Below are positions 1 through 64,000 of a stretch of DNA of 64,000 nucleotides, one piece after another (within the stretch, counting starts at the first letter, position 1; each line of letters opens with the position of its first letter). Made by a program: the position numbers and the translations under genes. The DNA comes from Amphiscolops sp. MND2022. Lineage: Eukaryota. The stretch lies in the NCBI GenBank assembly GCA_964187785.1, contig OZ076415.1, forward strand, positions 65,348,001-65,412,000, written 5' to 3'. The notes below the pieces were generated by a model. The model worked only from the letters and a program-made list of their open reading frames with translations. It did no database searches and was not told where the DNA came from.

Positions 1-244
1 GCTCAATACCTACATGCAACAAAATTACAAGTTGCAAACCTCTCCGAACAACTTGAGCATGAAAAGAACCTAGGAAGACAACAGGACAGAAGTATTCAGT
101 AACTCCAAATTGTCGTTCAAACCTTCACACCATTAATCAAAAAAGGAAACAAGTATATCTACTGTTGAACAACCTGTAAATACTCCCCTTCTTACCTTTT
201 CAGCTGAACCGGAATCAACAGGCACACAAAGACGACTTGCTGAA

Positions 245-817
245 TTGAAGCCACTCAAACGCCTAACAATGGATCTTCATGATCGTATTCACAGCATTGA
301 TTGCGGAAGAGACAAAAAGCTAATCTGGAGAATTAGCTCCTTCAGCGTTACGTTCGAAAACGCAAAGGCTGCTGAACTAGAAAGGCAAAAAGGCGTCGAC
401 CCTCACCCGAAAAAACCGTGTAATTTTCACAGCCCTTCGTTCTACACATCAAATCACGGCTACCGTTTCGATATGAAAATACATCCCTACGGATGCCCTC
501 CTGCTACTGGAGAAAGCCCTTCATTAGTTATCAACATTCTTCCTGGTGAATTCGACCCAATTCTTTCTTGGCCTTTCAATCTGATTTTCCGAATCAATGT
601 AATTAATTTGAGCGAACCTGGTGACACCTGGACAAAAAAGATAACCCCAAAAGACAATCCAAACTCAGCCTGTTTTATAGGACCCAGCAAATGTTATGGT
701 AACCCGAGCATATGTTTCCCCTTTCTGATCCCACACAGCCAACTCTTCAAAAGCAACTCCCCATTCAGTCTGAATGATACAATGTTCATCCAAGTCAATC
801 TGGAACAATCAAAATGA
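245..817 (+). CDS. TRAF-C/MATH domain protein (3' part; upstream coiled-coil-like part appears frameshifted or spliced)
   Basis: Contains TRAF-family motifs LIWRISSF, FHSPSFYTS..GYRF, SWPF and terminal NDTMFIQVNL. The frame is open upstream only to position 137; frame +1 at 1-99 reads as a coiled-coil-like peptide. Confidence 0.8.
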   Translation: MKPLKRLTMDLHDRIHSIDCGRDKKLIWRISSFSVTFENAKAAELERQKGVDPHPKKPCNFHSPSFYTSNHGYRFDMKIHPYGCPPATGESPSLVINILPGEFDPILSWPFNLIFRINVINLSEPGDTWTKKITPKDNPNSACFIGPSKCYGNPSICFPFLIPHSQLFKSNSPFSLNDTMFIQVNLEQSK

Positions 818-1093
818 TTGTCAACAACCTGTGTACCACCGTTACAATTTCTTCAATCTTGAAACCCGGGTGAGATAACGTGCGCGACATATGGCAAATA
901 AAAAGAAAACAAACTAGCTGAGAAAAACTGAAAAAGTATCTTGTATATGTTTATTATAAACTCCATGTGAAATGAATTTTGCAACAAGCGCAGTTCTATT
1001 TTATGTTGTTTTTTCTCTCCTGTATCTCTGAATTCTTTACACGCTCGAACGTGTCCACGCGTTTGCTCTGCGATGCTATATTCTTTATTCAGT

Positions 1094-1254
1094 CATGACG
1101 TCATGTTGTCGTGGACGCTACGCCTGCGACTAACACATATAAAGCGTTTTCGCTGTACGATCTAATGACTTGTCATATTGCGTCATGCTCGTCAGCCAAT
1201 CACGATTGTGGTTGAATTATTTTGGCTGACGAAGCGGTCAAATTTAGTATAAAA
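1094..1254 (+). promoter_or_regulatory. Candidate Pol II promoter: CRE palindrome, CCAAT box, TATA box
   Basis: CATGACGTCATG at 1094-1105; AGCCAATCA at 1194-1202, overlapping the left arm of a 9-bp inverted repeat (1191-1199/1222-1230); TATAAAA at 1248-1254. Confidence 0.4.
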
Positions 1255-3110
1255 GCAGACCAAACTTTCAACTCTCAGAGCTCTTCCTTTGGCGAAATAC
1301 AAAATTGATAAATCATTCATCTTCAACTCCACAATCTTCATTCACTGGTTCAATCTCCGTCATCAGTGCGGCGCAGTATTTGTTAGTTAAGCCTTTTTCT
1401 ATTTTTTTGGAACTTTCTTTTTCTAAGACCTTTCCTTTAACTTAATTTTTCTCAGTTTTCGCCTTGAAAAATATTTTCGCTCGACTCTGCTTTCACACTA
1501 AAGCAAATCTTAAGCTGTTTCCAATTCTGCTTTCAAGCAAAAGCAATTCAAGTCTTAGACTATTATCAACTCTGCTTTCAAGCTAAAGCAAATCTTACAC
1601 TATTTTCATTTCTGCTTTCATGTAAAAACAATTCAAGTCAGACTAATTTCAACTCTGCTTTCAAGCTAGAGCAAATCTTGACTATTTGACTTTTGCTTCA
1701 AATAGACGCTATCATACCGTCTTTGTTTAACAAAAGTTTGAAGTCTTTGCTGTAGAGTGGACTCCAAACAAAAGTCTGGTGATACTCACTGACTCTAAAC
1801 TAAGAATCACAGCTTCAGCTGGGTTGTGAGATACTCAAATAACATAGCTTTCTTCGACTCTTCAAGTCGAACAGTTCTCAACTTGAGACAAAGAGTAACC
1901 GTATAGCACTCCGTAAAACCAGTACAACAAACTGTTGTCCTTTAACCAAAAAGTAGCGATTCGCTATCTTTTCCAGTCCGTGACAATCGGTGAACTATAA
2001 ACACCGTGCTAGCGAATAGCTTGACCTCTTGATTTGGTGAAACACAAAAATAACTTAATCCGTTTTGCTAGTTCGTTGCGGCATATGTATGGTAATGAGT
2101 ATAAAAGCAGACCAAATTTTCAACTCTCAGAGCTCTTCCTTTGGCGAAATACAAAATTGATAAATCATTCATCTTCAACTCCACAATCTTCATTCACTGG
2201 TTCAATCTCCGTCATCAGTGCGGCGCAACATTCGCTAGTTAAACTTTTTCAGTTTTCTTTTGGAGCTTTCATTTTTCCAAGATCTTTTCTCAACTTTAAC
2301 TTATTTTGTCTTGGTGCTTTTTGTCTTTCATTTTTCTAAGTCTTTTTCTTAACTTAAACTTTAATCAGAAATCTTAAATCACTACAAGTTTTGGCTAAAT
2401 TTTATCTTAGACGATTTTCAACCTGCTTTCAAAGTAAAGCAATTTTATCTTAGATTATTTGTCAAGTCTGCTTTTTTGTTAAAGCAAGTTTATCTTAGAC
2501 GATTTTCAACATGTTTTCAAGTAAAGCAATTTTATCTTAGAATATTTCTCGAGCCAAAACAAATAAGGTCTCAAGATTTTCAACTCTGCTTTCATATTGA
2601 AGCAGCTAAAGTCTTGAACTATCTTCAACTCTGCCTTCAAGTAAAGGCAAGCTAAGTCTTAGATTATTTTCAATTTAAAACAAAAAAATCTGCTTTCATC
2701 GTTAAAGCAACTCTTCTCTTAATCAGAGTTTCAAATAACTATTGCTTTGAGCCAAAGCTATCATACCGTCTTTGCTTTGCGAAGATTTGAATAGTCTCTG
2801 CTTTATAGTAGACTCTAAACCAAAGTCTGATAGATAAACTGACTTTAAACCAAACCCACAGCTTCAGCTGGGTTATAGGTGACTTAATTAGCTAAGCTTT
2901 GTTTGTCTCTTCAAGTCGAACTGTTCTACCTTGAGACAAAGAGTAGCTGTATAGCACTCTAAAAAACCGGTACAACAATCTGTTTTTCTTTTGTCAAGAG
3001 AAGCAAGCAGCCAGCTCTCTTTTCAGTCTGTGACCATCAGTGGACTATAAACACCTTGCAAGCTATCGTTGCATCTTAACCGCTTGATCTGGTAAAACAA
3101 AAAACAACTC
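1246..3110 (+). repeat. Two diverged tandem copies of a non-coding unit (1246-2056 and 2098-3110), each starting at a TATA box
   Basis: The first ~130 nt are nearly identical (1246-1375 vs 2098-2227). The remainder is colinear but diverged, with internal ~40-bp sub-repeats of the AACTCTGCTTTCAAG..AAAGCAA type. Confidence 0.85.
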
Positions 3111-4210
3111 AATAACTCACTTTCTTCCTTACAACTTAACTCGTATTATTCAAAGATAGATCTTGAGTTTGATTTAAATATCTTCTTTTTATTCATGCGG
3201 ATTTGTGCACTTTGCTTTTGTATGAGTGACATTTATTACAACTTTAATATAAATAAAGAAAGGTTCAATTTACATATTTCTGGACCAAAACATACTTTTC
3301 TCCCGGGCCGCAGAAATAAAGTCCTTCCATTCGAACTCACACGTGAGACGACCTTTGTTGAAGTGTAGGAAGGCACAGTCGCAAAAATTTTAAGTACGAG
3401 ACTACTTTGAGATTTCAAGTTATAAAAAAGAAGAAAAGTGAACTAAGAGTTCACGAATTAGACCATAATTGAGACTTATAATTATTCTTGATCGACCTCG
3501 CATAATTACCGCATAAAGTAAATCGAAAGTAAATTGAGACTTATATTTCTTTTCTTGATTAAACTCATACATAAAAATCACCAGCGCATAGCGCATGCAT
3601 CAAAATCTTAATAAATAAACCAGTAGAGCACTTCACAAAACGTTGGGAAGGCTCTCAAACCACTGGCCACTATTGATAATGAATCTGACACGTTATCAAT
3701 TGCTGGAAACTATCCGTTCACAACAGAACTTGAACGAAGTCCAAAGCCCTTAACAGAAGTTCTATCAGAAAGCTCTCTTCCTCTAACTGTCATTGAAACA
3801 AGCGTCTCAAAAAGCCCAAATACTTCCAGCTTAAAGAATTTCGAGTCGCAGTTGGTTGTAACGAACACTCATTCCGACAAAATTGTTGATCCAGTTGACA
3901 ATCCATCAAGTATCAATAGAACTTCCGGCAGAAGTTTGTGGGTGTGTGGATTCTGCTTCCTGGCAGAGTTTCAAGATAGTGAAAAAACTGGACTATTCCA
4001 ATTCTGTGAGAAATTGAAGAAAACAAACAAACTGTCTTCTAAACACTGAAAACAACATTGGGCAGAGAAATCACACTGAGTTGACGTTGACAAACTTGAG
4101 GTTGAAGTTTCAAAGTTGAGTCGTTAAAAAGCAACTGCTTGTAGAACTGTGGCATCATTTCTCAGTAAAAACCAGGGCTGCCAAAGGACAGGAGAACGCA
4201 AACTCGAGTT

Positions 4211-4943
4211 GTGTCATTTCTCGAACTTGAAACATGGTCAATAGAATTCACAACTGATCTTATACTTTTTGCCGACAGCACTTTGATTGATCGAAGGGGA
4301 TTTTTACAAGAACCGAGCCTTGAAAATTGCTTTCCCCAAGTAGGAAGGGAACTCATTGTCACTTTCAAGACTTCCTTGAAGATTGGCGCCGACAATACAG
4401 TCAGGAAACTAGCCGACCAATATCTAGATTGTGCAAGCATTCACAAAATGAACACTTTCGGAAATCTACGAAGTCAATGTGCAACTGAGCTAGACACGTT
4501 AGCAGATTGTGACTTTATCAACGATGTCAACCTCTTTGTCTGTCGTAAACTGAACGAAGTTCTAAAAAAAGAGAAATCAGTCAACGTTCTCACTGGAAGA
4601 AATCATAACCATTATCAAACAAAATGGCGAAAGAATTGGAAGTTTCGACTACAACACAAACTACACAAAGAAACTGTCATTCATGAAAATTCAACAGTAC
4701 AGACATCTCCAATCGGAAGTCAGTCCTCAGATCTCGACTGAAAACAAATATAATTGGAACGTTTACACAGTGAAAGGAAGAAAGCGGGAACTCGGTTTGT
4801 ATTCGATACAATTAAAGAGTAACCTTTACAATGATTTTCTTGAGTACAGAAAAAGTAAAATCCAAGCAATAGATGCATTGCCTCAATATACAGGGAACCG
4901 AAGAAAACAGATAGATGAAACGGGACGAACACGAGTTTTTTAG
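4211..4943 (+). pseudogene. Fragmented ORFs of unknown function, possibly the N-terminal part of the downstream recombinase gene
   Basis: Overlapping ORFs 4211-4741 and 4683-4943 on the same strand as the recombinase; no motif recognised. Confidence 0.3.
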
Positions 4944-5154
4944 TGACACAAGCAATTCAATAACAGTAATGACAAACTTCATTCGGTACTAGAAGCAGAA
5001 ACAGAAGACGCTTGGCTGCCTTTTTATCTAAAAAATTCAGAAAATTCACCACGCTTACTATCTAGCCTTGCGTAGTTGTGGATTGGCATCCAAGACAATG
5101 ATTAAACATGTCAGCACTATTGAGGAGTTCATGAATTTCTTATGACTCCAAGTT

Positions 5155-6135
5155 TTGGTTATCAAAGATGAAGAGGGACGAAGATATGAGAAAAAAAGAT
5201 CAACTATTCAATTAAAACATCAAGTATATCGCTACAAAACTGCAAGAAACTGGCCACTTGAAAAAGTGCGAAGTTTTGAGAATCAATACCCAAAAGAAAT
5301 TGTTTCTCAATGGTCTCAACTCATGAATCTGTTTTCTCAACTTCAGTTCGGCAACGGGGAGTTCATTGGGGTGGATAAGATTTTTTAAAAAAAAGAAAAA
5401 CCAACAATTGGAGACGCTCTTAATTTTCAAACTTTTTGGATTGCATATTGTCTGTGTATTAGACCCCACAGACGAGGCATTTTGTCCGTCTTTACAGATT
5501 TCCATTATAAAAGGGCGCTCCAAACAAACGGATTTTGCTTTGTTCCGATAACCGACAACAAAAACTTGCCAAAAGGAAAGTGTGAATACCTTTTTATTAA
5601 AAAAATGAAAGTCTATTTTGATCACTTCCACACTAAACTAAAGAATCTACTCTGCAATTATAGATACTGCCAAAATGGCCAAAATGCCTTCACATGGCCC
5701 AAAGACAAAGAAAAAACAACAGAAGAGTTTTTTTAAAGTGGTGATGACGTTCTGGGGCAGCAATCAGGGGCTGAAAACAGATTGCTAAGTACAAAAAATC
5801 TGCAAAGTCTCGTAAGTACTTTGTTCTTTGTAAATTCGCAAGGGAACGCCATTTTAAATGGCAGTGAATTCCTCAAAAGGGGTGTTTCAAAATTGTTCGG
5901 CAGCAACACAAAACTGTTCACATCCACTGATGTCCGTGAAGTGTACTAAAGTATGGCTGAACGACTAAAACAAGAAAAGTATTTGTCAATAAAAGATTTG
6001 AAGACTTACAAGGACGCACTTCATCACTCAACAGGAATAGCTGAGATATATGAATCCCGGTCAAAAACTACATCGACTGATAAAAACTGTTGGAAAATTC
6101 ACGGACAGCACGCGAAAAATGGAACAACAAATTGA
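5155..6135 (+). pseudogene. Tyrosine recombinase pseudogene 1 (Crypton-like)
   Basis: Frame +1 is continuous apart from three TAA stops (5386, 5734, 5947). YR motifs occur in order: IRPHRRGIL (R, 5461), VPITDNKN (K region), LFFVNSQG, FTSTDVR and LHHSTGIAEIY (Tyr at 6049-6051). Confidence 0.65.
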
Positions 6136-6345
6136 CGACGAAGCTGAGTGCTTGCTCATAGAATCGTTACCGGAAAAAATAAACACCGAAACAGAACATC
6201 CAGAAGCGAGGAAAAACTAGTGAAATCAATCAAATAATGGAGAAGAGACGGTCTGGGCGAAGTGAGAAGGCTTCCACAACTGACGACTCGACAAGTGAAA
6301 CATCTAGCCTGATAACTCAAGAGGAGAAAAACGATGACATAGAAA

Positions 6346-6997
6346 ATGATCAAGTTCATTGAAAAAAACCTTGCAGAAAACAAAATTATGGAGCCAATTT
6401 TAGAGCAAAGATTCGAAAAGTACTCTACGAGCAGTCATGCGATGAAGCTCAAAACGAAATGGAGCACGAAATGTAATGCGGAGACTCTTTTTCAGCCGCT
6501 TGAAAAACCGAAGCTTCCAATGTTCGAAGAGATGTTAAGCGAAAACGAGAAAAGCAATGATTATACATACAACTCTATCCGTGGCAGATTATTTCGAAGA
6601 TTCAAGAATTCACGTTCCGCTGATCTGACGCGAAAAAAAGCAGATCAACATTCTCTGTTGATTTTGGAAGGGGCAAAACGATGCCGTAGTGAAAAAACGA
6701 GTGATTGGTCAACCAAGAATCGATACTCTGTTGAAAATTGAAGCACACACTACTTTTCAAGCAAAAATGGTGAAATGTTTTTGGAACATAACCTCATTAA
6801 CAGTAGACAAAGATTCATCCGAACAAAGAGATTTATCCGAATTGGGAAACGAGTTTGATTCATTCGAAATGGCCGACTTGCCTTTCTCAATAGATGACGT
6901 CGATGTGAACGAAATGAATTTAAATGCTTCTAACAGCACATCAATTCAAGAGCAGCCTAGTGCAACCAGAGCATTCCATGATTCCTCGAAAAGGTGA
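6346..6997 (+). pseudogene. Degenerate ORF fragments, possibly the C-terminal tail of recombinase gene 1
   Basis: Overlapping ORFs 6346-6741 and 6689-6997, charged and low-complexity; no firm motif. Confidence 0.25.
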
Positions 6998-7356
6998 ATT
7001 TCGAAATTCACACTCTATTGCTACAGCCAATCCTTTAAATGACAATGGTGAATAAAGCGAAAGATGCCCATTTTGTGATTCTGAAACGAAGGTTTTTGTT
7101 AAAACCACGTAGTATCTTTAGAACTTAGTGTAGAATATAATGACAAATTAGCTTTGACTTTTCAGTCTAAATATCGATTTATATATTGCTTGAAACAAAT
7201 GATCATGAATTAAGATTTTCCATTGCATAGGATGTTTATACTCCATAATTTGAAAGTGCACCTTGCACCATGAGAAGGAAAAATGAATAAGTTGGGCATC
7301 TTTCGTAATTATCAGATTCTGTCACTGCATTACCAAGTGCACCCGTTGATCGCTGC

Positions 7357-7628
7357 ATGGATTCCGATGATGCCTCCGAAGGAGAAAGTTCAGAAGCAGG
7401 TTTAGATGTCAAGAGCCGCAATCGTTCACGTCGTGAGGACTTGGAACAATGCATTTTGTGTTTCCAAACTGTTGCGAAAATGCGAGACCACATCACAAAC
7501 AAGCACAAGCTGAATGATCGTCCGATACTCAAGAAATTTTTGTCTTATTTTTCTACACTTTCAACAAAGAAGTGTTTCCAATGTATCCAATGCAAAAAAG
7601 AATGGGTTTTCGATACGGGCACCCTGAG
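7357..7628 (+). CDS. C2H2 zinc-finger exon, probable 5' part of the recombinase gene interrupted by the LTR element
   Basis: CILCFQTVAKMRDHITNKH (C-x2-C-x9-H-x4-H); ends at a GAG|GTATTG donor-like site at 7628/7629. Confidence 0.5.
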
Positions 7629-7642
7629 GTATTGCTGACCAT

Positions 7643-9222
7643 TGTCGCACGCATGGGTAAAATTTGTTTATTAGTTTTAATCTGTCAAGTCCTTGTTTGC
7701 ATTTTACAAGGTACTATCTCGCGACGGTTCTGTTATTGATTTAACAAGTATAAGTCCCAACAAATAAATTTGCAACTTACTAATAAAGGGGGTGCCTTGC
7801 GCTTACGTGCGGACAAAAGAAATTGCGTGAGTCGTGCAAGGCAGTGGTTGTAAATGAGCTTCCTGTTTACTGAAAATGTATGGTGAATAAATATGTTTAA
7901 TTACGAATGAGTTGAGAATATTGAAAGTGGACAATTTCTGGACATAGCCATATCTCTTGCAATTGTTACAAATCTCAGATTAATAAAGATTACAACTTCA
8001 TTTTACAAGAAGAAGTAATATAACTTTTACAATTTATCATTTAAGAAAATGAAACTATTTACAAATAATGAGAATTTCCCTTTTTCTTCGGAAATCTTTT
8101 TCTCAAACAAAATTTACAAATCCGTACTATTTTAAACGGAAGAGTTTTGATTTAGATGTCTCTATTCAGTAGAAAGTTGAATAGCATTAAGACTTTTTCA
8201 TAATATAGCACTTTAAAATTTCAATCATCCCTTTTCTTATGTGAGTTTAAGTAACGTCAACCTTATAGAACTATTTAGTTCTAGTGAAAATAATCAAAGT
8301 TAAAGTTTTGTCAACCGCAGAATTGAAATCAGCGGAAAATAGCTAAATTTGAAGTTTTGTCAACCGCAGAATTGATATCGGCGGAAAATAGTTAAAGTCA
8401 AAGTTTTGTCAACCGCAGAATTGAAATCAGCGGAAAATAGCTAAAGTTGAAGTTTCAGAGAGAGTGAAATCTCTACTGAAAGGTCTAAATAGTCAGACTC
8501 ACCAAACCGGAGACGAAATTGAAGAGAAATTTCTAAGTTAGAAATTTCTTGTAAGGGAAGATTGGTTCTGGAAGTTGAAGTTAAATCAAGGATGAGTGGA
8601 GAAATTTTCTAAGATGCAAGGGTAGGATTAAAAGAGAATCATTGGATCTGAGTTATAAAGCAAGAAGTTTTGTTGAGTTAAATAGGAATCTGAATTGAAA
8701 TGTGAAGGCGAGAAATAGACTTTCTAAGTCTGAAGGGGAAGATAATAGTAAAGGGAGAGGAAAGGGGGTAAAGTAAGAAAGAAGTGCAGGGGTGAGGGGA
8801 GAGAAGTGGAAGAGAAGTGAAGAGAAACGAGAGCTTTTAAGTTTAAGCTCTGTCCGTTTCAATAAGTGTATGAATCTCCTCGCCTGCGTTGGCCGTATAT
8901 ATACAGCCAAGCATTTCTTATCGTGCGCTGCGTAGCAGGCATGGCTTATCTTTCACCAATCATAGTTGGTTTCATATTTCAAATATACGCGGTATAATAT
9001 AGAATTCTTCACTTGTGCAATTCCTTTCTCGTCACAGTACTTCATCATCATTATTACCATCGTTATGGCCGCCGCCTTATGGCCGCCATCTTCATCTACA
9101 ACTTTCTCCCCCATAAACAAACGTTAGTTCTAGTTCATGTTTGTTTCTTTATTTGTTAATTAAATATAAACTGCACTTTAGCACCTAATTATGTTTGTTA
9201 AAGCGTTAGTCATAACGCGACA
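7643..9222 (-). repeat. 3' LTR (1580 bp)
   Basis: Direct repeat of 23951-25530 with three substitutions spotted by eye; TG...CA termini. Confidence 0.97.
8303..8449. repeat. Three tandem 49-bp repeats inside the LTR (also 24611-24757)
   Basis: AAGTTTTGTCAACCGCAGAATTGA... starts at 8303, 8352 and 8401; each unit has a CCGC...GCGG inverted pair. Confidence 0.9.
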
Positions 9223-9234
9223 GCTCACCCCCCC
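9223..9234 (-). promoter_or_regulatory. Polypurine tract
   Basis: Minus strand GGGGGGGTGAGC immediately precedes the 3' LTR. Confidence 0.75.
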
Positions 9235-9259
9235 GGCAGGATGAAAGAAAATAAATGAG

Positions 9260-10197
9260 TTATGGGTCAGACTGAAAGAAGGGGGAGTTATGTAGCGCGA
9301 GTGACTGAGGGGAAGGTTCCTTAAATTTGATTCTAAATATTATAGAGTCATTGTTTAGGAATGCTTCTCTGAAGTTGCAAGTAACTTCGTATGAGGGATG
9401 AAGTCTTCTTTGAGGAGGTTCGGGTGCGTGTAGAGATTGTGAAGGGTATCTTCGTGGTTGTGGGGGTTGATTGGGAAAAGTGTGGACCACTTGTTGCCTT
9501 CGTCCTTCTGATCAAGTATTTCGACTTCTACTGTTTTATCAAAGGGCCATGTTTGTGGGTGAGTGAAGTCGCTATAATGAAGTTCACAGCTAATAGAAGA
9601 GTGGGTCCCACGGAAGATGTTTATCCCGTAAGGGAATATTCTGAAGGAAATTTTGCAGCCTGATAGGTATGTTGGGTAAATAGGGCTCGCGAAGCTGTTT
9701 TTGATGTTGTGAAAGGGATCGTCTGGAGAGGTCCTTGCTTTTCGGTAAAGTGTGGAGAAGGCGGAAACTTGCCAAGTGATAAAATCTTTACCGTTCGCTT
9801 CAATCTGGCTCGCTCTGCTAAGGAGGGAGCTTTGGTGTTTGATTGTCGCTCGCAAATCGAAGATAGTGACTTCCAATTGTTGACGTTTATCTCGTGCCTC
9901 TTCGATTGAGGTACATAGCAGTTTGATTCGGTTTTCTAACTTCTTTTGGGGTTGATTAATGTCCGTTAAAGGGAAGGACTTTCGAAGCGGTGTGCTTTTT
10001 GTTCCCTGGTTATAGGTACTAGTTGATTTCTCCCATTCACTAATCCACATATTTAGTCTTTCCACTCCTTCGAGGTTTGCATGTTCTTCTTGATCGTTTT
10101 CTTCAGGCATAGGTGGCCAGTCGGGGTTAGGGATCGGTAGGTAGGGTTTGTGTTTTGGGATGAAGGGGGTGGCATTTGGGTTTAATTTTTGGCTCAT
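9260..10197 (-). CDS. Accessory protein: PAM2 motif + coiled coil + TRAF-C/MATH domain (one frameshift near 9370-9390)
   Basis: N-terminus QKLNPNATPFIP. TRAF motifs ITWQVSAF, FASPIYPT, IFPYG and TWPF lie in ORF 9355-10197. The last TRAF strand FLNNDSIIFRIKF lies in the overlapping frame 9260-9490. Confidence 0.8.
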
Positions 10198-10775
10198 TGT
10201 GCAGATATGGATCTTAAGGGAACTGTCAGCCGCTGTCCCTTCAGTGCAGGGTTCTCAATAGTGTATTCTTGTCTTTTGTTGTCCCAAAAGACGATTTTCC
10301 AGGTTGAAAACTGTGGGAGTAGAGAATACTTTAGGTTTGCGTTAAACCTAGGTTTTTTAACGTATCTGGCTTTTCTAGTGAAGTATTCCCTTTTATGTTG
10401 CTTATGTAAGGGTGCTTCATCGGCTATCTCGTTGTTCCATTCATGATAGTGTTTTTGTGGTGTGGTTCTTCTGATGTCCTTTCCACCAAATCTAGGAGGA
10501 TGTTGTGTTGACGGGATTGGTGGTATGTCTCCTGTGAATGACAAAGGAAAGGGGAGTTGGTCGGATGGCGTTGGTGTGAAGGTTGGAGTTGGAGATTTTG
10601 AGGGTGATGATGGGACCGTTGAGTCAGGGGGGTCGGGAAGGAAGGTAATTGTTGTAGACGAGTCTGGTGTCAAAAAGTCTGAAGGAGATAGGGGTTCGAT
10701 TTCTAGGTCACTTTCTGGGATAGGATCCAGGGTATCGTCGTCCAGGCTTGGTAGGTCGAATAGTGGTTCTAGATT
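10194..10775 (-). CDS. Accessory protein exon (acidic/Pro-rich N-terminus, basic C-terminus), probably spliced
   Basis: The frame is open from 10775, directly after a TTAGTTTACTTTTAG acceptor-like site, with no ATG. The stop overlaps the next ATG (ATGA at 10197-10194). Confidence 0.6.
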   Translation of the reverse strand, partial: NLEPLFDLPSLDDDTLDPIPESDLEIEPLSPSDFLTPDSSTTITFLPDPPDSTVPSSPSKSPTPTFTPTPSDQLPFPLSFTGDIPPIPSTQHPPRFGGKDIRRTTPQKHYHEWNNEIADEAPLHKQHKREYFTRKARYVKKPRFNANLKYSLLPQFSTWKIVFWDNKRQEYTIENPALKGQRLTVPLRSISAQ

Positions 10776-10821
10776 CTAAAAGTAAACTAATGAATGAATG
10801 AACTTGAAAATGTTTTTGGCT

Positions 10822-12969
10822 TTATATTGGAGCTACGAAGCTCTGTACTGAGGGATAAAGTGATTCTTCCTTATTCTTCAGTGCTTGGAGTTCTACTTCT
10901 TTTCCATTATCTTCAGTTTTCGCGTTTTTATCTTCAACGCTATCCTCGTAAGGGGCCCGCGGGGTGAATACAGAAGTTAAAACTGAAGTAAAGAAAAGAT
11001 TGTACGAAGCACTGAGCAATGTTTTAGTGAAGCTCAGTGTATTACCTGTGAGGTGACGAAGTTCAAAGTATCGGAAGACGAGTACCGTGATATCTATTAC
11101 GAACTTAATGAAAAGAAAGGCGCCAAAATACGCGCCGCAGAGTTCTAGTACGTAAGATATACTTCCAAATGTTTCAAGGAACTGATTTTTGAAGTAATCG
11201 GGTGAGATCATGCCGTCAACATAAAAATCTGTACGGGGTGCATAATACGCGAAAGATTCAGGTCCACTATGGGCCATTGAGGGTGTGATGAGCTCTCGTG
11301 AGAACTTCTGGAGGGCGTTGCGAGACGCTGCGCTGATGAGGATGTTGTCCCAAAATTCTGAGAGTTGTTTAGGCGTATACATTCCCGCGTCTTGTGAACC
11401 AGGGAAGGATCTAGTAATCATTGGTTGTATGTCTTTGGGTCCGAAGATAGCAGGTCGGTCGCGATGTTCGGGTGAAGGAGTGAGGGTAAACCAGGAGTCT
11501 TTGTCTTCCATATCCAATTGAAAGAGGTTCTTAATGCGATCGCTGCAATTTTGGGCGTTCGCGTTAGGATAGGTCTGTCGGGTGATTGGGTCCACGAAGG
11601 CAACCACTCCTTTGTAGAAGATGGGTATGCGGTCGTAGCATCGGTTCATCGTGTGAAGAGGTGAGTGGGATTCCGGACAGTGGTAGAGCCAAGCGAGGCT
11701 GCCATCTGTGTTCAGGAACATTGAGCGATTTCCCGTGAGCATGTATCCGGCGAGGCGAGGATTTTCCATTGATAGCATCAAAATAGTAAGGATTTGAGTT
11801 CTTTCTTGTTCGCATTGTGCTTTGAGGAGCTGGATTTCTGAAGCTTCGAGGAGACGAGTGCTCTCAAAGAAGAGATAATCAAGCTTTGTCCCTTGGTGTA
11901 ACTCGTAATCCATGTTGAGGTAATGAGGTGTATTAGGGTTGGGGTCGCTCGGGCCTCGAAAGAGGTGGAGTCGGCCATTACCAGAACCATCTTCGGGTGA
12001 ATAATATTGTAGTTTAGATGTCTCTCCCATGGAGATGCCGAGTCGTCTGCCGGACGTCATGTCGAAGCCACCAAGTTGGATTGAAACGTACAGGGATTCG
12101 TAGTTGGTCGGGTATACATCGTCTGGTTTGTTGCAATACTTTTGTGGTCTGTTGTAGACTTCGAATAAAAATTTGGTAGTGGAGTCGTTGCCGCTTACAA
12201 TATAGTAGTTAGATCCGTGTTTGATCATGTTCACGATTTCTTTCCTATGTACTGCAAGCACGCAATTATCGGGCTCCGCCCATGTGTAGGCGTATGGGTC
12301 CAGTGACGTCGTTTCGCAACCTAGTTGTTCTAAGGGGCAGGGAAGGACCATCTGAAACGGAGTCAGGACTTTTCCATCTCGAGTTTTTACTGATAATTCA
12401 GCATCTTGGATGTGAGATTCGAATGTTTCTCTTTTGATCCAGCCACCTGTCTTGCATTCATTTCGGGTATCTGGGTCGCGTACACCGTCCCAACTCTTTC
12501 CGTATTTGGCGTTTCTCGTCTGTACTTGTTTCACTCCTTTCTTAAATTTGAGGGGTTGTCCATGGATTATGACTTCTTTGCCTTCACCCATTGCCTTGCA
12601 GGTTTCGGGTGACAGGGAAAGATCGCTGGTGATTCCGTCGTGTAGGATTGACATACTGGAGTGGTCGTGATAACCACAATGCCATTCTTCACTCTGATGT
12701 TTCACACGGCACATAGTGGCGTTGATAGTGCGGCGGAAATGTTTAGTGTATAACGTTACGCTCGCACGACTTACCTCTAAGTTTTCAGGTGCCACATTGC
12801 ATTGTTCAACTTGATTCAATGCGTAGAGTTTATTTTGGGTCATTTCGCCGCAGTCGAAATGAGTTACTCGCAGTTTTTTAGCAACGCTAGCGAGGTTTGG
12901 CGTTGGACGTTGTAATATCACAACGGGCGCGTAATGGGCGCATAAAAAGAGTAAGTAAAATAATTTCAT
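10822..12969 (-). CDS. env: Envelope glycoprotein, chuvirus-G-like (class III fusogen-like)
   Basis: N-terminal signal peptide; Cys pattern HFDCG...C...MCRV......HCGYHDHS; N-glycosylation sequons; C-terminal hydrophobic TM segment; TTTCAG acceptor-like site 2 nt before the ATG. Confidence 0.8.
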   Translation of the reverse strand: MKLFYLLFLCAHYAPVVILQRPTPNLASVAKKLRVTHFDCGEMTQNKLYALNQVEQCNVAPENLEVSRASVTLYTKHFRRTINATMCRVKHQSEEWHCGYHDHSSMSILHDGITSDLSLSPETCKAMGEGKEVIIHGQPLKFKKGVKQVQTRNAKYGKSWDGVRDPDTRNECKTGGWIKRETFESHIQDAELSVKTRDGKVLTPFQMVLPCPLEQLGCETTSLDPYAYTWAEPDNCVLAVHRKEIVNMIKHGSNYYIVSGNDSTTKFLFEVYNRPQKYCNKPDDVYPTNYESLYVSIQLGGFDMTSGRRLGISMGETSKLQYYSPEDGSGNGRLHLFRGPSDPNPNTPHYLNMDYELHQGTKLDYLFFESTRLLEASEIQLLKAQCEQERTQILTILMLSMENPRLAGYMLTGNRSMFLNTDGSLAWLYHCPESHSPLHTMNRCYDRIPIFYKGVVAFVDPITRQTYPNANAQNCSDRIKNLFQLDMEDKDSWFTLTPSPEHRDRPAIFGPKDIQPMITRSFPGSQDAGMYTPKQLSEFWDNILISAASRNALQKFSRELITPSMAHSGPESFAYYAPRTDFYVDGMISPDYFKNQFLETFGSISYVLELCGAYFGAFLFIKFVIDITVLVFRYFELRHLTGNTLSFTKTLLSASYNLFFTSVLTSVFTPRAPYEDSVEDKNAKTEDNGKEVELQALKNKEESLYPSVQSFVAPI

Positions 12970-13037
12970 TTCTGAAATTCTTCAGTCTTTGACAATCAAT
13001 CAGGAAAAATGTTTTTTATAGATATGTGGATCCACGG

Positions 13038-13457
13038 TAAGGCCGTAAAAAGGCAAGCCGTAATATCAAACCGGCAGCTTAGCTGGCACGACACTAAGCG
13101 GAGGTTAAAATTTTATAGTAGTAACCTCACTACTATTGGAAAGTGCCTTATAGAAAGATTGTTTTTTTTTGTTTAAAGTATAGGTTTCGGAGTAAGGCCG
13201 TAAAAAGGCAAGCCGTAATATCAAACCGGCAGCTTAGCTGGTACAACACTAAGCGGAGGTTAAAATTTTATAGTAGTAACCTCACTACTGTTCACACGTA
13301 CCTAAGAGAAGGAGTAGTTTATTTGTCTTTTAGTTTAGTTTAATGTTATGGATCCTGAAATAAGGCCGTAAAAAGGCAAGCCGTAATATCAAACCGGCAG
13401 CTTAGCTGGCACGACACTAAGCGGAGGTTAAAATTTTATAGTAGTAACCTCACTACT
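13038..13457 (-). repeat. Three 97-bp structured direct repeats separated by 58- and 71-nt unique spacers
   Basis: Copies at 13038-13134, 13193-13289 and 13361-13457. They differ only at two positions in copy 2, both in a predicted loop. Confidence 0.95.
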
Positions 13458-13517
13458 ATTCAAAGAGTGCCCGAAGAAAAATAGTAAAAGAAACTAACTT
13501 CAACCATCTGTGAAGGT

Positions 13518-13862
13518 TCAGCTGTAGTTATCACTGATTGATTTTAGACTGGGAGAGTGTTTGTTACGTCTCTGAGCGTCGAGGAAATCGATTAACTTGC
13601 TGAGGAGATGAAGGGTCAGAGGGTGAACGTGATCTAAGTAAGCGATCTCCCTGTAGTCGGTTAGCGCCTTCGCAAGATCTGCTGCTTCTGTCGAGTCTGT
13701 GGCGACAGGGATGAGCCAATGTCCCGTTTGATGTGGTCGGAGGCTGTGGAGTTCAATCTGAAGTGCGGGGGCGCTCTCTTTCCAGGCTATAGAGAGGATC
13801 TCAAGAAGTGTGTTTGTTTCCGGGTGACGCCAGAGGAATTTGAGTTGTATTTTAAACATCAT
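13518..13862 (-). CDS. Small accessory ORF (paralog family), likely ATG at 13862
   Basis: Overlaps the stop of the upstream ORF by 11 nt; shares an S-x-x-x-A-x-L-x3-L-x2-Y pattern with its neighbours. Confidence 0.6.
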   Translation of the reverse strand: MMFKIQLKFLWRHPETNTLLEILSIAWKESAPALQIELHSLRPHQTGHWLIPVATDSTEAADLAKALTDYREIAYLDHVHPLTLHLLSKLIDFLDAQRRNKHSPSLKSISDNYS

Positions 13863-14247
13863 AGGTCTCAACTAGGGTGTGAAGATATTTGATTCTAACC
13901 TCTTCTTCAAAGGGGTTAGTTACTAGGGTGATATCCATAAAATAAACCAAGTCGTCGAAAGCCTTGTCTTTAAGGACGGCGGGGTGTTGGAGTATGTATT
14001 GTTGGAACGATAGGAATAGGTAGGCGTATTCCTTGGACCCGAAGTGAATAGGGAAGAGGACTAGTGCTTCTTTGTCTTCTGGTGTGAGTATACGGACTTG
14101 TATCGCCGAGGTAGTGATCTCGTAAAAGATTGACTGTATTTCGTATTCACCCGTGAGTTGTATGGGTTTCCAAGGAACCGGAGGTTGAAATTGAGTGTGG
14201 AAGTAGTACTTATTTCCTCGAAATACGGCAACTGCGGGAGAGGACAT
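13852..14247 (-). CDS. Small accessory ORF, 131 aa (paralog family)
   Basis: Its ATG overlaps the upstream TAA (TAATG at 14249-14245). Confidence 0.65.
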   Translation of the reverse strand: MSSPAVAVFRGNKYYFHTQFQPPVPWKPIQLTGEYEIQSIFYEITTSAIQVRILTPEDKEALVLFPIHFGSKEYAYLFLSFQQYILQHPAVLKDKAFDDLVYFMDITLVTNPFEEEVRIKYLHTLVETYDV

Positions 14248-14468
14248 TAAAGGACTGACTTGGCTCTTGTGAAGACTTCGGTAGGTGTGTTATTATATAG
14301 TAGACTCTCCAGTAGTGGGTAGATAGGTGATGCTGGCACACACGTGTAGGTTTCACTCTCTTCTTCTGCGATTGCGTAGGCTTGTATGATTATGTTCTGT
14401 GTTGAGGGTTCCTTCTGAATATCAGTTATCTGGGAAAGTCGGTTGTCAATTTTGAATATTATGATCAT
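14247..14468 (-). CDS. Small accessory ORF, 73 aa
   Basis: TGATG overlap at its start and TAATG overlap at its end. Confidence 0.55.
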   Translation of the reverse strand: MIIIFKIDNRLSQITDIQKEPSTQNIIIQAYAIAEEESETYTCVPASPIYPLLESLLYNNTPTEVFTRAKSVL

Positions 14469-14635
14469 CAGTGAGCTGTTATGCCTTGTGGCGTGTGTGC
14501 ATCAAACATAGCAAATCTGAGAATGGAATCATCAGTTATTTCATTGCGTTTTTGGGGGTATTTGTAGAGGAGAGAGGATTACGACTTCATGAGTCGTCGT
14601 AGTAAACTAGACAAATGTCCGGGTAGGATATTATA

Positions 14636-14727
14636 TTTTATATCTGATGACTAAGTTGAATAGTGATACATATATGGTTGACTTCAATCAATAATTATAA
14701 ACACTTTGCATGACTTTAAATAAATCA
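14636..14727. promoter_or_regulatory. Candidate internal bidirectional promoter
   Basis: TATAAAA on minus at 14642-14636, TATAAA on plus at 14696-14701 and Inr-like TCA at 14725-14727; divergent ORFs on both sides. Confidence 0.35.
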
Positions 14728-14742
14728 AATTTGTATTTAGGG

Positions 14743-15405
14743 ATGAGCAACAACAACAACAACAACTATAGCGACTATTACGAAGAATCCTCGACCGATG
14801 AGGAGACTACTGCTCCAGGGTCTGTGTCGGGCACTGCCGCTACCTCTTTGCCGCCACAATCGTCGTCGTCAGCTGGGCCGTCCTCGTCGAGCGGAGCGCG
14901 CACCAGTTCTTCTGCTCCCGCGTCATCAGGTTCTCAGGCAGGGACCTCTGGGGGTGGGTCTTTTGTGGCGTTTGTGGCCCCGAGGACTAGTGGCCCTTTT
15001 CCGCAAGCTCCCTCTACCATCTCGCAGGGTGTTTTGGAGAGCCCGGGGGATCAAAGTTTTATGGGTTTATTTACCCATAGGGATATCGACCGCCTAGAAA
15101 ACTGGGCTTCATTAACTAGTTCCCTTCAGGGTACCCCCGGGTTTTCTGTTTCTGGGCCTCCCGGTCCAAATGCTCTAACTAGTTTCTTGCGGGCTAACTG
15201 GGGGGCCCGTTGGGAGCAGACTCTCCTGTCCTCTCTCGGCGAAATAGTCGTCTTCCAGCTGCGAGCCTACATAAGTGGCTACTCGCAGCTGACTAGTTTT
15301 GAGAGGGGTCAGTGGACCCGCCTCTATTCATTGTGGACAATGGGGGAGCGGGCGGCTCAGCTGCGGCGACTTGCAGAGAAGGGAGGTTTCCTGGAGATTG
15401 AGTAG
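14743..15405 (+). CDS. Antisense accessory gene (Ser/Gly-rich N-terminus, helical C-terminus)
   Basis: Long ORF opposite the element strand in a region with no minus-strand ORF; TATA upstream and AATAAA at 15532-15537. An alternative ATG is at 14710. Confidence 0.65.
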   Translation: MSNNNNNNYSDYYEESSTDEETTAPGSVSGTAATSLPPQSSSSAGPSSSSGARTSSSAPASSGSQAGTSGGGSFVAFVAPRTSGPFPQAPSTISQGVLESPGDQSFMGLFTHRDIDRLENWASLTSSLQGTPGFSVSGPPGPNALTSFLRANWGARWEQTLLSSLGEIVVFQLRAYISGYSQLTSFERGQWTRLYSLWTMGERAAQLRRLAEKGGFLEIE

Positions 15406-15572
15406 GCATTATTGCCTCTCATCTCCAGGAAATACTTTATTTTTCTACGCTTTTGTGTTTGCTGCTTTTCGTAAGTTCCTTCTCGGGGTTGCACAAATTG
15501 TATAGATAAAAAGTCTAATAATAATAATAATAATAAAGATAATATTTTTTTCGAATAAGCGGTAATATCCGG

Positions 15573-15998
15573 CTAGGAGCTAGGCGAGGAGATAGTAGAA
15601 CAGCAGAATAAGTCTTTTTGTGTGTTAGGTAATGAAGGTTGTAGGTCAGGTATCAGGGTAGGCATGTAGGATAGTAGTTCCTCTAGGATAGGGTCATGGT
15701 GGGTGACGGCATAATAGGCTAAGTGTTGATATAAGCGGGCGAAAGTAGGTGATTCTGGGTGTATATGAAGGTTAGATTTTCTAGGCGTAGGTTGTTTATG
15801 TGGGCTAGGATCTGGGTCGTTGGAGTAGAAACAAATTCTAACTATTTTGTTTTTGTAGGTCCAGTAGATTTTAGTAATCGTAACCTGCAGAATTCCTAAG
15901 GACTGGAGTTCTCGCGGGACTTGCCAAGGCAAGTTTAGATAGACTTTATGGCACGGCATAGTAAGGTTATTCTTTGTAACCAATTCTAGTCCTTTCAC
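15573..15998 (-). CDS. Small accessory ORF after pol, 141 aa (paralog family)
   Basis: Overlaps the pol stop by 32 nt; LHIHPESPTFARLYQHLAYY resembles FPIHFGSKEYAYLFLSFQQY of ORF 13852-14247. Confidence 0.6.
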   Translation of the reverse strand: MKGLELVTKNNLTMPCHKVYLNLPWQVPRELQSLGILQVTITKIYWTYKNKIVRICFYSNDPDPSPHKQPTPRKSNLHIHPESPTFARLYQHLAYYAVTHHDPILEELLSYMPTLIPDLQPSLPNTQKDLFCCSTISSPSS

Positions 15999-18900
15999 GA
16001 AGTATGGACTGTCGTGCTGGTTGATTGGGTTGTGCTCGCTGATAACGTGGATTTCTCTCTATTTGGCGGGCAACAGCCTTTCGTAACTCTTGCAAGGGAG
16101 TCGTTGACTTGGTAGACGATGCCGGGGTGTTAGTTGGGGGTGCTGGAGTTGGTTGACGTTGAGTTAACGTCAGGATAGGGGTTGCTGCGTTTTGAGGATG
16201 TGATGTCGAAGGCTGATCGGGAGTCTTGGGAGTTGACAACAACTGATTTTCTGGAGAGATGATACCAGAGTCTGTGCTCTGGGGGGTTTGCGTTCTTTTG
16301 CGGGCAAGTATTTGGTTTTGTTGATTCCGTACTGGCAATATGGAGAGGTCTCCGAGTTTTTGTGGTTCTGAAACATTAAGTTGTTCAATTCTTCCTTTGA
16401 CAAGATTGTTATAAAAATCCGTGTCTCCACGGTGGGGAGTAGTGTATTCTTCGATAAGAGGGGGGAGTGTTTCTTCTTTAGGAAAGTATTCTATTAGATG
16501 GTTCCTATGTACAGTTCGGAGATTCTCGGGGTTTTGATCTTCCATTATTTGGTAAGTTGTATTTGTAATTCGTTTGGTAACCGTAAAGGGTCCTAGTCGC
16601 AGTTGTTGGAGTTTTTGGCTTTTGGAGAGGTCTTTTCGATGGTTCTCTAGCAGAACCTTTTGTCCAATGTTGAGGTGGTTCCCAAGTTTAAATCTGTTCC
16701 TGTAGGCGTGTGATTGAGCTGTTTGTTTTCTGCACTTTTCATATGTGGATGAGTAGACCTTTTTGAAGGCTGTTTCTCGTTCCAATAAGCTTTGTGATAG
16801 TTGTGGTCGTAATAGTCCATTTAGTAGTTCGTTTTTGACTTGGTTTTCGCTATGGCAATGAGGAGGTAATCCTTGACAGAATTGTGATTTGCAGTTCTTG
16901 TTTTTGTTCCTGTAGAGTCCCAGCTTCAGACTCATAGGTATCTGTGGTTTATTGCAAAACACTATCTCGTAGGGGGTCTTTCCAGTCGTGTAGTTGACGC
17001 TTGTGTTGTGGGCGAATGCAAATTTGGCAGCTAGTTGGGCCCAGTTGTTTCCTGATTCGTTTAGGAAGTTTCTCCAGTATCTTGCAATGTGTTGATTTTG
17101 AGTTTCTACTTTGCCATTTGTCCAGGGTGAGTGTGCGGTTCTTGGTCGAAGTGTAATGCCAAACTCTTTAGTCCAATTGACGAATTCAGTGTTCACGAAA
17201 GCTGTTCCTCTATCATGTACGATAGATTGAGGGATGCCATAGTGCATAATCCATTTTTCCATCGCATTGATTGTAGATTGTGCTCCTGTGTCTCTGACTG
17301 GGTATGCCATCAGGTAACGTGAGAAGGCGTCGATGATCAGAAGGCAATGTGAATTTCCACGACTGGGAGGATTGAGTGGTCCTTTGTGATCAATGTGGAT
17401 GGTTCTGAATACTTGAGTTTCGGTTTCGCAGTCTTCCAGTGGGACTTCGTTGTTTCTCCGTTGTTTGGATTTGTTAGATTGGCAGCTAACACAATCTTGT
17501 GTGAGGGCACAGATCCAGTTGTGCATCCCTGGCCAGTAGTAAAATCTCTTAGCATTGAGGAAGGTCTTTTCTGCTCCCATGTGGCCGCCGAGGTCGTTGT
17601 AATGTCCCATACGAAAGCAAGCTAAAAATAGAGAGAGAGGTAGACAGATTCTCAGATTCTCGTCTGTTGGGTCATCAGTTGGCTCGTTATAACAAAGGAG
17701 GTTTCCTTGGCCTTCTATAGATAATCTGTCGAATTCCTGAAAGTAACGCATGAGGCCTTTTGAGTGTTGTAACTCTGGTGATTTTGGTTCGGGTTTGTTT
17801 CCTGTTCTTACCCATTGTCGGACCACGCTGAGTACCGGGTCATTTATTTGTTCTTGTAAGATCGTTGTAACGTTTAGTTCTACTTCTTTGGATAGTTTAT
17901 CAAGTTGTCTGACAAGTTCCTGTGTTGGTGTCTTTTGTTTTTCAGTTGAATTTGTAGGTAGATCGAGGTGTTCTATTGCCTTCGCGTTTTTGGGAAGACT
18001 TGGGTTACGTGCGATGGGATCTTCTGTGTTGAGCTCGTAGTTGGTCTCGTTTATTTCTTGACTCTGATTGTCTGTGAGGGCTTCGTCATCCGTATCACTG
18101 TTGATGGAGCTGTAAGTGTTTTGTGATAAATCCGAAGTGCTATCCCGTGTTCCTGACCTGATTCTTAGTTCTTCGAATTTTCCAAGTTCTCTTCCAGCGT
18201 CGAGGCAACTCTGTGCTGACTCTACTTTCGGCAGGTTAGGTTCTTCGTAGATAGAGTTAACTGTGAAGTTATTCCCATCATTTTGGAGATGAAGTACTTT
18301 CCGTTCTTTTCCCTTCTCGTACAAGATGGGGTAAAAGTCGTTCTTGGATGTCTCTTCATTTTCTTCGTGTTTGATTTTGTAGTGTACTTGGGTTCCATGT
18401 TCGTCGAAAAAGTGTATGTCAGTTGGGATGACTTTGTGACTGAGTTGATGTTTCTTGTGTTCCTCGATGGAGACGTTTCGACTGAGTATGTCAGGGAAGG
18501 CTAGGTTGCTTCCTGGAGTCCAAATTATCTTGAGATTCGGGAATTTAGATATAATTACTTGGTACCTGAAAAAACGGGGTGAAATTTGTCCCTTTCTTCC
18601 CCAGAGATAAAGAATCGGCTTGTGATCGCAGTATAGGTAGATGGGGAAGGGAGATCCGATGATGTAGTGTTCATACGTCTGAAGAGCTGAGACTATGCCA
18701 CATAATTCTCTGTGTAGTGTGGACATCTTTTGTTCTTCCTTTGCGAAAACTCTTGAGTTGAAGGAAATGATCCGTTTCCCTTCTGGGAATTGTTGGATGA
18801 GGATACATCCTGTCCCAACGTTTGACGAGTCGACGTGTATGTGAAAGGGGTATTTTGTCGAGGGTATTGCGAGCACTGTGTCTTCGGTAATTCTTTTCTT

Positions 18901-21477
18901 TATTTCCTGGAAAAGGTCTTCGTGTTCTTGGTTCCAGCAAAAATTTGTATCTTTCTTGGTGAGTTCGTAAAAAGGTCGACTATCGACATGAAGATTCTTG
19001 ATGTAGCAGCTATAGAAGCCCAAAGCTCCTAAGAAGCTTTTCACTTCGGTTTTGGTCTTTGGTGATTTGAGATTGTGTAGGTCTTTTACTCGTTTTGCGA
19101 CAGGTTGTATTCCTTCGGCTGCTATCACGTGTCCCAAAAACTTGACTTTCCTTAAGAAGAAGAGTGTCTTATCTGGTGCTGCCTTGAGTCCGGCTTTCCG
19201 CAGTAAGTTATGGTATTCTTGAATTACCGTGAACATTTCTTGTTTGTTTTTGGCTTGCATCAACGTGTCGTCGATGTATGTAATTGCCTGTTTCCTTTTG
19301 ATGAGGGGTTCGAAGTGGATAGTCATCATTCTGCTAAAGAAGCTTGGTAATCCCTTGAGTCCATAGAATCCCCTGGTGAAGGTGTATTGTTTTCCGCCAA
19401 TGATGAAGCTGGTGAGTTTTTGCGTGGGCTCGTCTAATGGGACTTGGTGAAATGCACAGGAGAGATCACTTACTGAGAAGATGTTTCCATTTATTAGTGT
19501 CATTATGGTTTGGATCGGTTCTAAGGGCCAGGAATAATTTGTTAGATCTGTCACCGAGTTTAGATATCTCGCATCTATGATCAGCTTGACATAGTCATGT
19601 TTTGGTTGTAGTATAATAGGATTCACAAATAAGGATCCCATTTCTTCATCGTCGCCCATTTCTCTGATGATATCAGCGTCTTTGAGTTGTGTGAGTAGCT
19701 TCTCTAGCTTTTCTCGTAGGTGAAGTGGTACTTTGCTGGGTCTCTGTCTCTTTAGAATTGCTCCAGGTTCTAGTTTAATGTTAAATTTTTGTCTGGTTTT
19801 CCCTACGTCAAATTTGTGTTGGGAGTATACATCTCTTGCGTCCATTAGTAAGTCTATTAGGAGAACCAGTTCTTCGTCTGTGAGGTCTGAGTAGCGAAAG
19901 TCGAATTCTTTAATGTATCGCACTGCTTCCTTATTTTGATACTGAAGGTAGTACTCGATCAGTCGTTCGTTGTCTTCTTTTGGCCTGAAGATTTTAAATT
20001 GCTCATCGCAGGGTGGTTGACAGGACTTTGCGTCGCTTGTGAAGTCTGTCTCCAGCTCTCTATGTTTGAGATGAAATTGCTCGGAAAATTGTTGTATCTC
20101 ATCTTCTAGTACGTATTCGGGGTCTCCTCTTGTAGTCATGGCATAGACATCTAGTTCGTTTCTTGTATAAATTCGGAGTTGTATTTCTGAGTATGCAAAT
20201 ACGTCTTGAATGAGTTGAGTGACGTCTTGCCATTGGAAGTCTTCTAGCTCTGAGGCTTCCCGTAGCATGGATATAGTTTTGATGCCGCTCATTTTGGCGT
20301 GTGCTTTTAGAGTTTCGAGAGATTGAACTAGTAATTGTGGGTCAATCTTGTCTTTTGATTTTGCTTTCGTAATCAGAACATATATAAATCGTTTCAGAGT
20401 TTCGTCCCAGTAGGGTATGGTTTCTCCTTTCTGTGGTTTCTGTTTTGCGCATGTATCCTTAAGTGAAGGTATTTTCGTTAGGATTTCTTTTGAGAAGCCT
20501 TTGGCTGGCTTTAGGTCGGCCGGGACGAAGATGATGATAGGGTCTGGTCTGCTGAGTATTGTTTTCGAGTTTCCTCCTTCTATTCTGAGGCAATCGTTCA
20601 TATCTTGTGAAGGAATGGTAGAGTGTAATAGGAAACAGTCGTTGTATTCTTCGTTTTCGTTTAGGATAGCATATGCGAGTTCTGTCGGGTTTCTAATTTG
20701 GTATTTCGGAATTTCTTGGTCTAATACGTCAAGCATTGAGTATCCGATAGTTCCTTTTACTAAGGTGATTGTATGGTTTTTGTTGTTTTCCATGACGATT
20801 GGTAAAGTCTTCTCAAATCGTGTGCAGAGGACATTTATGAAGTTAAGTCCAGTAGAAACTGCCTTCCTGTTCGGTAGGAACGTAGATCCAGGAGGAAATG
20901 AGTTATTAGTGTTTTCTGGTGCGAATTTGTAACATCTTGTCGTCTTTGGTTCGATATACATTGAGTGAGGAATTCTGACTGAGAGAATTTGTGATATATA
21001 GGGGTAACATTTGTTGAGTTGTAGGCTACCATAGCAGAAAGTATTTATAAGTCTTTTGAGTTCTATGCCAGGAAGATCAAAGTGTATTTTGTTAACTTGT
21101 TCTTGGCAGAAATTCATTCCAAGGAGGTTTTGGGTTTTCATCTCTGTTATCCAGACTGTTAATGGGAAGTTATGTTGTCCATCGGAATCGTAGTAGAGTT
21201 TGAGGGTGATGTATCCCATCATAGGGATGATCTGCCCAGAGTAGTTCCGTGTTGTGTTATTGCTTCTACTAAGTTCTAGGTCTTGTTGAAACTGGCAAAG
21301 TTCTCTAAAGGTCCTGTAGTTGATGATTGAAGATGTTGCCCCAGTGTCTAGTAGAAATTCGATTTCTAAGCCACTATCTTTTTGTGAGTCTCCGGCAGCA
21401 AAATAATAAAGATTAAGACTAAATTTTAGAGGGGCACTGCTGCTATTTCTATTTTTCGGAGACCTTAGTAGTTTAAA
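15967..21477 (-). CDS. pol: Pol polyprotein: protease, macrodomain, reverse transcriptase, RNase H, integrase
   Basis: The frame is open upstream of the track ATG (21222) and includes LLDTGA at 21348-21337. It has RT YIDD, RNase H VDSS/DHKP, integrase HHCC (H.....GH...CVSC), the D,D(35)E-type core IHID/HDRG/KVETQN and a GPF motif. Confidence 0.97.
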   Translation of the reverse strand, partial: FKLLRSPKNRNSSSAPLKFSLNLYYFAAGDSQKDSGLEIEFLLDTGATSSIINYRTFRELCQFQQDLELSRSNNTTRNYSGQIIPMMGYITLKLYYDSDGQHNFPLTVWITEMKTQNLLGMNFCQEQVNKIHFDLPGIELKRLINTFCYGSLQLNKCYPYISQILSVRIPHSMYIEPKTTRCYKFAPENTNNSFPPGSTFLPNRKAVSTGLNFINVLCTRFEKTLPIVMENNKNHTITLVKGTIGYSMLDVLDQEIPKYQIRNPTELAYAILNENEEYNDCFLLHSTIPSQDMNDCLRIEGGNSKTILSRPDPIIIFVPADLKPAKGFSKEILTKIPSLKDTCAKQKPQKGETIPYWDETLKRFIYVLITKAKSKDKIDPQLLVQSLETLKAHAKMSGIKTISMLREASELEDFQWQDVTQLIQDVFAYSEIQLRIYTRNELDVYAMTTRGDPEYVLEDEIQQFSEQFHLKHRELETDFTSDAKSCQPPCDEQFKIFRPKEDNERLIEYYLQYQNKEAVRYIKEFDFRYSDLTDEELVLLIDLLMDARDVYSQHKFDVGKTRQKFNIKLEPGAILKRQRPSKVPLHLREKLEKLLTQLKDADIIREMGDDEEMGSLFVNPIILQPKHDYVKLIIDARYLNSVTDLTNYSWPLEPIQTIMTLINGNIFSVSDLSCAFHQVPLDEPTQKLTSFIIGGKQYTFTRGFYGLKGLPSFFSRMMTIHFEPLIKRKQAITYIDDTLMQAKNKQEMFTVIQEYHNLLRKAGLKAAPDKTLFFLRKVKFLGHVIAAEGIQPVAKRVKDLHNLKSPKTKTEVKSFLGALGFYSCYIKNLHVDSRPFYELTKKDTNFCWNQEHEDLFQEIKKRITEDTVLAIPSTKYPFHIHVDSSNVGTGCILIQQFPEGKRIISFNSRVFAKEEQKMSTLHRELCGIVSALQTYEHYIIGSPFPIYLYCDHKPILYLWGRKGQISPRFFRYQVIISKFPNLKIIWTPGSNLAFPDILSRNVSIEEHKKHQLSHKVIPTDIHFFDEHGTQVHYKIKHEENEETSKNDFYPILYEKGKERKVLHLQNDGNNFTVNSIYEEPNLPKVESAQSCLDAGRELGKFEELRIRSGTRDSTSDLSQNTYSSINSDTDDEALTDNQSQEINETNYELNTEDPIARNPSLPKNAKAIEHLDLPTNSTEKQKTPTQELVRQLDKLSKEVELNVTTILQEQINDPVLSVVRQWVRTGNKPEPKSPELQHSKGLMRYFQEFDRLSIEGQGNLLCYNEPTDDPTDENLRICLPLSLFLACFRMGHYNDLGGHMGAEKTFLNAKRFYYWPGMHNWICALTQDCVSCQSNKSKQRRNNEVPLEDCETETQVFRTIHIDHKGPLNPPSRGNSHCLLIIDAFSRYLMAYPVRDTGAQSTINAMEKWIMHYGIPQSIVHDRGTAFVNTEFVNWTKEFGITLRPRTAHSPWTNGKVETQNQHIARYWRNFLNESGNNWAQLAAKFAFAHNTSVNYTTGKTPYEIVFCNKPQIPMSLKLGLYRNKNKNCKSQFCQGLPPHCHSENQVKNELLNGLLRPQLSQSLLERETAFKKVYSSTYEKCRKQTAQSHAYRNRFKLGNHLNIGQKVLLENHRKDLSKSQKLQQLRLGPFTVTKRITNTTYQIMEDQNPENLRTVHRNHLIEYFPKEETLPPLIEEYTTPHRGDTDFYNNLVKGRIEQLNVSEPQKLGDLSILPVRNQQNQILARKRTQTPQSTDSGIISPENQLLSTPKTPDQPSTSHPQNAATPILTLTQRQPTPAPPTNTPASSTKSTTPLQELRKAVARQIERNPRYQRAQPNQPARQSILRERTRIGYKE
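21387..21477 (-). promoter_or_regulatory. -1 ribosomal frameshift signal (UUUAAAC + downstream stem)
   Basis: The slippery heptamer T TTA AAC lies in the gag frame at 21477-21471 and pol is in the -1 frame. A 6-nt spacer is followed by GGTCTCCG pairing with CGGAGACT and GCAGCA pairing with TGCTGC. Confidence 0.8.
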
Positions 21478-22919
21478 GGGCGGAAATCGGCAATAGAGTT
21501 CACCGAGTAGTCGGTTTCTAAGAACTGTACTGTGTTGGATCTTCCTATGTCATTAGTTTTTGGGAATCTTTGCTCGTAAGATTGAGTTGGAGTGTTGGGT
21601 CTTTCGTTTCTGTCTAGTGGTCTTTGAAAAACTGAGTTATTTCTTGGTGGAAGAAGTTGTATGTTGCGATTAAAGGAGCTAGACTGGTCTCTGTTGAAGT
21701 TGAACGGAGATCTTGCTCTTTGGGGTCCGGGGGAAACACTTCTGGAGTTGTTAGAATTGTTTAGGAAGGGTTTTCTCCCTTCTTGTGAAAATCTTTGGTT
21801 ACCAGGATTGACTCTTGTATTCGTAGGTCGGCGTTCTGGGTTGAAATTTTTTCTTTGTGGTCTATCGTATTGATTCCAGGCAGGGTTTGACTGCATAGCT
21901 CCAGCCAGTGCTAGTTGATGTGCCACAGCCATATGTTTTCTGATTTCTGAATCTGGTAATCTTGGTTGAAATCTAGAGCCATGTTCAGGTCCAGTTCTTT
22001 TGTTGTAGTCGTTGGTGAATGTTATTCTTCTTTCTGGGTTAGCTTCGTTTTGAACCTTCTTCACTTCTTCATCTCTCATCTTCTTTCTGCACCAGTTAGG
22101 TGTGTGCCCATTTGTTCGGCAGTAGCCACAGAATCGTGTGGCCATTCTTCGACCTGTAGCATTAGGGTCTACAGTTTTCTCTACTGCGTTGATTGTGTTA
22201 TTCATCTGTTCTTTGATTTGTAGTTTGATTCCCTTCAAGTCGTCTCGCATTTCTTGTATGAGTGGGTCTGAATGTGATTCTCCGCCAGTTAGGGCGGTAG
22301 TTACCGTGTAGGAGAGGTCTTTGTTTATTACAGCTTGGGAGAATTGTTCCCAGGTTGCATTCGGGTGATCCATTAAATATTCGTGTGCCTTTTCTCTTAG
22401 TTTTGGAGGTCTTAGGCCTCTCAGTGAGTAGTCGATGCACCTTTGTCTTCTTTGTCGGTCTTGTGCTGCTCTTTCTGCGTTTCTGTCGTTTTGTGCGACG
22501 CCGGCAAGATCATCTGGCCAGCCTTTCCCCACAACAATTTTGATTCTGTGTAGAAAATTCTTTATCTCTTCTCCATCTCTTCTGGTGACATGTTCTGCTT
22601 CCATTCTGTGTCTGAATTTATTTCGGCCATCTGCGAATCTTGTGATGAACCTTTCTCTGATTTCTTGCCAGGTGTTAGCGTCTGTGATACTTGTCTCGAA
22701 CCACTCCGCTGCTGGTCCTCTTAGTAGTGTAGCAAAGTAGGATTTTCTCCTGAAGTTGTAGTCGTCAAGTGCTGCTCCGTTTGCTGGGGTATCACCATGA
22801 GAGAAACGGAACTTCTTTTCAATTAGCTGTATAAATTGTTCAGGATCTTGATCTGGGTCTGTTCCCGTGAATTGGTCTCTGCCGAGGTCTGGATAAGCCA
22901 AGTAATTTTGCGCAGCCAT
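21465..22919 (-). CDS. gag: Gag (capsid + CCHC zinc knuckle)
   Basis: Ty3-like LRGPAAEWF capsid motif; CGYCRTNGHTPNWC = CX2CX4HX4C. Confidence 0.95.
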   Translation of the reverse strand: MAAQNYLAYPDLGRDQFTGTDPDQDPEQFIQLIEKKFRFSHGDTPANGAALDDYNFRRKSYFATLLRGPAAEWFETSITDANTWQEIRERFITRFADGRNKFRHRMEAEHVTRRDGEEIKNFLHRIKIVVGKGWPDDLAGVAQNDRNAERAAQDRQRRQRCIDYSLRGLRPPKLREKAHEYLMDHPNATWEQFSQAVINKDLSYTVTTALTGGESHSDPLIQEMRDDLKGIKLQIKEQMNNTINAVEKTVDPNATGRRMATRFCGYCRTNGHTPNWCRKKMRDEEVKKVQNEANPERRITFTNDYNKRTGPEHGSRFQPRLPDSEIRKHMAVAHQLALAGAMQSNPAWNQYDRPQRKNFNPERRPTNTRVNPGNQRFSQEGRKPFLNNSNNSRSVSPGPQRARSPFNFNRDQSSSFNRNIQLLPPRNNSVFQRPLDRNERPNTPTQSYEQRFPKTNDIGRSNTVQFLETDYSVNSIADFRPLNY

Positions 22920-23929
22920 TGTGAGCTATTGAGATTATAAAGGATAGAAGATGAAGCAAAGAACAATAAGCCAAAGACTCTATGAGGTATGATACTCTTG
23001 GCTTTTGAGAATAACAGCAAAGAGTTAAAGTAAAAATTGTTTGTACTATGATTCTAATAGTGATAATTATTAGACAGGTCTGACAAATCATAAAATCCTT
23101 AATACGCTGCTAGCAAAAATGAAAATAACACTTCTCGGTCGAAGTTAGGCTCATTTCCTATATTTCGTACTCTGATTCCACAGTTTAGGGGATACTTACA
23201 AATCCCAGTAGTGTTGAGATTATCGTAAAAAGGGTAGTTCGGGGTATACCAATCCTCCGAGTTAACCCAAAGAAAACCTATGAAGAGTACAGTCAGTCCA
23301 CTAGGTCTTTCATCCGCTCGTTGAACCTTTCTTTAACTTTAGGAAAATAACTAGTTCACAGAGGGAGTTACTCTCGTCTTTAGGATTAAGTGCGTGGGGC
23401 CCAGATCACTATCATGCAATCACTTGGGTACTATCACTAGGATACTAGGTTTCCCACTCGGAATGCTACATAGGTTCCAAGATACCCACTGGGCTCACGG
23501 CCTTCAAACAGCCTCCGAGGAGACCTAGGCGGGCTTTTACTTAATTTGTGTCCGTCCGGACTAGAGTGAATTTCCCAACTGTGCCTTTAAATAAAGCGTA
23601 TAGAGTCAGTTTCATTCTTGTTTAGGACTGATGGTAATCTCATAGTATTTTCGTAAAGGTAAATCATTTCTAACAAATGGTTTTGGGGATTGAAAGAAAG
23701 AGAGTAGTGCATAAACTCTTCCCAAAGCTGTTAGGCTGGAGAGATTCTGTTAGAGTATTTACTAGCAGTTTTACGATTTATATAGATTAGAGAAGCCACA
23801 TATTGAGGCAGTAGGAGAAAGAAGAAAATTAGAAGTAATGTTAAGAGAAATAAGTAAGTAACCCTTACTTCTGAGAGTAGGGATTCTAACAGATAGCTCA
23901 TTTACTTCTCTATTACAAGAGAAAAAGTA

Positions 23930-23947
23930 GCCTCACTGGTCGCACCA
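23930..23947 (-). promoter_or_regulatory. Primer-binding site (18 nt)
   Basis: TGGTGCGACCAGTGAGGC begins after a 3-nt spacer following the 5' LTR; its complement ends in CCA like a tRNA 3' end. Confidence 0.85.
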
Positions 23948-23950
23948 GTT

Positions 23951-25530
23951 TGTCGCACGCATGGGTAAAATTTGTTTATTAGTTTTAATCTGTCAAGTCC
24001 TTGTTTGCATTTTACAAGGTACTATCTCGCGACGGTTCTGTTATTGATTTAACAAGTATAAGTCCCAACAAATAAATTTGCAACTTACTGATAAAGGGGG
24101 TGCCTTGCGCTTACGTGCGGACAAAAGAAATTGCGTGAGTCGTGCAAGGCAGTGGTTGTAAATGAGCTTCCTGTTTACTGAAAATGTATGGTGAATAAAT
24201 ATGTTTAATTACGAATGAGTTGAGAATATTGAAAGTGGACAATTTCTGGACATAGCCATATCTCTTGCAATTGTTACAAATCTCAGATTAATAAATATTA
24301 CAACTTCATTTTACAAGAAGAAGTAATATAACTTTTACAATTTATCATTTAAGAAAATGAAACTATTTACAAATAATGAGAATTTCCCTTTTTCTTCGGA
24401 AATCTTTTTCTCAAACAAAATTTACAAATCCGTACTATTTTAAACGGAAGAGTTTTGATTTAGATGTCTCTATTCAGTAGAAAGTTGAATAGCATTAAGA
24501 CTTTTTCATAATATAGCACTTTAAAATTTCAATCATCCCTTTTCTTATGTGAGTTTAAGTAACGTCAACCTTATAGAACTATTTAGTTCTAGTGAAAATA
24601 ATCAAAGTTAAAGTTTTGTCAACCGCAGAATTGAAATCAGCGGAAAATAGCTAAATTTGAAGTTTTGTCAACCGCAGAATTGATATCGGCGGAAAATAGT
24701 TAAAGTCAAAGTTTTGTCAACCGCAGAATTGAAATCAGCGGAAAATAGCTAAAGTTGAAGTTTCAGAGAGAGTGAAATCTCTACTGAAAGGTCTAAATAG
24801 TCAGACTCACCAAACCGGAGACGAAATTGAAGAGAAATTTCTAAGTTAGAAATTTCTTGTAAGGGAAGATTGGTTCTGGAAGTTGAAGTTAAATCAAGGA
24901 TGAGTGGAGAAATTTTTTAAGATGCAAGGGTAGGATTAAAAGAGAATCATTGGATCTGAGTTATAAAGCAAGAAGTTTTGTTGAGTTAAATAGGAATCTG
25001 AATTGAAATGTGAAGGCGAGAAATAGACTTTCTAAGTCTGAAGGGGAAGATAATAGTAAAGGGAGAGGAAAGGGGGTAAAGTAAGAAAGAAGTGCAGGGG
25101 TGAGGGGAGAGAAGTGGAAGAGAAGTGAAGAGAAACGAGAGCTTTTAAGTTTAAGCTCTGTCCGTTTCAATAAGTGTATGAATCTCCTCGCCTGCGTTGG
25201 CCGTATATATACAGCCAAGCATTTCTTATCGTGCGCTGCGTAGCAGGCATGGCTTATCTTTCACCAATCATAGTTGGTTTCATATTTCAAATATACGCGG
25301 TATAATATAGAATTCTTCACTTGTGCAATTCCTTTCTCGTCACAGTACTTCATCATCATTATTACCATCGTTATGGCCGCCGCCTTATGGCCGCCATCTT
25401 CATCTACAACTTTCTCCCCCATAAACAAACGTTAGTTCTAGTTCATGTTTGTTTCTTTATTTGTTAATTAAATATAAACTGCACTTTAGCACCTAATTAT
25501 GTTTGTTAAAGCGTTAGTCATAACGCGACA
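23951..25530 (-). repeat. 5' LTR (1580 bp)
   Basis: Copy of 7643-9222; candidate TATATATA at about 25205-25212. Confidence 0.97.
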
Positions 25531-25923
25531 CCATTTAATAATGTAACAAAAACTTCTCTTTGTTTAACCGTTAGACTATGACGTTATACATGGCGTTATT
25601 TTAAGTACGTAATTACAAATTATAACCATAAACAGTTATTATCCAGCTTGGACTTATATTTACCAGGTCACGACGTGCCCTGTGGAACCTGGGGGGTATA
25701 CACAATCATGCAATTTGTTCCAACACTACAGACATTTTCGAATAGGTTTTATAATGATCAGTAATCCTGATATGAAATTATTACAAAGTCAAAAGAACGA
25801 AAATGGTCAGCACTACATTTACAGTCACATGAGGTAGTGAAAATCACTGATCGAGAAAATATTGACCTATTTCCTGAAGAATTACGAGTTCAAATTCTGG
25901 TCTTTCGAGAGGCCTAGCAGCCG

Positions 25924-26880
25924 GTGAGTATGGGGGTAGTAAAGAAATTTGCCGAATATCGCGAGGGCTTGGTTGAAGATGCCGAAAGTGTAACAGCTAT
26001 TCGATACTCCAATTCGGTTAAAATTTTCCTCGCACAGTCTTTACAAGCAACTGATGATTTCAGAGAGTCGACCAAACTTGCCAGCTTCGTTCGAAAATAT
26101 GTTCAGGAAAGAGGTCTTTCCAAAGCTAGTGTCATCAGTTATTCATCCACTCTCTCAACATTTTTGGACTTTTTGGATGTCCACGGTCGGAAGACCTTCC
26201 CACATACTAACGATGTCTCTTGGCAGAAAGTCCTCAAGGAAATTCGGATTCTTTTTTAGAAGTCAGCACAAAGAGAAAAGAAAGATGCAAAAGCAGAAAT
26301 TTTCAAAAGTTCCCTCCTTCCAGGAAGTTCAGTTGTTATACAAACTTGTCATGGAGAAGTTAAACGAAGACAGTGAACTTAAAAACTTGACTTATAAAGA
26401 CCTCATGGTTTTTAATATGTTCATTTTGACAGTAAGGATTAATTGTCGTTCAGGACCTCTACTTTCCTTGTCTTGGGACGACGTTTACAAAATCAAAGAA
26501 CTCAGTTTCATTGAATTCGACCGGCACAAAACCAGTGTCGCATACGACGTAAGCATCATCATAGAACCAGAGCAGTTTTCGTGGCTAGATCGGTTAAAGG
26601 AACAGCATTTTGAAGAGTTTGGAGTCAACTCGTCCATGGTGTTTCCATCTTCCACCAATGGGATGGAGCATAGTTATGCGAGGTTTTTGCGTCAAGTTGT
26701 CCTTCAACGTTTTCCTGATGTTTCCCACGAAAAGATTCTCACTCACACTCACTTCGAAAAATGTGGGACACCTATTTGGATAAGAACCGGGACCTAATTC
26801 CCTATTCCTTACGGCGGATGCATTTGAAGCAAACCGGACATAGTGAAAGCACGAGTAGTCATAAAACTATTTCTTGTGAT
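25924..26880 (+). pseudogene. Tyrosine recombinase pseudogene 2 (Crypton-like), frameshifts near 26255 and 26745
   Basis: Core-binding-like segment (SYSSTLSTFLDFL), NCRSGPL (R at 26447), HKT (26525) and VFPS, then in a shifted frame HSLR (26746-26757) and TGHS (26833-26844). The catalytic Tyr was not located. Confidence 0.75.
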
Positions 26881-28451
26881 TCTAATAATCGTTTTACCTT
26901 GAGATTCTTAGGCGTCTTCACAAGAAATTAGTCTTCAGGCGAGCGTAGTGAAGCAAAGCGGCAGCGTTTCTAACATTTTCAAGACTGAAGGCAACAAAAC
27001 CGATCACATATATCTATCAACCTTCCAACAGAGTTTTCCAAAAGTCGATTACAGTTCAAGTAAACAATATAGTTTTGATAAACTAAATAATTGACAATGT
27101 GGCTTTATATCCAATAAACGGTTGCAAAAAATTTCAAAACATTATTTGTCCCAAATTTTGACCTTTTTGTGATTATAGACACACCTGGTTATAGACCTCT
27201 TCCTTCAACCCCACACATGTCATGTTTTTCTCTTCAATCCGTGTATATGCCATAGTTTTGAAGTTAAACAGGTTTGATTGCTGACTAAAAGCTGAGTAAT
27301 TTTCAGATTCTGTTCAAAATGGTTTCCACGAGGAAAAAACTCTGTATCAGGCATGAGACCTGTAATGACCACCCTGTTAGTGATCCTTTCGATTTTCTGG
27401 AATCAGATCCCCCATTTTTTGATGTTCAAGATGTGGAGAAAGCCGGAAGAGGAATATCTGAATATCTGAATACAGAATATATATTGCACCGAATACAGAA
27501 AATCTGCGTGTTTTCAATTTTGTTGATATAGATATTTTATGTTTAGGTTGCCACCAGTACCTCTGCTACCAGTTCTTCCAGCTGTGCACCCGTTCTTCCA
27601 CCCATGCAATCAGTTGCTGACGAGGAATTTGCTTGGGGGGTGAATCTGTGGAAGGCACTAATCCTTCAGAAAAGTCCGGACAAGAGGACTTGCAAACTAC
27701 CCCTTGCACGGGATTTGTTGGCAGAGCTCTTACAGCTGGTCGGGGAGGGAGACCACATCGAAGGATTCAATATGTAAGTGACAAATCACATAATTTACCC
27801 GATTCTGACAGTTCCAAAGTGTTTTTATTAATGAAGCGCAGTTTATGGGTCATCATTTGCTGTTTTCTATTTAGTTCACAATCGCGGCAACTGAAGAAGA
27901 AACCTGTGTACCAAATTCAGTTCGCCAGATTTTCGCGGCTGCAACAACTTCGCGAGTCACAGCAGTCTTCAAACTTTAAACGATGATGCTGAAAAAGCCA
28001 CTTTGAAAGGCTTATTCTTGCAAGCTTTCGCGATCGAAAACGAGCGAAAGTTTTCAGTGGATGCAATGGTCATTGCATGGTTCATGGTCCGGAGCGTGTA
28101 AGTAACGTTCGCGTCTAACTTTCTGTCGAAAATTACAACGAAATGCGCTTTTTATTTCAAAAACAATATTTTGCTCCCGTATATATTTAATCTGAAGTTT
28201 TTCAGAAATGCATCAAAATGTTTCAAAAATGTATTTTAAGTGGCATATAGCGATCGGATATTAACAAAACGTCAATTTTATGTTTAGGATCATTCATGTC
28301 TACCGACCACTGGATGCCGCCAAACGAGCCTCAATAATGGACTCGCTTCCATCGCTTCCTCATTTATGAATCTTTTATGAATATTCCAAATGTCTCTTTG
28401 CAGTAATATCTTCCTCCAAAGTGATGTTGGTAGTAACATTGATACCCGCAG

Positions 28452-29114
28452 AATGAAAAACAGGGAATACAATCAATGTTTATTCTGAGCGCTTTCGCAC
28501 AATATGTGCATCACCAGAGAATCATATAACCTGAAATGGTCGTCATCATTGAAATGATTACTAACACTTGAGGCCCTGTAAAGAAACTGTAAATTCGATT
28601 GGTTAATACAGTTCGTAACAAGAAGAAAGGGAGTAGTCAATAATACAATCAACAATGTATATATCAGGTTTCAAGATAGCAAACCCTTTTTTGTATTGTT
28701 TGGCCGAAAAATCCATTCACCAATTCTCAGTTTGCGGGAACAATTTTAAAAAGCAACCTTTGTTTGTTTTACTACATCAAAAAACTGACTCATGCTTTTC
28801 ATTCAGATTTTATTTGTTACGCAACACCCTGTATATCGCAAGAAGACAACCGAAGTTGAACCAACGCGAAGAATACAGGCAGCGGCAGCTCACCCTGAAG
28901 TTGTGATCGACACTTTTCTCTGTTCCGGTTTAAATCGGCGAGATTAGTACATAGCCATGTTCTATTTCTGTTGCTTTTTTATGTTGTTTGTTTATTTATG
29001 TTTTAACTGGTTTGCAATGATGACGACCATTTCAGGTTATATGATTCTCTGATGATGCACATATTGTGCGAAAGCGCTCAGAATAAACATTGATTGTATT
29101 CCCTGTTTTTCATT
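28452..29114. repeat. Fold-back element: 100-bp inverted repeats around 463 bp
   Basis: 28452-28551 is the reverse complement of 29015-29114 with one mismatch; no TSD seen. Confidence 0.9.
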
Positions 29115-30163
29115 TTATGAATATAATGAATATTTTTTTCATGAATCAATTATGAATATTTTGGTACTATTGTATATAGTATTTTGTCGTAGTATGAGTC
29201 GTAGTGTAATACGTGTAATAAAAGTATTGCACATGACGAAGTTTTGTTTTCCTGTGAGGTATTGACCGATGCCCTTCTTGTAAAGTACCGCAGGCTGCAA
29301 CAAACCTCCGAAGACATCTCAGGAGCTGTGGACAACAGATGGGAACCCCGTCGGGTTGACTACCATAAGAAGAAGAAGTATTGACCGCTGTAGAAGAACT
29401 GCTTAGTTTGAAAGCTTAGTTGTCAAACGGTGAGGTATTGACCGCTGTAGAAGAACTGCTTAGATTCAAACCTTTTTAAAAATTGCAGAAAAGCAATAGT
29501 TAGTAATATAATTGTCTTCGGAAACAAATTGGCCATCCCAGTTAACAGTCACTAAACTTCCTTGTGGCTTCACAAGATTGAGGAACATCAAGTTATCTAA
29601 AAGAGATTCCCACTTTAGCAAGAGTTTAGATATCTATTTCAAAATAAACTACTGAAAATCCATCCGAGTTTAATTTTGCACATGCATATTCCGCGAAAAG
29701 TGTCGACAAATGAAAAACGAACAAGAATGCTCAGCTGAGCTGAAATGTGGTAGTGACTAACCTAACTCATACTGCTACTACTCTATTAACTCTATCTCTT
29801 GAGTTGATGATCAGAACTGTGTTGTGGCGTGTTGTGTTGTGATATGTATGTGAACATTAGATCACCACCCCATTGCCCTAGTTCGAACCAACTAACACTG
29901 ATTCAACTCAGTTGTGAAGTTGTGTGCGTAAGGTGTATGTGTGGTTTGAATCGATGTTGTGTATTTAGTTTTGTTAGACGGAGTGCGATATCGCTTGTAC
30001 CTGTTAAACGCGAAATTTCGTCGGATTATGCTTTTCTTTAGATCTTTGTCAAACCAAGGTTTATTTGATTTTGTAAGTTTTATTTTTTCTTTGAAAGTAA
30101 AAACGTTGACGGCTGTTGTGAGTGCATCAGCCAGACTTTCAGTTGATGTGTATGTCTTTTAGA

Positions 30164-31467
30164 GTTTGACAGGTCACCAAAAAAACTACACTTTTAATAC
30201 CAAAATTCGCTATGTTTGAGTAAGTTTTTCACTCGGGAAGCTTGAAATTGCCTAAAACACTACTGTTGGGCCTATTTATACTCGGCTATAGCCAAAAATT
30301 TGATCCCTATACGTTTTAAATGTGATGTGTACGTCTTTTTACACTTGCGATAAGCAAGTGTTATGGGAAAGTGCAAGTTTTTTTCCGCGCGACAACTCTC
30401 TCATTTCAGACCGCATGTCACATAATTCAGACTTTTTTGGTCTAGCGGTAAGATGCTTGCTTTTCAACCCAGAGGGTCCGGGTTCGAACCCGTGCCTATG
30501 CGCTAATTTTTTAACATTTTTTTAAGCAGAAGATTCTCACTTTTTTCGACAAAAAGACTGGGGAGTCTCCCCCCCTTTTCGGCTTTTTGAGACTTATTTT
30601 CGAAAATTTTTAAATGTCCCCAGAGGTTCCTCCCTTCAATTTTTTTGTTTATGTGCAACAGAACGATGATGTTAAAAATTTTCAATTTTTTGTTTTTTTG
30701 AAAATTTTTCAAAGTCTCCAAAGGGTCCCCCTTTAATTTTTTTTTCAAATTTCGCAAAAGAATGGATGTTTAAAAATCTCAAAGAGCCCCCTTTTACAGT
30801 TTTCGGCATTGTGAGATTTTTGAAAATGAATAACTTTTGTCTTAAATGTAGGTTTTCTCAGGCCCAGCACTCTATATCCGATTTTTGTTTTTTGTAAAGA
30901 CCGGTGTTTTTTCTTTTTGTCTAATTTGTTTCCATCAAAGTTCCCCTCAATTTTTACTAGAAACGAAACGTTTTGCGAGCATAAAGGACTGTTCAAGGTT
31001 TTCGGCACTATGCGACTTACCGGAGACCAAAAATTTTTTTCGAAAAATTTCGAAAAAAATTTCCTCAATTTTCTAATTTTTGAAAGGTATTCGGTTGAAA
31101 ATGATGGGTTTTTTGCTGTTTCCAGTTGGGGAGGAATGGTTTTCGAGATTTATGCGTATCCCCGTGGTTTTTTTGGCGCTGTAAAATTGTAACAATGTCC
31201 TTTTACCCTTGGTTCTCCGTATGATATTGCTTATTTGGTTTTCTTCAAAAGTTCCCAACTTTTTTGCAAGTGTTTGCGAAGCACGGCTTCGCCTCTGTGT
31301 CGAGTTTGACAGATTACCAAAAAAACTACTTTTAGTACTCGCTATGTTTGAGTTAGTTTTTCACTCGGAAAGCTTGAAAATGCCTACAACGTTACTGTTG
31401 GGTCTAGTCATACTCCGTTTTAGCCAAAAATTTGAGCCCTATACGTTTTTAAGATGATGTGTACGTA
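30164..31467. repeat. Diverged ~165-bp direct repeats (30164-30334 and 31304-31467) flanking an AT-rich interspersed repeat
   Basis: Shared blocks GTTTGAC, CGCTATGTTTGAG, AGCCAAAAATTTGA and GATGTGTACGT. Confidence 0.75.
30438..30500 (+). pseudogene. tRNA-Glu(TTC)-derived sequence (SINE head or tRNA pseudogene)
   Basis: A-box TGGTCTAGCGG, TT-TTC-AA anticodon loop and B-box GGTTCGAACC. The anticodon and acceptor stems do not pair. Confidence 0.6.
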
Positions 31468-31511
31468 TTTTCGTGTTTGACGGATTACCAAATTTGCACT
31501 TTTAGTACACA

Positions 31512-31816
31512 GATGTGCCATATGTACCGTTTTCAACCATATAACGACTTTCGGTCCGTTGATCTCAGTATTTCAGAAATGGTACCCAAAAAACAGGTTT
31601 TGTAGGTATATTTCAGTTTTGATCGTTTTCTCGTCGTCGAAATGTTGTGCATTTAGTCTCACTGGGCCACACAAGTCCCGTGATGTGCCATATGTACCCT
31701 TTTCAAGCATATAAGTACTTTCGGTCCGATGATTTTAGTTGTAAAGGAATGGTTCTAAAAAAACAGTTTTTTTAGTCAATTTTCAGTTTAGATCGTCTTC
31801 TCATCGTCGAAATGTT
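31512..31816. repeat. Diverged tandem duplication, 170-bp period
   Basis: GATGTGCCATATGTACC...CGTCGAAATGTT at 31512-31646 and 31682-31816. Confidence 0.8.
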
Positions 31817-32066
31817 TAACGTTTCTGTACCTCCTTTCTCACATGCACTTTCAGCTTTCTCTCGGTTTGTATGTTCTGTTCATTCAGTTGCAATTGGTGG
31901 TCCGCTGATTGTGGGCAGTCTTCCATTGTGATGCATCTTCATTGGTTGTTCTTGACTGTTCCTGATTCTTTCGGCAAATCGGGACCTATAATGTCTTGCG
32001 TCAGCTTGACTCAACTGGTCCCAAGATCAAATTCTAGACTACTTGACTTGAATTACTTGCCAATCT

Positions 32067-32294
32067 NNNNNNNNNNNNNNNNNNNNNNNNNNNNNNNNNN
32101 NNNNNNNNNNNNNNNNNNNNNNNNNNNNNNNNNNNNNNNNNNNNNNNNNNNNNNNNNNNNNNNNNNNNNNNNNNNNNNNNNNNNNNNNNNNNNNNNNNNN
32201 NNNNNNNNNNNNNNNNNNNNNNNNNNNNNNNNNNNNNNNNNNNNNNNNNNNNNNNNNNNNNNNNNNNNNNNNNNNNNNNNNNNNNNNNNNNNNN
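32067..32294. other. Assembly gap (228 N)
   Basis: Run of N. Confidence 1.
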
Positions 32295-32295
32295 T

Positions 32296-32619
32296 CCAGG
32301 TAACATCCAGCATTCAGACTCAGAGTCGTCTTACGAACCAAGCTCCGACGAAGAAGAGCCTGAACGATTAATTTCAACTTCATGTAAAGATCACAAGAAG
32401 TACCTCAAAACTCTGAACACTTGGCGAGACGGGAACCCAAGCAAAGCTGTTTTGGATGCAATCAAAGTTTTTGAAAACATTCAGTTCAGATTGACCAAGA
32501 AAGAAGTTGAACGCGAATTAGCGAAGACCAAAGTCAAGTTGACCCACGCAGAGCTAACGAGAGTGCTCAATAAAGTGAAATGGGCAGGGAATCAACACCT
32601 GCCCAAAAAAGACCTATGA
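32296..32619 (+). CDS. 3' end of an unknown ORF cut by the gap (107 aa, not in the ORF track)
   Basis: Open frame PGNIQHSDSESSYEPSSDEEEP...NKVKWAGNQHLPKKDL* runs from the gap edge. Confidence 0.5.
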   Translation, partial: PGNIQHSDSESSYEPSSDEEEPERLISTSCKDHKKYLKTLNTWRDGNPSKAVLDAIKVFENIQFRLTKKEVERELAKTKVKLTHAELTRVLNKVKWAGNQHLPKKDL

Positions 32620-35198
32620 TTATCACCCAAGGTATCTCGAACAAATGTGAATCATTCTGCTTGAAACAGTTGATTTCTTTTTTCTGTTCTGATGAAAGTA
32701 GTTCTCGCTATACTCCGTCTTCCAGAATTCGCAGTGGAAACGTATCTGTCAACTAATGAGGACGATAACATGGAGTGACTTCCAACAACCCCAGGATCTT
32801 CAAGCGGGTCCTATTGAACTACACCACACCATTGGTGCAAAAACTACTGGATACCCCACCATCCGTAGCTCCTCTACTAACGTCTATCTCGCCGATCAAG
32901 TTAGTTCTAATCGCCAATCAGTTTTCATCTTTGTGTTGTGATCTTTTTCCCAAAATGGATATTTATCGAAGTCCAATAACTCAGTGGCTTCTTTATATCT
33001 GATCAAGATTTTCAGAATATTCCATTGAGTGCTGTTTTAGCATTTGAACCACTACAACTCTTTCTGCTCACCCTGTGTGATGGGAGGTCAGTTTCGAGGT
33101 GCATCCTCATGCCCGCTCACCCAGTATGTTGCAATCAGCCCGCTCACCATTTGATCTGCGAGGTCACCCTGTATACTGGGAGGTCAGTTTTGTGGGGCCT
33201 GCAGAGGCGGCAAACTTGGATCTTTCCGCCATGAACGTGTCACCAACCCCAGCGAGCAGATCAATATCTGCTACGACAACCCCCACTGGTTCCACGCCGC
33301 TCCGCAACATCATGCTGCTTCAGATCGCGTTCGCTCATCAATGCAGTCATTCAAACAAAAATATCTGTTGGTGAAAAATGAAACTGTCGAAGTTTGGTGT
33401 TCATTGATTGCTCTTGTTAAATTGAAAGTCGCATCTTTGCGTTGTAATTTTGCTGACTGTTTTGCTTCATATTTGTTTTTCTGCTTGCCTTATTATCATT
33501 TGTCACTTCATCTTTTAAAGATGGTTCCTTTGCTGCTCCTTTGTTGCTCTTGTTCATCAACTGCTTTTCCATCCAGCCAACTTTGATTTTGACTGCCCTT
33601 CATTTTCAGTCATTGGCTGGCCTGAGCTTGTTTTATTTTCATTCGCAAACTGTTTTGCTTAGCCTTAGATAATGATTGCTATTAATCTTTTTGCCATCAC
33701 CTCAACTGGTGCATTTAACTAACAGGAGAAAAAACTTTTGCAACGATCAGTTCTTTTTACTGTAGTAAACTTGTTTCAATCATGGGAATTGAGGCTCTTT
33801 TCTGTTTTTCTCCACCACCGATTTTTTCTGATAATAATTAAAGTGGTGTACAGTTTATAATCGATACAACACTCTTGTTTTGAGTCTCAATCATCAGTGA
33901 ATACGAACATGATATCAGTCAAAATGAGAGAATGTTGTTTCGTTTAAATAGAAAAAATATTCTAATAAACGTTACCCCTCATGAAAGGTTTCACTTTTAA
34001 TAGGCTAGTCTGGAAGTTCCAAACGTTAGAAAAGTCTTGTGGTGCGAAGAAAAAACAGAAAAGGGCCGCGATTGATTGCATAACATAGCGTTAATATTAG
34101 AGAAAAGTGTTTGCCAGTAAAACGCCAGAAGTGCTTTCTGCCCCAGCATAGCGCCAGTTGTAGTTGTAGTCATTTTCGTTTTAAAACTTAGTTGAAAATT
34201 GTCAGCAATGCTGTTTTTGTGTTCCAAAGAACATTCATTGGATGATCCCCGGAGAACCGTATTTTGATTTTCCGCGTTGTTTTTGATGTAAAACTTGTTG
34301 ATTTGAAAAAAACGGTATAACGCCAGATTTGGCATCCAGCAAAACGCCAGTAAGTAGTTGTAGTAGTAGTAGTAGTAGTATTGTTTGGTATAGTTTGTGT
34401 AGTTTGTATGAATTGTTTTAGGGAACTTTTTTCAAATTTTTTATCTTGTATATAGTATTTGTATATAGTGTTTGTGTATAGTAGTTTTATTAATTATTTC
34501 AAATGTATAAAGTGCAGATTAACTGTAATATGTTGTGTATAGTGTAAAATTTGTAATTTTTAAAAGGGCCGTTTCAAGTTGTTAATTTATTTGATGTCTT
34601 CCCCATGTTGGTTACGTTTTCGTCCGCACAATTTGGCCCCCCTCCTCCACTTTGATGGCTGCTCGACCAGGAAAGGCATTGCTTTTGCAATGTTTCATTC
34701 ATCTCTGTCTTTTGACTCAGGTTTTTTTGGGTTCTTCAAGGCGAGGAAGTTACCTGTCTACTCCAGAAGTACGTTGAGTTTGAATTCAGTGCTGACCAGT
34801 TTTACTTAACATTTATATACTGAAATTTGTTATATGCTCTTTGAAAATGTAACACTTGGAAATGTAAACGTTTTTGTTCTGTTATGTTACTTTTTATTCT
34901 TTATGTTAGGTTATTTTCTGTTCCAATCCTATAAACCCTAATAATTCATTTTACTTTAATTTAAAAACCTTAAACTGTATCTTAATTTTTTAAATCAGAA
35001 ATGGAAAATGTCTAGTGAAACTGTGATTGGCAGGTCATATTGTTAAGCCAGTGTTCCATCCCAGCTCAGGTAATTTGTTTTCAACCAGAGCATAAGTTTA
35101 GTGCATTGTTACAGATGGACGTCATTTCACGGAAATTCACATCGAGGAAGGTTAGAACTTTTTCAAAAAAATAAGTTGAACCCCGCGCACTGTGGCAG

Positions 35199-35845
35199 CT
35201 GAACGAACAGATCACTTCATTGATGAACCAACCCAGTGGTTTCTGGACCGCTGCCCAGGCGAGGTGGACAACATCACTCCTTGGTTTCAGTCACAGATTT
35301 CTTCGCAGAGGTGGCCGAACTTGGTGGTTAAAGTACGACTTCAAAAACGGTCTTTTTAAATTTTCGAACTGATGAAAAACTTCAATCATTCAAAACATCG
35401 AGATTGTTGATCGTTCTTTTTTCGCTCGAAAATGTCTGATTCTACCTAGTCAAGTTTGCTTACAGGCTTCTACAATTCCCAATGTCGGTGCTGGGCTCTT
35501 CGTCAGATGGCAGGCGTACAAGAAGAACAGTGCAGTCATAGATTACCATGGCAAGTACGTCCGCCAGAGCTCAGTCCGTCCGAGAAGCGGTGCGGACGAA
35601 ACGTACCACATGGAGCTACCCCCTACGTGCAGTATTGTTTTATGTAGATGCGAGCAATAAATGTTATCGTCCGTCATCAAATATTACCTAAAGGTCGTTA
35701 TATAAACCACTCGCACACACTAATCTATTTCCTGTTTCCTGTCTTCTTTCCCTGTAATTGTCATTTTTGCCTCTCGATATGTAAAAAAAGGGGGAAGGAA
35801 CTCTTCTTTCCGTACTCCTCCCACCACGATTTTGGTGCTACTTGA
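35199..35845 (+). pseudogene. SET-domain gene exons (first unit)
   Basis: Exon 35199-35332 (..WPNLVVK), a GT..AG phase-0 intron, then an exon from 35466: ASTIPNVGAGLFV, VIDYHG, YVDAS, GRYINHS and ELFFPY; frameshifted. Confidence 0.8.
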
Positions 35846-38800
35846 TTGTTTGTAAATATTAGAAAAGCAAAGAATAATAACAGCGTAAAAAAATGTATAG
35901 TATAGTAGTAGTAGTAGTAAAGCATTGGTAGAAAGTAATTGCGCTAAACAATGTATAGTATAGTAGAGTATAGTTTAGTAGTAGCAGTAGTATTGTTTGG
36001 TATAGTTTGTGTAGTTTGTATAAATTGTTTTAGGGAACTTTTTTCAAAGTTGTTTTCAATTTGTATATAGTATTTGTATATAGTGTTTGTGTATAGTAGT
36101 TTTATTAATTATTTCAAATGTATAAAGTGCAGATTAACTGTAATATGTTCTGTATAGTGTAAAGATTTAATTTCTTCAAAGGGCCGTTTCAAGTTGTTAA
36201 TTTATTTGATGTCTTCCCCATGTTGGTTACGTTTTCGTCCGCCCAATTTGGCCCCCCTCCTCCACTTTGATGGCTGCTCGACAAGGAAAGGCATTGCTTT
36301 TGCATTGTTTCATTCATCTCTGTCTTTTGACTCAGGTTTTTTTGGGTTCTTCAAGGCGAGGAAGTTACCTGTCTACTCCAGAAGTACTTCGAGTTTCAAT
36401 TCAGTGCTGACCAGTTTTACTTAACATTTATGTACTGAAATTTGTTATATGCTCTTTGGAAATGTAACACTTGGAAATGTAAACGTTTTTGTTCTGTTAT
36501 GTTACTTTTTATTCTTTATGTTAGGTTATTTTCTGTTCCAATCCTATAAACCCTAATAAATCATTTCACTTCAATTTAAAAACCTTAAACTGAATCTTAA
36601 TTTTTAAAAATCAGAAATGGAAAATGTCTAGAAAAACTGTGATTGGCAGGTCATATTGGTAAGCCAGTGTACCATCCCAGCTCAGATAATTTGTTTTCAA
36701 TCAGTGCATCAGTTTAGTGCATTATTACTGATGGACGTCATTTCACGGAAATTCACATCGAGGAATTTTAGAACTTTTTCAGGCGAGGTGGGCAAAATCA
36801 CTCCTTGGTTTCAGTCACAGATTTCTTCGCACAGGTGGCCGAACTTGGTGGTTAAAGTACGACTTCTCCAAAAACGGTCTTTTTATATTTTCGAACTGAT
36901 GAAAAACTTCAATCAATCAAAACACCGAGATTGTTAATCGTTCTTTTTTCGCTCGAAAATGTCTGAGTTTACCTAGTCAAGTTTGCTTACAGGCTTCTAC
37001 AATTCCCAATGTCGGTGCTGGGCTCTTCGTCAGATGGCAGGCGTACAAGAAGAACATTCCGGTCATAGATTACCATGGCAAGTACGTCCGCCAGAGCTCA
37101 GCCCGTCCGAGAAGCGATGTGGACGAAACGTACCACATGGAGTTACCCCCTACGTGCAGTATTTTTTTATGTAGATGCGAGCAATAAATGTTATAGCCCG
37201 TCATCAAATATTACCTAAAGGTCGTTATATAAACCACTCGCACACACTAGCTAATCTATTTCCTGTCTTCTTTCCTCTTCTTCTTTCCCTGTAGATGTCT
37301 TTTTTGCCTCTCGATCTATAAAAAAGGGGACGGAACTCTTCTTTCCGTACTCCTCCCATCAAAATTTTGGTGTTACTTGATTGTTTGTAAATATTAGAAT
37401 AGTAAAGAATGATAACAGCGTAATAATCATATGTATAGTATTGTACAGTATAGTAGTAGTAGCAAAGTATGGGTAGTAAGTAATTGCTTTAAGCATTGTA
37501 TAGAATAGTAGAGTATAGTTTAGTAGTAATATTGTTTTGTATAGTTTTTGTAGTTTGTATAAATTGTTTTAGGAAACTTTTTCAATTTTTTTAAAATTTG
37601 TATATAGTGTTTGTGTAAAGTAGTTTTAGTTATTGTTTCAAATGTATAAAGTGCAGATTAACTGTAATATGTTCTGTATAGTGTAAAAATTGTAATTTTA
37701 TTGAAGGGCCGTTTCAAGTTGTTAATTTATTTGATGTCTTTCCCATGTTGGTTACGTTTTCGTCCGCCCAATTCGGCCTCCTCATCCACTTTGATGGCTG
37801 CTCGACCAGGAAAGCCCTTGCTTTTGCAATGTTTCATTCACCTCTGTCTTTTGCCTCAAGTTTTTTTGGTCCCTTCAAGGCGAGGAAGTTACCTGTCTAC
37901 TCCAGAAGTACGTTGAGTATCAATTCAGTGCTGACCAGTTTTACTATACATTTATATAATAACATTTGTTATATGCTCTTTAGAAATGTAACACTTGGAA
38001 ATGTAAACGTTTTTGTTGTTGTAATTTTTTATTCTTTATGTTAGGTTATTTTCTGTTCCAATGTTGTTAAACCTAGTTATTCATTTTACTTTAATTCAAA
38101 AACCTTAAACTGAATCTTAATTTTTTAAAATCAGAAATGGAAAATGTCTAGGAAAACTGTGATTGGCAGGTCATATTGGTAAGCCATTGTTCCACCCCAG
38201 CTCAGATAATTTGTTTTCAACCAGTGCATCAGTTTAGTGCATTGTTACTGATGGACGTCATTTCACGGAAGTTCACATCGAGGAAGATTAGAACTTTTTC
38301 AAAAAACAAGTTGAACCCCTCGCACTGTGGCAGCTGAACGAACAGATCACTTCATTGATGAACCAACCCAGTGGTTTCTGAACCGCTGCCCAGGCGAGGT
38401 GAACAACATCACTCCTCGGTTTCAGTCACAGATTTCTTCGCAGAGGTGGCCGAACTTGGTGGTTAAAGTACGACTTCTTCAAAAACGGTCTTTTCAAATT
38501 TTCGAACTGATGAAAAACTTCAATCAATCAAAACATCGAGATTGTTGATCGTTCTTTTTTCGCTCGAAAATGTCTGATTTTACCTAGTCAAGTTTGCTTA
38601 CAGGCTTCTACAATTCCCAATGTCGGTGCTGGGCTCTTCGTCAGACGGCAGGCGTACAAGAAGAACAGTGCAGTCATAAATTACCACGGTAAGTACGTCC
38701 GCCAAAGCTCAGCCCGTCCGAGAAGCGGTGCGGACGAAACGTACCACATGGAGCTACCCCCTACGTGCAGTAATTGTTTTATATAGATGCGAGCAATAAA

Positions 38801-41800
38801 TGTTATCGTCATCAAATATTACCCAAAGGTCGTTATATAAACCACTCCCACACACTAGCTAATCTATTTCCTGTTTCCTGTCTTCTTTCCCTGAATCGTC
38901 TTTCTTGCCTCTCGATCTATAAAAAAGGGGAAGGACCTCTTCTTTCCGTACTCCTCCCATCACAATTTTGGTGCTACTTGATTGTTTGTAAATATTAGAA
39001 TAGTATAGAATGATAACAGCGTATTAATATGTATAGTATTGTATAGTATAGTAGTAGTAGCAAAGTATGGGTAGTAAGAAATTGCGTTAAGCAATGTATA
39101 GAACAGTATAGTTTAGGAGTAATATTGTTTTGTATAGTTTTGTAGTTTGTATAAATTGTTTGAGGAAACTTTTTCAGTTTTTTAAAATTTGTATATAGTG
39201 TTTGTGTATAGTAGTTTTAGTTATTGTTTCAAATGTATGAAGTGTAGATAAACTGTAATACTGTAATATGTTGTGTATAGTGTAAAATTTGTAAATTTTT
39301 GAGGGCAGTTTTAAGTTGTAAATTTATTTGATGTCTTTCCCATGTTGGTTACGTTTTCGTCCGCCCAATTCGGCCCCCTCCTCCACTTTGATGGCTACTC
39401 CACCAGGAAAGGCCTTGCTTTTGCAATGTTTCATTCACCTCTGTCTTTCGCCTCAAGTTTTTTTGGTACCTTCAAGGCGAGGAAGTTACCTGTCTACTCC
39501 AGAAGTACGTTGAGTATCAATTCAGTGCTGACCAGTTTTACTATAAATTTATATAATAACATTTGTTATATGCTCTTTGGAAATGTAACACTTGGAAATG
39601 TAAACGTTTTTGTTGTTGTTATTTTTTATTCTTTATGTTAGGTTATTTTCTGTTCCAATCTTGTTAAACCTAGTAATTCATTTTACTTTAATTCAAAAAC
39701 CTTAAACTGAATCCTAATTTTTTAAAATCAGAAATGGAAAATGTCTAGGAAAACTGTGATTGGCAGGTCATATTGGTAAGCCATTGTTCCACCCCAGCTC
39801 AGATAATTTGTTTTCAACCAGTGCATCAGTTTAGTGCATTGTTACTGATGGACGTCATTTTACGGAAGTTCACATCGAGGAAGGTTAGAACTTTTTCAAA
39901 AAACAAGTTGAACCCCTCGCACTGTGGCAGCTGAACGAACAGATCACTTCATTGATGAACCAACCCAGTGGTTTCTGGACCGCTGCCCAGGCGAGGTGAA
40001 CAACATCACTCCTCGTTTTCAGTCACAGATTTCTTCGCAGAGGTGGCCGAACTTGGTGGTTAAAGTACGTTTTCTTCAAAAACGGTCTTTTCAAATTTTC
40101 GAACTGATGAAAAACTTCAATCAATCAAAACATCGAGATTGTTGATCGTCCTTTTTTCGCTCGAAAATGTCTGATTTTACCTAGTCAAGTTTGCTGACAG
40201 GCTTCTACAATTCCCAATGTCGGTGCTGGGCTCTTCGTCAGACGGCAGGCGTACAAGAAGAACAGTGCAGTCATAAATTACCACGGTAAGTACGTCCGCC
40301 AAAGCTCAGCCCGTCCGAGAAGCGGTGCGGACGAAACGTACCACATGGAGCTACCCCCTACGTGCAGTAATTGTTTTATATAGATGCGAGCAATAAATGT
40401 TATCGTCATCAAATATTACCCAAAGGTCGTTATATAAACCACTCCCACACACTAGCTAATCTATTTCCTGTTTCCTGTCTTCTTTCCCTGAATTGTCTTT
40501 CTTGCCTCTCGATCTATAAAAAAGGGGAAGGACCTCTTCCTTCCGTACTCCTCCCATCACAATTTTGGTGCTACTTGATTGTTTACCTAGTCAAGTTTGC
40601 TTACAGGCTTCTACAATTCCCAATGTCGGTGCTGGACTCTTCGTCAGATGGCAGGCGTACAAGAAGAACAGTGCAGTCATAAATTACCATGGTAAGTATG
40701 TCCGCCAGAGCTCAGCCCGTCCGAGAAGCGGGCGAACGAAACGTACCACATGGAGCTACCCCCTACGTGCAGTAATTGTTTTATGTTGATGCGAGCAATA
40801 AATGTTATGGTCATCAAATATTACCTAAAGGTCGTTATATAAACCACTCCCACACACTAGCTAATCTATTTCCTGTTTCCTGTCTTCTTTCCCTGAATTG
40901 TCTTTCTTGCCTCTCGATCTATAAAAAAGGGGAAGGACCTCTTCTTTCCGTACTCCTCCCATCACAATTTTGGTGCTACTTGATTGTTTGTAAAGATTAG
41001 AATAGTATAGAATGATAACAGCGTATTAATAATATGTATAGTATAGTAGTAGTAGCAAAGTATGGGTAGTAAGTAATTGCGTTAAGCAATATATAGAATA
41101 GTAGAGTATAGTTTAGTAGTAATATTATTTAGTATAGTTTTTGTAGTTTGTATAAATTGTTTTAGGAAACTTTTTCAATTTTTTTAAAATTTGTATATAG
41201 TGTTTGTGTAAAGTAGTTTTAGTTTTTGTTTCAAATGTATAAAGTGCAGATTAACTGTAATATGTTCTGTATAGTGTAAAAATTGTAATTTTTTGAAGGG
41301 CCGTTTCAAGTTGTTAATTTATTTGATGTCCTTCCCATGTTGGTTACGTTTTCGTCCGCCCAATTCGGCCTCCTCATCCACTTTGATGGCTGCTCGACCA
41401 GGAAAGCCCTTGCTTTTGCAATGTTTCATTCACCTCTGTCTTTTGCCTCAAGTTTTTTTGGTCCCTTCAAGGCGAGGAAGTTACCTGTCTACTCCAGAAG
41501 TACGTTGAGTATCAATTCAGTGCTGACCAGTTTTACTATACATTTATATAATAACATTTGTTATATGCTCTTTAGAAATGTAACACTTGGAAATGTAAAC
41601 GTTTTTGTTGTTGTAATTTTTTATTCTTTATGTTAGGTTATTTTCTGTTCCAATGTTGTTAAACCTAGTAATTCATTTTACTTTAATTTAAAAACCTTAA
41701 ACTGAATCTTACTTTTTTTATCAGAAATGGAAAATGTTTAGGAAAACTGTGATTGGCAGGTCATATTGGTAAGCCAGTGTTCCATCCCAGCTCAGATAAT

Positions 41801-42169
41801 TTGTTTCCAATCAGTGCATCAGTTTAGTGCATGGTTACTGATGGACGTCATTTTACGGAAGTTCACATCGAGGAAGGTTAAAACTTTTTCAAAAAAATAA
41901 GTTGAACCCCTCGCACTGTGGCAGCTGAACGAACAGATCACTTCATTGATGAACCAACCCAGTGGTTTCTGGACCGCTGCCCAGGCGAGGTGGACAACAT
42001 CACTACTTGGTTTCAGTCACAGATTTCTTCGCAGAGGTGGCCGAACTTGGTGGTTAAATTACGACTTCAAAAACGGTCTTTTCAAATTTTCGAACTGATG
42101 AAAAACTTCAATCAATCAAAACATCGAGATTGTTGATCGTTCTTTTTTCGCTCGAAAATGTCTGATTTT

Positions 42170-45100
42170 ACCTAGTCAAGTTTGCTTACAGGCTTCTACA
42201 ATTCCCAATGTCGGTGCTGGGCTCTTCGTCAGATGGCAGGCGTACAAAAAGAACAGTGCAGTCATAGATTACCATGGCAAGTACGTCCGCCAGAGCTCAG
42301 TCCGTCCGAGAAGCGGTGCGGACGAAACGTACCACATGGAGCTACCCCCTACGTGCAGTATTTTTTAAATGTAGATGCGAGCAATAAATGTTATCGTCCG
42401 TCATCAAATATTACATAAAGGTCGTTGTATAAACCACTCGCACACACTAGCTAATCTATTTCCTGTTTCCTGTCTTCTTTCCTCTTCTTCTTTCCCTGTA
42501 ATTGTCTTTTTTGCCTCTCGATCTATAAAAAAAGGGGAAGGACCTCTTCCTTCCGTACTCCTCCCATCACAATTTTGGTGCTACTCGATTGTTTACCTTG
42601 TCAAGTTTGCTTACAGGCTTCTACAATTCCCAATGTCGGTGCTGGGCTCTTCGTCAGATGGCAGGCGTACAAGAAGAACAGTGCAGTCATAGATTACCAT
42701 GGTAAGTACGTCCGCCAGAGCTTGGCCCGTCCGAGAAGCAGTGCGGACGAAACGTACCACATGGAGCTACCCCCTACGTGCAGTAATTGTTTTATGTAGA
42801 TGCGAGCAAATGTTATCGTCATCAAATGTTACCTAAAGGTCGTTGTATAAACCACTCGCACACACTAGCTAATCTAGTTCCTGTTCCCTGTCTTCTTTCC
42901 TCTTCTTCTTTCCCTGTAATTGTCTTTTTTGCCTCTCGATCTATAAAAAGGGGAAGGACCTCTTCTTTCCGTACTCCTCCCATCACAATTTTGGTGCTAC
43001 TTGATTGTTAACCTTTTTTGCCTCTCGATCTATAAAAAAAGGGGAAGGACCTCTTCCTTCCGTACTCCTCCCATCACAATTTTGGTGCTACTCGATTGTT
43101 TACCTTGTCAAGTTTGCTTACAGGCTTCTACAATTCCCAATGTCGGTGCTGGGCTCTTCGTCAGATGGCAGGCGTACAAGAAGAACAGTGCAGTCATAGA
43201 TTACCATGGTAAGTACGTCCGCCAGAGCTCGGCCCGTCCGAGAAGCAGTGCGGACGAAACGTACCACATGGAGCTACCCCCTACGTGCAGTAATTGTTTT
43301 ATGTAGATGCGAGCAAATGTTATCGTCATCAAATGTTACCTAAAGGTCGTTGTATAAACCACTCGCACACACTAGCTAATCTAGTTCCTGTTCCCTGTCT
43401 TCTTTCCTCTTCTTCTTTCCCTGTAATTGTCTTTTTTGCCTCTCGATCTATAAAAAAGGGGAAGGACCTCTTCTTTCCGTACTTCTCCCATCACAATTTT
43501 GGTGCTACTTGATTGTTTACCTAGTCAAGTTTGCTTACAGGCTTCTACAATTCCCAATGTCGGTGCTGGGCTCTTCGTCAGATGGCAGGCGTACAAAAAG
43601 AACAGTGCAGTCATAGATTACCATGGCAAGTACGTCCGCCAGAGCTCAGTCCGTCCGAGAAGCGGTGCGGACGAAACGTACCACATGGAGCTACCCCCTA
43701 CGTGCAGTATTTTTTAAATGTAGATGCGAGCAATAAATGTTATCGTCCGTCATCAAATATTACATAAAGGTCGTTGTATAAACCACTCGCACACACTAGC
43801 TAATCTATTTCCTGTTTCCTGTCTTCTTTCCTCTTCTTCTTTCCCTGTAATTGTCTTTTTTGCCTCTCGATCTATAAAAAAAGGGGAAGGACCTCTTCCT
43901 TCCGTACTCCTCCCATCACAATTTTGGTGCTACTCGATTGTTTACCTTGTCAAGTTTGCTTACAGGCTTCAATTCCCAATGTCGGTGCTGGGCTCTTCGT
44001 CAGATGGCAGGCGTACAAGAAGAACAGTGCAGTCATAGATTACCATGGTAAGTACGTCCGCCAGAGCTTGGCCCGTCCGAGAAGCAGTGCGGACGAAACG
44101 TACCACATGGAGCTACCCCCTACGTGCAGTAATTGTTTTATGTAGATGCGAGCAAATGTTATCGTCATCAAATGTTACCTAAAGGTCGTTGTATTAACCA
44201 CTCGCACACACTAGCTAATCTAGTTCCTGTTCCCTGTCTTCTTTCCTCTTCTTCTTTCCCTGTAATTGTCTTTTTTGCCTCTCGATCTATAAAAAGGGGA
44301 AGGACCTCTTCTTTCCGTACTCCTCCCATCACAATTTTGGTGCTACTTGATTGTTTACCTTTTTTGCCTCTCGATCTATAAAAAAAGGGGAAGGACCTCT
44401 TCCTTCCGTACTCCTCCCATCACAATTTTGGTGCTACTCGATTGTTTACCTTGTCAAGTTTGCTTACAGGCTTCTACAATTCCCAATGTCGGTGCTGGGC
44501 TCTTCGTCAGATGGCAGGCGTACAAGAAGAACAGTGCAGTCATAGATTACCATGGTAAGTACGTCCGCCAGAGCTCGGCCCGTCCGAGAAGCAGTGCGGA
44601 CGAAACGTACCACATGGAGCTACCCCCTACGTGCAGTAATTGTTTTATGTAGATGCGAGCAAATGTTATCGTCATCAAATGTTACCTAAAGGTCGTTGTA
44701 TAAACCACTCGCACACACTAGCTAATCTAGTTCCTGTTCCCTGTCTTCTTTCCTCTTCTTCTTTCCCTGTAATTGTCTTTTTTGCCTCTCGATCTATAAA
44801 AAAGGGGAAGGACCTCTTCTTTCCGTACTTCTCCCATCACAATTTTGGTGCTACTTGATTGTTTACCTAGTCAAGTTTGCTTACAGGCTTCTACAATTCC
44901 CAATGTCGGTGCTGGGCTCTTCGTCAGATGGCAGGCGTACAAGAAGAACAGTGCAGTCATAGATTACCATGGCAAGTACCTCCGCCAGAGCTCAGTCCGT
45001 CCGAGAAGCGGTGCGGACGAAACGTACCACATGGAGCTACCCCCTACGTGCAGTATGTTTTTAATGTAGATGCGAGCAATAAATGTTATCGTCATCAAAT

Positions 45101-48100
45101 GTTACCTAAAGGTCGTTGTATAAACCACTCGCACATACTAGCTAATCTATTTCCTGTTCCCTGTCTTCTTTCCTCTTCTTCTTTCACTGTAATTGTCTTT
45201 TTTGCCTCTCGATCTATAAAAAAGGGGAAGGACCTCTTCTTTCCGTATTCCTTTCATCACAATTTTGGTGCTACTTGATTGTTTACCTAGTCAAGTTTGC
45301 TTACAGGCTTCTACAATTCCCAATGTCGGTGCTGGGCTCTTCGTCAGATGGCAGGCGTACAAGAAGAACAGTGCAGTCATAGATTACCATGGTAAGTACG
45401 TCCGCCAGAGCTCAGCCCGTCCGAGAAGCACTGCGGACGAAACGTACCACATGGAGCTACCCCCTACGTTCAGTAATTGTTTTATGTAGATGCGAGCAAT
45501 AAATGTTATCGTCATCAAATGTTACCTAAAGGTCGTTGTATAAACAACTCGCACACACTAGCTAATCTATTTCCTGTTCCCTGTCTTCTTTCCTCTTCTT
45601 CTTTCCCTGTAATTGTCTTTTTTGCCTCTCGATCTATAAAAAAGGGGAAGGACCTCTTCTTTCCGTACTCCTCCCATCACAATTTTGGTGCTACTTGATT
45701 GTTTACCTTGTCAAGTTTGCTTACAGGCTTCTACAATTCCCAATGTCGGTGCTGGGCTTTTCGTCAGATGGCAGGCGTACAAGAAGAACAGTGCAGGCAT
45801 AGATTACCATGGTAAGTACGTCCGCCAGAGCTCAGCCCGTCCGAGAAGCAGTGCGGACGAAACGTACATGGAGCTACCCCCTACGTGCAGTAATTGTTTT
45901 ATGTAGATGCGAGCAAATGTTATCGTCATCAAATGTTACCTAAAGGTCGTTGTATAAACCACTCGCACACACTAGCTAATCTAGTTCCTGTTCCCTGTCT
46001 TCTTTCCTCTTCTTCTTTCCCTGTAATTGTCTTTTTTGCCTCTCGATCTATAAAAAGGGGAAGGACCTCTTCTTTCCGTACTCCTCCCATCACAATTTTG
46101 GTGCTACTTGATTGTTTACCTTTTTTGCCTCTCGATCTATAAAAAAAGGGGAAGGACCTCTTCCTTCCGTACTCCTCCCATCACAATTTTGGTGCTACTC
46201 GATTGTTTACCTTGTCAAGTTTGCTTCTAGGCTTCTACAATTCCCAATGTCGGTGCTGGGCTCTTCGTCAGATGGCAGGCGTACAAGAAGAACAGTGCAG
46301 TCATAGATTACCATGGTAAGTACGTCCGCCAGAGCTCGGCCCGTCCGAGAAGCAGTGCGGACGAAACGTACCACATGGAGCTACCCCCTACGTGCAGTAA
46401 TTGTTTTATGTAGATGCGAGCAAATGTTATCGTCATCAAATGTTACCTAAAGGTCGTTGTATAAACCACTCGCACACACTAGCTAATCTAGTTCCTGTTC
46501 CCTGTCTTCTTTCCTCTTCTTCTTTCCCTGTAATTGTCTTTTTTGCCTCTCGATCTATAAAAAAGGGGAAGGACCTCTTCTTTCCGTATTCCTTTCATCA
46601 CAATTTTGGTGCTACTTGATTGTTTACCTAGTCAAGTTTGCTTACAGGCTTCTACAATTCCCAATGTCGGTGCTGGGCTCTTCGTCAGATGGCATGCGTA
46701 CAAGAAGAACATTGCAGTCATAGATTACCATGGTAAGTACGTCCGCCAGAGCTCAGCCCGTCCGAGAAGCACTGCGGACGAAACGTACCACATGGAGCTA
46801 CCCCCTACGTTCAGTAATTGTTTTATGTAGATGCGAGCAATAAATGTTATCGTCATCAAATGTTACCTAAAGGTCGTTGTATAAACAACTCGCACACACT
46901 AGCTAATCTATTTCCTGTTCCCTGTCTTCTTTCCTCTTCTTCTTTCCCTGTAATTGTCTTTTTTGCCTCTCGATCTATAAAAAAGGGGAAGGACCTCTTC
47001 TTTCCGTACTCCTCCCATCACAATTTTGGTGCTACTTGATTGTTTACCTTGTCAAGTTTGCTTACAGGCTTCTACAATTCCCAATGTCGGTCCTGGGCTT
47101 TTCGTCAGATGGCAGGCGTACAAGAAGAACAGTGCAGTCATAGATTACCATGGTAAGTACGTCCGCCAGAGCTCAGCCCGTCCGAGAAGCAGTGCGGACG
47201 AAACGTACCACACGGAGCTACCCCCTACGTGCAGTAATTGATTTATGTAGATGCGAGCAATAAATGTTATCGTCATCAAATGTTACCTAAAGGTCGTTGT
47301 ATAAACCACTCGCACACACTAGCTAATCTATTTCCTGTTCGTGTCTTCTTTCCTCTTCTTCTTTCCCTGTAATTGTCTTTTTTGCCTCTCGATCTATAAA
47401 AAGGGAAGGACCTCTTCTTTCCGTACTCCTCCCATCACAATTTTGGTGCTACTTGATTGTTTACCTAGTCAAGTTTGCTTACAGGCTTCTACAATTCCCA
47501 ATGTCGGTGCTGGGCTCTTCGTCAGATGGCAGGCGTACAAGAAGAACAGTGCAGTCATAGATTACCATGGCAAGTACGTCCGCCAGAGCTCAGTCCGTCC
47601 GAGAAGCGGTGCGGACGAAACGTACCACATGGAGCTACCCCCTACGTGCAGTATTTTTTTAATGTAGATGCGAGCAATAAATGTTATCGTCCGTCATCAA
47701 ATATTACCTAAAGGTCGTTGTATAAACCACTCGCACACACTAGCTAATCTATTACCTGTTTCCTGTCTTCTTTCCTCTTCTTCTTTCCCTGTAATTGTCT
47801 TTTTTGCCTCTCGATCTATAAAAAAGGGGAAGGACCTCTTCTTTCCGTACTCCTCCCATCACAATTTTGGTGCTACTTGATTGTTTACCTTGTCAAGTTT
47901 GCTTACAGGCTTCTACAATTACTAATGTCGGTGCTGGGCTCTTCGTCAGATGGCAGGCGTACAAGAAGAACAGTGCAGTCATAAATTACCATGGTAAGTA
48001 CGTCCGCCAGAGCTCAGCCCGTCCGAGAAGCAGTGCGGACGAAACGTACCACATGGAGCTACCCCCTACGTGCAGTAATTGTTTTATGTAGATGCGAGCA

Positions 48101-49540
48101 ATAAATGTTATCGTCATCAAATGTTACCTAAAGGTCGTTGTATAAACCACTCGCACACACTAGCTAATCTAGTTCCTGTTCCCTGTCTTCTTTCCTCTTC
48201 TTCTTTCCCTGTAATTGTCTTTTTTGCCTCTCGATCTATAAAAAAGGGGAAGGACCTCTTCTTTCCGTACTCCTCCCATCACAATTTTGGTGCTACTTGA
48301 TTGTTTACCTAGTCAAGTTTGCTTACAGGCTTCTACAATTGTCAATGTCGGTGCTGGGCTCTTCGTCAGATGGCAGGCGTACAAGAAGAACAGTGCAGTC
48401 ATAGATTACCATGGTAAGTACGTCCGCCAGAGCTCAGCCCGTCCGAGAAGCAGTGCGGACGAAACGTACCACATGGAGCTACCCCCTACGTGCAGTAATT
48501 GTTTTATGTAGATGCGAGCAATAAAAGTTATCGTCATCAAATGTTACCTAAAGGTCGTTGTATAAACCACTCGCACACACTAGCTAATCTATTTCCTGTT
48601 CCCTGTCTTCTTTCCTCTTCTTCTTTCCCTGTAATTGTCTTTTTTGCCTCTCGATCTATAAAAAAGGGGAAGGACCTCTTCTTTCCGTACTCCTCCCATC
48701 ACAATTTTGGTGCTACTTGATTGTTTACCTTGTCAAGTTTGCTTACAGGCTTCTACAATTCCCAATGTCGGTGCTGGGCTTTTCGTCAGATGGCAGGCGT
48801 ACAAGAAGAACAGTGCAGTCAAAGATTACCATGGTAAGTACGTCCGCCAGAGCTCAGCCCGTCCGAGAAGCAGTGCGGACGAAACGTACCACATGGAGCT
48901 ACCCCCTACGTGCAGTAATTGATTTATGTAGATGCGAGCAATAAATGTTATCGTCATCAAATGTTACCTAAAGGTCGTTATATAAACCACTCGCACACAT
49001 TAGCTATTCTATTTCCTGTTTCCTGTCTTCTTTCCCTGAATTGTCTTTCTTGCCTCTCGATCTATAAAAAAGGGGAAGGACCTCTTCTTTCCGTACTCCT
49101 CCCATCACAATTTTGGTGCTACTTGATTGTTTACCTTGTCAAGTTTGCTTACAGGCTTCTACAATTCCCAATGTCGGTGCTGGGCTCTTCGTCAGATGGC
49201 AGGCGTACAAGAAGAACAGTGCAGTCATAGATTACCGTGGTAAGTACGTCCGCCAGAGCTCAGCCCGTCCGAGAAGCAGTGCGGACGAAACGTACCACAT
49301 GGAGCTACCCCCTAGGTGCAGTAATTGTTTTATGTAGATGCGAGCAATAAATGTTATCGTAATCAAATGTTACCTAAAGGTCGTTATATAAACCACTCGC
49401 ACACACTAGCTAATCTATTTCCTGTTTCCTGTCTTCTTTCCCTGAATTGTCTTTCTTGCCTCTCGATCTATAAAAAAGGGGATGGACCTCTTCTTTCCGT
49501 ACTCCTCTTATCACAATTTTCGTGCTACTTGATTGTTTGT
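42170..49540 (+). repeat. ~420-bp satellite (17 monomers) equal to the SET exon, with a ~1.34-kb trimeric higher-order structure
   Basis: Repeated ORF fragments in the track at ~420-bp spacing; ~500-bp long variants near 43000, 44350 and 46110; offsets of 1341-1349 bp between matching variants. Confidence 0.93.
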
Positions 49541-49693
49541 AAATATTAGAATACTATAGAATGATAACAGCGTAATAATAATATCTATAGTATTGTAGAG
49601 TATAGTAGTAGTTGCAAAGTATGGGTTGTAAGTAATTGCGTTAAGCAATGTATAGAATAACAGAGTATAGTTTAGTAGGTGTATTGTTTAGTA

Positions 49694-50080
49694 AGTATAT
49701 TTGATTTTGATTTTGATTGTCATATCTCCGACTTCGTAGAAATCAATCCTTCCAGTCGCGAGGGTCCCTTCATCTTACCAAGTATTAGATACGAGCTGCA
49801 ACGGTCCAATTACTGGTATCGTACATGCCATCGTGCGAATCTAATATGGAATAAAGTGTGTTTCTGGAAACCAGAAGGACTAAAAGGAAGAATTCTGAAC
49901 CTCATGTGGATTTATTTCAATAACTTTTTCAACGACCATTCAACCTGCACCTGGACTTTCATTTGTCTTTGTAACTTTTGTCGACTTCGAAACCCCATCT
50001 CTGAACTCTAGACTGTGTCATATTGGGAGAAATCCCTTCGCTTATGCGTAAATTCTTGAAAATAATAATAATAATAATAT
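49694..50080 (+). mobile_element. 5'-truncated CR1/L2-like LINE fragment
   Basis: Reading frame ends ...NLIWNKV...CTWTFICLCNFC, typical of CR1/L2 ORF2 C-termini; (AAT)n tail at 50061-50080; imperfect ~28-bp flanking duplication GAGTATAGTTTAGTA..TATTGTTTAGTA. Confidence 0.65.
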
Positions 50081-50335
50081 AGTTGAGTATAGTTTAGTAA
50101 TATTGTTTAGTATAGTTTTTGTAGTTTGTATAAATTGTTTTAGGAAACTTTTTCATTTTTTTATATTTGTATATAGTGTTTGTGTATAGAAGTTTTAACA
50201 ATTGTTCCAAATGTATAAAGTGTAGATAAACTGTAATACTGTAATATGTTGTGTATAGTGTAAAATTTGTGAATTTTTTTGAGGACAGTTTTAAGTTGTA
50301 AATTTATTTGATGTCTTCCCCATGTTGGTTACGTT

Positions 50336-50661
50336 AGTAGTTAAGATTTCAGCCGGCCTTTCAACGGGGGGGGGGGTCCTCGGTTTTCACGGGGTGGGTC
50401 CTTGCTCTGAAATTTTAGGACCTATCCCTAAAAGGAAGGGGTCCTTCCAAATTGGTGTTCGGAAATACTTCGGCTTTTGACTGCGAAAGTAAATTATTGG
50501 TCGGATTATTTTTGTATTCGTTTTTGGATTTTTGCGAAAGTACATGTAAAAGCGTAGACACTCTTGTTTATTCTTTGAATGCCTGAAAGTTTGGAAAGTA
50601 CTAACCTTGAAATTTTGTTGTAATTGAATTGTAAAGCTGGATTGACTAATACTGGTACAAC
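50336..50661. repeat. Left TIR (326 bp)
   Basis: Reverse complement of 62581-62933. Confidence 0.93.
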
Positions 50662-50888
50662 AACTAAGTCGGGTTGTAGTATTGTTGTGCCAAGCGATCG
50701 ATCGGCCAATAAAAAGTAATCTAGTTTGTCGTATAATTCACACCAAAGTTTAATAGGGTACGAGAGGGTGTGAAATTTATGTACAGTTTTGTTCGAATGC
50801 ATTATTCGTCTGATGTTACGAACGTGTTTTGATAAAAATTCATTATAAAGGAAATATCAGCAGCAGGAAGGAATGCTGAGAATCAAAA

Positions 50889-51305
50889 TTGGAAATGGAC
50901 CCCCAAAAAATAGACGTTGTAAAAGTGCAGCAAACTTTTCATAGACTTTCATTAGACAATTCGGACAAATTCGAAACTTATCAAAAGTATGTGCTAAGTT
51001 TTTGTTTGGTATATCTAAAAAATTGCAACTTCAACAACATTACTTTGGACCATTTGAAATATTTGCTGAAAGAAGAACCAGAAATCAAATGTGAAATTTT
51101 CTACAAGTATTGCAAAGTGTACAGATTATTTGTGATTGTTCGCGACTCGCAAGAGCTTATGGGGACGTTTAGTGACGTGTGTGACTGCTTGGATAGAAGA
51201 ACCAGATTGCAAAAGTTTTGGTCATGCTCAGTTCGCCCTCTCTGGAGCATTTTGAAACTCAAATATTCAGCACAAGCCCACTGGTTCCGTGAATTGGAAT
51301 GTTGA
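50889..51305 (+). CDS. Maverick hypothetical protein, 138 aa
   Basis: First ORF of a compact co-oriented gene run; its stop overlaps the next ATG. Confidence 0.55.
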   Translation: MEMDPQKIDVVKVQQTFHRLSLDNSDKFETYQKYVLSFCLVYLKNCNFNNITLDHLKYLLKEEPEIKCEIFYKYCKVYRLFVIVRDSQELMGTFSDVCDCLDRRTRLQKFWSCSVRPLWSILKLKYSAQAHWFRELEC

Positions 51306-51868
51306 ATGAGAACGAAATTCTTGTTATTGACTTTGAAGGGTTTGACTACAACGGTCTTATCGTTAAAGAGCTGAGCGTTCACAGTAAAAATTATCAAGAA
51401 ACCCTACTTTTTAAACCTCCTCAAGCCTTTTCCACAATTTCAACTATTAACCGCGACTCGATAATATTCTTAACAAAAAGAATACACGGTATTGACTGGG
51501 ACAGTGGCGTTTACCCTTACACTTCTATCCATAATTATTTGGCCAGTTTACGACTTTGTTTTCCCAACGCAATTGTTTTTGTCGACGGACATGTGAAGAG
51601 AGCATTTATCTCCAACTATTTTAAAAAAGTTTACATTTTGCAAAGACTTGGTTGTCCCCCAATTAAACATTTATGTGTTAATGCTGTGGTTTCTTGTGGG
51701 AACCACGCAAACTTTCTCCCATGGAATAGTCAACAAAAACATTTCTGGCATTGCAGCAAATTGAAAACTGCTGTTGCTTATCAGTGGTTAGAGAGTAGGC
51801 GCAATGCAAACCAATCAAAAGTTGACTCCAAACTTGAGCGTCTGTGTGTAGGCTGTTCCAAACAATAG
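51299..51868 (+). CDS. DEDD-like exonuclease-fold protein
   Basis: VIDFEGF...VKEL and HGIDWDSG pattern, as seen in animal Maverick accessory genes. Confidence 0.6.
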   Translation: MLNENEILVIDFEGFDYNGLIVKELSVHSKNYQETLLFKPPQAFSTISTINRDSIIFLTKRIHGIDWDSGVYPYTSIHNYLASLRLCFPNAIVFVDGHVKRAFISNYFKKVYILQRLGCPPIKHLCVNAVVSCGNHANFLPWNSQQKHFWHCSKLKTAVAYQWLESRRNANQSKVDSKLERLCVGCSKQ

Positions 51869-51872
51869 TGGT

Positions 51873-52217
51873 GTGGTGGAAGCAAGCAGGACTTTTGGAA
51901 AGAATATGTCAGTAGCTTCTAGTGCACGAGACTCAAAACTGTCCAGGATGAAAAAGAAACTACCTCCTTTAAACATGCACATTTCCAGGCCACCTCCTCC
52001 TGTCGAAATTGACAAAAATTGCCCGAATCTACCACAAGAAGTGAGGGACGTAGTCAAATCCAAAAGTGTCCTCAGAATTTGGTTCTATTACGGATCTGGG
52101 AAAACTGGCTCAAAATTCAAAATCGATTTGGAAACAAAAGATAAAGAATGGAATTCATTTATAATGCTGGAAACCCAAAGAATATTCGTCTTACCAAGGA
52201 GCAAAAGTTTGAACTGA
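51873..52217 (+). CDS. Maverick hypothetical protein, 114 aa
   Basis: Co-oriented ORF abutting the previous one; no motif. Confidence 0.4.
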   Translation: MVEASRTFGKNMSVASSARDSKLSRMKKKLPPLNMHISRPPPPVEIDKNCPNLPQEVRDVVKSKSVLRIWFYYGSGKTGSKFKIDLETKDKEWNSFIMLETQRIFVLPRSKSLN

Positions 52218-52552
52218 CTTTTTGTGTGATTTGATATAATGCTTTTTTTGTTTTGAAACTAACTCTCTCTGTAGTGTAGTCCTTCGGTGCCTCAATGGCA
52301 AGAAAAATCTTGTCTCTGCACCTTAACCTACCTCAACATTGACAGCCAACAAAAAACTTGTGTAAACGACACACAAGGTCCGGCACGTACTAAGGAAACA
52401 ATGCATGATGTTCCGCAGTACAATTCTTTTGTATCTTTTGTACTAACATTTTATTTAACAATTTTGAACCATTTCTGATATACAACGTGTGTGTAATAAT
52501 GTACAATTAATTGGAATTGAATTTAATAATTTCGTAGTACACTTTTTGAAAA

Positions 52553-52831
52553 ATGGGTTCAGAAACAGTTGATTTACCAGACGTATTATCATGTCAAGAA
52601 ATTGTGTTCGATAAAGAGAATAACGAGAGACCAGCCTGGAAATTTTGTTTTGCTACAAACATACCACGATCGCAAGTTATATTTTTTGTTCATGTATTCT
52701 CAGCTTTCTTTGTGATAACAATTTGTCTGGTGAAACTAATCTTTTTTGAAGTATCATGTGAAGACATGCCATTTTGGACATCACTTTTGGCTGGATCAGT
52801 TGGATATCTTTTACCTAGCCCAAAATTATGA
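52553..52831 (+). CDS. Small two-TM membrane protein typical of Polintons
   Basis: Two hydrophobic segments and C-terminal WTSLLAGSVGYLLPSP; ATGA overlap with the ATPase. Confidence 0.7.
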   Translation: MGSETVDLPDVLSCQEIVFDKENNERPAWKFCFATNIPRSQVIFFVHVFSAFFVITICLVKLIFFEVSCEDMPFWTSLLAGSVGYLLPSPKL

Positions 52832-53553
52832 ACAAAATCATTTTTACTACAGAAAGAGTTTTCATGTCAGTTGTTGGACCATCTGGATCTGGAAAAACCC
52901 GACTGATTTTTTCTATGCTCACATCCAAGACCTTTTATCCACGCTTTCAAAAAATTTACTACTTTTATCGCGAGTTCCAACAAATTTTCAAAGAAGTGGA
53001 AAAACGGATGAACATCGAGTTTATCAGTTGTCTAGATTTTGATTTGATAAAGACGCTTCAGGAGTGTTTGCTGATATTTGACGACTCTTGCGAAGAAATT
53101 TACCAAGATAAAAACTTTGCAAAAATTGCAGTCTCTGGCCGACACAGAGGAATTAACTGTATTTTTGTCAAACATAATTTGTATCATCAAAGTAAGTGGT
53201 CACGTACAATTGACCTCAACACAACCCACATTATTCTTTTTAATTCTCCTCGTGACACACAGCAAATTGAATATCTTGGAAGACAATTAAACAAAGCTGT
53301 ATTTCTAAAAGAGTGCTACACAGACGCTGTTGCAGAACCACATGGTCATTTACTCATTGATTTGGATCCAAAGACAAGTGAATGTCTACGCTTTTGTTCA
53401 AACATTGTAGGACCAGGACCAACAATATTTTATTTGCCTTCGTCACAAGCAAAAATTACAGAAATTAACAATGAGCGAGAAAAATTTGCATACACTCAGT
53501 CTCTTGGAAAAACTCACTTCAGTACAGCAACAAAAACTTCTACGACATTGTGA
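52828..53553 (+). CDS. DNA-packaging ATPase (A32/FtsK-HerA family)
   Basis: Walker A GPSGSGKT, Walker B LLIFDD, GRH and HNLY..SK.SRTI motifs. Confidence 0.92.
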   Translation: MNKIIFTTERVFMSVVGPSGSGKTRLIFSMLTSKTFYPRFQKIYYFYREFQQIFKEVEKRMNIEFISCLDFDLIKTLQECLLIFDDSCEEIYQDKNFAKIAVSGRHRGINCIFVKHNLYHQSKWSRTIDLNTTHIILFNSPRDTQQIEYLGRQLNKAVFLKECYTDAVAEPHGHLLIDLDPKTSECLRFCSNIVGPGPTIFYLPSSQAKITEINNEREKFAYTQSLGKTHFSTATKTSTTL

Positions 53554-53773
53554 CAAGGAATTTTTGAAATTTTGTTGCGAGTGTGCAATCAATGTTGTGA
53601 ATGGAACGGTTGGTATCAACGTGGACGAATTAAAACAGTACGAAATCCAACTCAGATTACTTTGTAAAAGGTCTACCTCCAATAAGGAACGCAGAAAAAT
53701 TTTAATGTCACCAAAAGGTCTCAAATTGTTAAACTTTATTATTCGGCCTTGTTTCTGTTACCTGACAGATTGA
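53471..53773 (+). CDS. Conserved Polinton hypothetical protein
   Basis: ECAINVVNG.V pattern; position after the ATPase. Confidence 0.6.
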   Translation: MSEKNLHTLSLLEKLTSVQQQKLLRHCDKEFLKFCCECAINVVNGTVGINVDELKQYEIQLRLLCKRSTSNKERRKILMSPKGLKLLNFIIRPCFCYLTD

Positions 53774-54366
53774 ATTCCGTTATGAACACCCAAGAATTTG
53801 TACTTATCCCAAAAAGTTTTTATACTCAACAGAAACACTCCACACTGCAAGTTTTGAGAGACCCAGAAGTTGAACAAAAGGCAAAGTCTCTCACTCTACT
53901 GCAAAGAAACAATACTTTTCCGGACCCCTCAACAGTAGAAAAGAAAGAAAAAACCAGTAAAGAAAATATTTTAAAGTCTTTGGATATGCTCACAGCGGCA
54001 CAAAAACAAAGAACGAGAGAAATTTTGAACAAAATTGAATCTTCCGAAACAATTGATTTTGATGAAACAGGCGATATTACAGTAAACAAAATTTCCACAA
54101 AAATTTCGCTCTCAACATTTCTTTATAATCTGCAGCAACCCAACAAAAACCTAACTGATCCTTCATACTCTATCATTCTTAAAGAATTGATGGTAAATCC
54201 TAATTTAGTGCCTAACCGGAACGCCAAAAACATTTTGAACCCTAGTACAACAAGAAAGAGAGCAGAACCCACTCGAGACGAATCAGATGCCAGCAACGAA
54301 GAATCTGAAGAAATTGCTAAAAGCAAAGCGTCTGGATCGAAAATATGGACATCTCTCGGAATCTGA
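53749..54366 (+). CDS. Polinton hypothetical protein, 205 aa
   Basis: FVLIPK N-terminal motif; W.SL C-terminus; precedes the integrase. Confidence 0.6.
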   Translation: MFLLPDRLNSVMNTQEFVLIPKSFYTQQKHSTLQVLRDPEVEQKAKSLTLLQRNNTFPDPSTVEKKEKTSKENILKSLDMLTAAQKQRTREILNKIESSETIDFDETGDITVNKISTKISLSTFLYNLQQPNKNLTDPSYSIILKELMVNPNLVPNRNAKNILNPSTTRKRAEPTRDESDASNEESEEIAKSKASGSKIWTSLGI

Positions 54367-55285
54367 AAGAAAAACCCTCGAGAAACTTTACACACAAGGT
54401 CCAGCTGCTTATGGTAGCGTTGAAAACTTGAAAAAAGCTAGTAAGCTTCCAAAAAGGAAAGTGGAAACATTTTTGGCTCAAACAGACGCTCATACAAAAT
54501 ATCACGCTCCCAGAAAAAAATTTCCACGATTGAAGGTTCAAGCTTACAGAATCAATGAGATTTGGTCGATAGATGTTGCTTATATGGACAAATTAGCAAA
54601 ATACAACAACGGTGTGAAATACTTGCTAGTTGCAGTTGATGTACTATCGAGATTCCTACGGGTTGAACCAATGAAAACAAAAAGTGCAGCAGATTCAACA
54701 AGAGCATTCAAAAGAATGATAACAAAGTCCATTCCCGAAAAAATCTGGTCAGACAAGGGATCAGAGTTTAAAGGGGAATTTAAGCAGTTCTGCGATTCCA
54801 AAAACATTGACATTTACAGCACTCATAGTGAGACAAAATCTGTTTTTGCAGAACGTAATATTCGTTCTCTAAAAAACATTATATATAAACATTTGGAAAA
54901 GAGATGGTCTTATCAATACATCAAAAAACTCCATGACTTTGTTGACATCATAAATTCACGAGTAAACCGAGTGACAGGATTGGCTCCAAAGAAGGTTTCA
55001 GATAAAGATGTACCTCATTTGATTTCTCTGGTTTCTTACAAGTCCACTAAACAGCTACGAGTGCCGAAATTCAGAGTCGGTGACTTTGTGAGAGTGTCAA
55101 AAGAAAACTTACCCTTCAAAAAAGGTTACAAACAGAATTTTACCGACGAAATTTTTCAAATTGAAAAAATCGCAACTCTCAATCCCCCAACTTACAACTT
55201 ACTGGACTCTGAGAAGGAAAAACTCTTGGGCAAGTTTTATCAGCCTGAATTGATTTTGGTGAAAAAGAAAAATGGACGAATTTGA
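54287..55285 (+). CDS. Retroviral-type (rve) integrase
   Basis: WSIDVAYM, IWSDKGSEF and AERNIRSLK give the D,D,E triad; C-terminal FTDEIF..GKFYQPEL. Confidence 0.95.
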   Translation: MPATKNLKKLLKAKRLDRKYGHLSESERKTLEKLYTQGPAAYGSVENLKKASKLPKRKVETFLAQTDAHTKYHAPRKKFPRLKVQAYRINEIWSIDVAYMDKLAKYNNGVKYLLVAVDVLSRFLRVEPMKTKSAADSTRAFKRMITKSIPEKIWSDKGSEFKGEFKQFCDSKNIDIYSTHSETKSVFAERNIRSLKNIIYKHLEKRWSYQYIKKLHDFVDIINSRVNRVTGLAPKKVSDKDVPHLISLVSYKSTKQLRVPKFRVGDFVRVSKENLPFKKGYKQNFTDEIFQIEKIATLNPPTYNLLDSEKEKLLGKFYQPELILVKKKNGRI

Positions 55286-56138
55286 AGTTCATTTATTATC
55301 CACAGCGTCATTAGAAATTTTTGGTGACAATACATTGGCAGCATTCAAAAATCAACTCCCACAAAATATTTCCCTGGAAGGCGACTGGCGTGTGGCTCTA
55401 TCAGAAATTATTTTTCCCTCGGAAATTAATAACGTTTACACAGACTTTTTTTATTACGTTCACACTACCAAAAAGAAAAAAGATGAAGAAAACCTTGACG
55501 AAATTGATGAAGAAAAAGCAGAGGAAATTGAAATTGACTCTGAACCAGTTGTTCCATATTATCAAAAACTAAAGATAAGACCTTCGCTGTACAGTCATAT
55601 CAACAACCTACTTTTTGAAATGCGTTCAAAAGTAAATTTACTCACGGAAGACGGTAAACATAGATCCACCGAAAATGGCCTAGAAATTAAATTTGATGCA
55701 TATGCTGGCTACACTTTTCCTAACAGAAACATTCCCAACCTACTTGGATTCAAGGGAAAAGAGACTGCTTTTGGTATTCATATAGGAAACGAAGACATCC
55801 TGAACAGTAGATGGGTTGTGAATGACTTTCCGGTGGATTTGATTTCTGGCATTAGTCTAATTCTTGTTTACACTGATTTGATTGAATATCAAAACACGGG
55901 CGACGTAAAAGCACCCGTTTTGAGAATCATTGATAGTGGGAAACGTGTTGAAAGTGGCAAGGTCGTGACAACCCAGAATTTGGAAACAAGATCATTTTTT
56001 GATTTACAATACAAGAAACTGTTGGTTCAAAATATTCAAACAATAAGCATTCAACTCAGAACAGAGACTGGGATCCTGGTACCCTTTTGTGGTAAAGGTC
56101 AAGTTGTTTTGACCCTAAAATTTAAAAAATTCGCCTAA
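55272..56138 (+). CDS. Minor capsid (penton) protein
   Basis: LPQNISLEGDWRVALSEI, VYTDLIE..TGDVKAPVLRII and terminal VPF...VVLTLKF. Confidence 0.85.
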   Translation: MDEFEVHLLSTASLEIFGDNTLAAFKNQLPQNISLEGDWRVALSEIIFPSEINNVYTDFFYYVHTTKKKKDEENLDEIDEEKAEEIEIDSEPVVPYYQKLKIRPSLYSHINNLLFEMRSKVNLLTEDGKHRSTENGLEIKFDAYAGYTFPNRNIPNLLGFKGKETAFGIHIGNEDILNSRWVVNDFPVDLISGISLILVYTDLIEYQNTGDVKAPVLRIIDSGKRVESGKVVTTQNLETRSFFDLQYKKLLVQNIQTISIQLRTETGILVPFCGKGQVVLTLKFKKFA

Positions 56139-56545
56139 TGGAAGACTATTACTCAAAGCAAGTGTATTTACCCCATTTCGCCAGTTACAACAGACAACGA
56201 GGTAGTGGAATTGGTGCACTGGCAGCCGGTATTGGCCGAGTGGCTTTACCCTTTGCAAAAAATTTTATTTTACCTGCTGCAAAAAAAATTGGCAAAGAAT
56301 TGCTCGTTCAAAGTGTCCCTGAGGTCTTTGATGTTATTGCAAAGCGAAAATCGCCACGTGAGGCTGCTAAAACAGCTATGAAAAAGACGATAAAGAAGCA
56401 GATTGGTGGAAAAAGCAAACGTTCTTCAAAGAAACGAAAAACCATTACGAAATCAAAACGCAAACAGAGAAGTCGGTCCGATTTCTTTTCAAAAGTCAAA
56501 AATGTCAAAAGTCAAAAGTCAAAACGAAAGATGGTGATGATCTAA
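56138..56545 (+). CDS. Basic core protein (adenovirus pVII/pX-like)
   Basis: QRGSGIG cleavage-like motif, amphipathic helix and Lys/Arg-rich tail; TAATG overlap with the penton gene. Confidence 0.75.
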   Translation: MEDYYSKQVYLPHFASYNRQRGSGIGALAAGIGRVALPFAKNFILPAAKKIGKELLVQSVPEVFDVIAKRKSPREAAKTAMKKTIKKQIGGKSKRSSKKRKTITKSKRKQRSRSDFFSKVKNVKSQKSKRKMVMI

Positions 56546-56784
56546 CAGTGAGTCCTCAAATTGTGACGCCTGATAGCACTCGAACTGCAGCGTTGGAGCC
56601 ACCACCAGTGAAGAAGGTAAAACAGCAGGAAAAGAAACTTTTGAAGCGATTCTAACCAATCTAACAAATACTGTCAAAAGCTTACTAACCAATCTAACCA
56701 AATACTGTCAAAAGCTTACTAACCACGTCGAAATTTGAAGACATTTTATGCAGAGTTCTGTTTAAAGTAGCCTAGGAAATCGTT

Positions 56785-57695
56785 TTTGAGAGTTGAGTTT
56801 GCGAAAAATTTACAAGACTTTTCCACAGGAGTAAATTTCAAAAGTCGCGTAGTTTACGAGATTTTGAACATTTTTTAAACTCAATTTTTGATCATTTTCG
56901 GTCAAAAAAACAAACATTTCTCAACATTGAAAAAAGTTTCGGAGCCAAAATTTGGCACACAACTAGAAAAGAGGACGCTGAAAACGCTGGTGAAAACCGC
57001 AGGGCGCTAGCTTTACCGAGTGTTGAGATTTTGACCAAAAAATGCATTTTTTTAAAAGGCCATTTTTTGACAAAAAATGCCAATTTTCTCAAAAACTGTT
57101 GGTCGGATCGGTCTGAAAATTTGCAGGTAGGTGCGCAAGACGATTTCGAAAAAATGAAATTTGAAAAAGGGGGGTGCATGGAAATTTTGATTTTTTTGAA
57201 AAAATGGAAAAATTCACTTTGCACTCCTCTATTATAGGCGAAATTTGATTGTTCAAGCAGTCAAAGTTGTTTAGAAACCAAATTTGAGAGTTGAGTTTGC
57301 GAAAAATTTACAAGACTTTTCCACAGGAGTAAATTTCAAAAGTCGCGTAGTTTACGAGATTTTGAACATTGTTTAAACTCAATTTTTGATCATTTTTGGT
57401 CAAAAAAACAAACATTTCTCAACATTGAAAAAAGTTTCGGAGCCAAAATTTGGCACACAACTAGAAAAGAGGACGCTGAAAACGCTGGTGAAAACCGCAG
57501 GGCGCTAGCTTTACCGAGTGTTGAGATTTTGACCAAAAAATGCATTTTTTTAAAATGCCATTTTTTGACAAAAAATGTCAATTTTCTCAAAAACTGTTGG
57601 TCGGATCGGTCTGAAAATTTGCAGGTAGGTGCGCAAGACGATTTTGAAAAAATGAAATTCGAAAAAGGGGGGTGCATGAAAATTTGACCTTTTTG
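56785..57695. repeat. Two near-identical tandem copies, 498-bp period, non-coding
   Basis: TTTGAGAGTTGAGTTTGCG starts at 56785 and 57283. Confidence 0.9.
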
Positions 57696-57769
57696 CAAAA
57701 ATGAAAAAAATTCCCGTTCCTCCCCCCCTATAATGCCCAGCAGTCAATACAAGGAAACAAAAAAAGTTA

Positions 57770-58010
57770 GTCGAACATGCATACAATTTTCCTGGAAAAA
57801 ACATGGCGCCTGGAATACCGTAAAAGGTGGTCGAATCAAAATTTAAAGAAATCCAGTCTCTCAGGATACCATAATTGGTTATCGCCTTGTTAAAAGTCGA
57901 ACATGCAAACAATTTTCTTGGTAAAAATGACACCTGGGATACCATAAATAGTGATCGAATCAGAATTCAAAGAATTCAGTCGCTCGGGATACCATAAATG
58001 GTAATCACCT
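57770..58010. repeat. Diverged ~126-bp tandem duplication upstream of pPolB
   Basis: GTCGAACATGCA at 57770 and 57896; recurring GATACCATAA. Confidence 0.75.
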
Positions 58011-58082
58011 CCTTAATTGATCGGAGCGAAGTGCAAAAACATTTTCTCAATCTCAACATTGAGGAACACTCGACTTTCCAAA

Positions 58083-61000
58083 ATGGGTGTGGAGTGTGAT
58101 CTTTGTCTAAAAACATATAGTTCTTTGAGAAATTTGCGTCGGCACAAGCAAAATATACACAACACACAACCCAAAGTTCAACCTTTTGCTTGCTCCGATT
58201 GTGATTTTCAAAACACTTCTCTGGTTACGATGAAACAACATTTTTTACAAAAACATGGACATATAATAGTAAATCATTGCCTTTATTGCAACATAGTTTA
58301 CGGTGAAGCTATGAAATACTCGTATCATCTTGAGCATGATCATGGTTTACCAACAATATTTACACCCCGCGAAAATGACAACATCGAAAGAATGACCGGT
58401 TATCAACAGGTGGAAAAAGCCTTTTGGGGATCATTGGAAACGTATCAACTCAAGCGAAGGATCACATCAATTGATTTATTCGAACTACTTTGTAAGGAAA
58501 AAAATCAAATACAAAACCTTATTAGAGAAAAATGTCGCAATGGACCCAAGAAATTTCAATTAACAACTGAATTGAAGTTAGTTAAACCGAAAGTTGATGA
58601 TGACTCTCAAGAGACAATCACAATTTATACCAACACAAAGTTGCAACCAGTTTACTTTTATGGGATCACAGACAACGACTATTATCAATTGATAGAACAA
58701 CTTACTTCAGCTTTATTTACTTTTGCATCCCAAGGAAGTGGGTGGATTTTGTCCGAAATTAAAAACCTTTTTGTTAAATTTACATCCTATTCTCCCATTC
58801 GGGGTAGCTCTTACATCGCACTTCCAAATAAACTTCAAGGTTGTAGGTCACTACTCAATATTCGGAACATTGAAGATGAGAATTGCTTTATATATTGTTA
58901 TACGGCCGCTTACCACTTGCACACAGACATACCATTGGTTGAAACAAGTTCGTGGCGCTGCAAAACAAACCCAGGCACTTATAATCCTACATATAATCCT
59001 CTGGCAAAAAAGCATGCAGGCAACTTTCGGATGCCAATGCCGTTTCATGAACTTGAACGATTCGAAAAACTCAACAAAGTCCAAGTCAATGTGTTTATAT
59101 TGGAGAAGAAAGATTTGTTACCTCTCAGAGTCTCTAAATTCCCCAGTGACTTTATCATGGATCTTTTATTGTTGTCAGAAGGAGGTTCTCATCACTACGT
59201 ACTGATTACTGATTTGAAACATTTTGTAAACTTTTTGAAAAATAAACAAAGTAGATCGAGGGATGAAATTTGCAGAAACTGTTTTCATATTTGTAATTCA
59301 ATCGGGAGTTTCGAAAGACACAAGCTCAACTGTTACGAAAACGAGGCCGCGGCGATCATATTACCCGATGAGCATAAAAACATACATCAATTCAAAAATA
59401 CAAGAGCAGTTTGGTTTGTTCCACTGGTTATTTACCTTGATAGTGAAGCGCTCCTAGTGCCTTTATCTACATGCGCTCCTTCACCCAGTATTAGCAGTCA
59501 AGTAAAGTTGGAAAAACATGTGCCTTGTGGTTATGCTTTTGTAATTGTAGAACATGGAAATGATAAAGTTTTGTCTTACAGAATCATGCGAGGTCCCGAT
59601 TGCTTGGACGATTTAATAAAAGAATTGGAAAAATTGGCAACAGACATTTATCATAGAAAACAAAGTCACCGAATTTACAAGGGCAAGCCTTCAACGCACA
59701 AAGACACTGTAAATGATTGTTGGATTTGTAAAAAACCTTTCACGAATGACGAGCAGAAAGTGTTGGACCATTGTCATTACAGTGGTACATTCCTAGGGTG
59801 GGCACATTCAGAATGTAATCTACAAAGGAAGTCAATAAACTTCACCCCCGTGATAGCACACAACATGGCTGGATATGATATACACCACATTTGTTCGGCA
59901 ATCAACAATTGTAATCCAAAGAACAAGTTTTCAGTTATTCCTACAACTGACGAAAAGTACATTTCCTTCACATTTTCTGTGTGGGTAAACTCATATACTG
60001 ACAAGAATGGAATGACAAAAAATGTATATGAAGACATGCGATTTTTGGACTCTTTCAAGTTCATGCCCCAGTCACTAGATAAACTGGCGGGTTTCTTACC
60101 ACAGGATAAATTCATTTATCTGGAGAGTCAATTCAATACATACAAAACACCGTCGCAAATTGACTTGCTGAAAAGGAAAGGTGTTTATCCCTATTCATAC
60201 ATGGACAGTTTCGATAAATTTGCCGAGGAAAAGCTTCCCCCAAAAGAGTTTTGGAAAAACACTCTCGCAGGGGGTGAAGTCACAATTAGTGATCAGGATT
60301 TACAACATGCTAGTCTTGTATACCAAGAGTTTGATTGCAAAACACTAGGTCACTATCACGATTTATATTTACACACCGATGTTTTGATTTTGGCCTCGGT
60401 ATTCGAAGAGTTTAGAAAAGTGTGTTATGCAACTTACGGACTGGATTGTGCTCATTTTTATACTGCGTCAAATTTGTCCGGTGAAGCCTTCCTTAAAGTG
60501 TGCAACGCAGATATCGAATTACTAACTAATCGAGAACACCTTGAAGTTGCTGAAAACCTAATCCGCGGAGGAATTTCTTCCGTGTTTGCAAAACGCAAAT
60601 TTGAAGCAAATAACAAATATCTACCAACATACAACTCTTCACAGAAGCAAACATTTGGGCTGTTTATTGATGCAAACAACTTGTATGGAGGAATCATGGA
60701 AAAGTTCCCCTTGCCTTTAAAAAACTTTGTATTGAAAAGAGAAGGCGAAGTTGACCTACAAGAAATACTAAATACTCCAAATGACTCACCAGTTGGATAT
60801 GTATTGGAAGTTGACTTGCATTATCCTGATCATTTGCACGATTTACACACTGATTTCCCTTTGGCTCCTACGAAGGAAACAATTAATTTTTTTTGGCTCG
60901 GTGAATATCAAACACGATTGCTGGAAATGAGTGGAACAAAGACCTTTTCAACAAAAAACAAAAAGTTGATCCAAACACTCTACGACAAAACCAATTATAC

Positions 61001-62252
61001 TATACATTACATGACATTGAAATTATACTGTGAACTGGGGTTACAAGTTACCAAAGTACATAGAGTGTTGCAATTTGAACAGTCAAAATGGCTCCAGCCA
61101 TATATACAGTTAAACACAATGAAACGAAAAGCGTCTACAAACAAGTTTGAAGAAAACTTTTTCAAACTAATGAGCAACTCTGCTTTTGGTAAAACCATGG
61201 AAAGTAAAAGAAAACGATTGTCCATTGAGATTGTCCGCACGCAAGATGAGTTGCAAAAGCAAACAAGCAAAATGTGGATGAAAACATTCAAGATTTTCAA
61301 CAACCAGTTGGCTGCCATAACGTTTGCACAGCGCAAAATTTACTGGGACAAGCCAACGATAGTCGGCGCTACCATCTTGGATTTATCTAAACGACATATG
61401 TACTGGTTTCATTACATGTACATGAAACCAAACTTCCGAACATTAGTGCTCTACTCCGATACAGATTCCCTAATTTATGAAATCGAATCGGAAGACATAT
61501 ACGCTGACCTCAAAGAAAACGAACAAGTGCACCCAGAGTTTGACTTTTCAAACTATAAAGAAGATAATCAACTATATTCCAAACATCAAAAGTTGGAAAC
61601 TTTGAAATTCAAAGACGAAGTTGGTGGTAAAATCATACACAGCATTGTTGCACTAAAATCAAAATTGTATTCAATCGCGATGGGTGATCAACAAAAAATT
61701 TCTGCCAAAGGAACCACCAAACATGCACAAAAGAACCTACAACACTCTGTATTTTATCGAATTCTCGAAAAAGAAACACTACTTAGAACATTAAACTACA
61801 CAATAAATAGTGAAAGACATAATCTGTTTACCTTGCAGACAACAAAAATTTCTCTAAGCTGTTTTGACGATAAAAGATATATAATGCCAAACGGCGTTGA
61901 TACCTTACCTTTTGGACATTATTCTTTGCGAGACGACGTAATATTCAGAGAAATTGGGGCGGATTGCGATTGGGGGGACGAGGAGGAGGAGGACTTTATT
62001 CAGTCACCGATACAGTCAAACTCCAACCAACCAGCTTTATTTTCCCCACCCGACCCTGGACTTTATCAAGATGCAATAGAAGAAAGTGAATTACCAGACG
62101 TTATTGACCTAACAGAGTTGTCTGATTTCGAAGAAGACTTACCCAATACCCAGCCAAATGTATTTTTAGACTGTGAAGCAGTGGAAGTTCCCACCCGTGG
62201 TCCCCCTCCTCAGAAAAAAGTCAAATTTTATATTGATAATGAATTACAGTAA
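58083..62252 (+). CDS. pPolB: Protein-primed family B DNA polymerase with N-terminal C2H2 fingers and endonuclease VII-like insert
   Basis: Exo I YLDSE, Exo II HNMAGYD, Exo III YLHTDV; Pol A DANNLYG, B KLMSNSAFGK, C YSDTDS; CWIC...DHCH...HSECN. The likely ATG is 58083 (the track starts at TTG 58017). Confidence 0.97.
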   Translation: MGVECDLCLKTYSSLRNLRRHKQNIHNTQPKVQPFACSDCDFQNTSLVTMKQHFLQKHGHIIVNHCLYCNIVYGEAMKYSYHLEHDHGLPTIFTPRENDNIERMTGYQQVEKAFWGSLETYQLKRRITSIDLFELLCKEKNQIQNLIREKCRNGPKKFQLTTELKLVKPKVDDDSQETITIYTNTKLQPVYFYGITDNDYYQLIEQLTSALFTFASQGSGWILSEIKNLFVKFTSYSPIRGSSYIALPNKLQGCRSLLNIRNIEDENCFIYCYTAAYHLHTDIPLVETSSWRCKTNPGTYNPTYNPLAKKHAGNFRMPMPFHELERFEKLNKVQVNVFILEKKDLLPLRVSKFPSDFIMDLLLLSEGGSHHYVLITDLKHFVNFLKNKQSRSRDEICRNCFHICNSIGSFERHKLNCYENEAAAIILPDEHKNIHQFKNTRAVWFVPLVIYLDSEALLVPLSTCAPSPSISSQVKLEKHVPCGYAFVIVEHGNDKVLSYRIMRGPDCLDDLIKELEKLATDIYHRKQSHRIYKGKPSTHKDTVNDCWICKKPFTNDEQKVLDHCHYSGTFLGWAHSECNLQRKSINFTPVIAHNMAGYDIHHICSAINNCNPKNKFSVIPTTDEKYISFTFSVWVNSYTDKNGMTKNVYEDMRFLDSFKFMPQSLDKLAGFLPQDKFIYLESQFNTYKTPSQIDLLKRKGVYPYSYMDSFDKFAEEKLPPKEFWKNTLAGGEVTISDQDLQHASLVYQEFDCKTLGHYHDLYLHTDVLILASVFEEFRKVCYATYGLDCAHFYTASNLSGEAFLKVCNADIELLTNREHLEVAENLIRGGISSVFAKRKFEANNKYLPTYNSSQKQTFGLFIDANNLYGGIMEKFPLPLKNFVLKREGEVDLQEILNTPNDSPVGYVLEVDLHYPDHLHDLHTDFPLAPTKETINFFWLGEYQTRLLEMSGTKTFSTKNKKLIQTLYDKTNYTIHYMTLKLYCELGLQVTKVHRVLQFEQSKWLQPYIQLNTMKRKASTNKFEENFFKLMSNSAFGKTMESKRKRLSIEIVRTQDELQKQTSKMWMKTFKIFNNQLAAITFAQRKIYWDKPTIVGATILDLSKRHMYWFHYMYMKPNFRTLVLYSDTDSLIYEIESEDIYADLKENEQVHPEFDFSNYKEDNQLYSKHQKLETLKFKDEVGGKIIHSIVALKSKLYSIAMGDQQKISAKGTTKHAQKNLQHSVFYRILEKETLLRTLNYTINSERHNLFTLQTTKISLSCFDDKRYIMPNGVDTLPFGHYSLRDDVIFREIGADCDWGDEEEEDFIQSPIQSNSNQPALFSPPDPGLYQDAIEESELPDVIDLTELSDFEEDLPNTQPNVFLDCEAVEVPTRGPPPQKKVKFYIDNELQ

Positions 62253-62580
62253 TATCATTCACTAATTTTTCTTTGTATAACGTTAACAGCATAATAAAGC
62301 TTGAATTTGTGAAATTCATTATGTTTTCAAACAAGAGTTTACTTCGAGAAACGAAGAATGGTGGTTTACAGTTATATTAAATTTAACTTGGGTAGGTCAG
62401 GGGTTGGCAACAACATGTAGATTCAAAACGAATTTGTTGGGAAGTTGAGATAATTTACAGGTAGAAATAAGAACACCGCTACCACTACATTTGGAGGAAC
62501 GCATATTACTATTCCTAATAATATTAAGCGTACATACAGATAAGAAAGTTGGAAATACCACTCCCTTTATTTACAAGAAA

Positions 62581-62933
62581 GTTGTACCAGTATTAGTCAA
62601 TCCAGCTTTACAATTCAATTACAACAAAATTTCAAGGTTAGTACTTTCCAAACTTTCAGGCATTTAAAGAATAAACAAGAGTGTCTACGCTTTTACATGT
62701 ACTTTCGCAAAAATCCGATTCCAGAAACGAATACAAAAAGAATCCAAAAAACGAATACAAAAAGAATCCGACCAATAATTTACTTTCGTAGTCAAAAGCC
62801 GAAGTATTTCCGAACACCAATTTGGAAGGACCCCTTCCTTTTAGGGATAGGTCCTAAAATTTCAGAGCAAGGACCCACCCCGTGAAAACCGAGGACCCCC
62901 CCCGTTGAAAGGCCGGCTGAAATCTTAACTACT
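62581..62933. repeat. Right TIR (353 bp)
   Basis: Matches the left TIR plus an internal ~30-bp duplication and a shorter G/C run. Confidence 0.93.
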
Positions 62934-64000
62934 TACGTTTTCGTCCGCCCAATTCGGCCCCCTCCTCCACTTTGATGGCTGCTCGACCAGGAAAGGTCTT
63001 GCTTTTGCAATGTTTCATTCACCTCTGTCTTTTGCCTCAAGTTTTTTTTGGTCCCTTCAAGGCGAGGAAGTTACCTGTCTACTCCAGAAGTACGTTGAGT
63101 ATCAAATCAGTGCTGACCAGTTTTACTATACATTTATATAACAACATTTGTTATATGCTCTTTGGAAATGTAACACTTGGAAATGTAAACGTTTTTGTTG
63201 TTGTTATTTTTTATTCTTTGTTAGGTTATTTTCTGTTCCAATGTTGTTAAACCTAGTAATTCATTTTACTTTAATTCAAAAACCTTAAACTGAATCTTAA
63301 TTTTTTAAAATCAGAAATGGAAAATGTCTAGGAAAACTGTGATTGGCAGGTCATATTGGTAAGCCATTGTTCCACCCCAGCTCAGATAATTTGTTTTCAA
63401 CCAGTGCATCAGTTTAGTGCATTGTTACTGATGGACGTCATTTCACGGAAGTTCACATCGAGGAAGGTTAGAACTTTTTCATAAAAACAATTTGATATTT
63501 TTTCATCTATCTTCATTGGGAGCGTACCGTAAATGATCACATAGTTGCAAACTCTATCTTCTGTCTTTATACATGCCTCCATTAATTTCACCACCTCTCG
63601 AGCAAGGAACAAGATTTCAAAATCCAAGTACTTCTTGGTAAGCTGTGAAGGTCCTTACTATTTGGACGATATGGTTGTACTCCAGATTTTTATAAATAGT
63701 GCTTTCAGGCCTTGAAGTATTCGTTGGCGACGCTGCTGGCTGGGAAGAAGCTGATTCTTTACTCAACCCGAAAATCGAAGAGCCAGCAGCTCGTCCGGAT
63801 GCTAACCTCGATGAAAGACTTTGAGCTTCCTGGAAAGACCAACAGTCGAGGTGTTCTTCCACTATATGCAGCCAGGCGAAATGATCTCCCAGCCGAGCAA
63901 TTTTGCCCATGTGGTTTTGACGCGGTCCCAAGGAAGATCTGCGATTGCGGACTGGCAGGGATGCGACAGGGGTGACCCACGCAGAGTAACAGACTGTCTC

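What the first reader, a model, noticed from the sequence alone, without database searches (positions are those of the whole stretch)
35199..49549. A satellite DNA born from a SET-domain exon
Seen: splicing 35332 to 35466 gives WPNLVVK|ASTIPNVGAGLFV. The same exon then carries DYHG, YVDAS, GRYINHS and VFFASRSIKKG.(E/D)LFFPY, the ordered hallmarks of a SET domain. The ~420-bp monomer is exactly this exon plus its 3' splice site, and I count 22 copies, all apparently frameshifted. Inference: a methyltransferase-like gene was first amplified as 1.6-kb units and then converted into a satellite. This gives a rare snapshot of gene-to-satellite birth, and the array could yield small RNAs against intact paralogs.
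Basis: partly seen in the sequence, partly recalled or inferred. Interest (0 to 1): 0.8.

Follow-up and report, generated by a model that had tools for sequence, protein, structure and literature searches.

The report
Tandem array of a dead SET-domain exon
A broken copy of a small methyltransferase-like (SET-domain) gene was copied head to tail, first as 1.6-kb gene units and then as 22 copies of its last exon alone. It is a tidy but small, single-locus example of a repeat array growing out of a gene, with no sign that it does anything.

Summary
Between 35443 and 49547 there are 22 full monomers of 406-426 bp plus three 87-bp remnants, all on the + strand. Each monomer is 23 nt of intron end, the whole last coding exon through its stop codon, and about 8 nt of 3' flank. 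The exon is of SET-domain origin. Stop-free C-terminal halves of several monomers pass Pfam SET's own threshold (22.8-27.1 bits against a cutoff of 22.4), and intact relatives score 38-39 bits.

All 22 copies share one 1-bp deletion, and the 1.6-kb units share one roughly 740-bp exon-1 deletion, so a dead gene copy was amplified. Variation inside the array is neutral: 30/25/26 variable sites at codon positions 1/2/3. The 1.6-kb units are older (89-94% identical). The 420-bp array is younger and grows by multi-monomer blocks; two 1.35-kb blocks are 99.6% identical.

A second assembly of what appears to be the same sample reproduces the structure. However, the array is about 14 kb, 22 copies and one locus, so it is a seed-sized tandem array, not an established satellite.

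The small-RNA idea has no support. No RNA runs were found, all copies lie in the sense orientation, and only six 21-mers are shared with the one intact paralogue in this assembly.

Verdict: a new member of a known kind, of modest interest.

The parts
34364..35165 (+). Left-most partial unit: 3' flank plus upstream region (spacer positions 116-921). No monomer lies to its left.
   Evidence: 95% identity to the spacer 35861-36969. Upstream of 34364 the sequence is mostly unique, with one dispersed repeat.
35178..35332 (+). Tail of exon 1 (last 52 codons, ...RWPNLVVK) in unit 1. The same tail lies at 38315-38470, 39912-40067 and 41906-42061, and is shortened to 26 codons at 36782-36859.
   Evidence: tblastn with P0002 and P0003. 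The deletion breakpoint is shared by the units.
35333..35465 (+). 133-bp intron (GT...AG, phase 0). Its last 23 nt belong to the repeated monomer.
   Evidence: The position is conserved in the C5 paralogue and in L063.
35443..42168 (+). The 1.6-kb unit phase. Monomers at 35443, 36970, 38581 and 40178+40584 (a doublet) are each followed by a 1.1-kb spacer. The spacer is 3' flank, then upstream region, then exon-1 tail, then intron.
   Evidence: units 89-94% identical.
42169..49547 (+). Uninterrupted 420-bp array: 17 full monomers and three 87-bp remnants, all head to tail.
42169..44863 (+). Two copies of a 1.35-kb higher-order block (type A monomer, type B monomer, 87-bp remnant, type B monomer), 99.6% identical to each other.
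   Evidence: The pair 45284/46625 is also 99.5% identical, and 42594-43517 matches 45704-46624 at 98.5%.
43015..43101 (+). 87-bp remnant: a monomer with about 320 bp deleted internally. The same piece lies at 44361-44447 and 46122-46208.
44928..45275 (+). Longest ATG-started open frame in the array (116 aa, equals P0005). The N-terminal part is out of frame and the C-terminal part is the SET half.
   Evidence: Pfam SET scores 26.2 bits. The frame is not open in the other monomers.
49548..50335 (+). 3' flank of the last unit, about 78% identical to the other spacers, ending at the transposon insertion.
50336..62932 (+). 12.6-kb Polinton/Maverick-like transposon inserted into the spacer. It has terminal inverted repeats and a TTACGT(T) target duplication.
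   Evidence: junctions compared with the uninterrupted spacer; rve integrase, A32-like ATPase; copies 94-99% identical elsewhere in the genome.
62933..64000 (+). Next unit of the same tandem gene array: upstream region (62933-63481) and a full-length exon 1 starting at 63675. It runs out of the window to about 64375, with the intron reaching about 64508. It has no SET exon.
   Evidence: Homology stops at the 3' splice site, where a dispersed repeat begins.

Best explanation
This is a locally amplified pseudogene. One member of a small, lineage-restricted, tandemly arranged two-exon gene family was the source; exon 1 has no known domain and exon 2 is a KMT5A-like SET domain. That member lost about 740 bp of exon 1, including the start codon, and suffered a 1-bp deletion in the SET exon.

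The dead 1.6-kb unit was then duplicated in tandem to five or six copies, presumably by unequal exchange. Within one unit, a short segment became a tandem doublet. The segment comprises 23 nt of intron end, the SET exon and about 8 nt past the stop codon. The doublet formed at a microhomology: TGATTGTTT just past the stop codon and TGATTTT in the intron.

Unequal exchange among these 420-bp copies then expanded the array, most recently in 1.35-kb multi-monomer blocks. The copies drift neutrally.

Shown: the anatomy, the shared lesions, the single origin, the neutrality and the relative ages. Inferred: the molecular mechanism (slippage or unequal exchange) and the absence of function.
For: - SET origin. 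The intact paralogue exon on C5 scores 38.2 bits on Pfam SET. The intact L063 exon (P0004) scores 39.1 bits. Open monomer halves score 22.8-27.1 bits. tblastn of P0004 against the monomers gives E values of 1e-43 to 1e-63 for most copies and weaker values for the three oldest.
- Shared founding lesions. The 1-bp deletion is present in all 22 copies. The exon-1 deletion breakpoint is identical in units 1, 3, 4 and 5.
- Single origin. The 22 monomers form one clade (support 100/97), excluding both intact relatives. The genome has no other copies above 73% identity.
- Neutrality. Variable sites fall 30/25/26 at codon positions 1/2/3, and the synonymous fraction is 0.247 against 0.224 expected at random. 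Differences from the intact relative fall 13/6/19, which points to constraint before the gene died.
- Ages. The 1.6-kb units are 89-94% identical, the array blocks 98.5-99.6%.
- Junction. Every monomer-monomer junction reads GATTGTT(T)ACCT, and the microhomology is visible in the parental unit.
- Not an artefact of one assembler. Contig ctg184316 of ENA assembly ERZ25074608 matches 20.35 kb across the array except for one 2-bp indel. Logan contigs from two samples carry the monomer subtype variants, including the 4-bp indel, and both the monomer-to-spacer and monomer-to-monomer continuations.
Against: - No long reads and no read depth could be examined, so copy number and order rest on two assemblies of what is probably one data set.
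- No RNA or small-RNA data exist for this organism in the tools, so 'no function' is an inference from neutrality and from the lack of a conserved open frame.
- The type B monomers keep the ancestral state at both subtype indels. The order of events is therefore more tangled, by gene conversion or exchange between units, than a simple two-step story.
- Summed contig word depth in the second sample was relatively higher over the monomer. That could mean copy-number variation, but the tool warns this figure is not a copy number.
Confidence: 0.85

Rival explanations
1. The array is a regulatory pseudogene cluster. It would be transcribed, possibly spliced from the exon-1-tail donor onto one of the 22 retained acceptors, and processed into small RNAs that silence intact family members, as Su(Ste) does to Stellate.
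For: Every monomer keeps its polypyrimidine tract and CAG acceptor, and the 1.6-kb units keep an upstream region and a splice donor. The array shares 82 21-mers with the intact L063 gene. L063 lies in an assembly that also contains this genome's own contigs.
Against: No RNA run was found. All copies are in the sense orientation, so there is no hairpin or built-in antisense. Only six 21-mers, one 26-nt block, are shared with the only intact paralogue in this assembly. Sequence drift is neutral, including at the acceptor (one copy has CTAG, one GACAG).
Confidence: 0.06
2. The array is an assembly artefact: over-expansion or mis-joining of a few nearly identical copies.
For: The 1.35-kb blocks are 99.6% identical, which is the kind of repeat that assemblers get wrong. 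All the data come from one study.
Against: A second assembly reproduces all 25 pieces with a single 2-bp difference. Monomers differ by diagnostic indels and substitutions that also appear in Logan contigs of two samples. That contig's coverage label (97x) resembles other host contigs at 101x and 123x, which argues against a gross collapse.
Confidence: 0.05
3. The repeat is cargo or an internal tandem repeat of a mobile element that captured a gene fragment, so it spreads by transposition rather than by local duplication.
For: The locus sits between a Gypsy-like retroelement and a Polinton-like element.
Against: The monomer occurs nowhere else in the 1.07-Gb genome above 73% identity. The Polinton is a clean later insertion into the spacer, with its own target duplication. 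The retroelement ends more than 10 kb to the left. The units continue on the far side of the Polinton.
Confidence: 0.02

Closest known systems
Duplicated terminal exons and pseudogene arrays of Drosophila Y-linked genes (extra copies of kl-2 exons 8-12; PCKR/Su(Ste) arrays derived from CK2-beta-like genes), PMC8794474
   Same: Partial gene copies, often the 3'-terminal exons, are amplified in tandem next to or away from the parent gene. Many of them are pseudogenes.
   Different: Those lie on a non-recombining Y chromosome, reach tens to hundreds of copies, and Su(Ste) is a demonstrated piRNA source. Here there are 22 copies on a large chromosome-scale contig. Sex linkage is unknown and there is no RNA evidence.
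Satellite DNA seeded from other repeats (rDNA intergenic spacer, transposable-element parts), as reviewed in PMC5615363
   Same: A pre-existing functional sequence serves as the seed. Monomers of a few hundred bp are arranged head to tail, with higher-order repeat blocks and neutral drift.
   Different: That review names rDNA spacers and transposable elements as seeds. Its text holds the word 'exon' once, in a reference title (as 'exonuclease'), and in the passages retrieved no protein-coding exon is named as a seed. The array here is far below the size and copy number of an established satellite.
KMT5A/SET8 (PR-Set7) type SET-domain methyltransferases
   Same: A short SET domain without cysteine-rich pre- or post-SET regions. 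The motif order is GxG, YHG, (V/I)DA, R.INHS, GEEL...Y. PDB KMT5A chains align over residues 4-123 of the 138-aa intact exon.
   Different: The similarity is weak (E about 0.01, and EHMT1/2 score similarly). Exon 1 has no recognised domain. The nearest named relatives are uncharacterised multi-copy 'SET domain-containing' proteins of teleost fishes at 31-37% identity. Orthology to KMT5A is not shown.
Human gene-containing macrosatellites (D4Z4/DUX4, RS447/USP17) - from my own knowledge, not checked here
   Same: Tandem arrays whose repeat unit derives from a protein-coding gene.
   Different: Those units are 3-5 kb and carry whole open reading frames, some of them functional. Here the unit is a single broken exon.

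Membership tests
SET domain (Pfam PF00856) origin of the monomer | Profile match at or above Pfam's gathering score | tested here: met
   Open C-terminal halves of monomers score 27.1, 26.7, 25.9, 24.8 and 22.8 bits against a cutoff of 22.4, matching profile positions 50-104 of 105. P0005 scores 26.2 bits. The intact relatives score 38.2 and 39.1 bits. Degraded copies (unit 1, type C) fall below the threshold.
SET domain (Pfam PF00856) origin of the monomer | Ordered motifs: GxG, Y-x-G, NHS, ELxF/Y..Y | tested here: met
   GAGLF, IDYHG, R(Y/C)INHS and G(E/K)(E/D)LFFPY are read in this order, across two frames, in the monomers, and in one frame in the intact exons.
Functional SET methyltransferase gene | Uninterrupted reading frame with a start codon and both exons | tested here: not met
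   The 1-bp deletion is shared by all 22 copies. Exon 1 is reduced to 52 codons without a start codon in the 1.6-kb units and is absent in the 420-bp array.
Satellite DNA | Head-to-tail monomers with higher-order repeat structure | tested here: met
   The 420-bp period holds over 7.4 kb, and the 1.35-kb blocks are 99.6% identical.
Satellite DNA | High copy number and long arrays, usually at several loci or in heterochromatin | tested here: not met
   There are 22 copies at one locus spanning about 14 kb. The 1.07-Gb assembly has no other copies above 73% identity. Chromatin state is not testable here.
Satellite DNA | Non-coding, neutrally evolving sequence | tested here: met
   Variable sites fall 30/25/26 at the three codon positions, and the synonymous fraction is 0.247 against 0.224 expected.
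Su(Ste)-like small-RNA-producing pseudogene array | Small RNAs or antisense transcripts from the array | not testable with these tools
   No RNA run holds the sequence. Read laying returned only assembled contigs.
Su(Ste)-like small-RNA-producing pseudogene array | High nucleotide identity to an intact target gene | tested here: inconclusive
   Six 21-mers are shared with the intact C5 gene and 82 with the L063 gene. The genome of origin of L063 is uncertain.

The most novel reading that the evidence does not exclude
The array is a seed-stage satellite that is still expanding and varies in copy number between individuals. It may also be transcribed and spliced from the retained donor and acceptor sites into RNAs that act on the intact L063-type SET gene. 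That would make it a Stellate/Su(Ste)-like system caught at birth outside Drosophila.
Probability: 0.06. Interest if true: 0.6.

Novelty: new member of a known kind. Interest (0 to 1): 0.3.

Why it matters
Most satellites are too old and too homogenised for their origin to be read. At this locus every step remains legible:
- the intact relatives of the source gene;
- the two lesions that killed the gene copy;
- the 1.6-kb gene-unit phase;
- the microhomology at which an exon-sized piece first doubled;
- the recent higher-order blocks.

That makes it a useful teaching or benchmark case for how tandem arrays nucleate from unique sequence, and a candidate locus for measuring array growth between individuals. 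It does not open a new mechanism. Partial-gene tandem amplification is well documented, and there is no evidence that this array has any cellular role.

Tried and rejected
- Pfam on the three frame pieces of the first, most decayed monomer gave nothing. The better-preserved monomers had to be used instead.
- Exon 1 of the family has no Pfam domain and only three database relatives, all from the same ENA assembly or the window itself.
- Source gene in this genome. The only open SET exon with an open exon 1 is on C5, at 66% amino-acid identity. The C9 tandem copies are frameshifted. The C6 hits are partial, and the C11 and second C5 hits carry stops or cover only part of the exon.
- The closest intact gene (L063, 85-87% nucleotide identity) is not in this assembly, and its flanks are not syntenic with the window. 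The best flank matches are 77-78%, to C9 and C8. It therefore cannot be called the parent locus.
- Sequencing runs. Both searches returned four runs of one study, none recorded as RNA.
- Read laying returned only short assembled contigs, so depth, long-range order and expression could not be judged.
- Mobile-element capture was rejected.
- The first call to the search of earlier findings was not yet open. Later look-ups held nothing on this array.
- The literature searches did not turn up a satellite explicitly derived from a SET-domain exon. This is not an exhaustive search.
Full report
**What is there**

The window is G000:C7:65,348,001-65,412,000 of a 1.07-Gb eukaryotic assembly. A BLAST of one monomer against the window finds 22 full copies of 406-426 bp between 35443 and 49547, plus three 87-bp remnants, all on the + strand. 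TRF reports a 420-bp period.

The first five copies (35443, 36970, 38581, 40178+40584, 42169) are separated by a 1.1-kb spacer, which gives 1.6-kb units. From 42169 to 49547 the copies abut.

**What the monomer is**

I aligned the monomers with two intact relatives: the exon on C5 (L029:1513-1926) and the exon on ENA contig L063. Each monomer consists of:
- the last 23 nt of a 133-bp intron (polypyrimidine tract plus CAG);
- the complete last coding exon (396 nt including the TGA stop);
- about 8 nt beyond the stop.

The GT at 35333 and the AG at 35465 join ...WPNLVVK to ASTIPNVGAGLF in phase 0. The same junction is present in both intact relatives.

The intact exons hit Pfam SET at 38.2 and 39.1 bits against a cutoff of 22.4. 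Stop-free C-terminal halves of array monomers hit it directly at 27.1, 26.7, 25.9, 24.8 and 22.8 bits. A gene caller's ORF from the array (P0005, equal to 44928-45275) scores 26.2 bits.

Solved KMT5A/SET8 chains align over nearly the whole exon, but only weakly (E about 0.01), and EHMT1/2 score similarly. 'KMT5A-like' describes the architecture; it is not a claim of orthology.

**The family**

Exon 1 (about 215-235 aa) has no recognised domain and almost no database relatives. The SET exon has only 39 hits at E ≤ 0.001 among 1.8 billion cluster representatives. The nearest named ones are uncharacterised multi-copy SET proteins of teleost fishes at 31-37% identity.

Within this genome the family sits in small clusters on C5, C9, C11, C6 and C7. 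Only the C5 copy at 68,444,303 has both exons open. The three C9 copies, spaced 1.9 kb apart, are frameshifted.

**The amplified thing was already dead**

All 22 monomers share a 1-bp deletion between ...ELPPTCS and YVDAS relative to both intact exons. Two copies have lost 2 bp at that point.

Further indels define subtypes:
- Type A has a 4-bp CGTC insertion: 35443, 36970, 42169, 43518, 47462.
- Type C has a 14-bp deletion: 38581, 40178, 40584, 48726, 49132.
- Type B is the rest.

In three type A monomers (42169, 43518, 47462) the two indels sum to +3, so the frame returns, but with stops in between. Monomer 36970 also ends in its starting frame, through further indels.

The 1.6-kb units keep only the last 52 codons of exon 1. 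The breakpoint of the roughly 740-bp deletion is identical in units 1, 3, 4 and 5, and unit 2 has a further 90-bp loss. In a tree the 22 monomers form one clade (100/97) that excludes both intact relatives.

Variation inside the array is spread evenly over codon positions (30/25/26). Its synonymous fraction is 0.247 against a random expectation of 0.224. Differences from the intact relative are biased in the way expected of a once-constrained gene, at 13/6/19. This is neutral drift of a pseudogene.

**Order and mode of growth**

The 1.6-kb units are 89-94% identical. Within the array, a 1,349-bp block (A, B, 87-bp remnant, B; 42169-43517) recurs at 43518-44863 at 99.6% identity. Part of it recurs again at 45704-46624 at 98.5%. 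The gene-unit phase is therefore older and the exon-only phase younger, and the array currently grows by multi-monomer blocks.

The two phases overlap in time. Unit 4 already carries a doublet (40178+40584), and it is homologous to the last two monomers of the array (48726+49132) at 95.6% identity.

Every monomer-monomer junction reads GATTGTT(T)|ACCT. In the parental unit the sequence just past the stop codon is TGATTGTTT|GTAAAT, and the intron reads TGATTTT|ACCTAG. This is consistent with a first duplication at a microhomology. The mechanism itself (slippage, template switch or unequal exchange) is inferred.

**The wider locus**

The 3' flank of the last unit ends at 50335, where a 12.6-kb element begins. 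That element has terminal inverted repeats, an rve integrase and an A32-like ATPase. The spacer resumes at 62933 after a TTACGT(T) target duplication. It is a Polinton/Maverick-like insertion from a young family whose other copies are 94-99% identical.

Beyond it lies one more unit with a full-length exon 1 (63675 to about 64375, frameshifted near its start) and the intron. Homology stops at the 3' splice site, where a dispersed repeat begins, and no SET exon follows within 7.5 kb.

The whole stretch from 34364 to about 64.5 kb is therefore one decayed tandem gene array.

**Is it real?**

A contig from ENA assembly ERZ25074608 (ctg184316, 300 kb) matches 20.35 kb across the array, with all 25 pieces, apart from one 2-bp indel. 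That assembly also contains a contig 100% identical to this genome's C5 locus. It is most likely a second assembly of the same sample, so it provides an independent assembler but not independent data.

Logan contigs of four runs from two samples of one study carry the subtype variants. They also carry both monomer-to-spacer and monomer-to-monomer continuations. Long-read spanning could not be tested.

**Function**

No run recorded as RNA holds the sequence. All copies are in the sense orientation. The array shares only six 21-mers with the intact C5 gene, in one 26-nt block, although it shares 82 with the L063 gene.

The flanks of L063 match this genome only at 77-78% or less. Whether that gene belongs to this species is therefore open. 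The small-RNA idea remains untested and, on present evidence, unlikely.

**Comparison and verdict**

Tandem amplification of partial genes and terminal exons is well documented, as are pseudogene arrays such as PCKR/Su(Ste), for example on Drosophila Y chromosomes (PMC8794474). A review of satellite origins names rDNA spacers and transposable elements as seeds (PMC5615363).

This locus adds a protein-coding exon as the seed, with unusually legible intermediate steps. But at 22 copies and one locus it is a seed-sized array, not an established satellite. I rate it a new member of a known kind, interest 0.3.

Noticed in passing
window 50336-62932: A 12.6-kb Polinton/Maverick-like element. It has terminal inverted repeats (AGTAGTTAAGATTTCAGCCGG...), a TTACGT(T) target duplication, an rve integrase, an A32-like ATPase and a 1411-aa ORF without a Pfam hit. 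Its first ~870 bp, the only part searched, recurs at many other loci in the genome at 94-99% identity, so the family is young.
   Followed up: partly
window 9355-22919, minus strand: An LTR-type retroelement with RT, RNase H and integrase, a 715-aa ORF that hits the Monjiviricetes fusion glycoprotein family (114.6 bits), and a MATH/TRAF-domain ORF.
   Followed up: partly
L031:1675-2700 (= C7:65,411,675-65,412,700; starts at window 63675): The last unit of the gene array keeps a full-length exon 1 and the intron, but homology ends exactly at the 3' splice site. There a dispersed, SINE-like repeat begins, with many copies at 80-86% identity. This is the mirror image of the array, which has SET exons without exon 1.
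   Followed up: partly
L063 (ENA ERZ25074608 ctg183087, gene at 5297-6543): An intact two-exon gene (P0002 + P0004), 85-87% identical to the array. It lies in an assembly that also holds contigs identical to this genome, yet the locus is absent from G000 and its flanks match G000 at 78% or less. It could be a missing haplotype or region, or a co-sampled relative.
   Followed up: partly
L063:8567-10970: An unrelated tandem repeat with a period of about 518 bp lies next to the intact gene in the ENA contig.
   Followed up: no
G000:C9:17,054,479-17,058,912: Three tandem 1.9-kb copies of the same gene family carrying both exons, all frameshifted. This is a second, smaller pseudogene array of the family. 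The upstream flank of L063 resembles the flank of this locus at 78% identity.
   Followed up: partly
P0007 and cluster members (Dissostichus eleginoides, one 312-kb contig): The most similar named proteins belong to runs of adjacent multi-SET 'hypothetical proteins' in teleost fishes (also Channa striata and goodeids). This hints that this kind of SET gene is prone to tandem amplification in other lineages as well.
   Followed up: no
window 41900-42660 in runs X1-X4: Summed contig word depth over the monomer, relative to the spacer, was about 2.5-5 times in three runs of sample S1 and about 6-18 times in the run of sample S2. This may reflect copy-number difference between individuals, but the tool states this figure is not a copy number.
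   Followed up: no
window 32067-32294: A run of 228 N lies 2 kb to the left of the array. It was left as it is.
   Followed up: no
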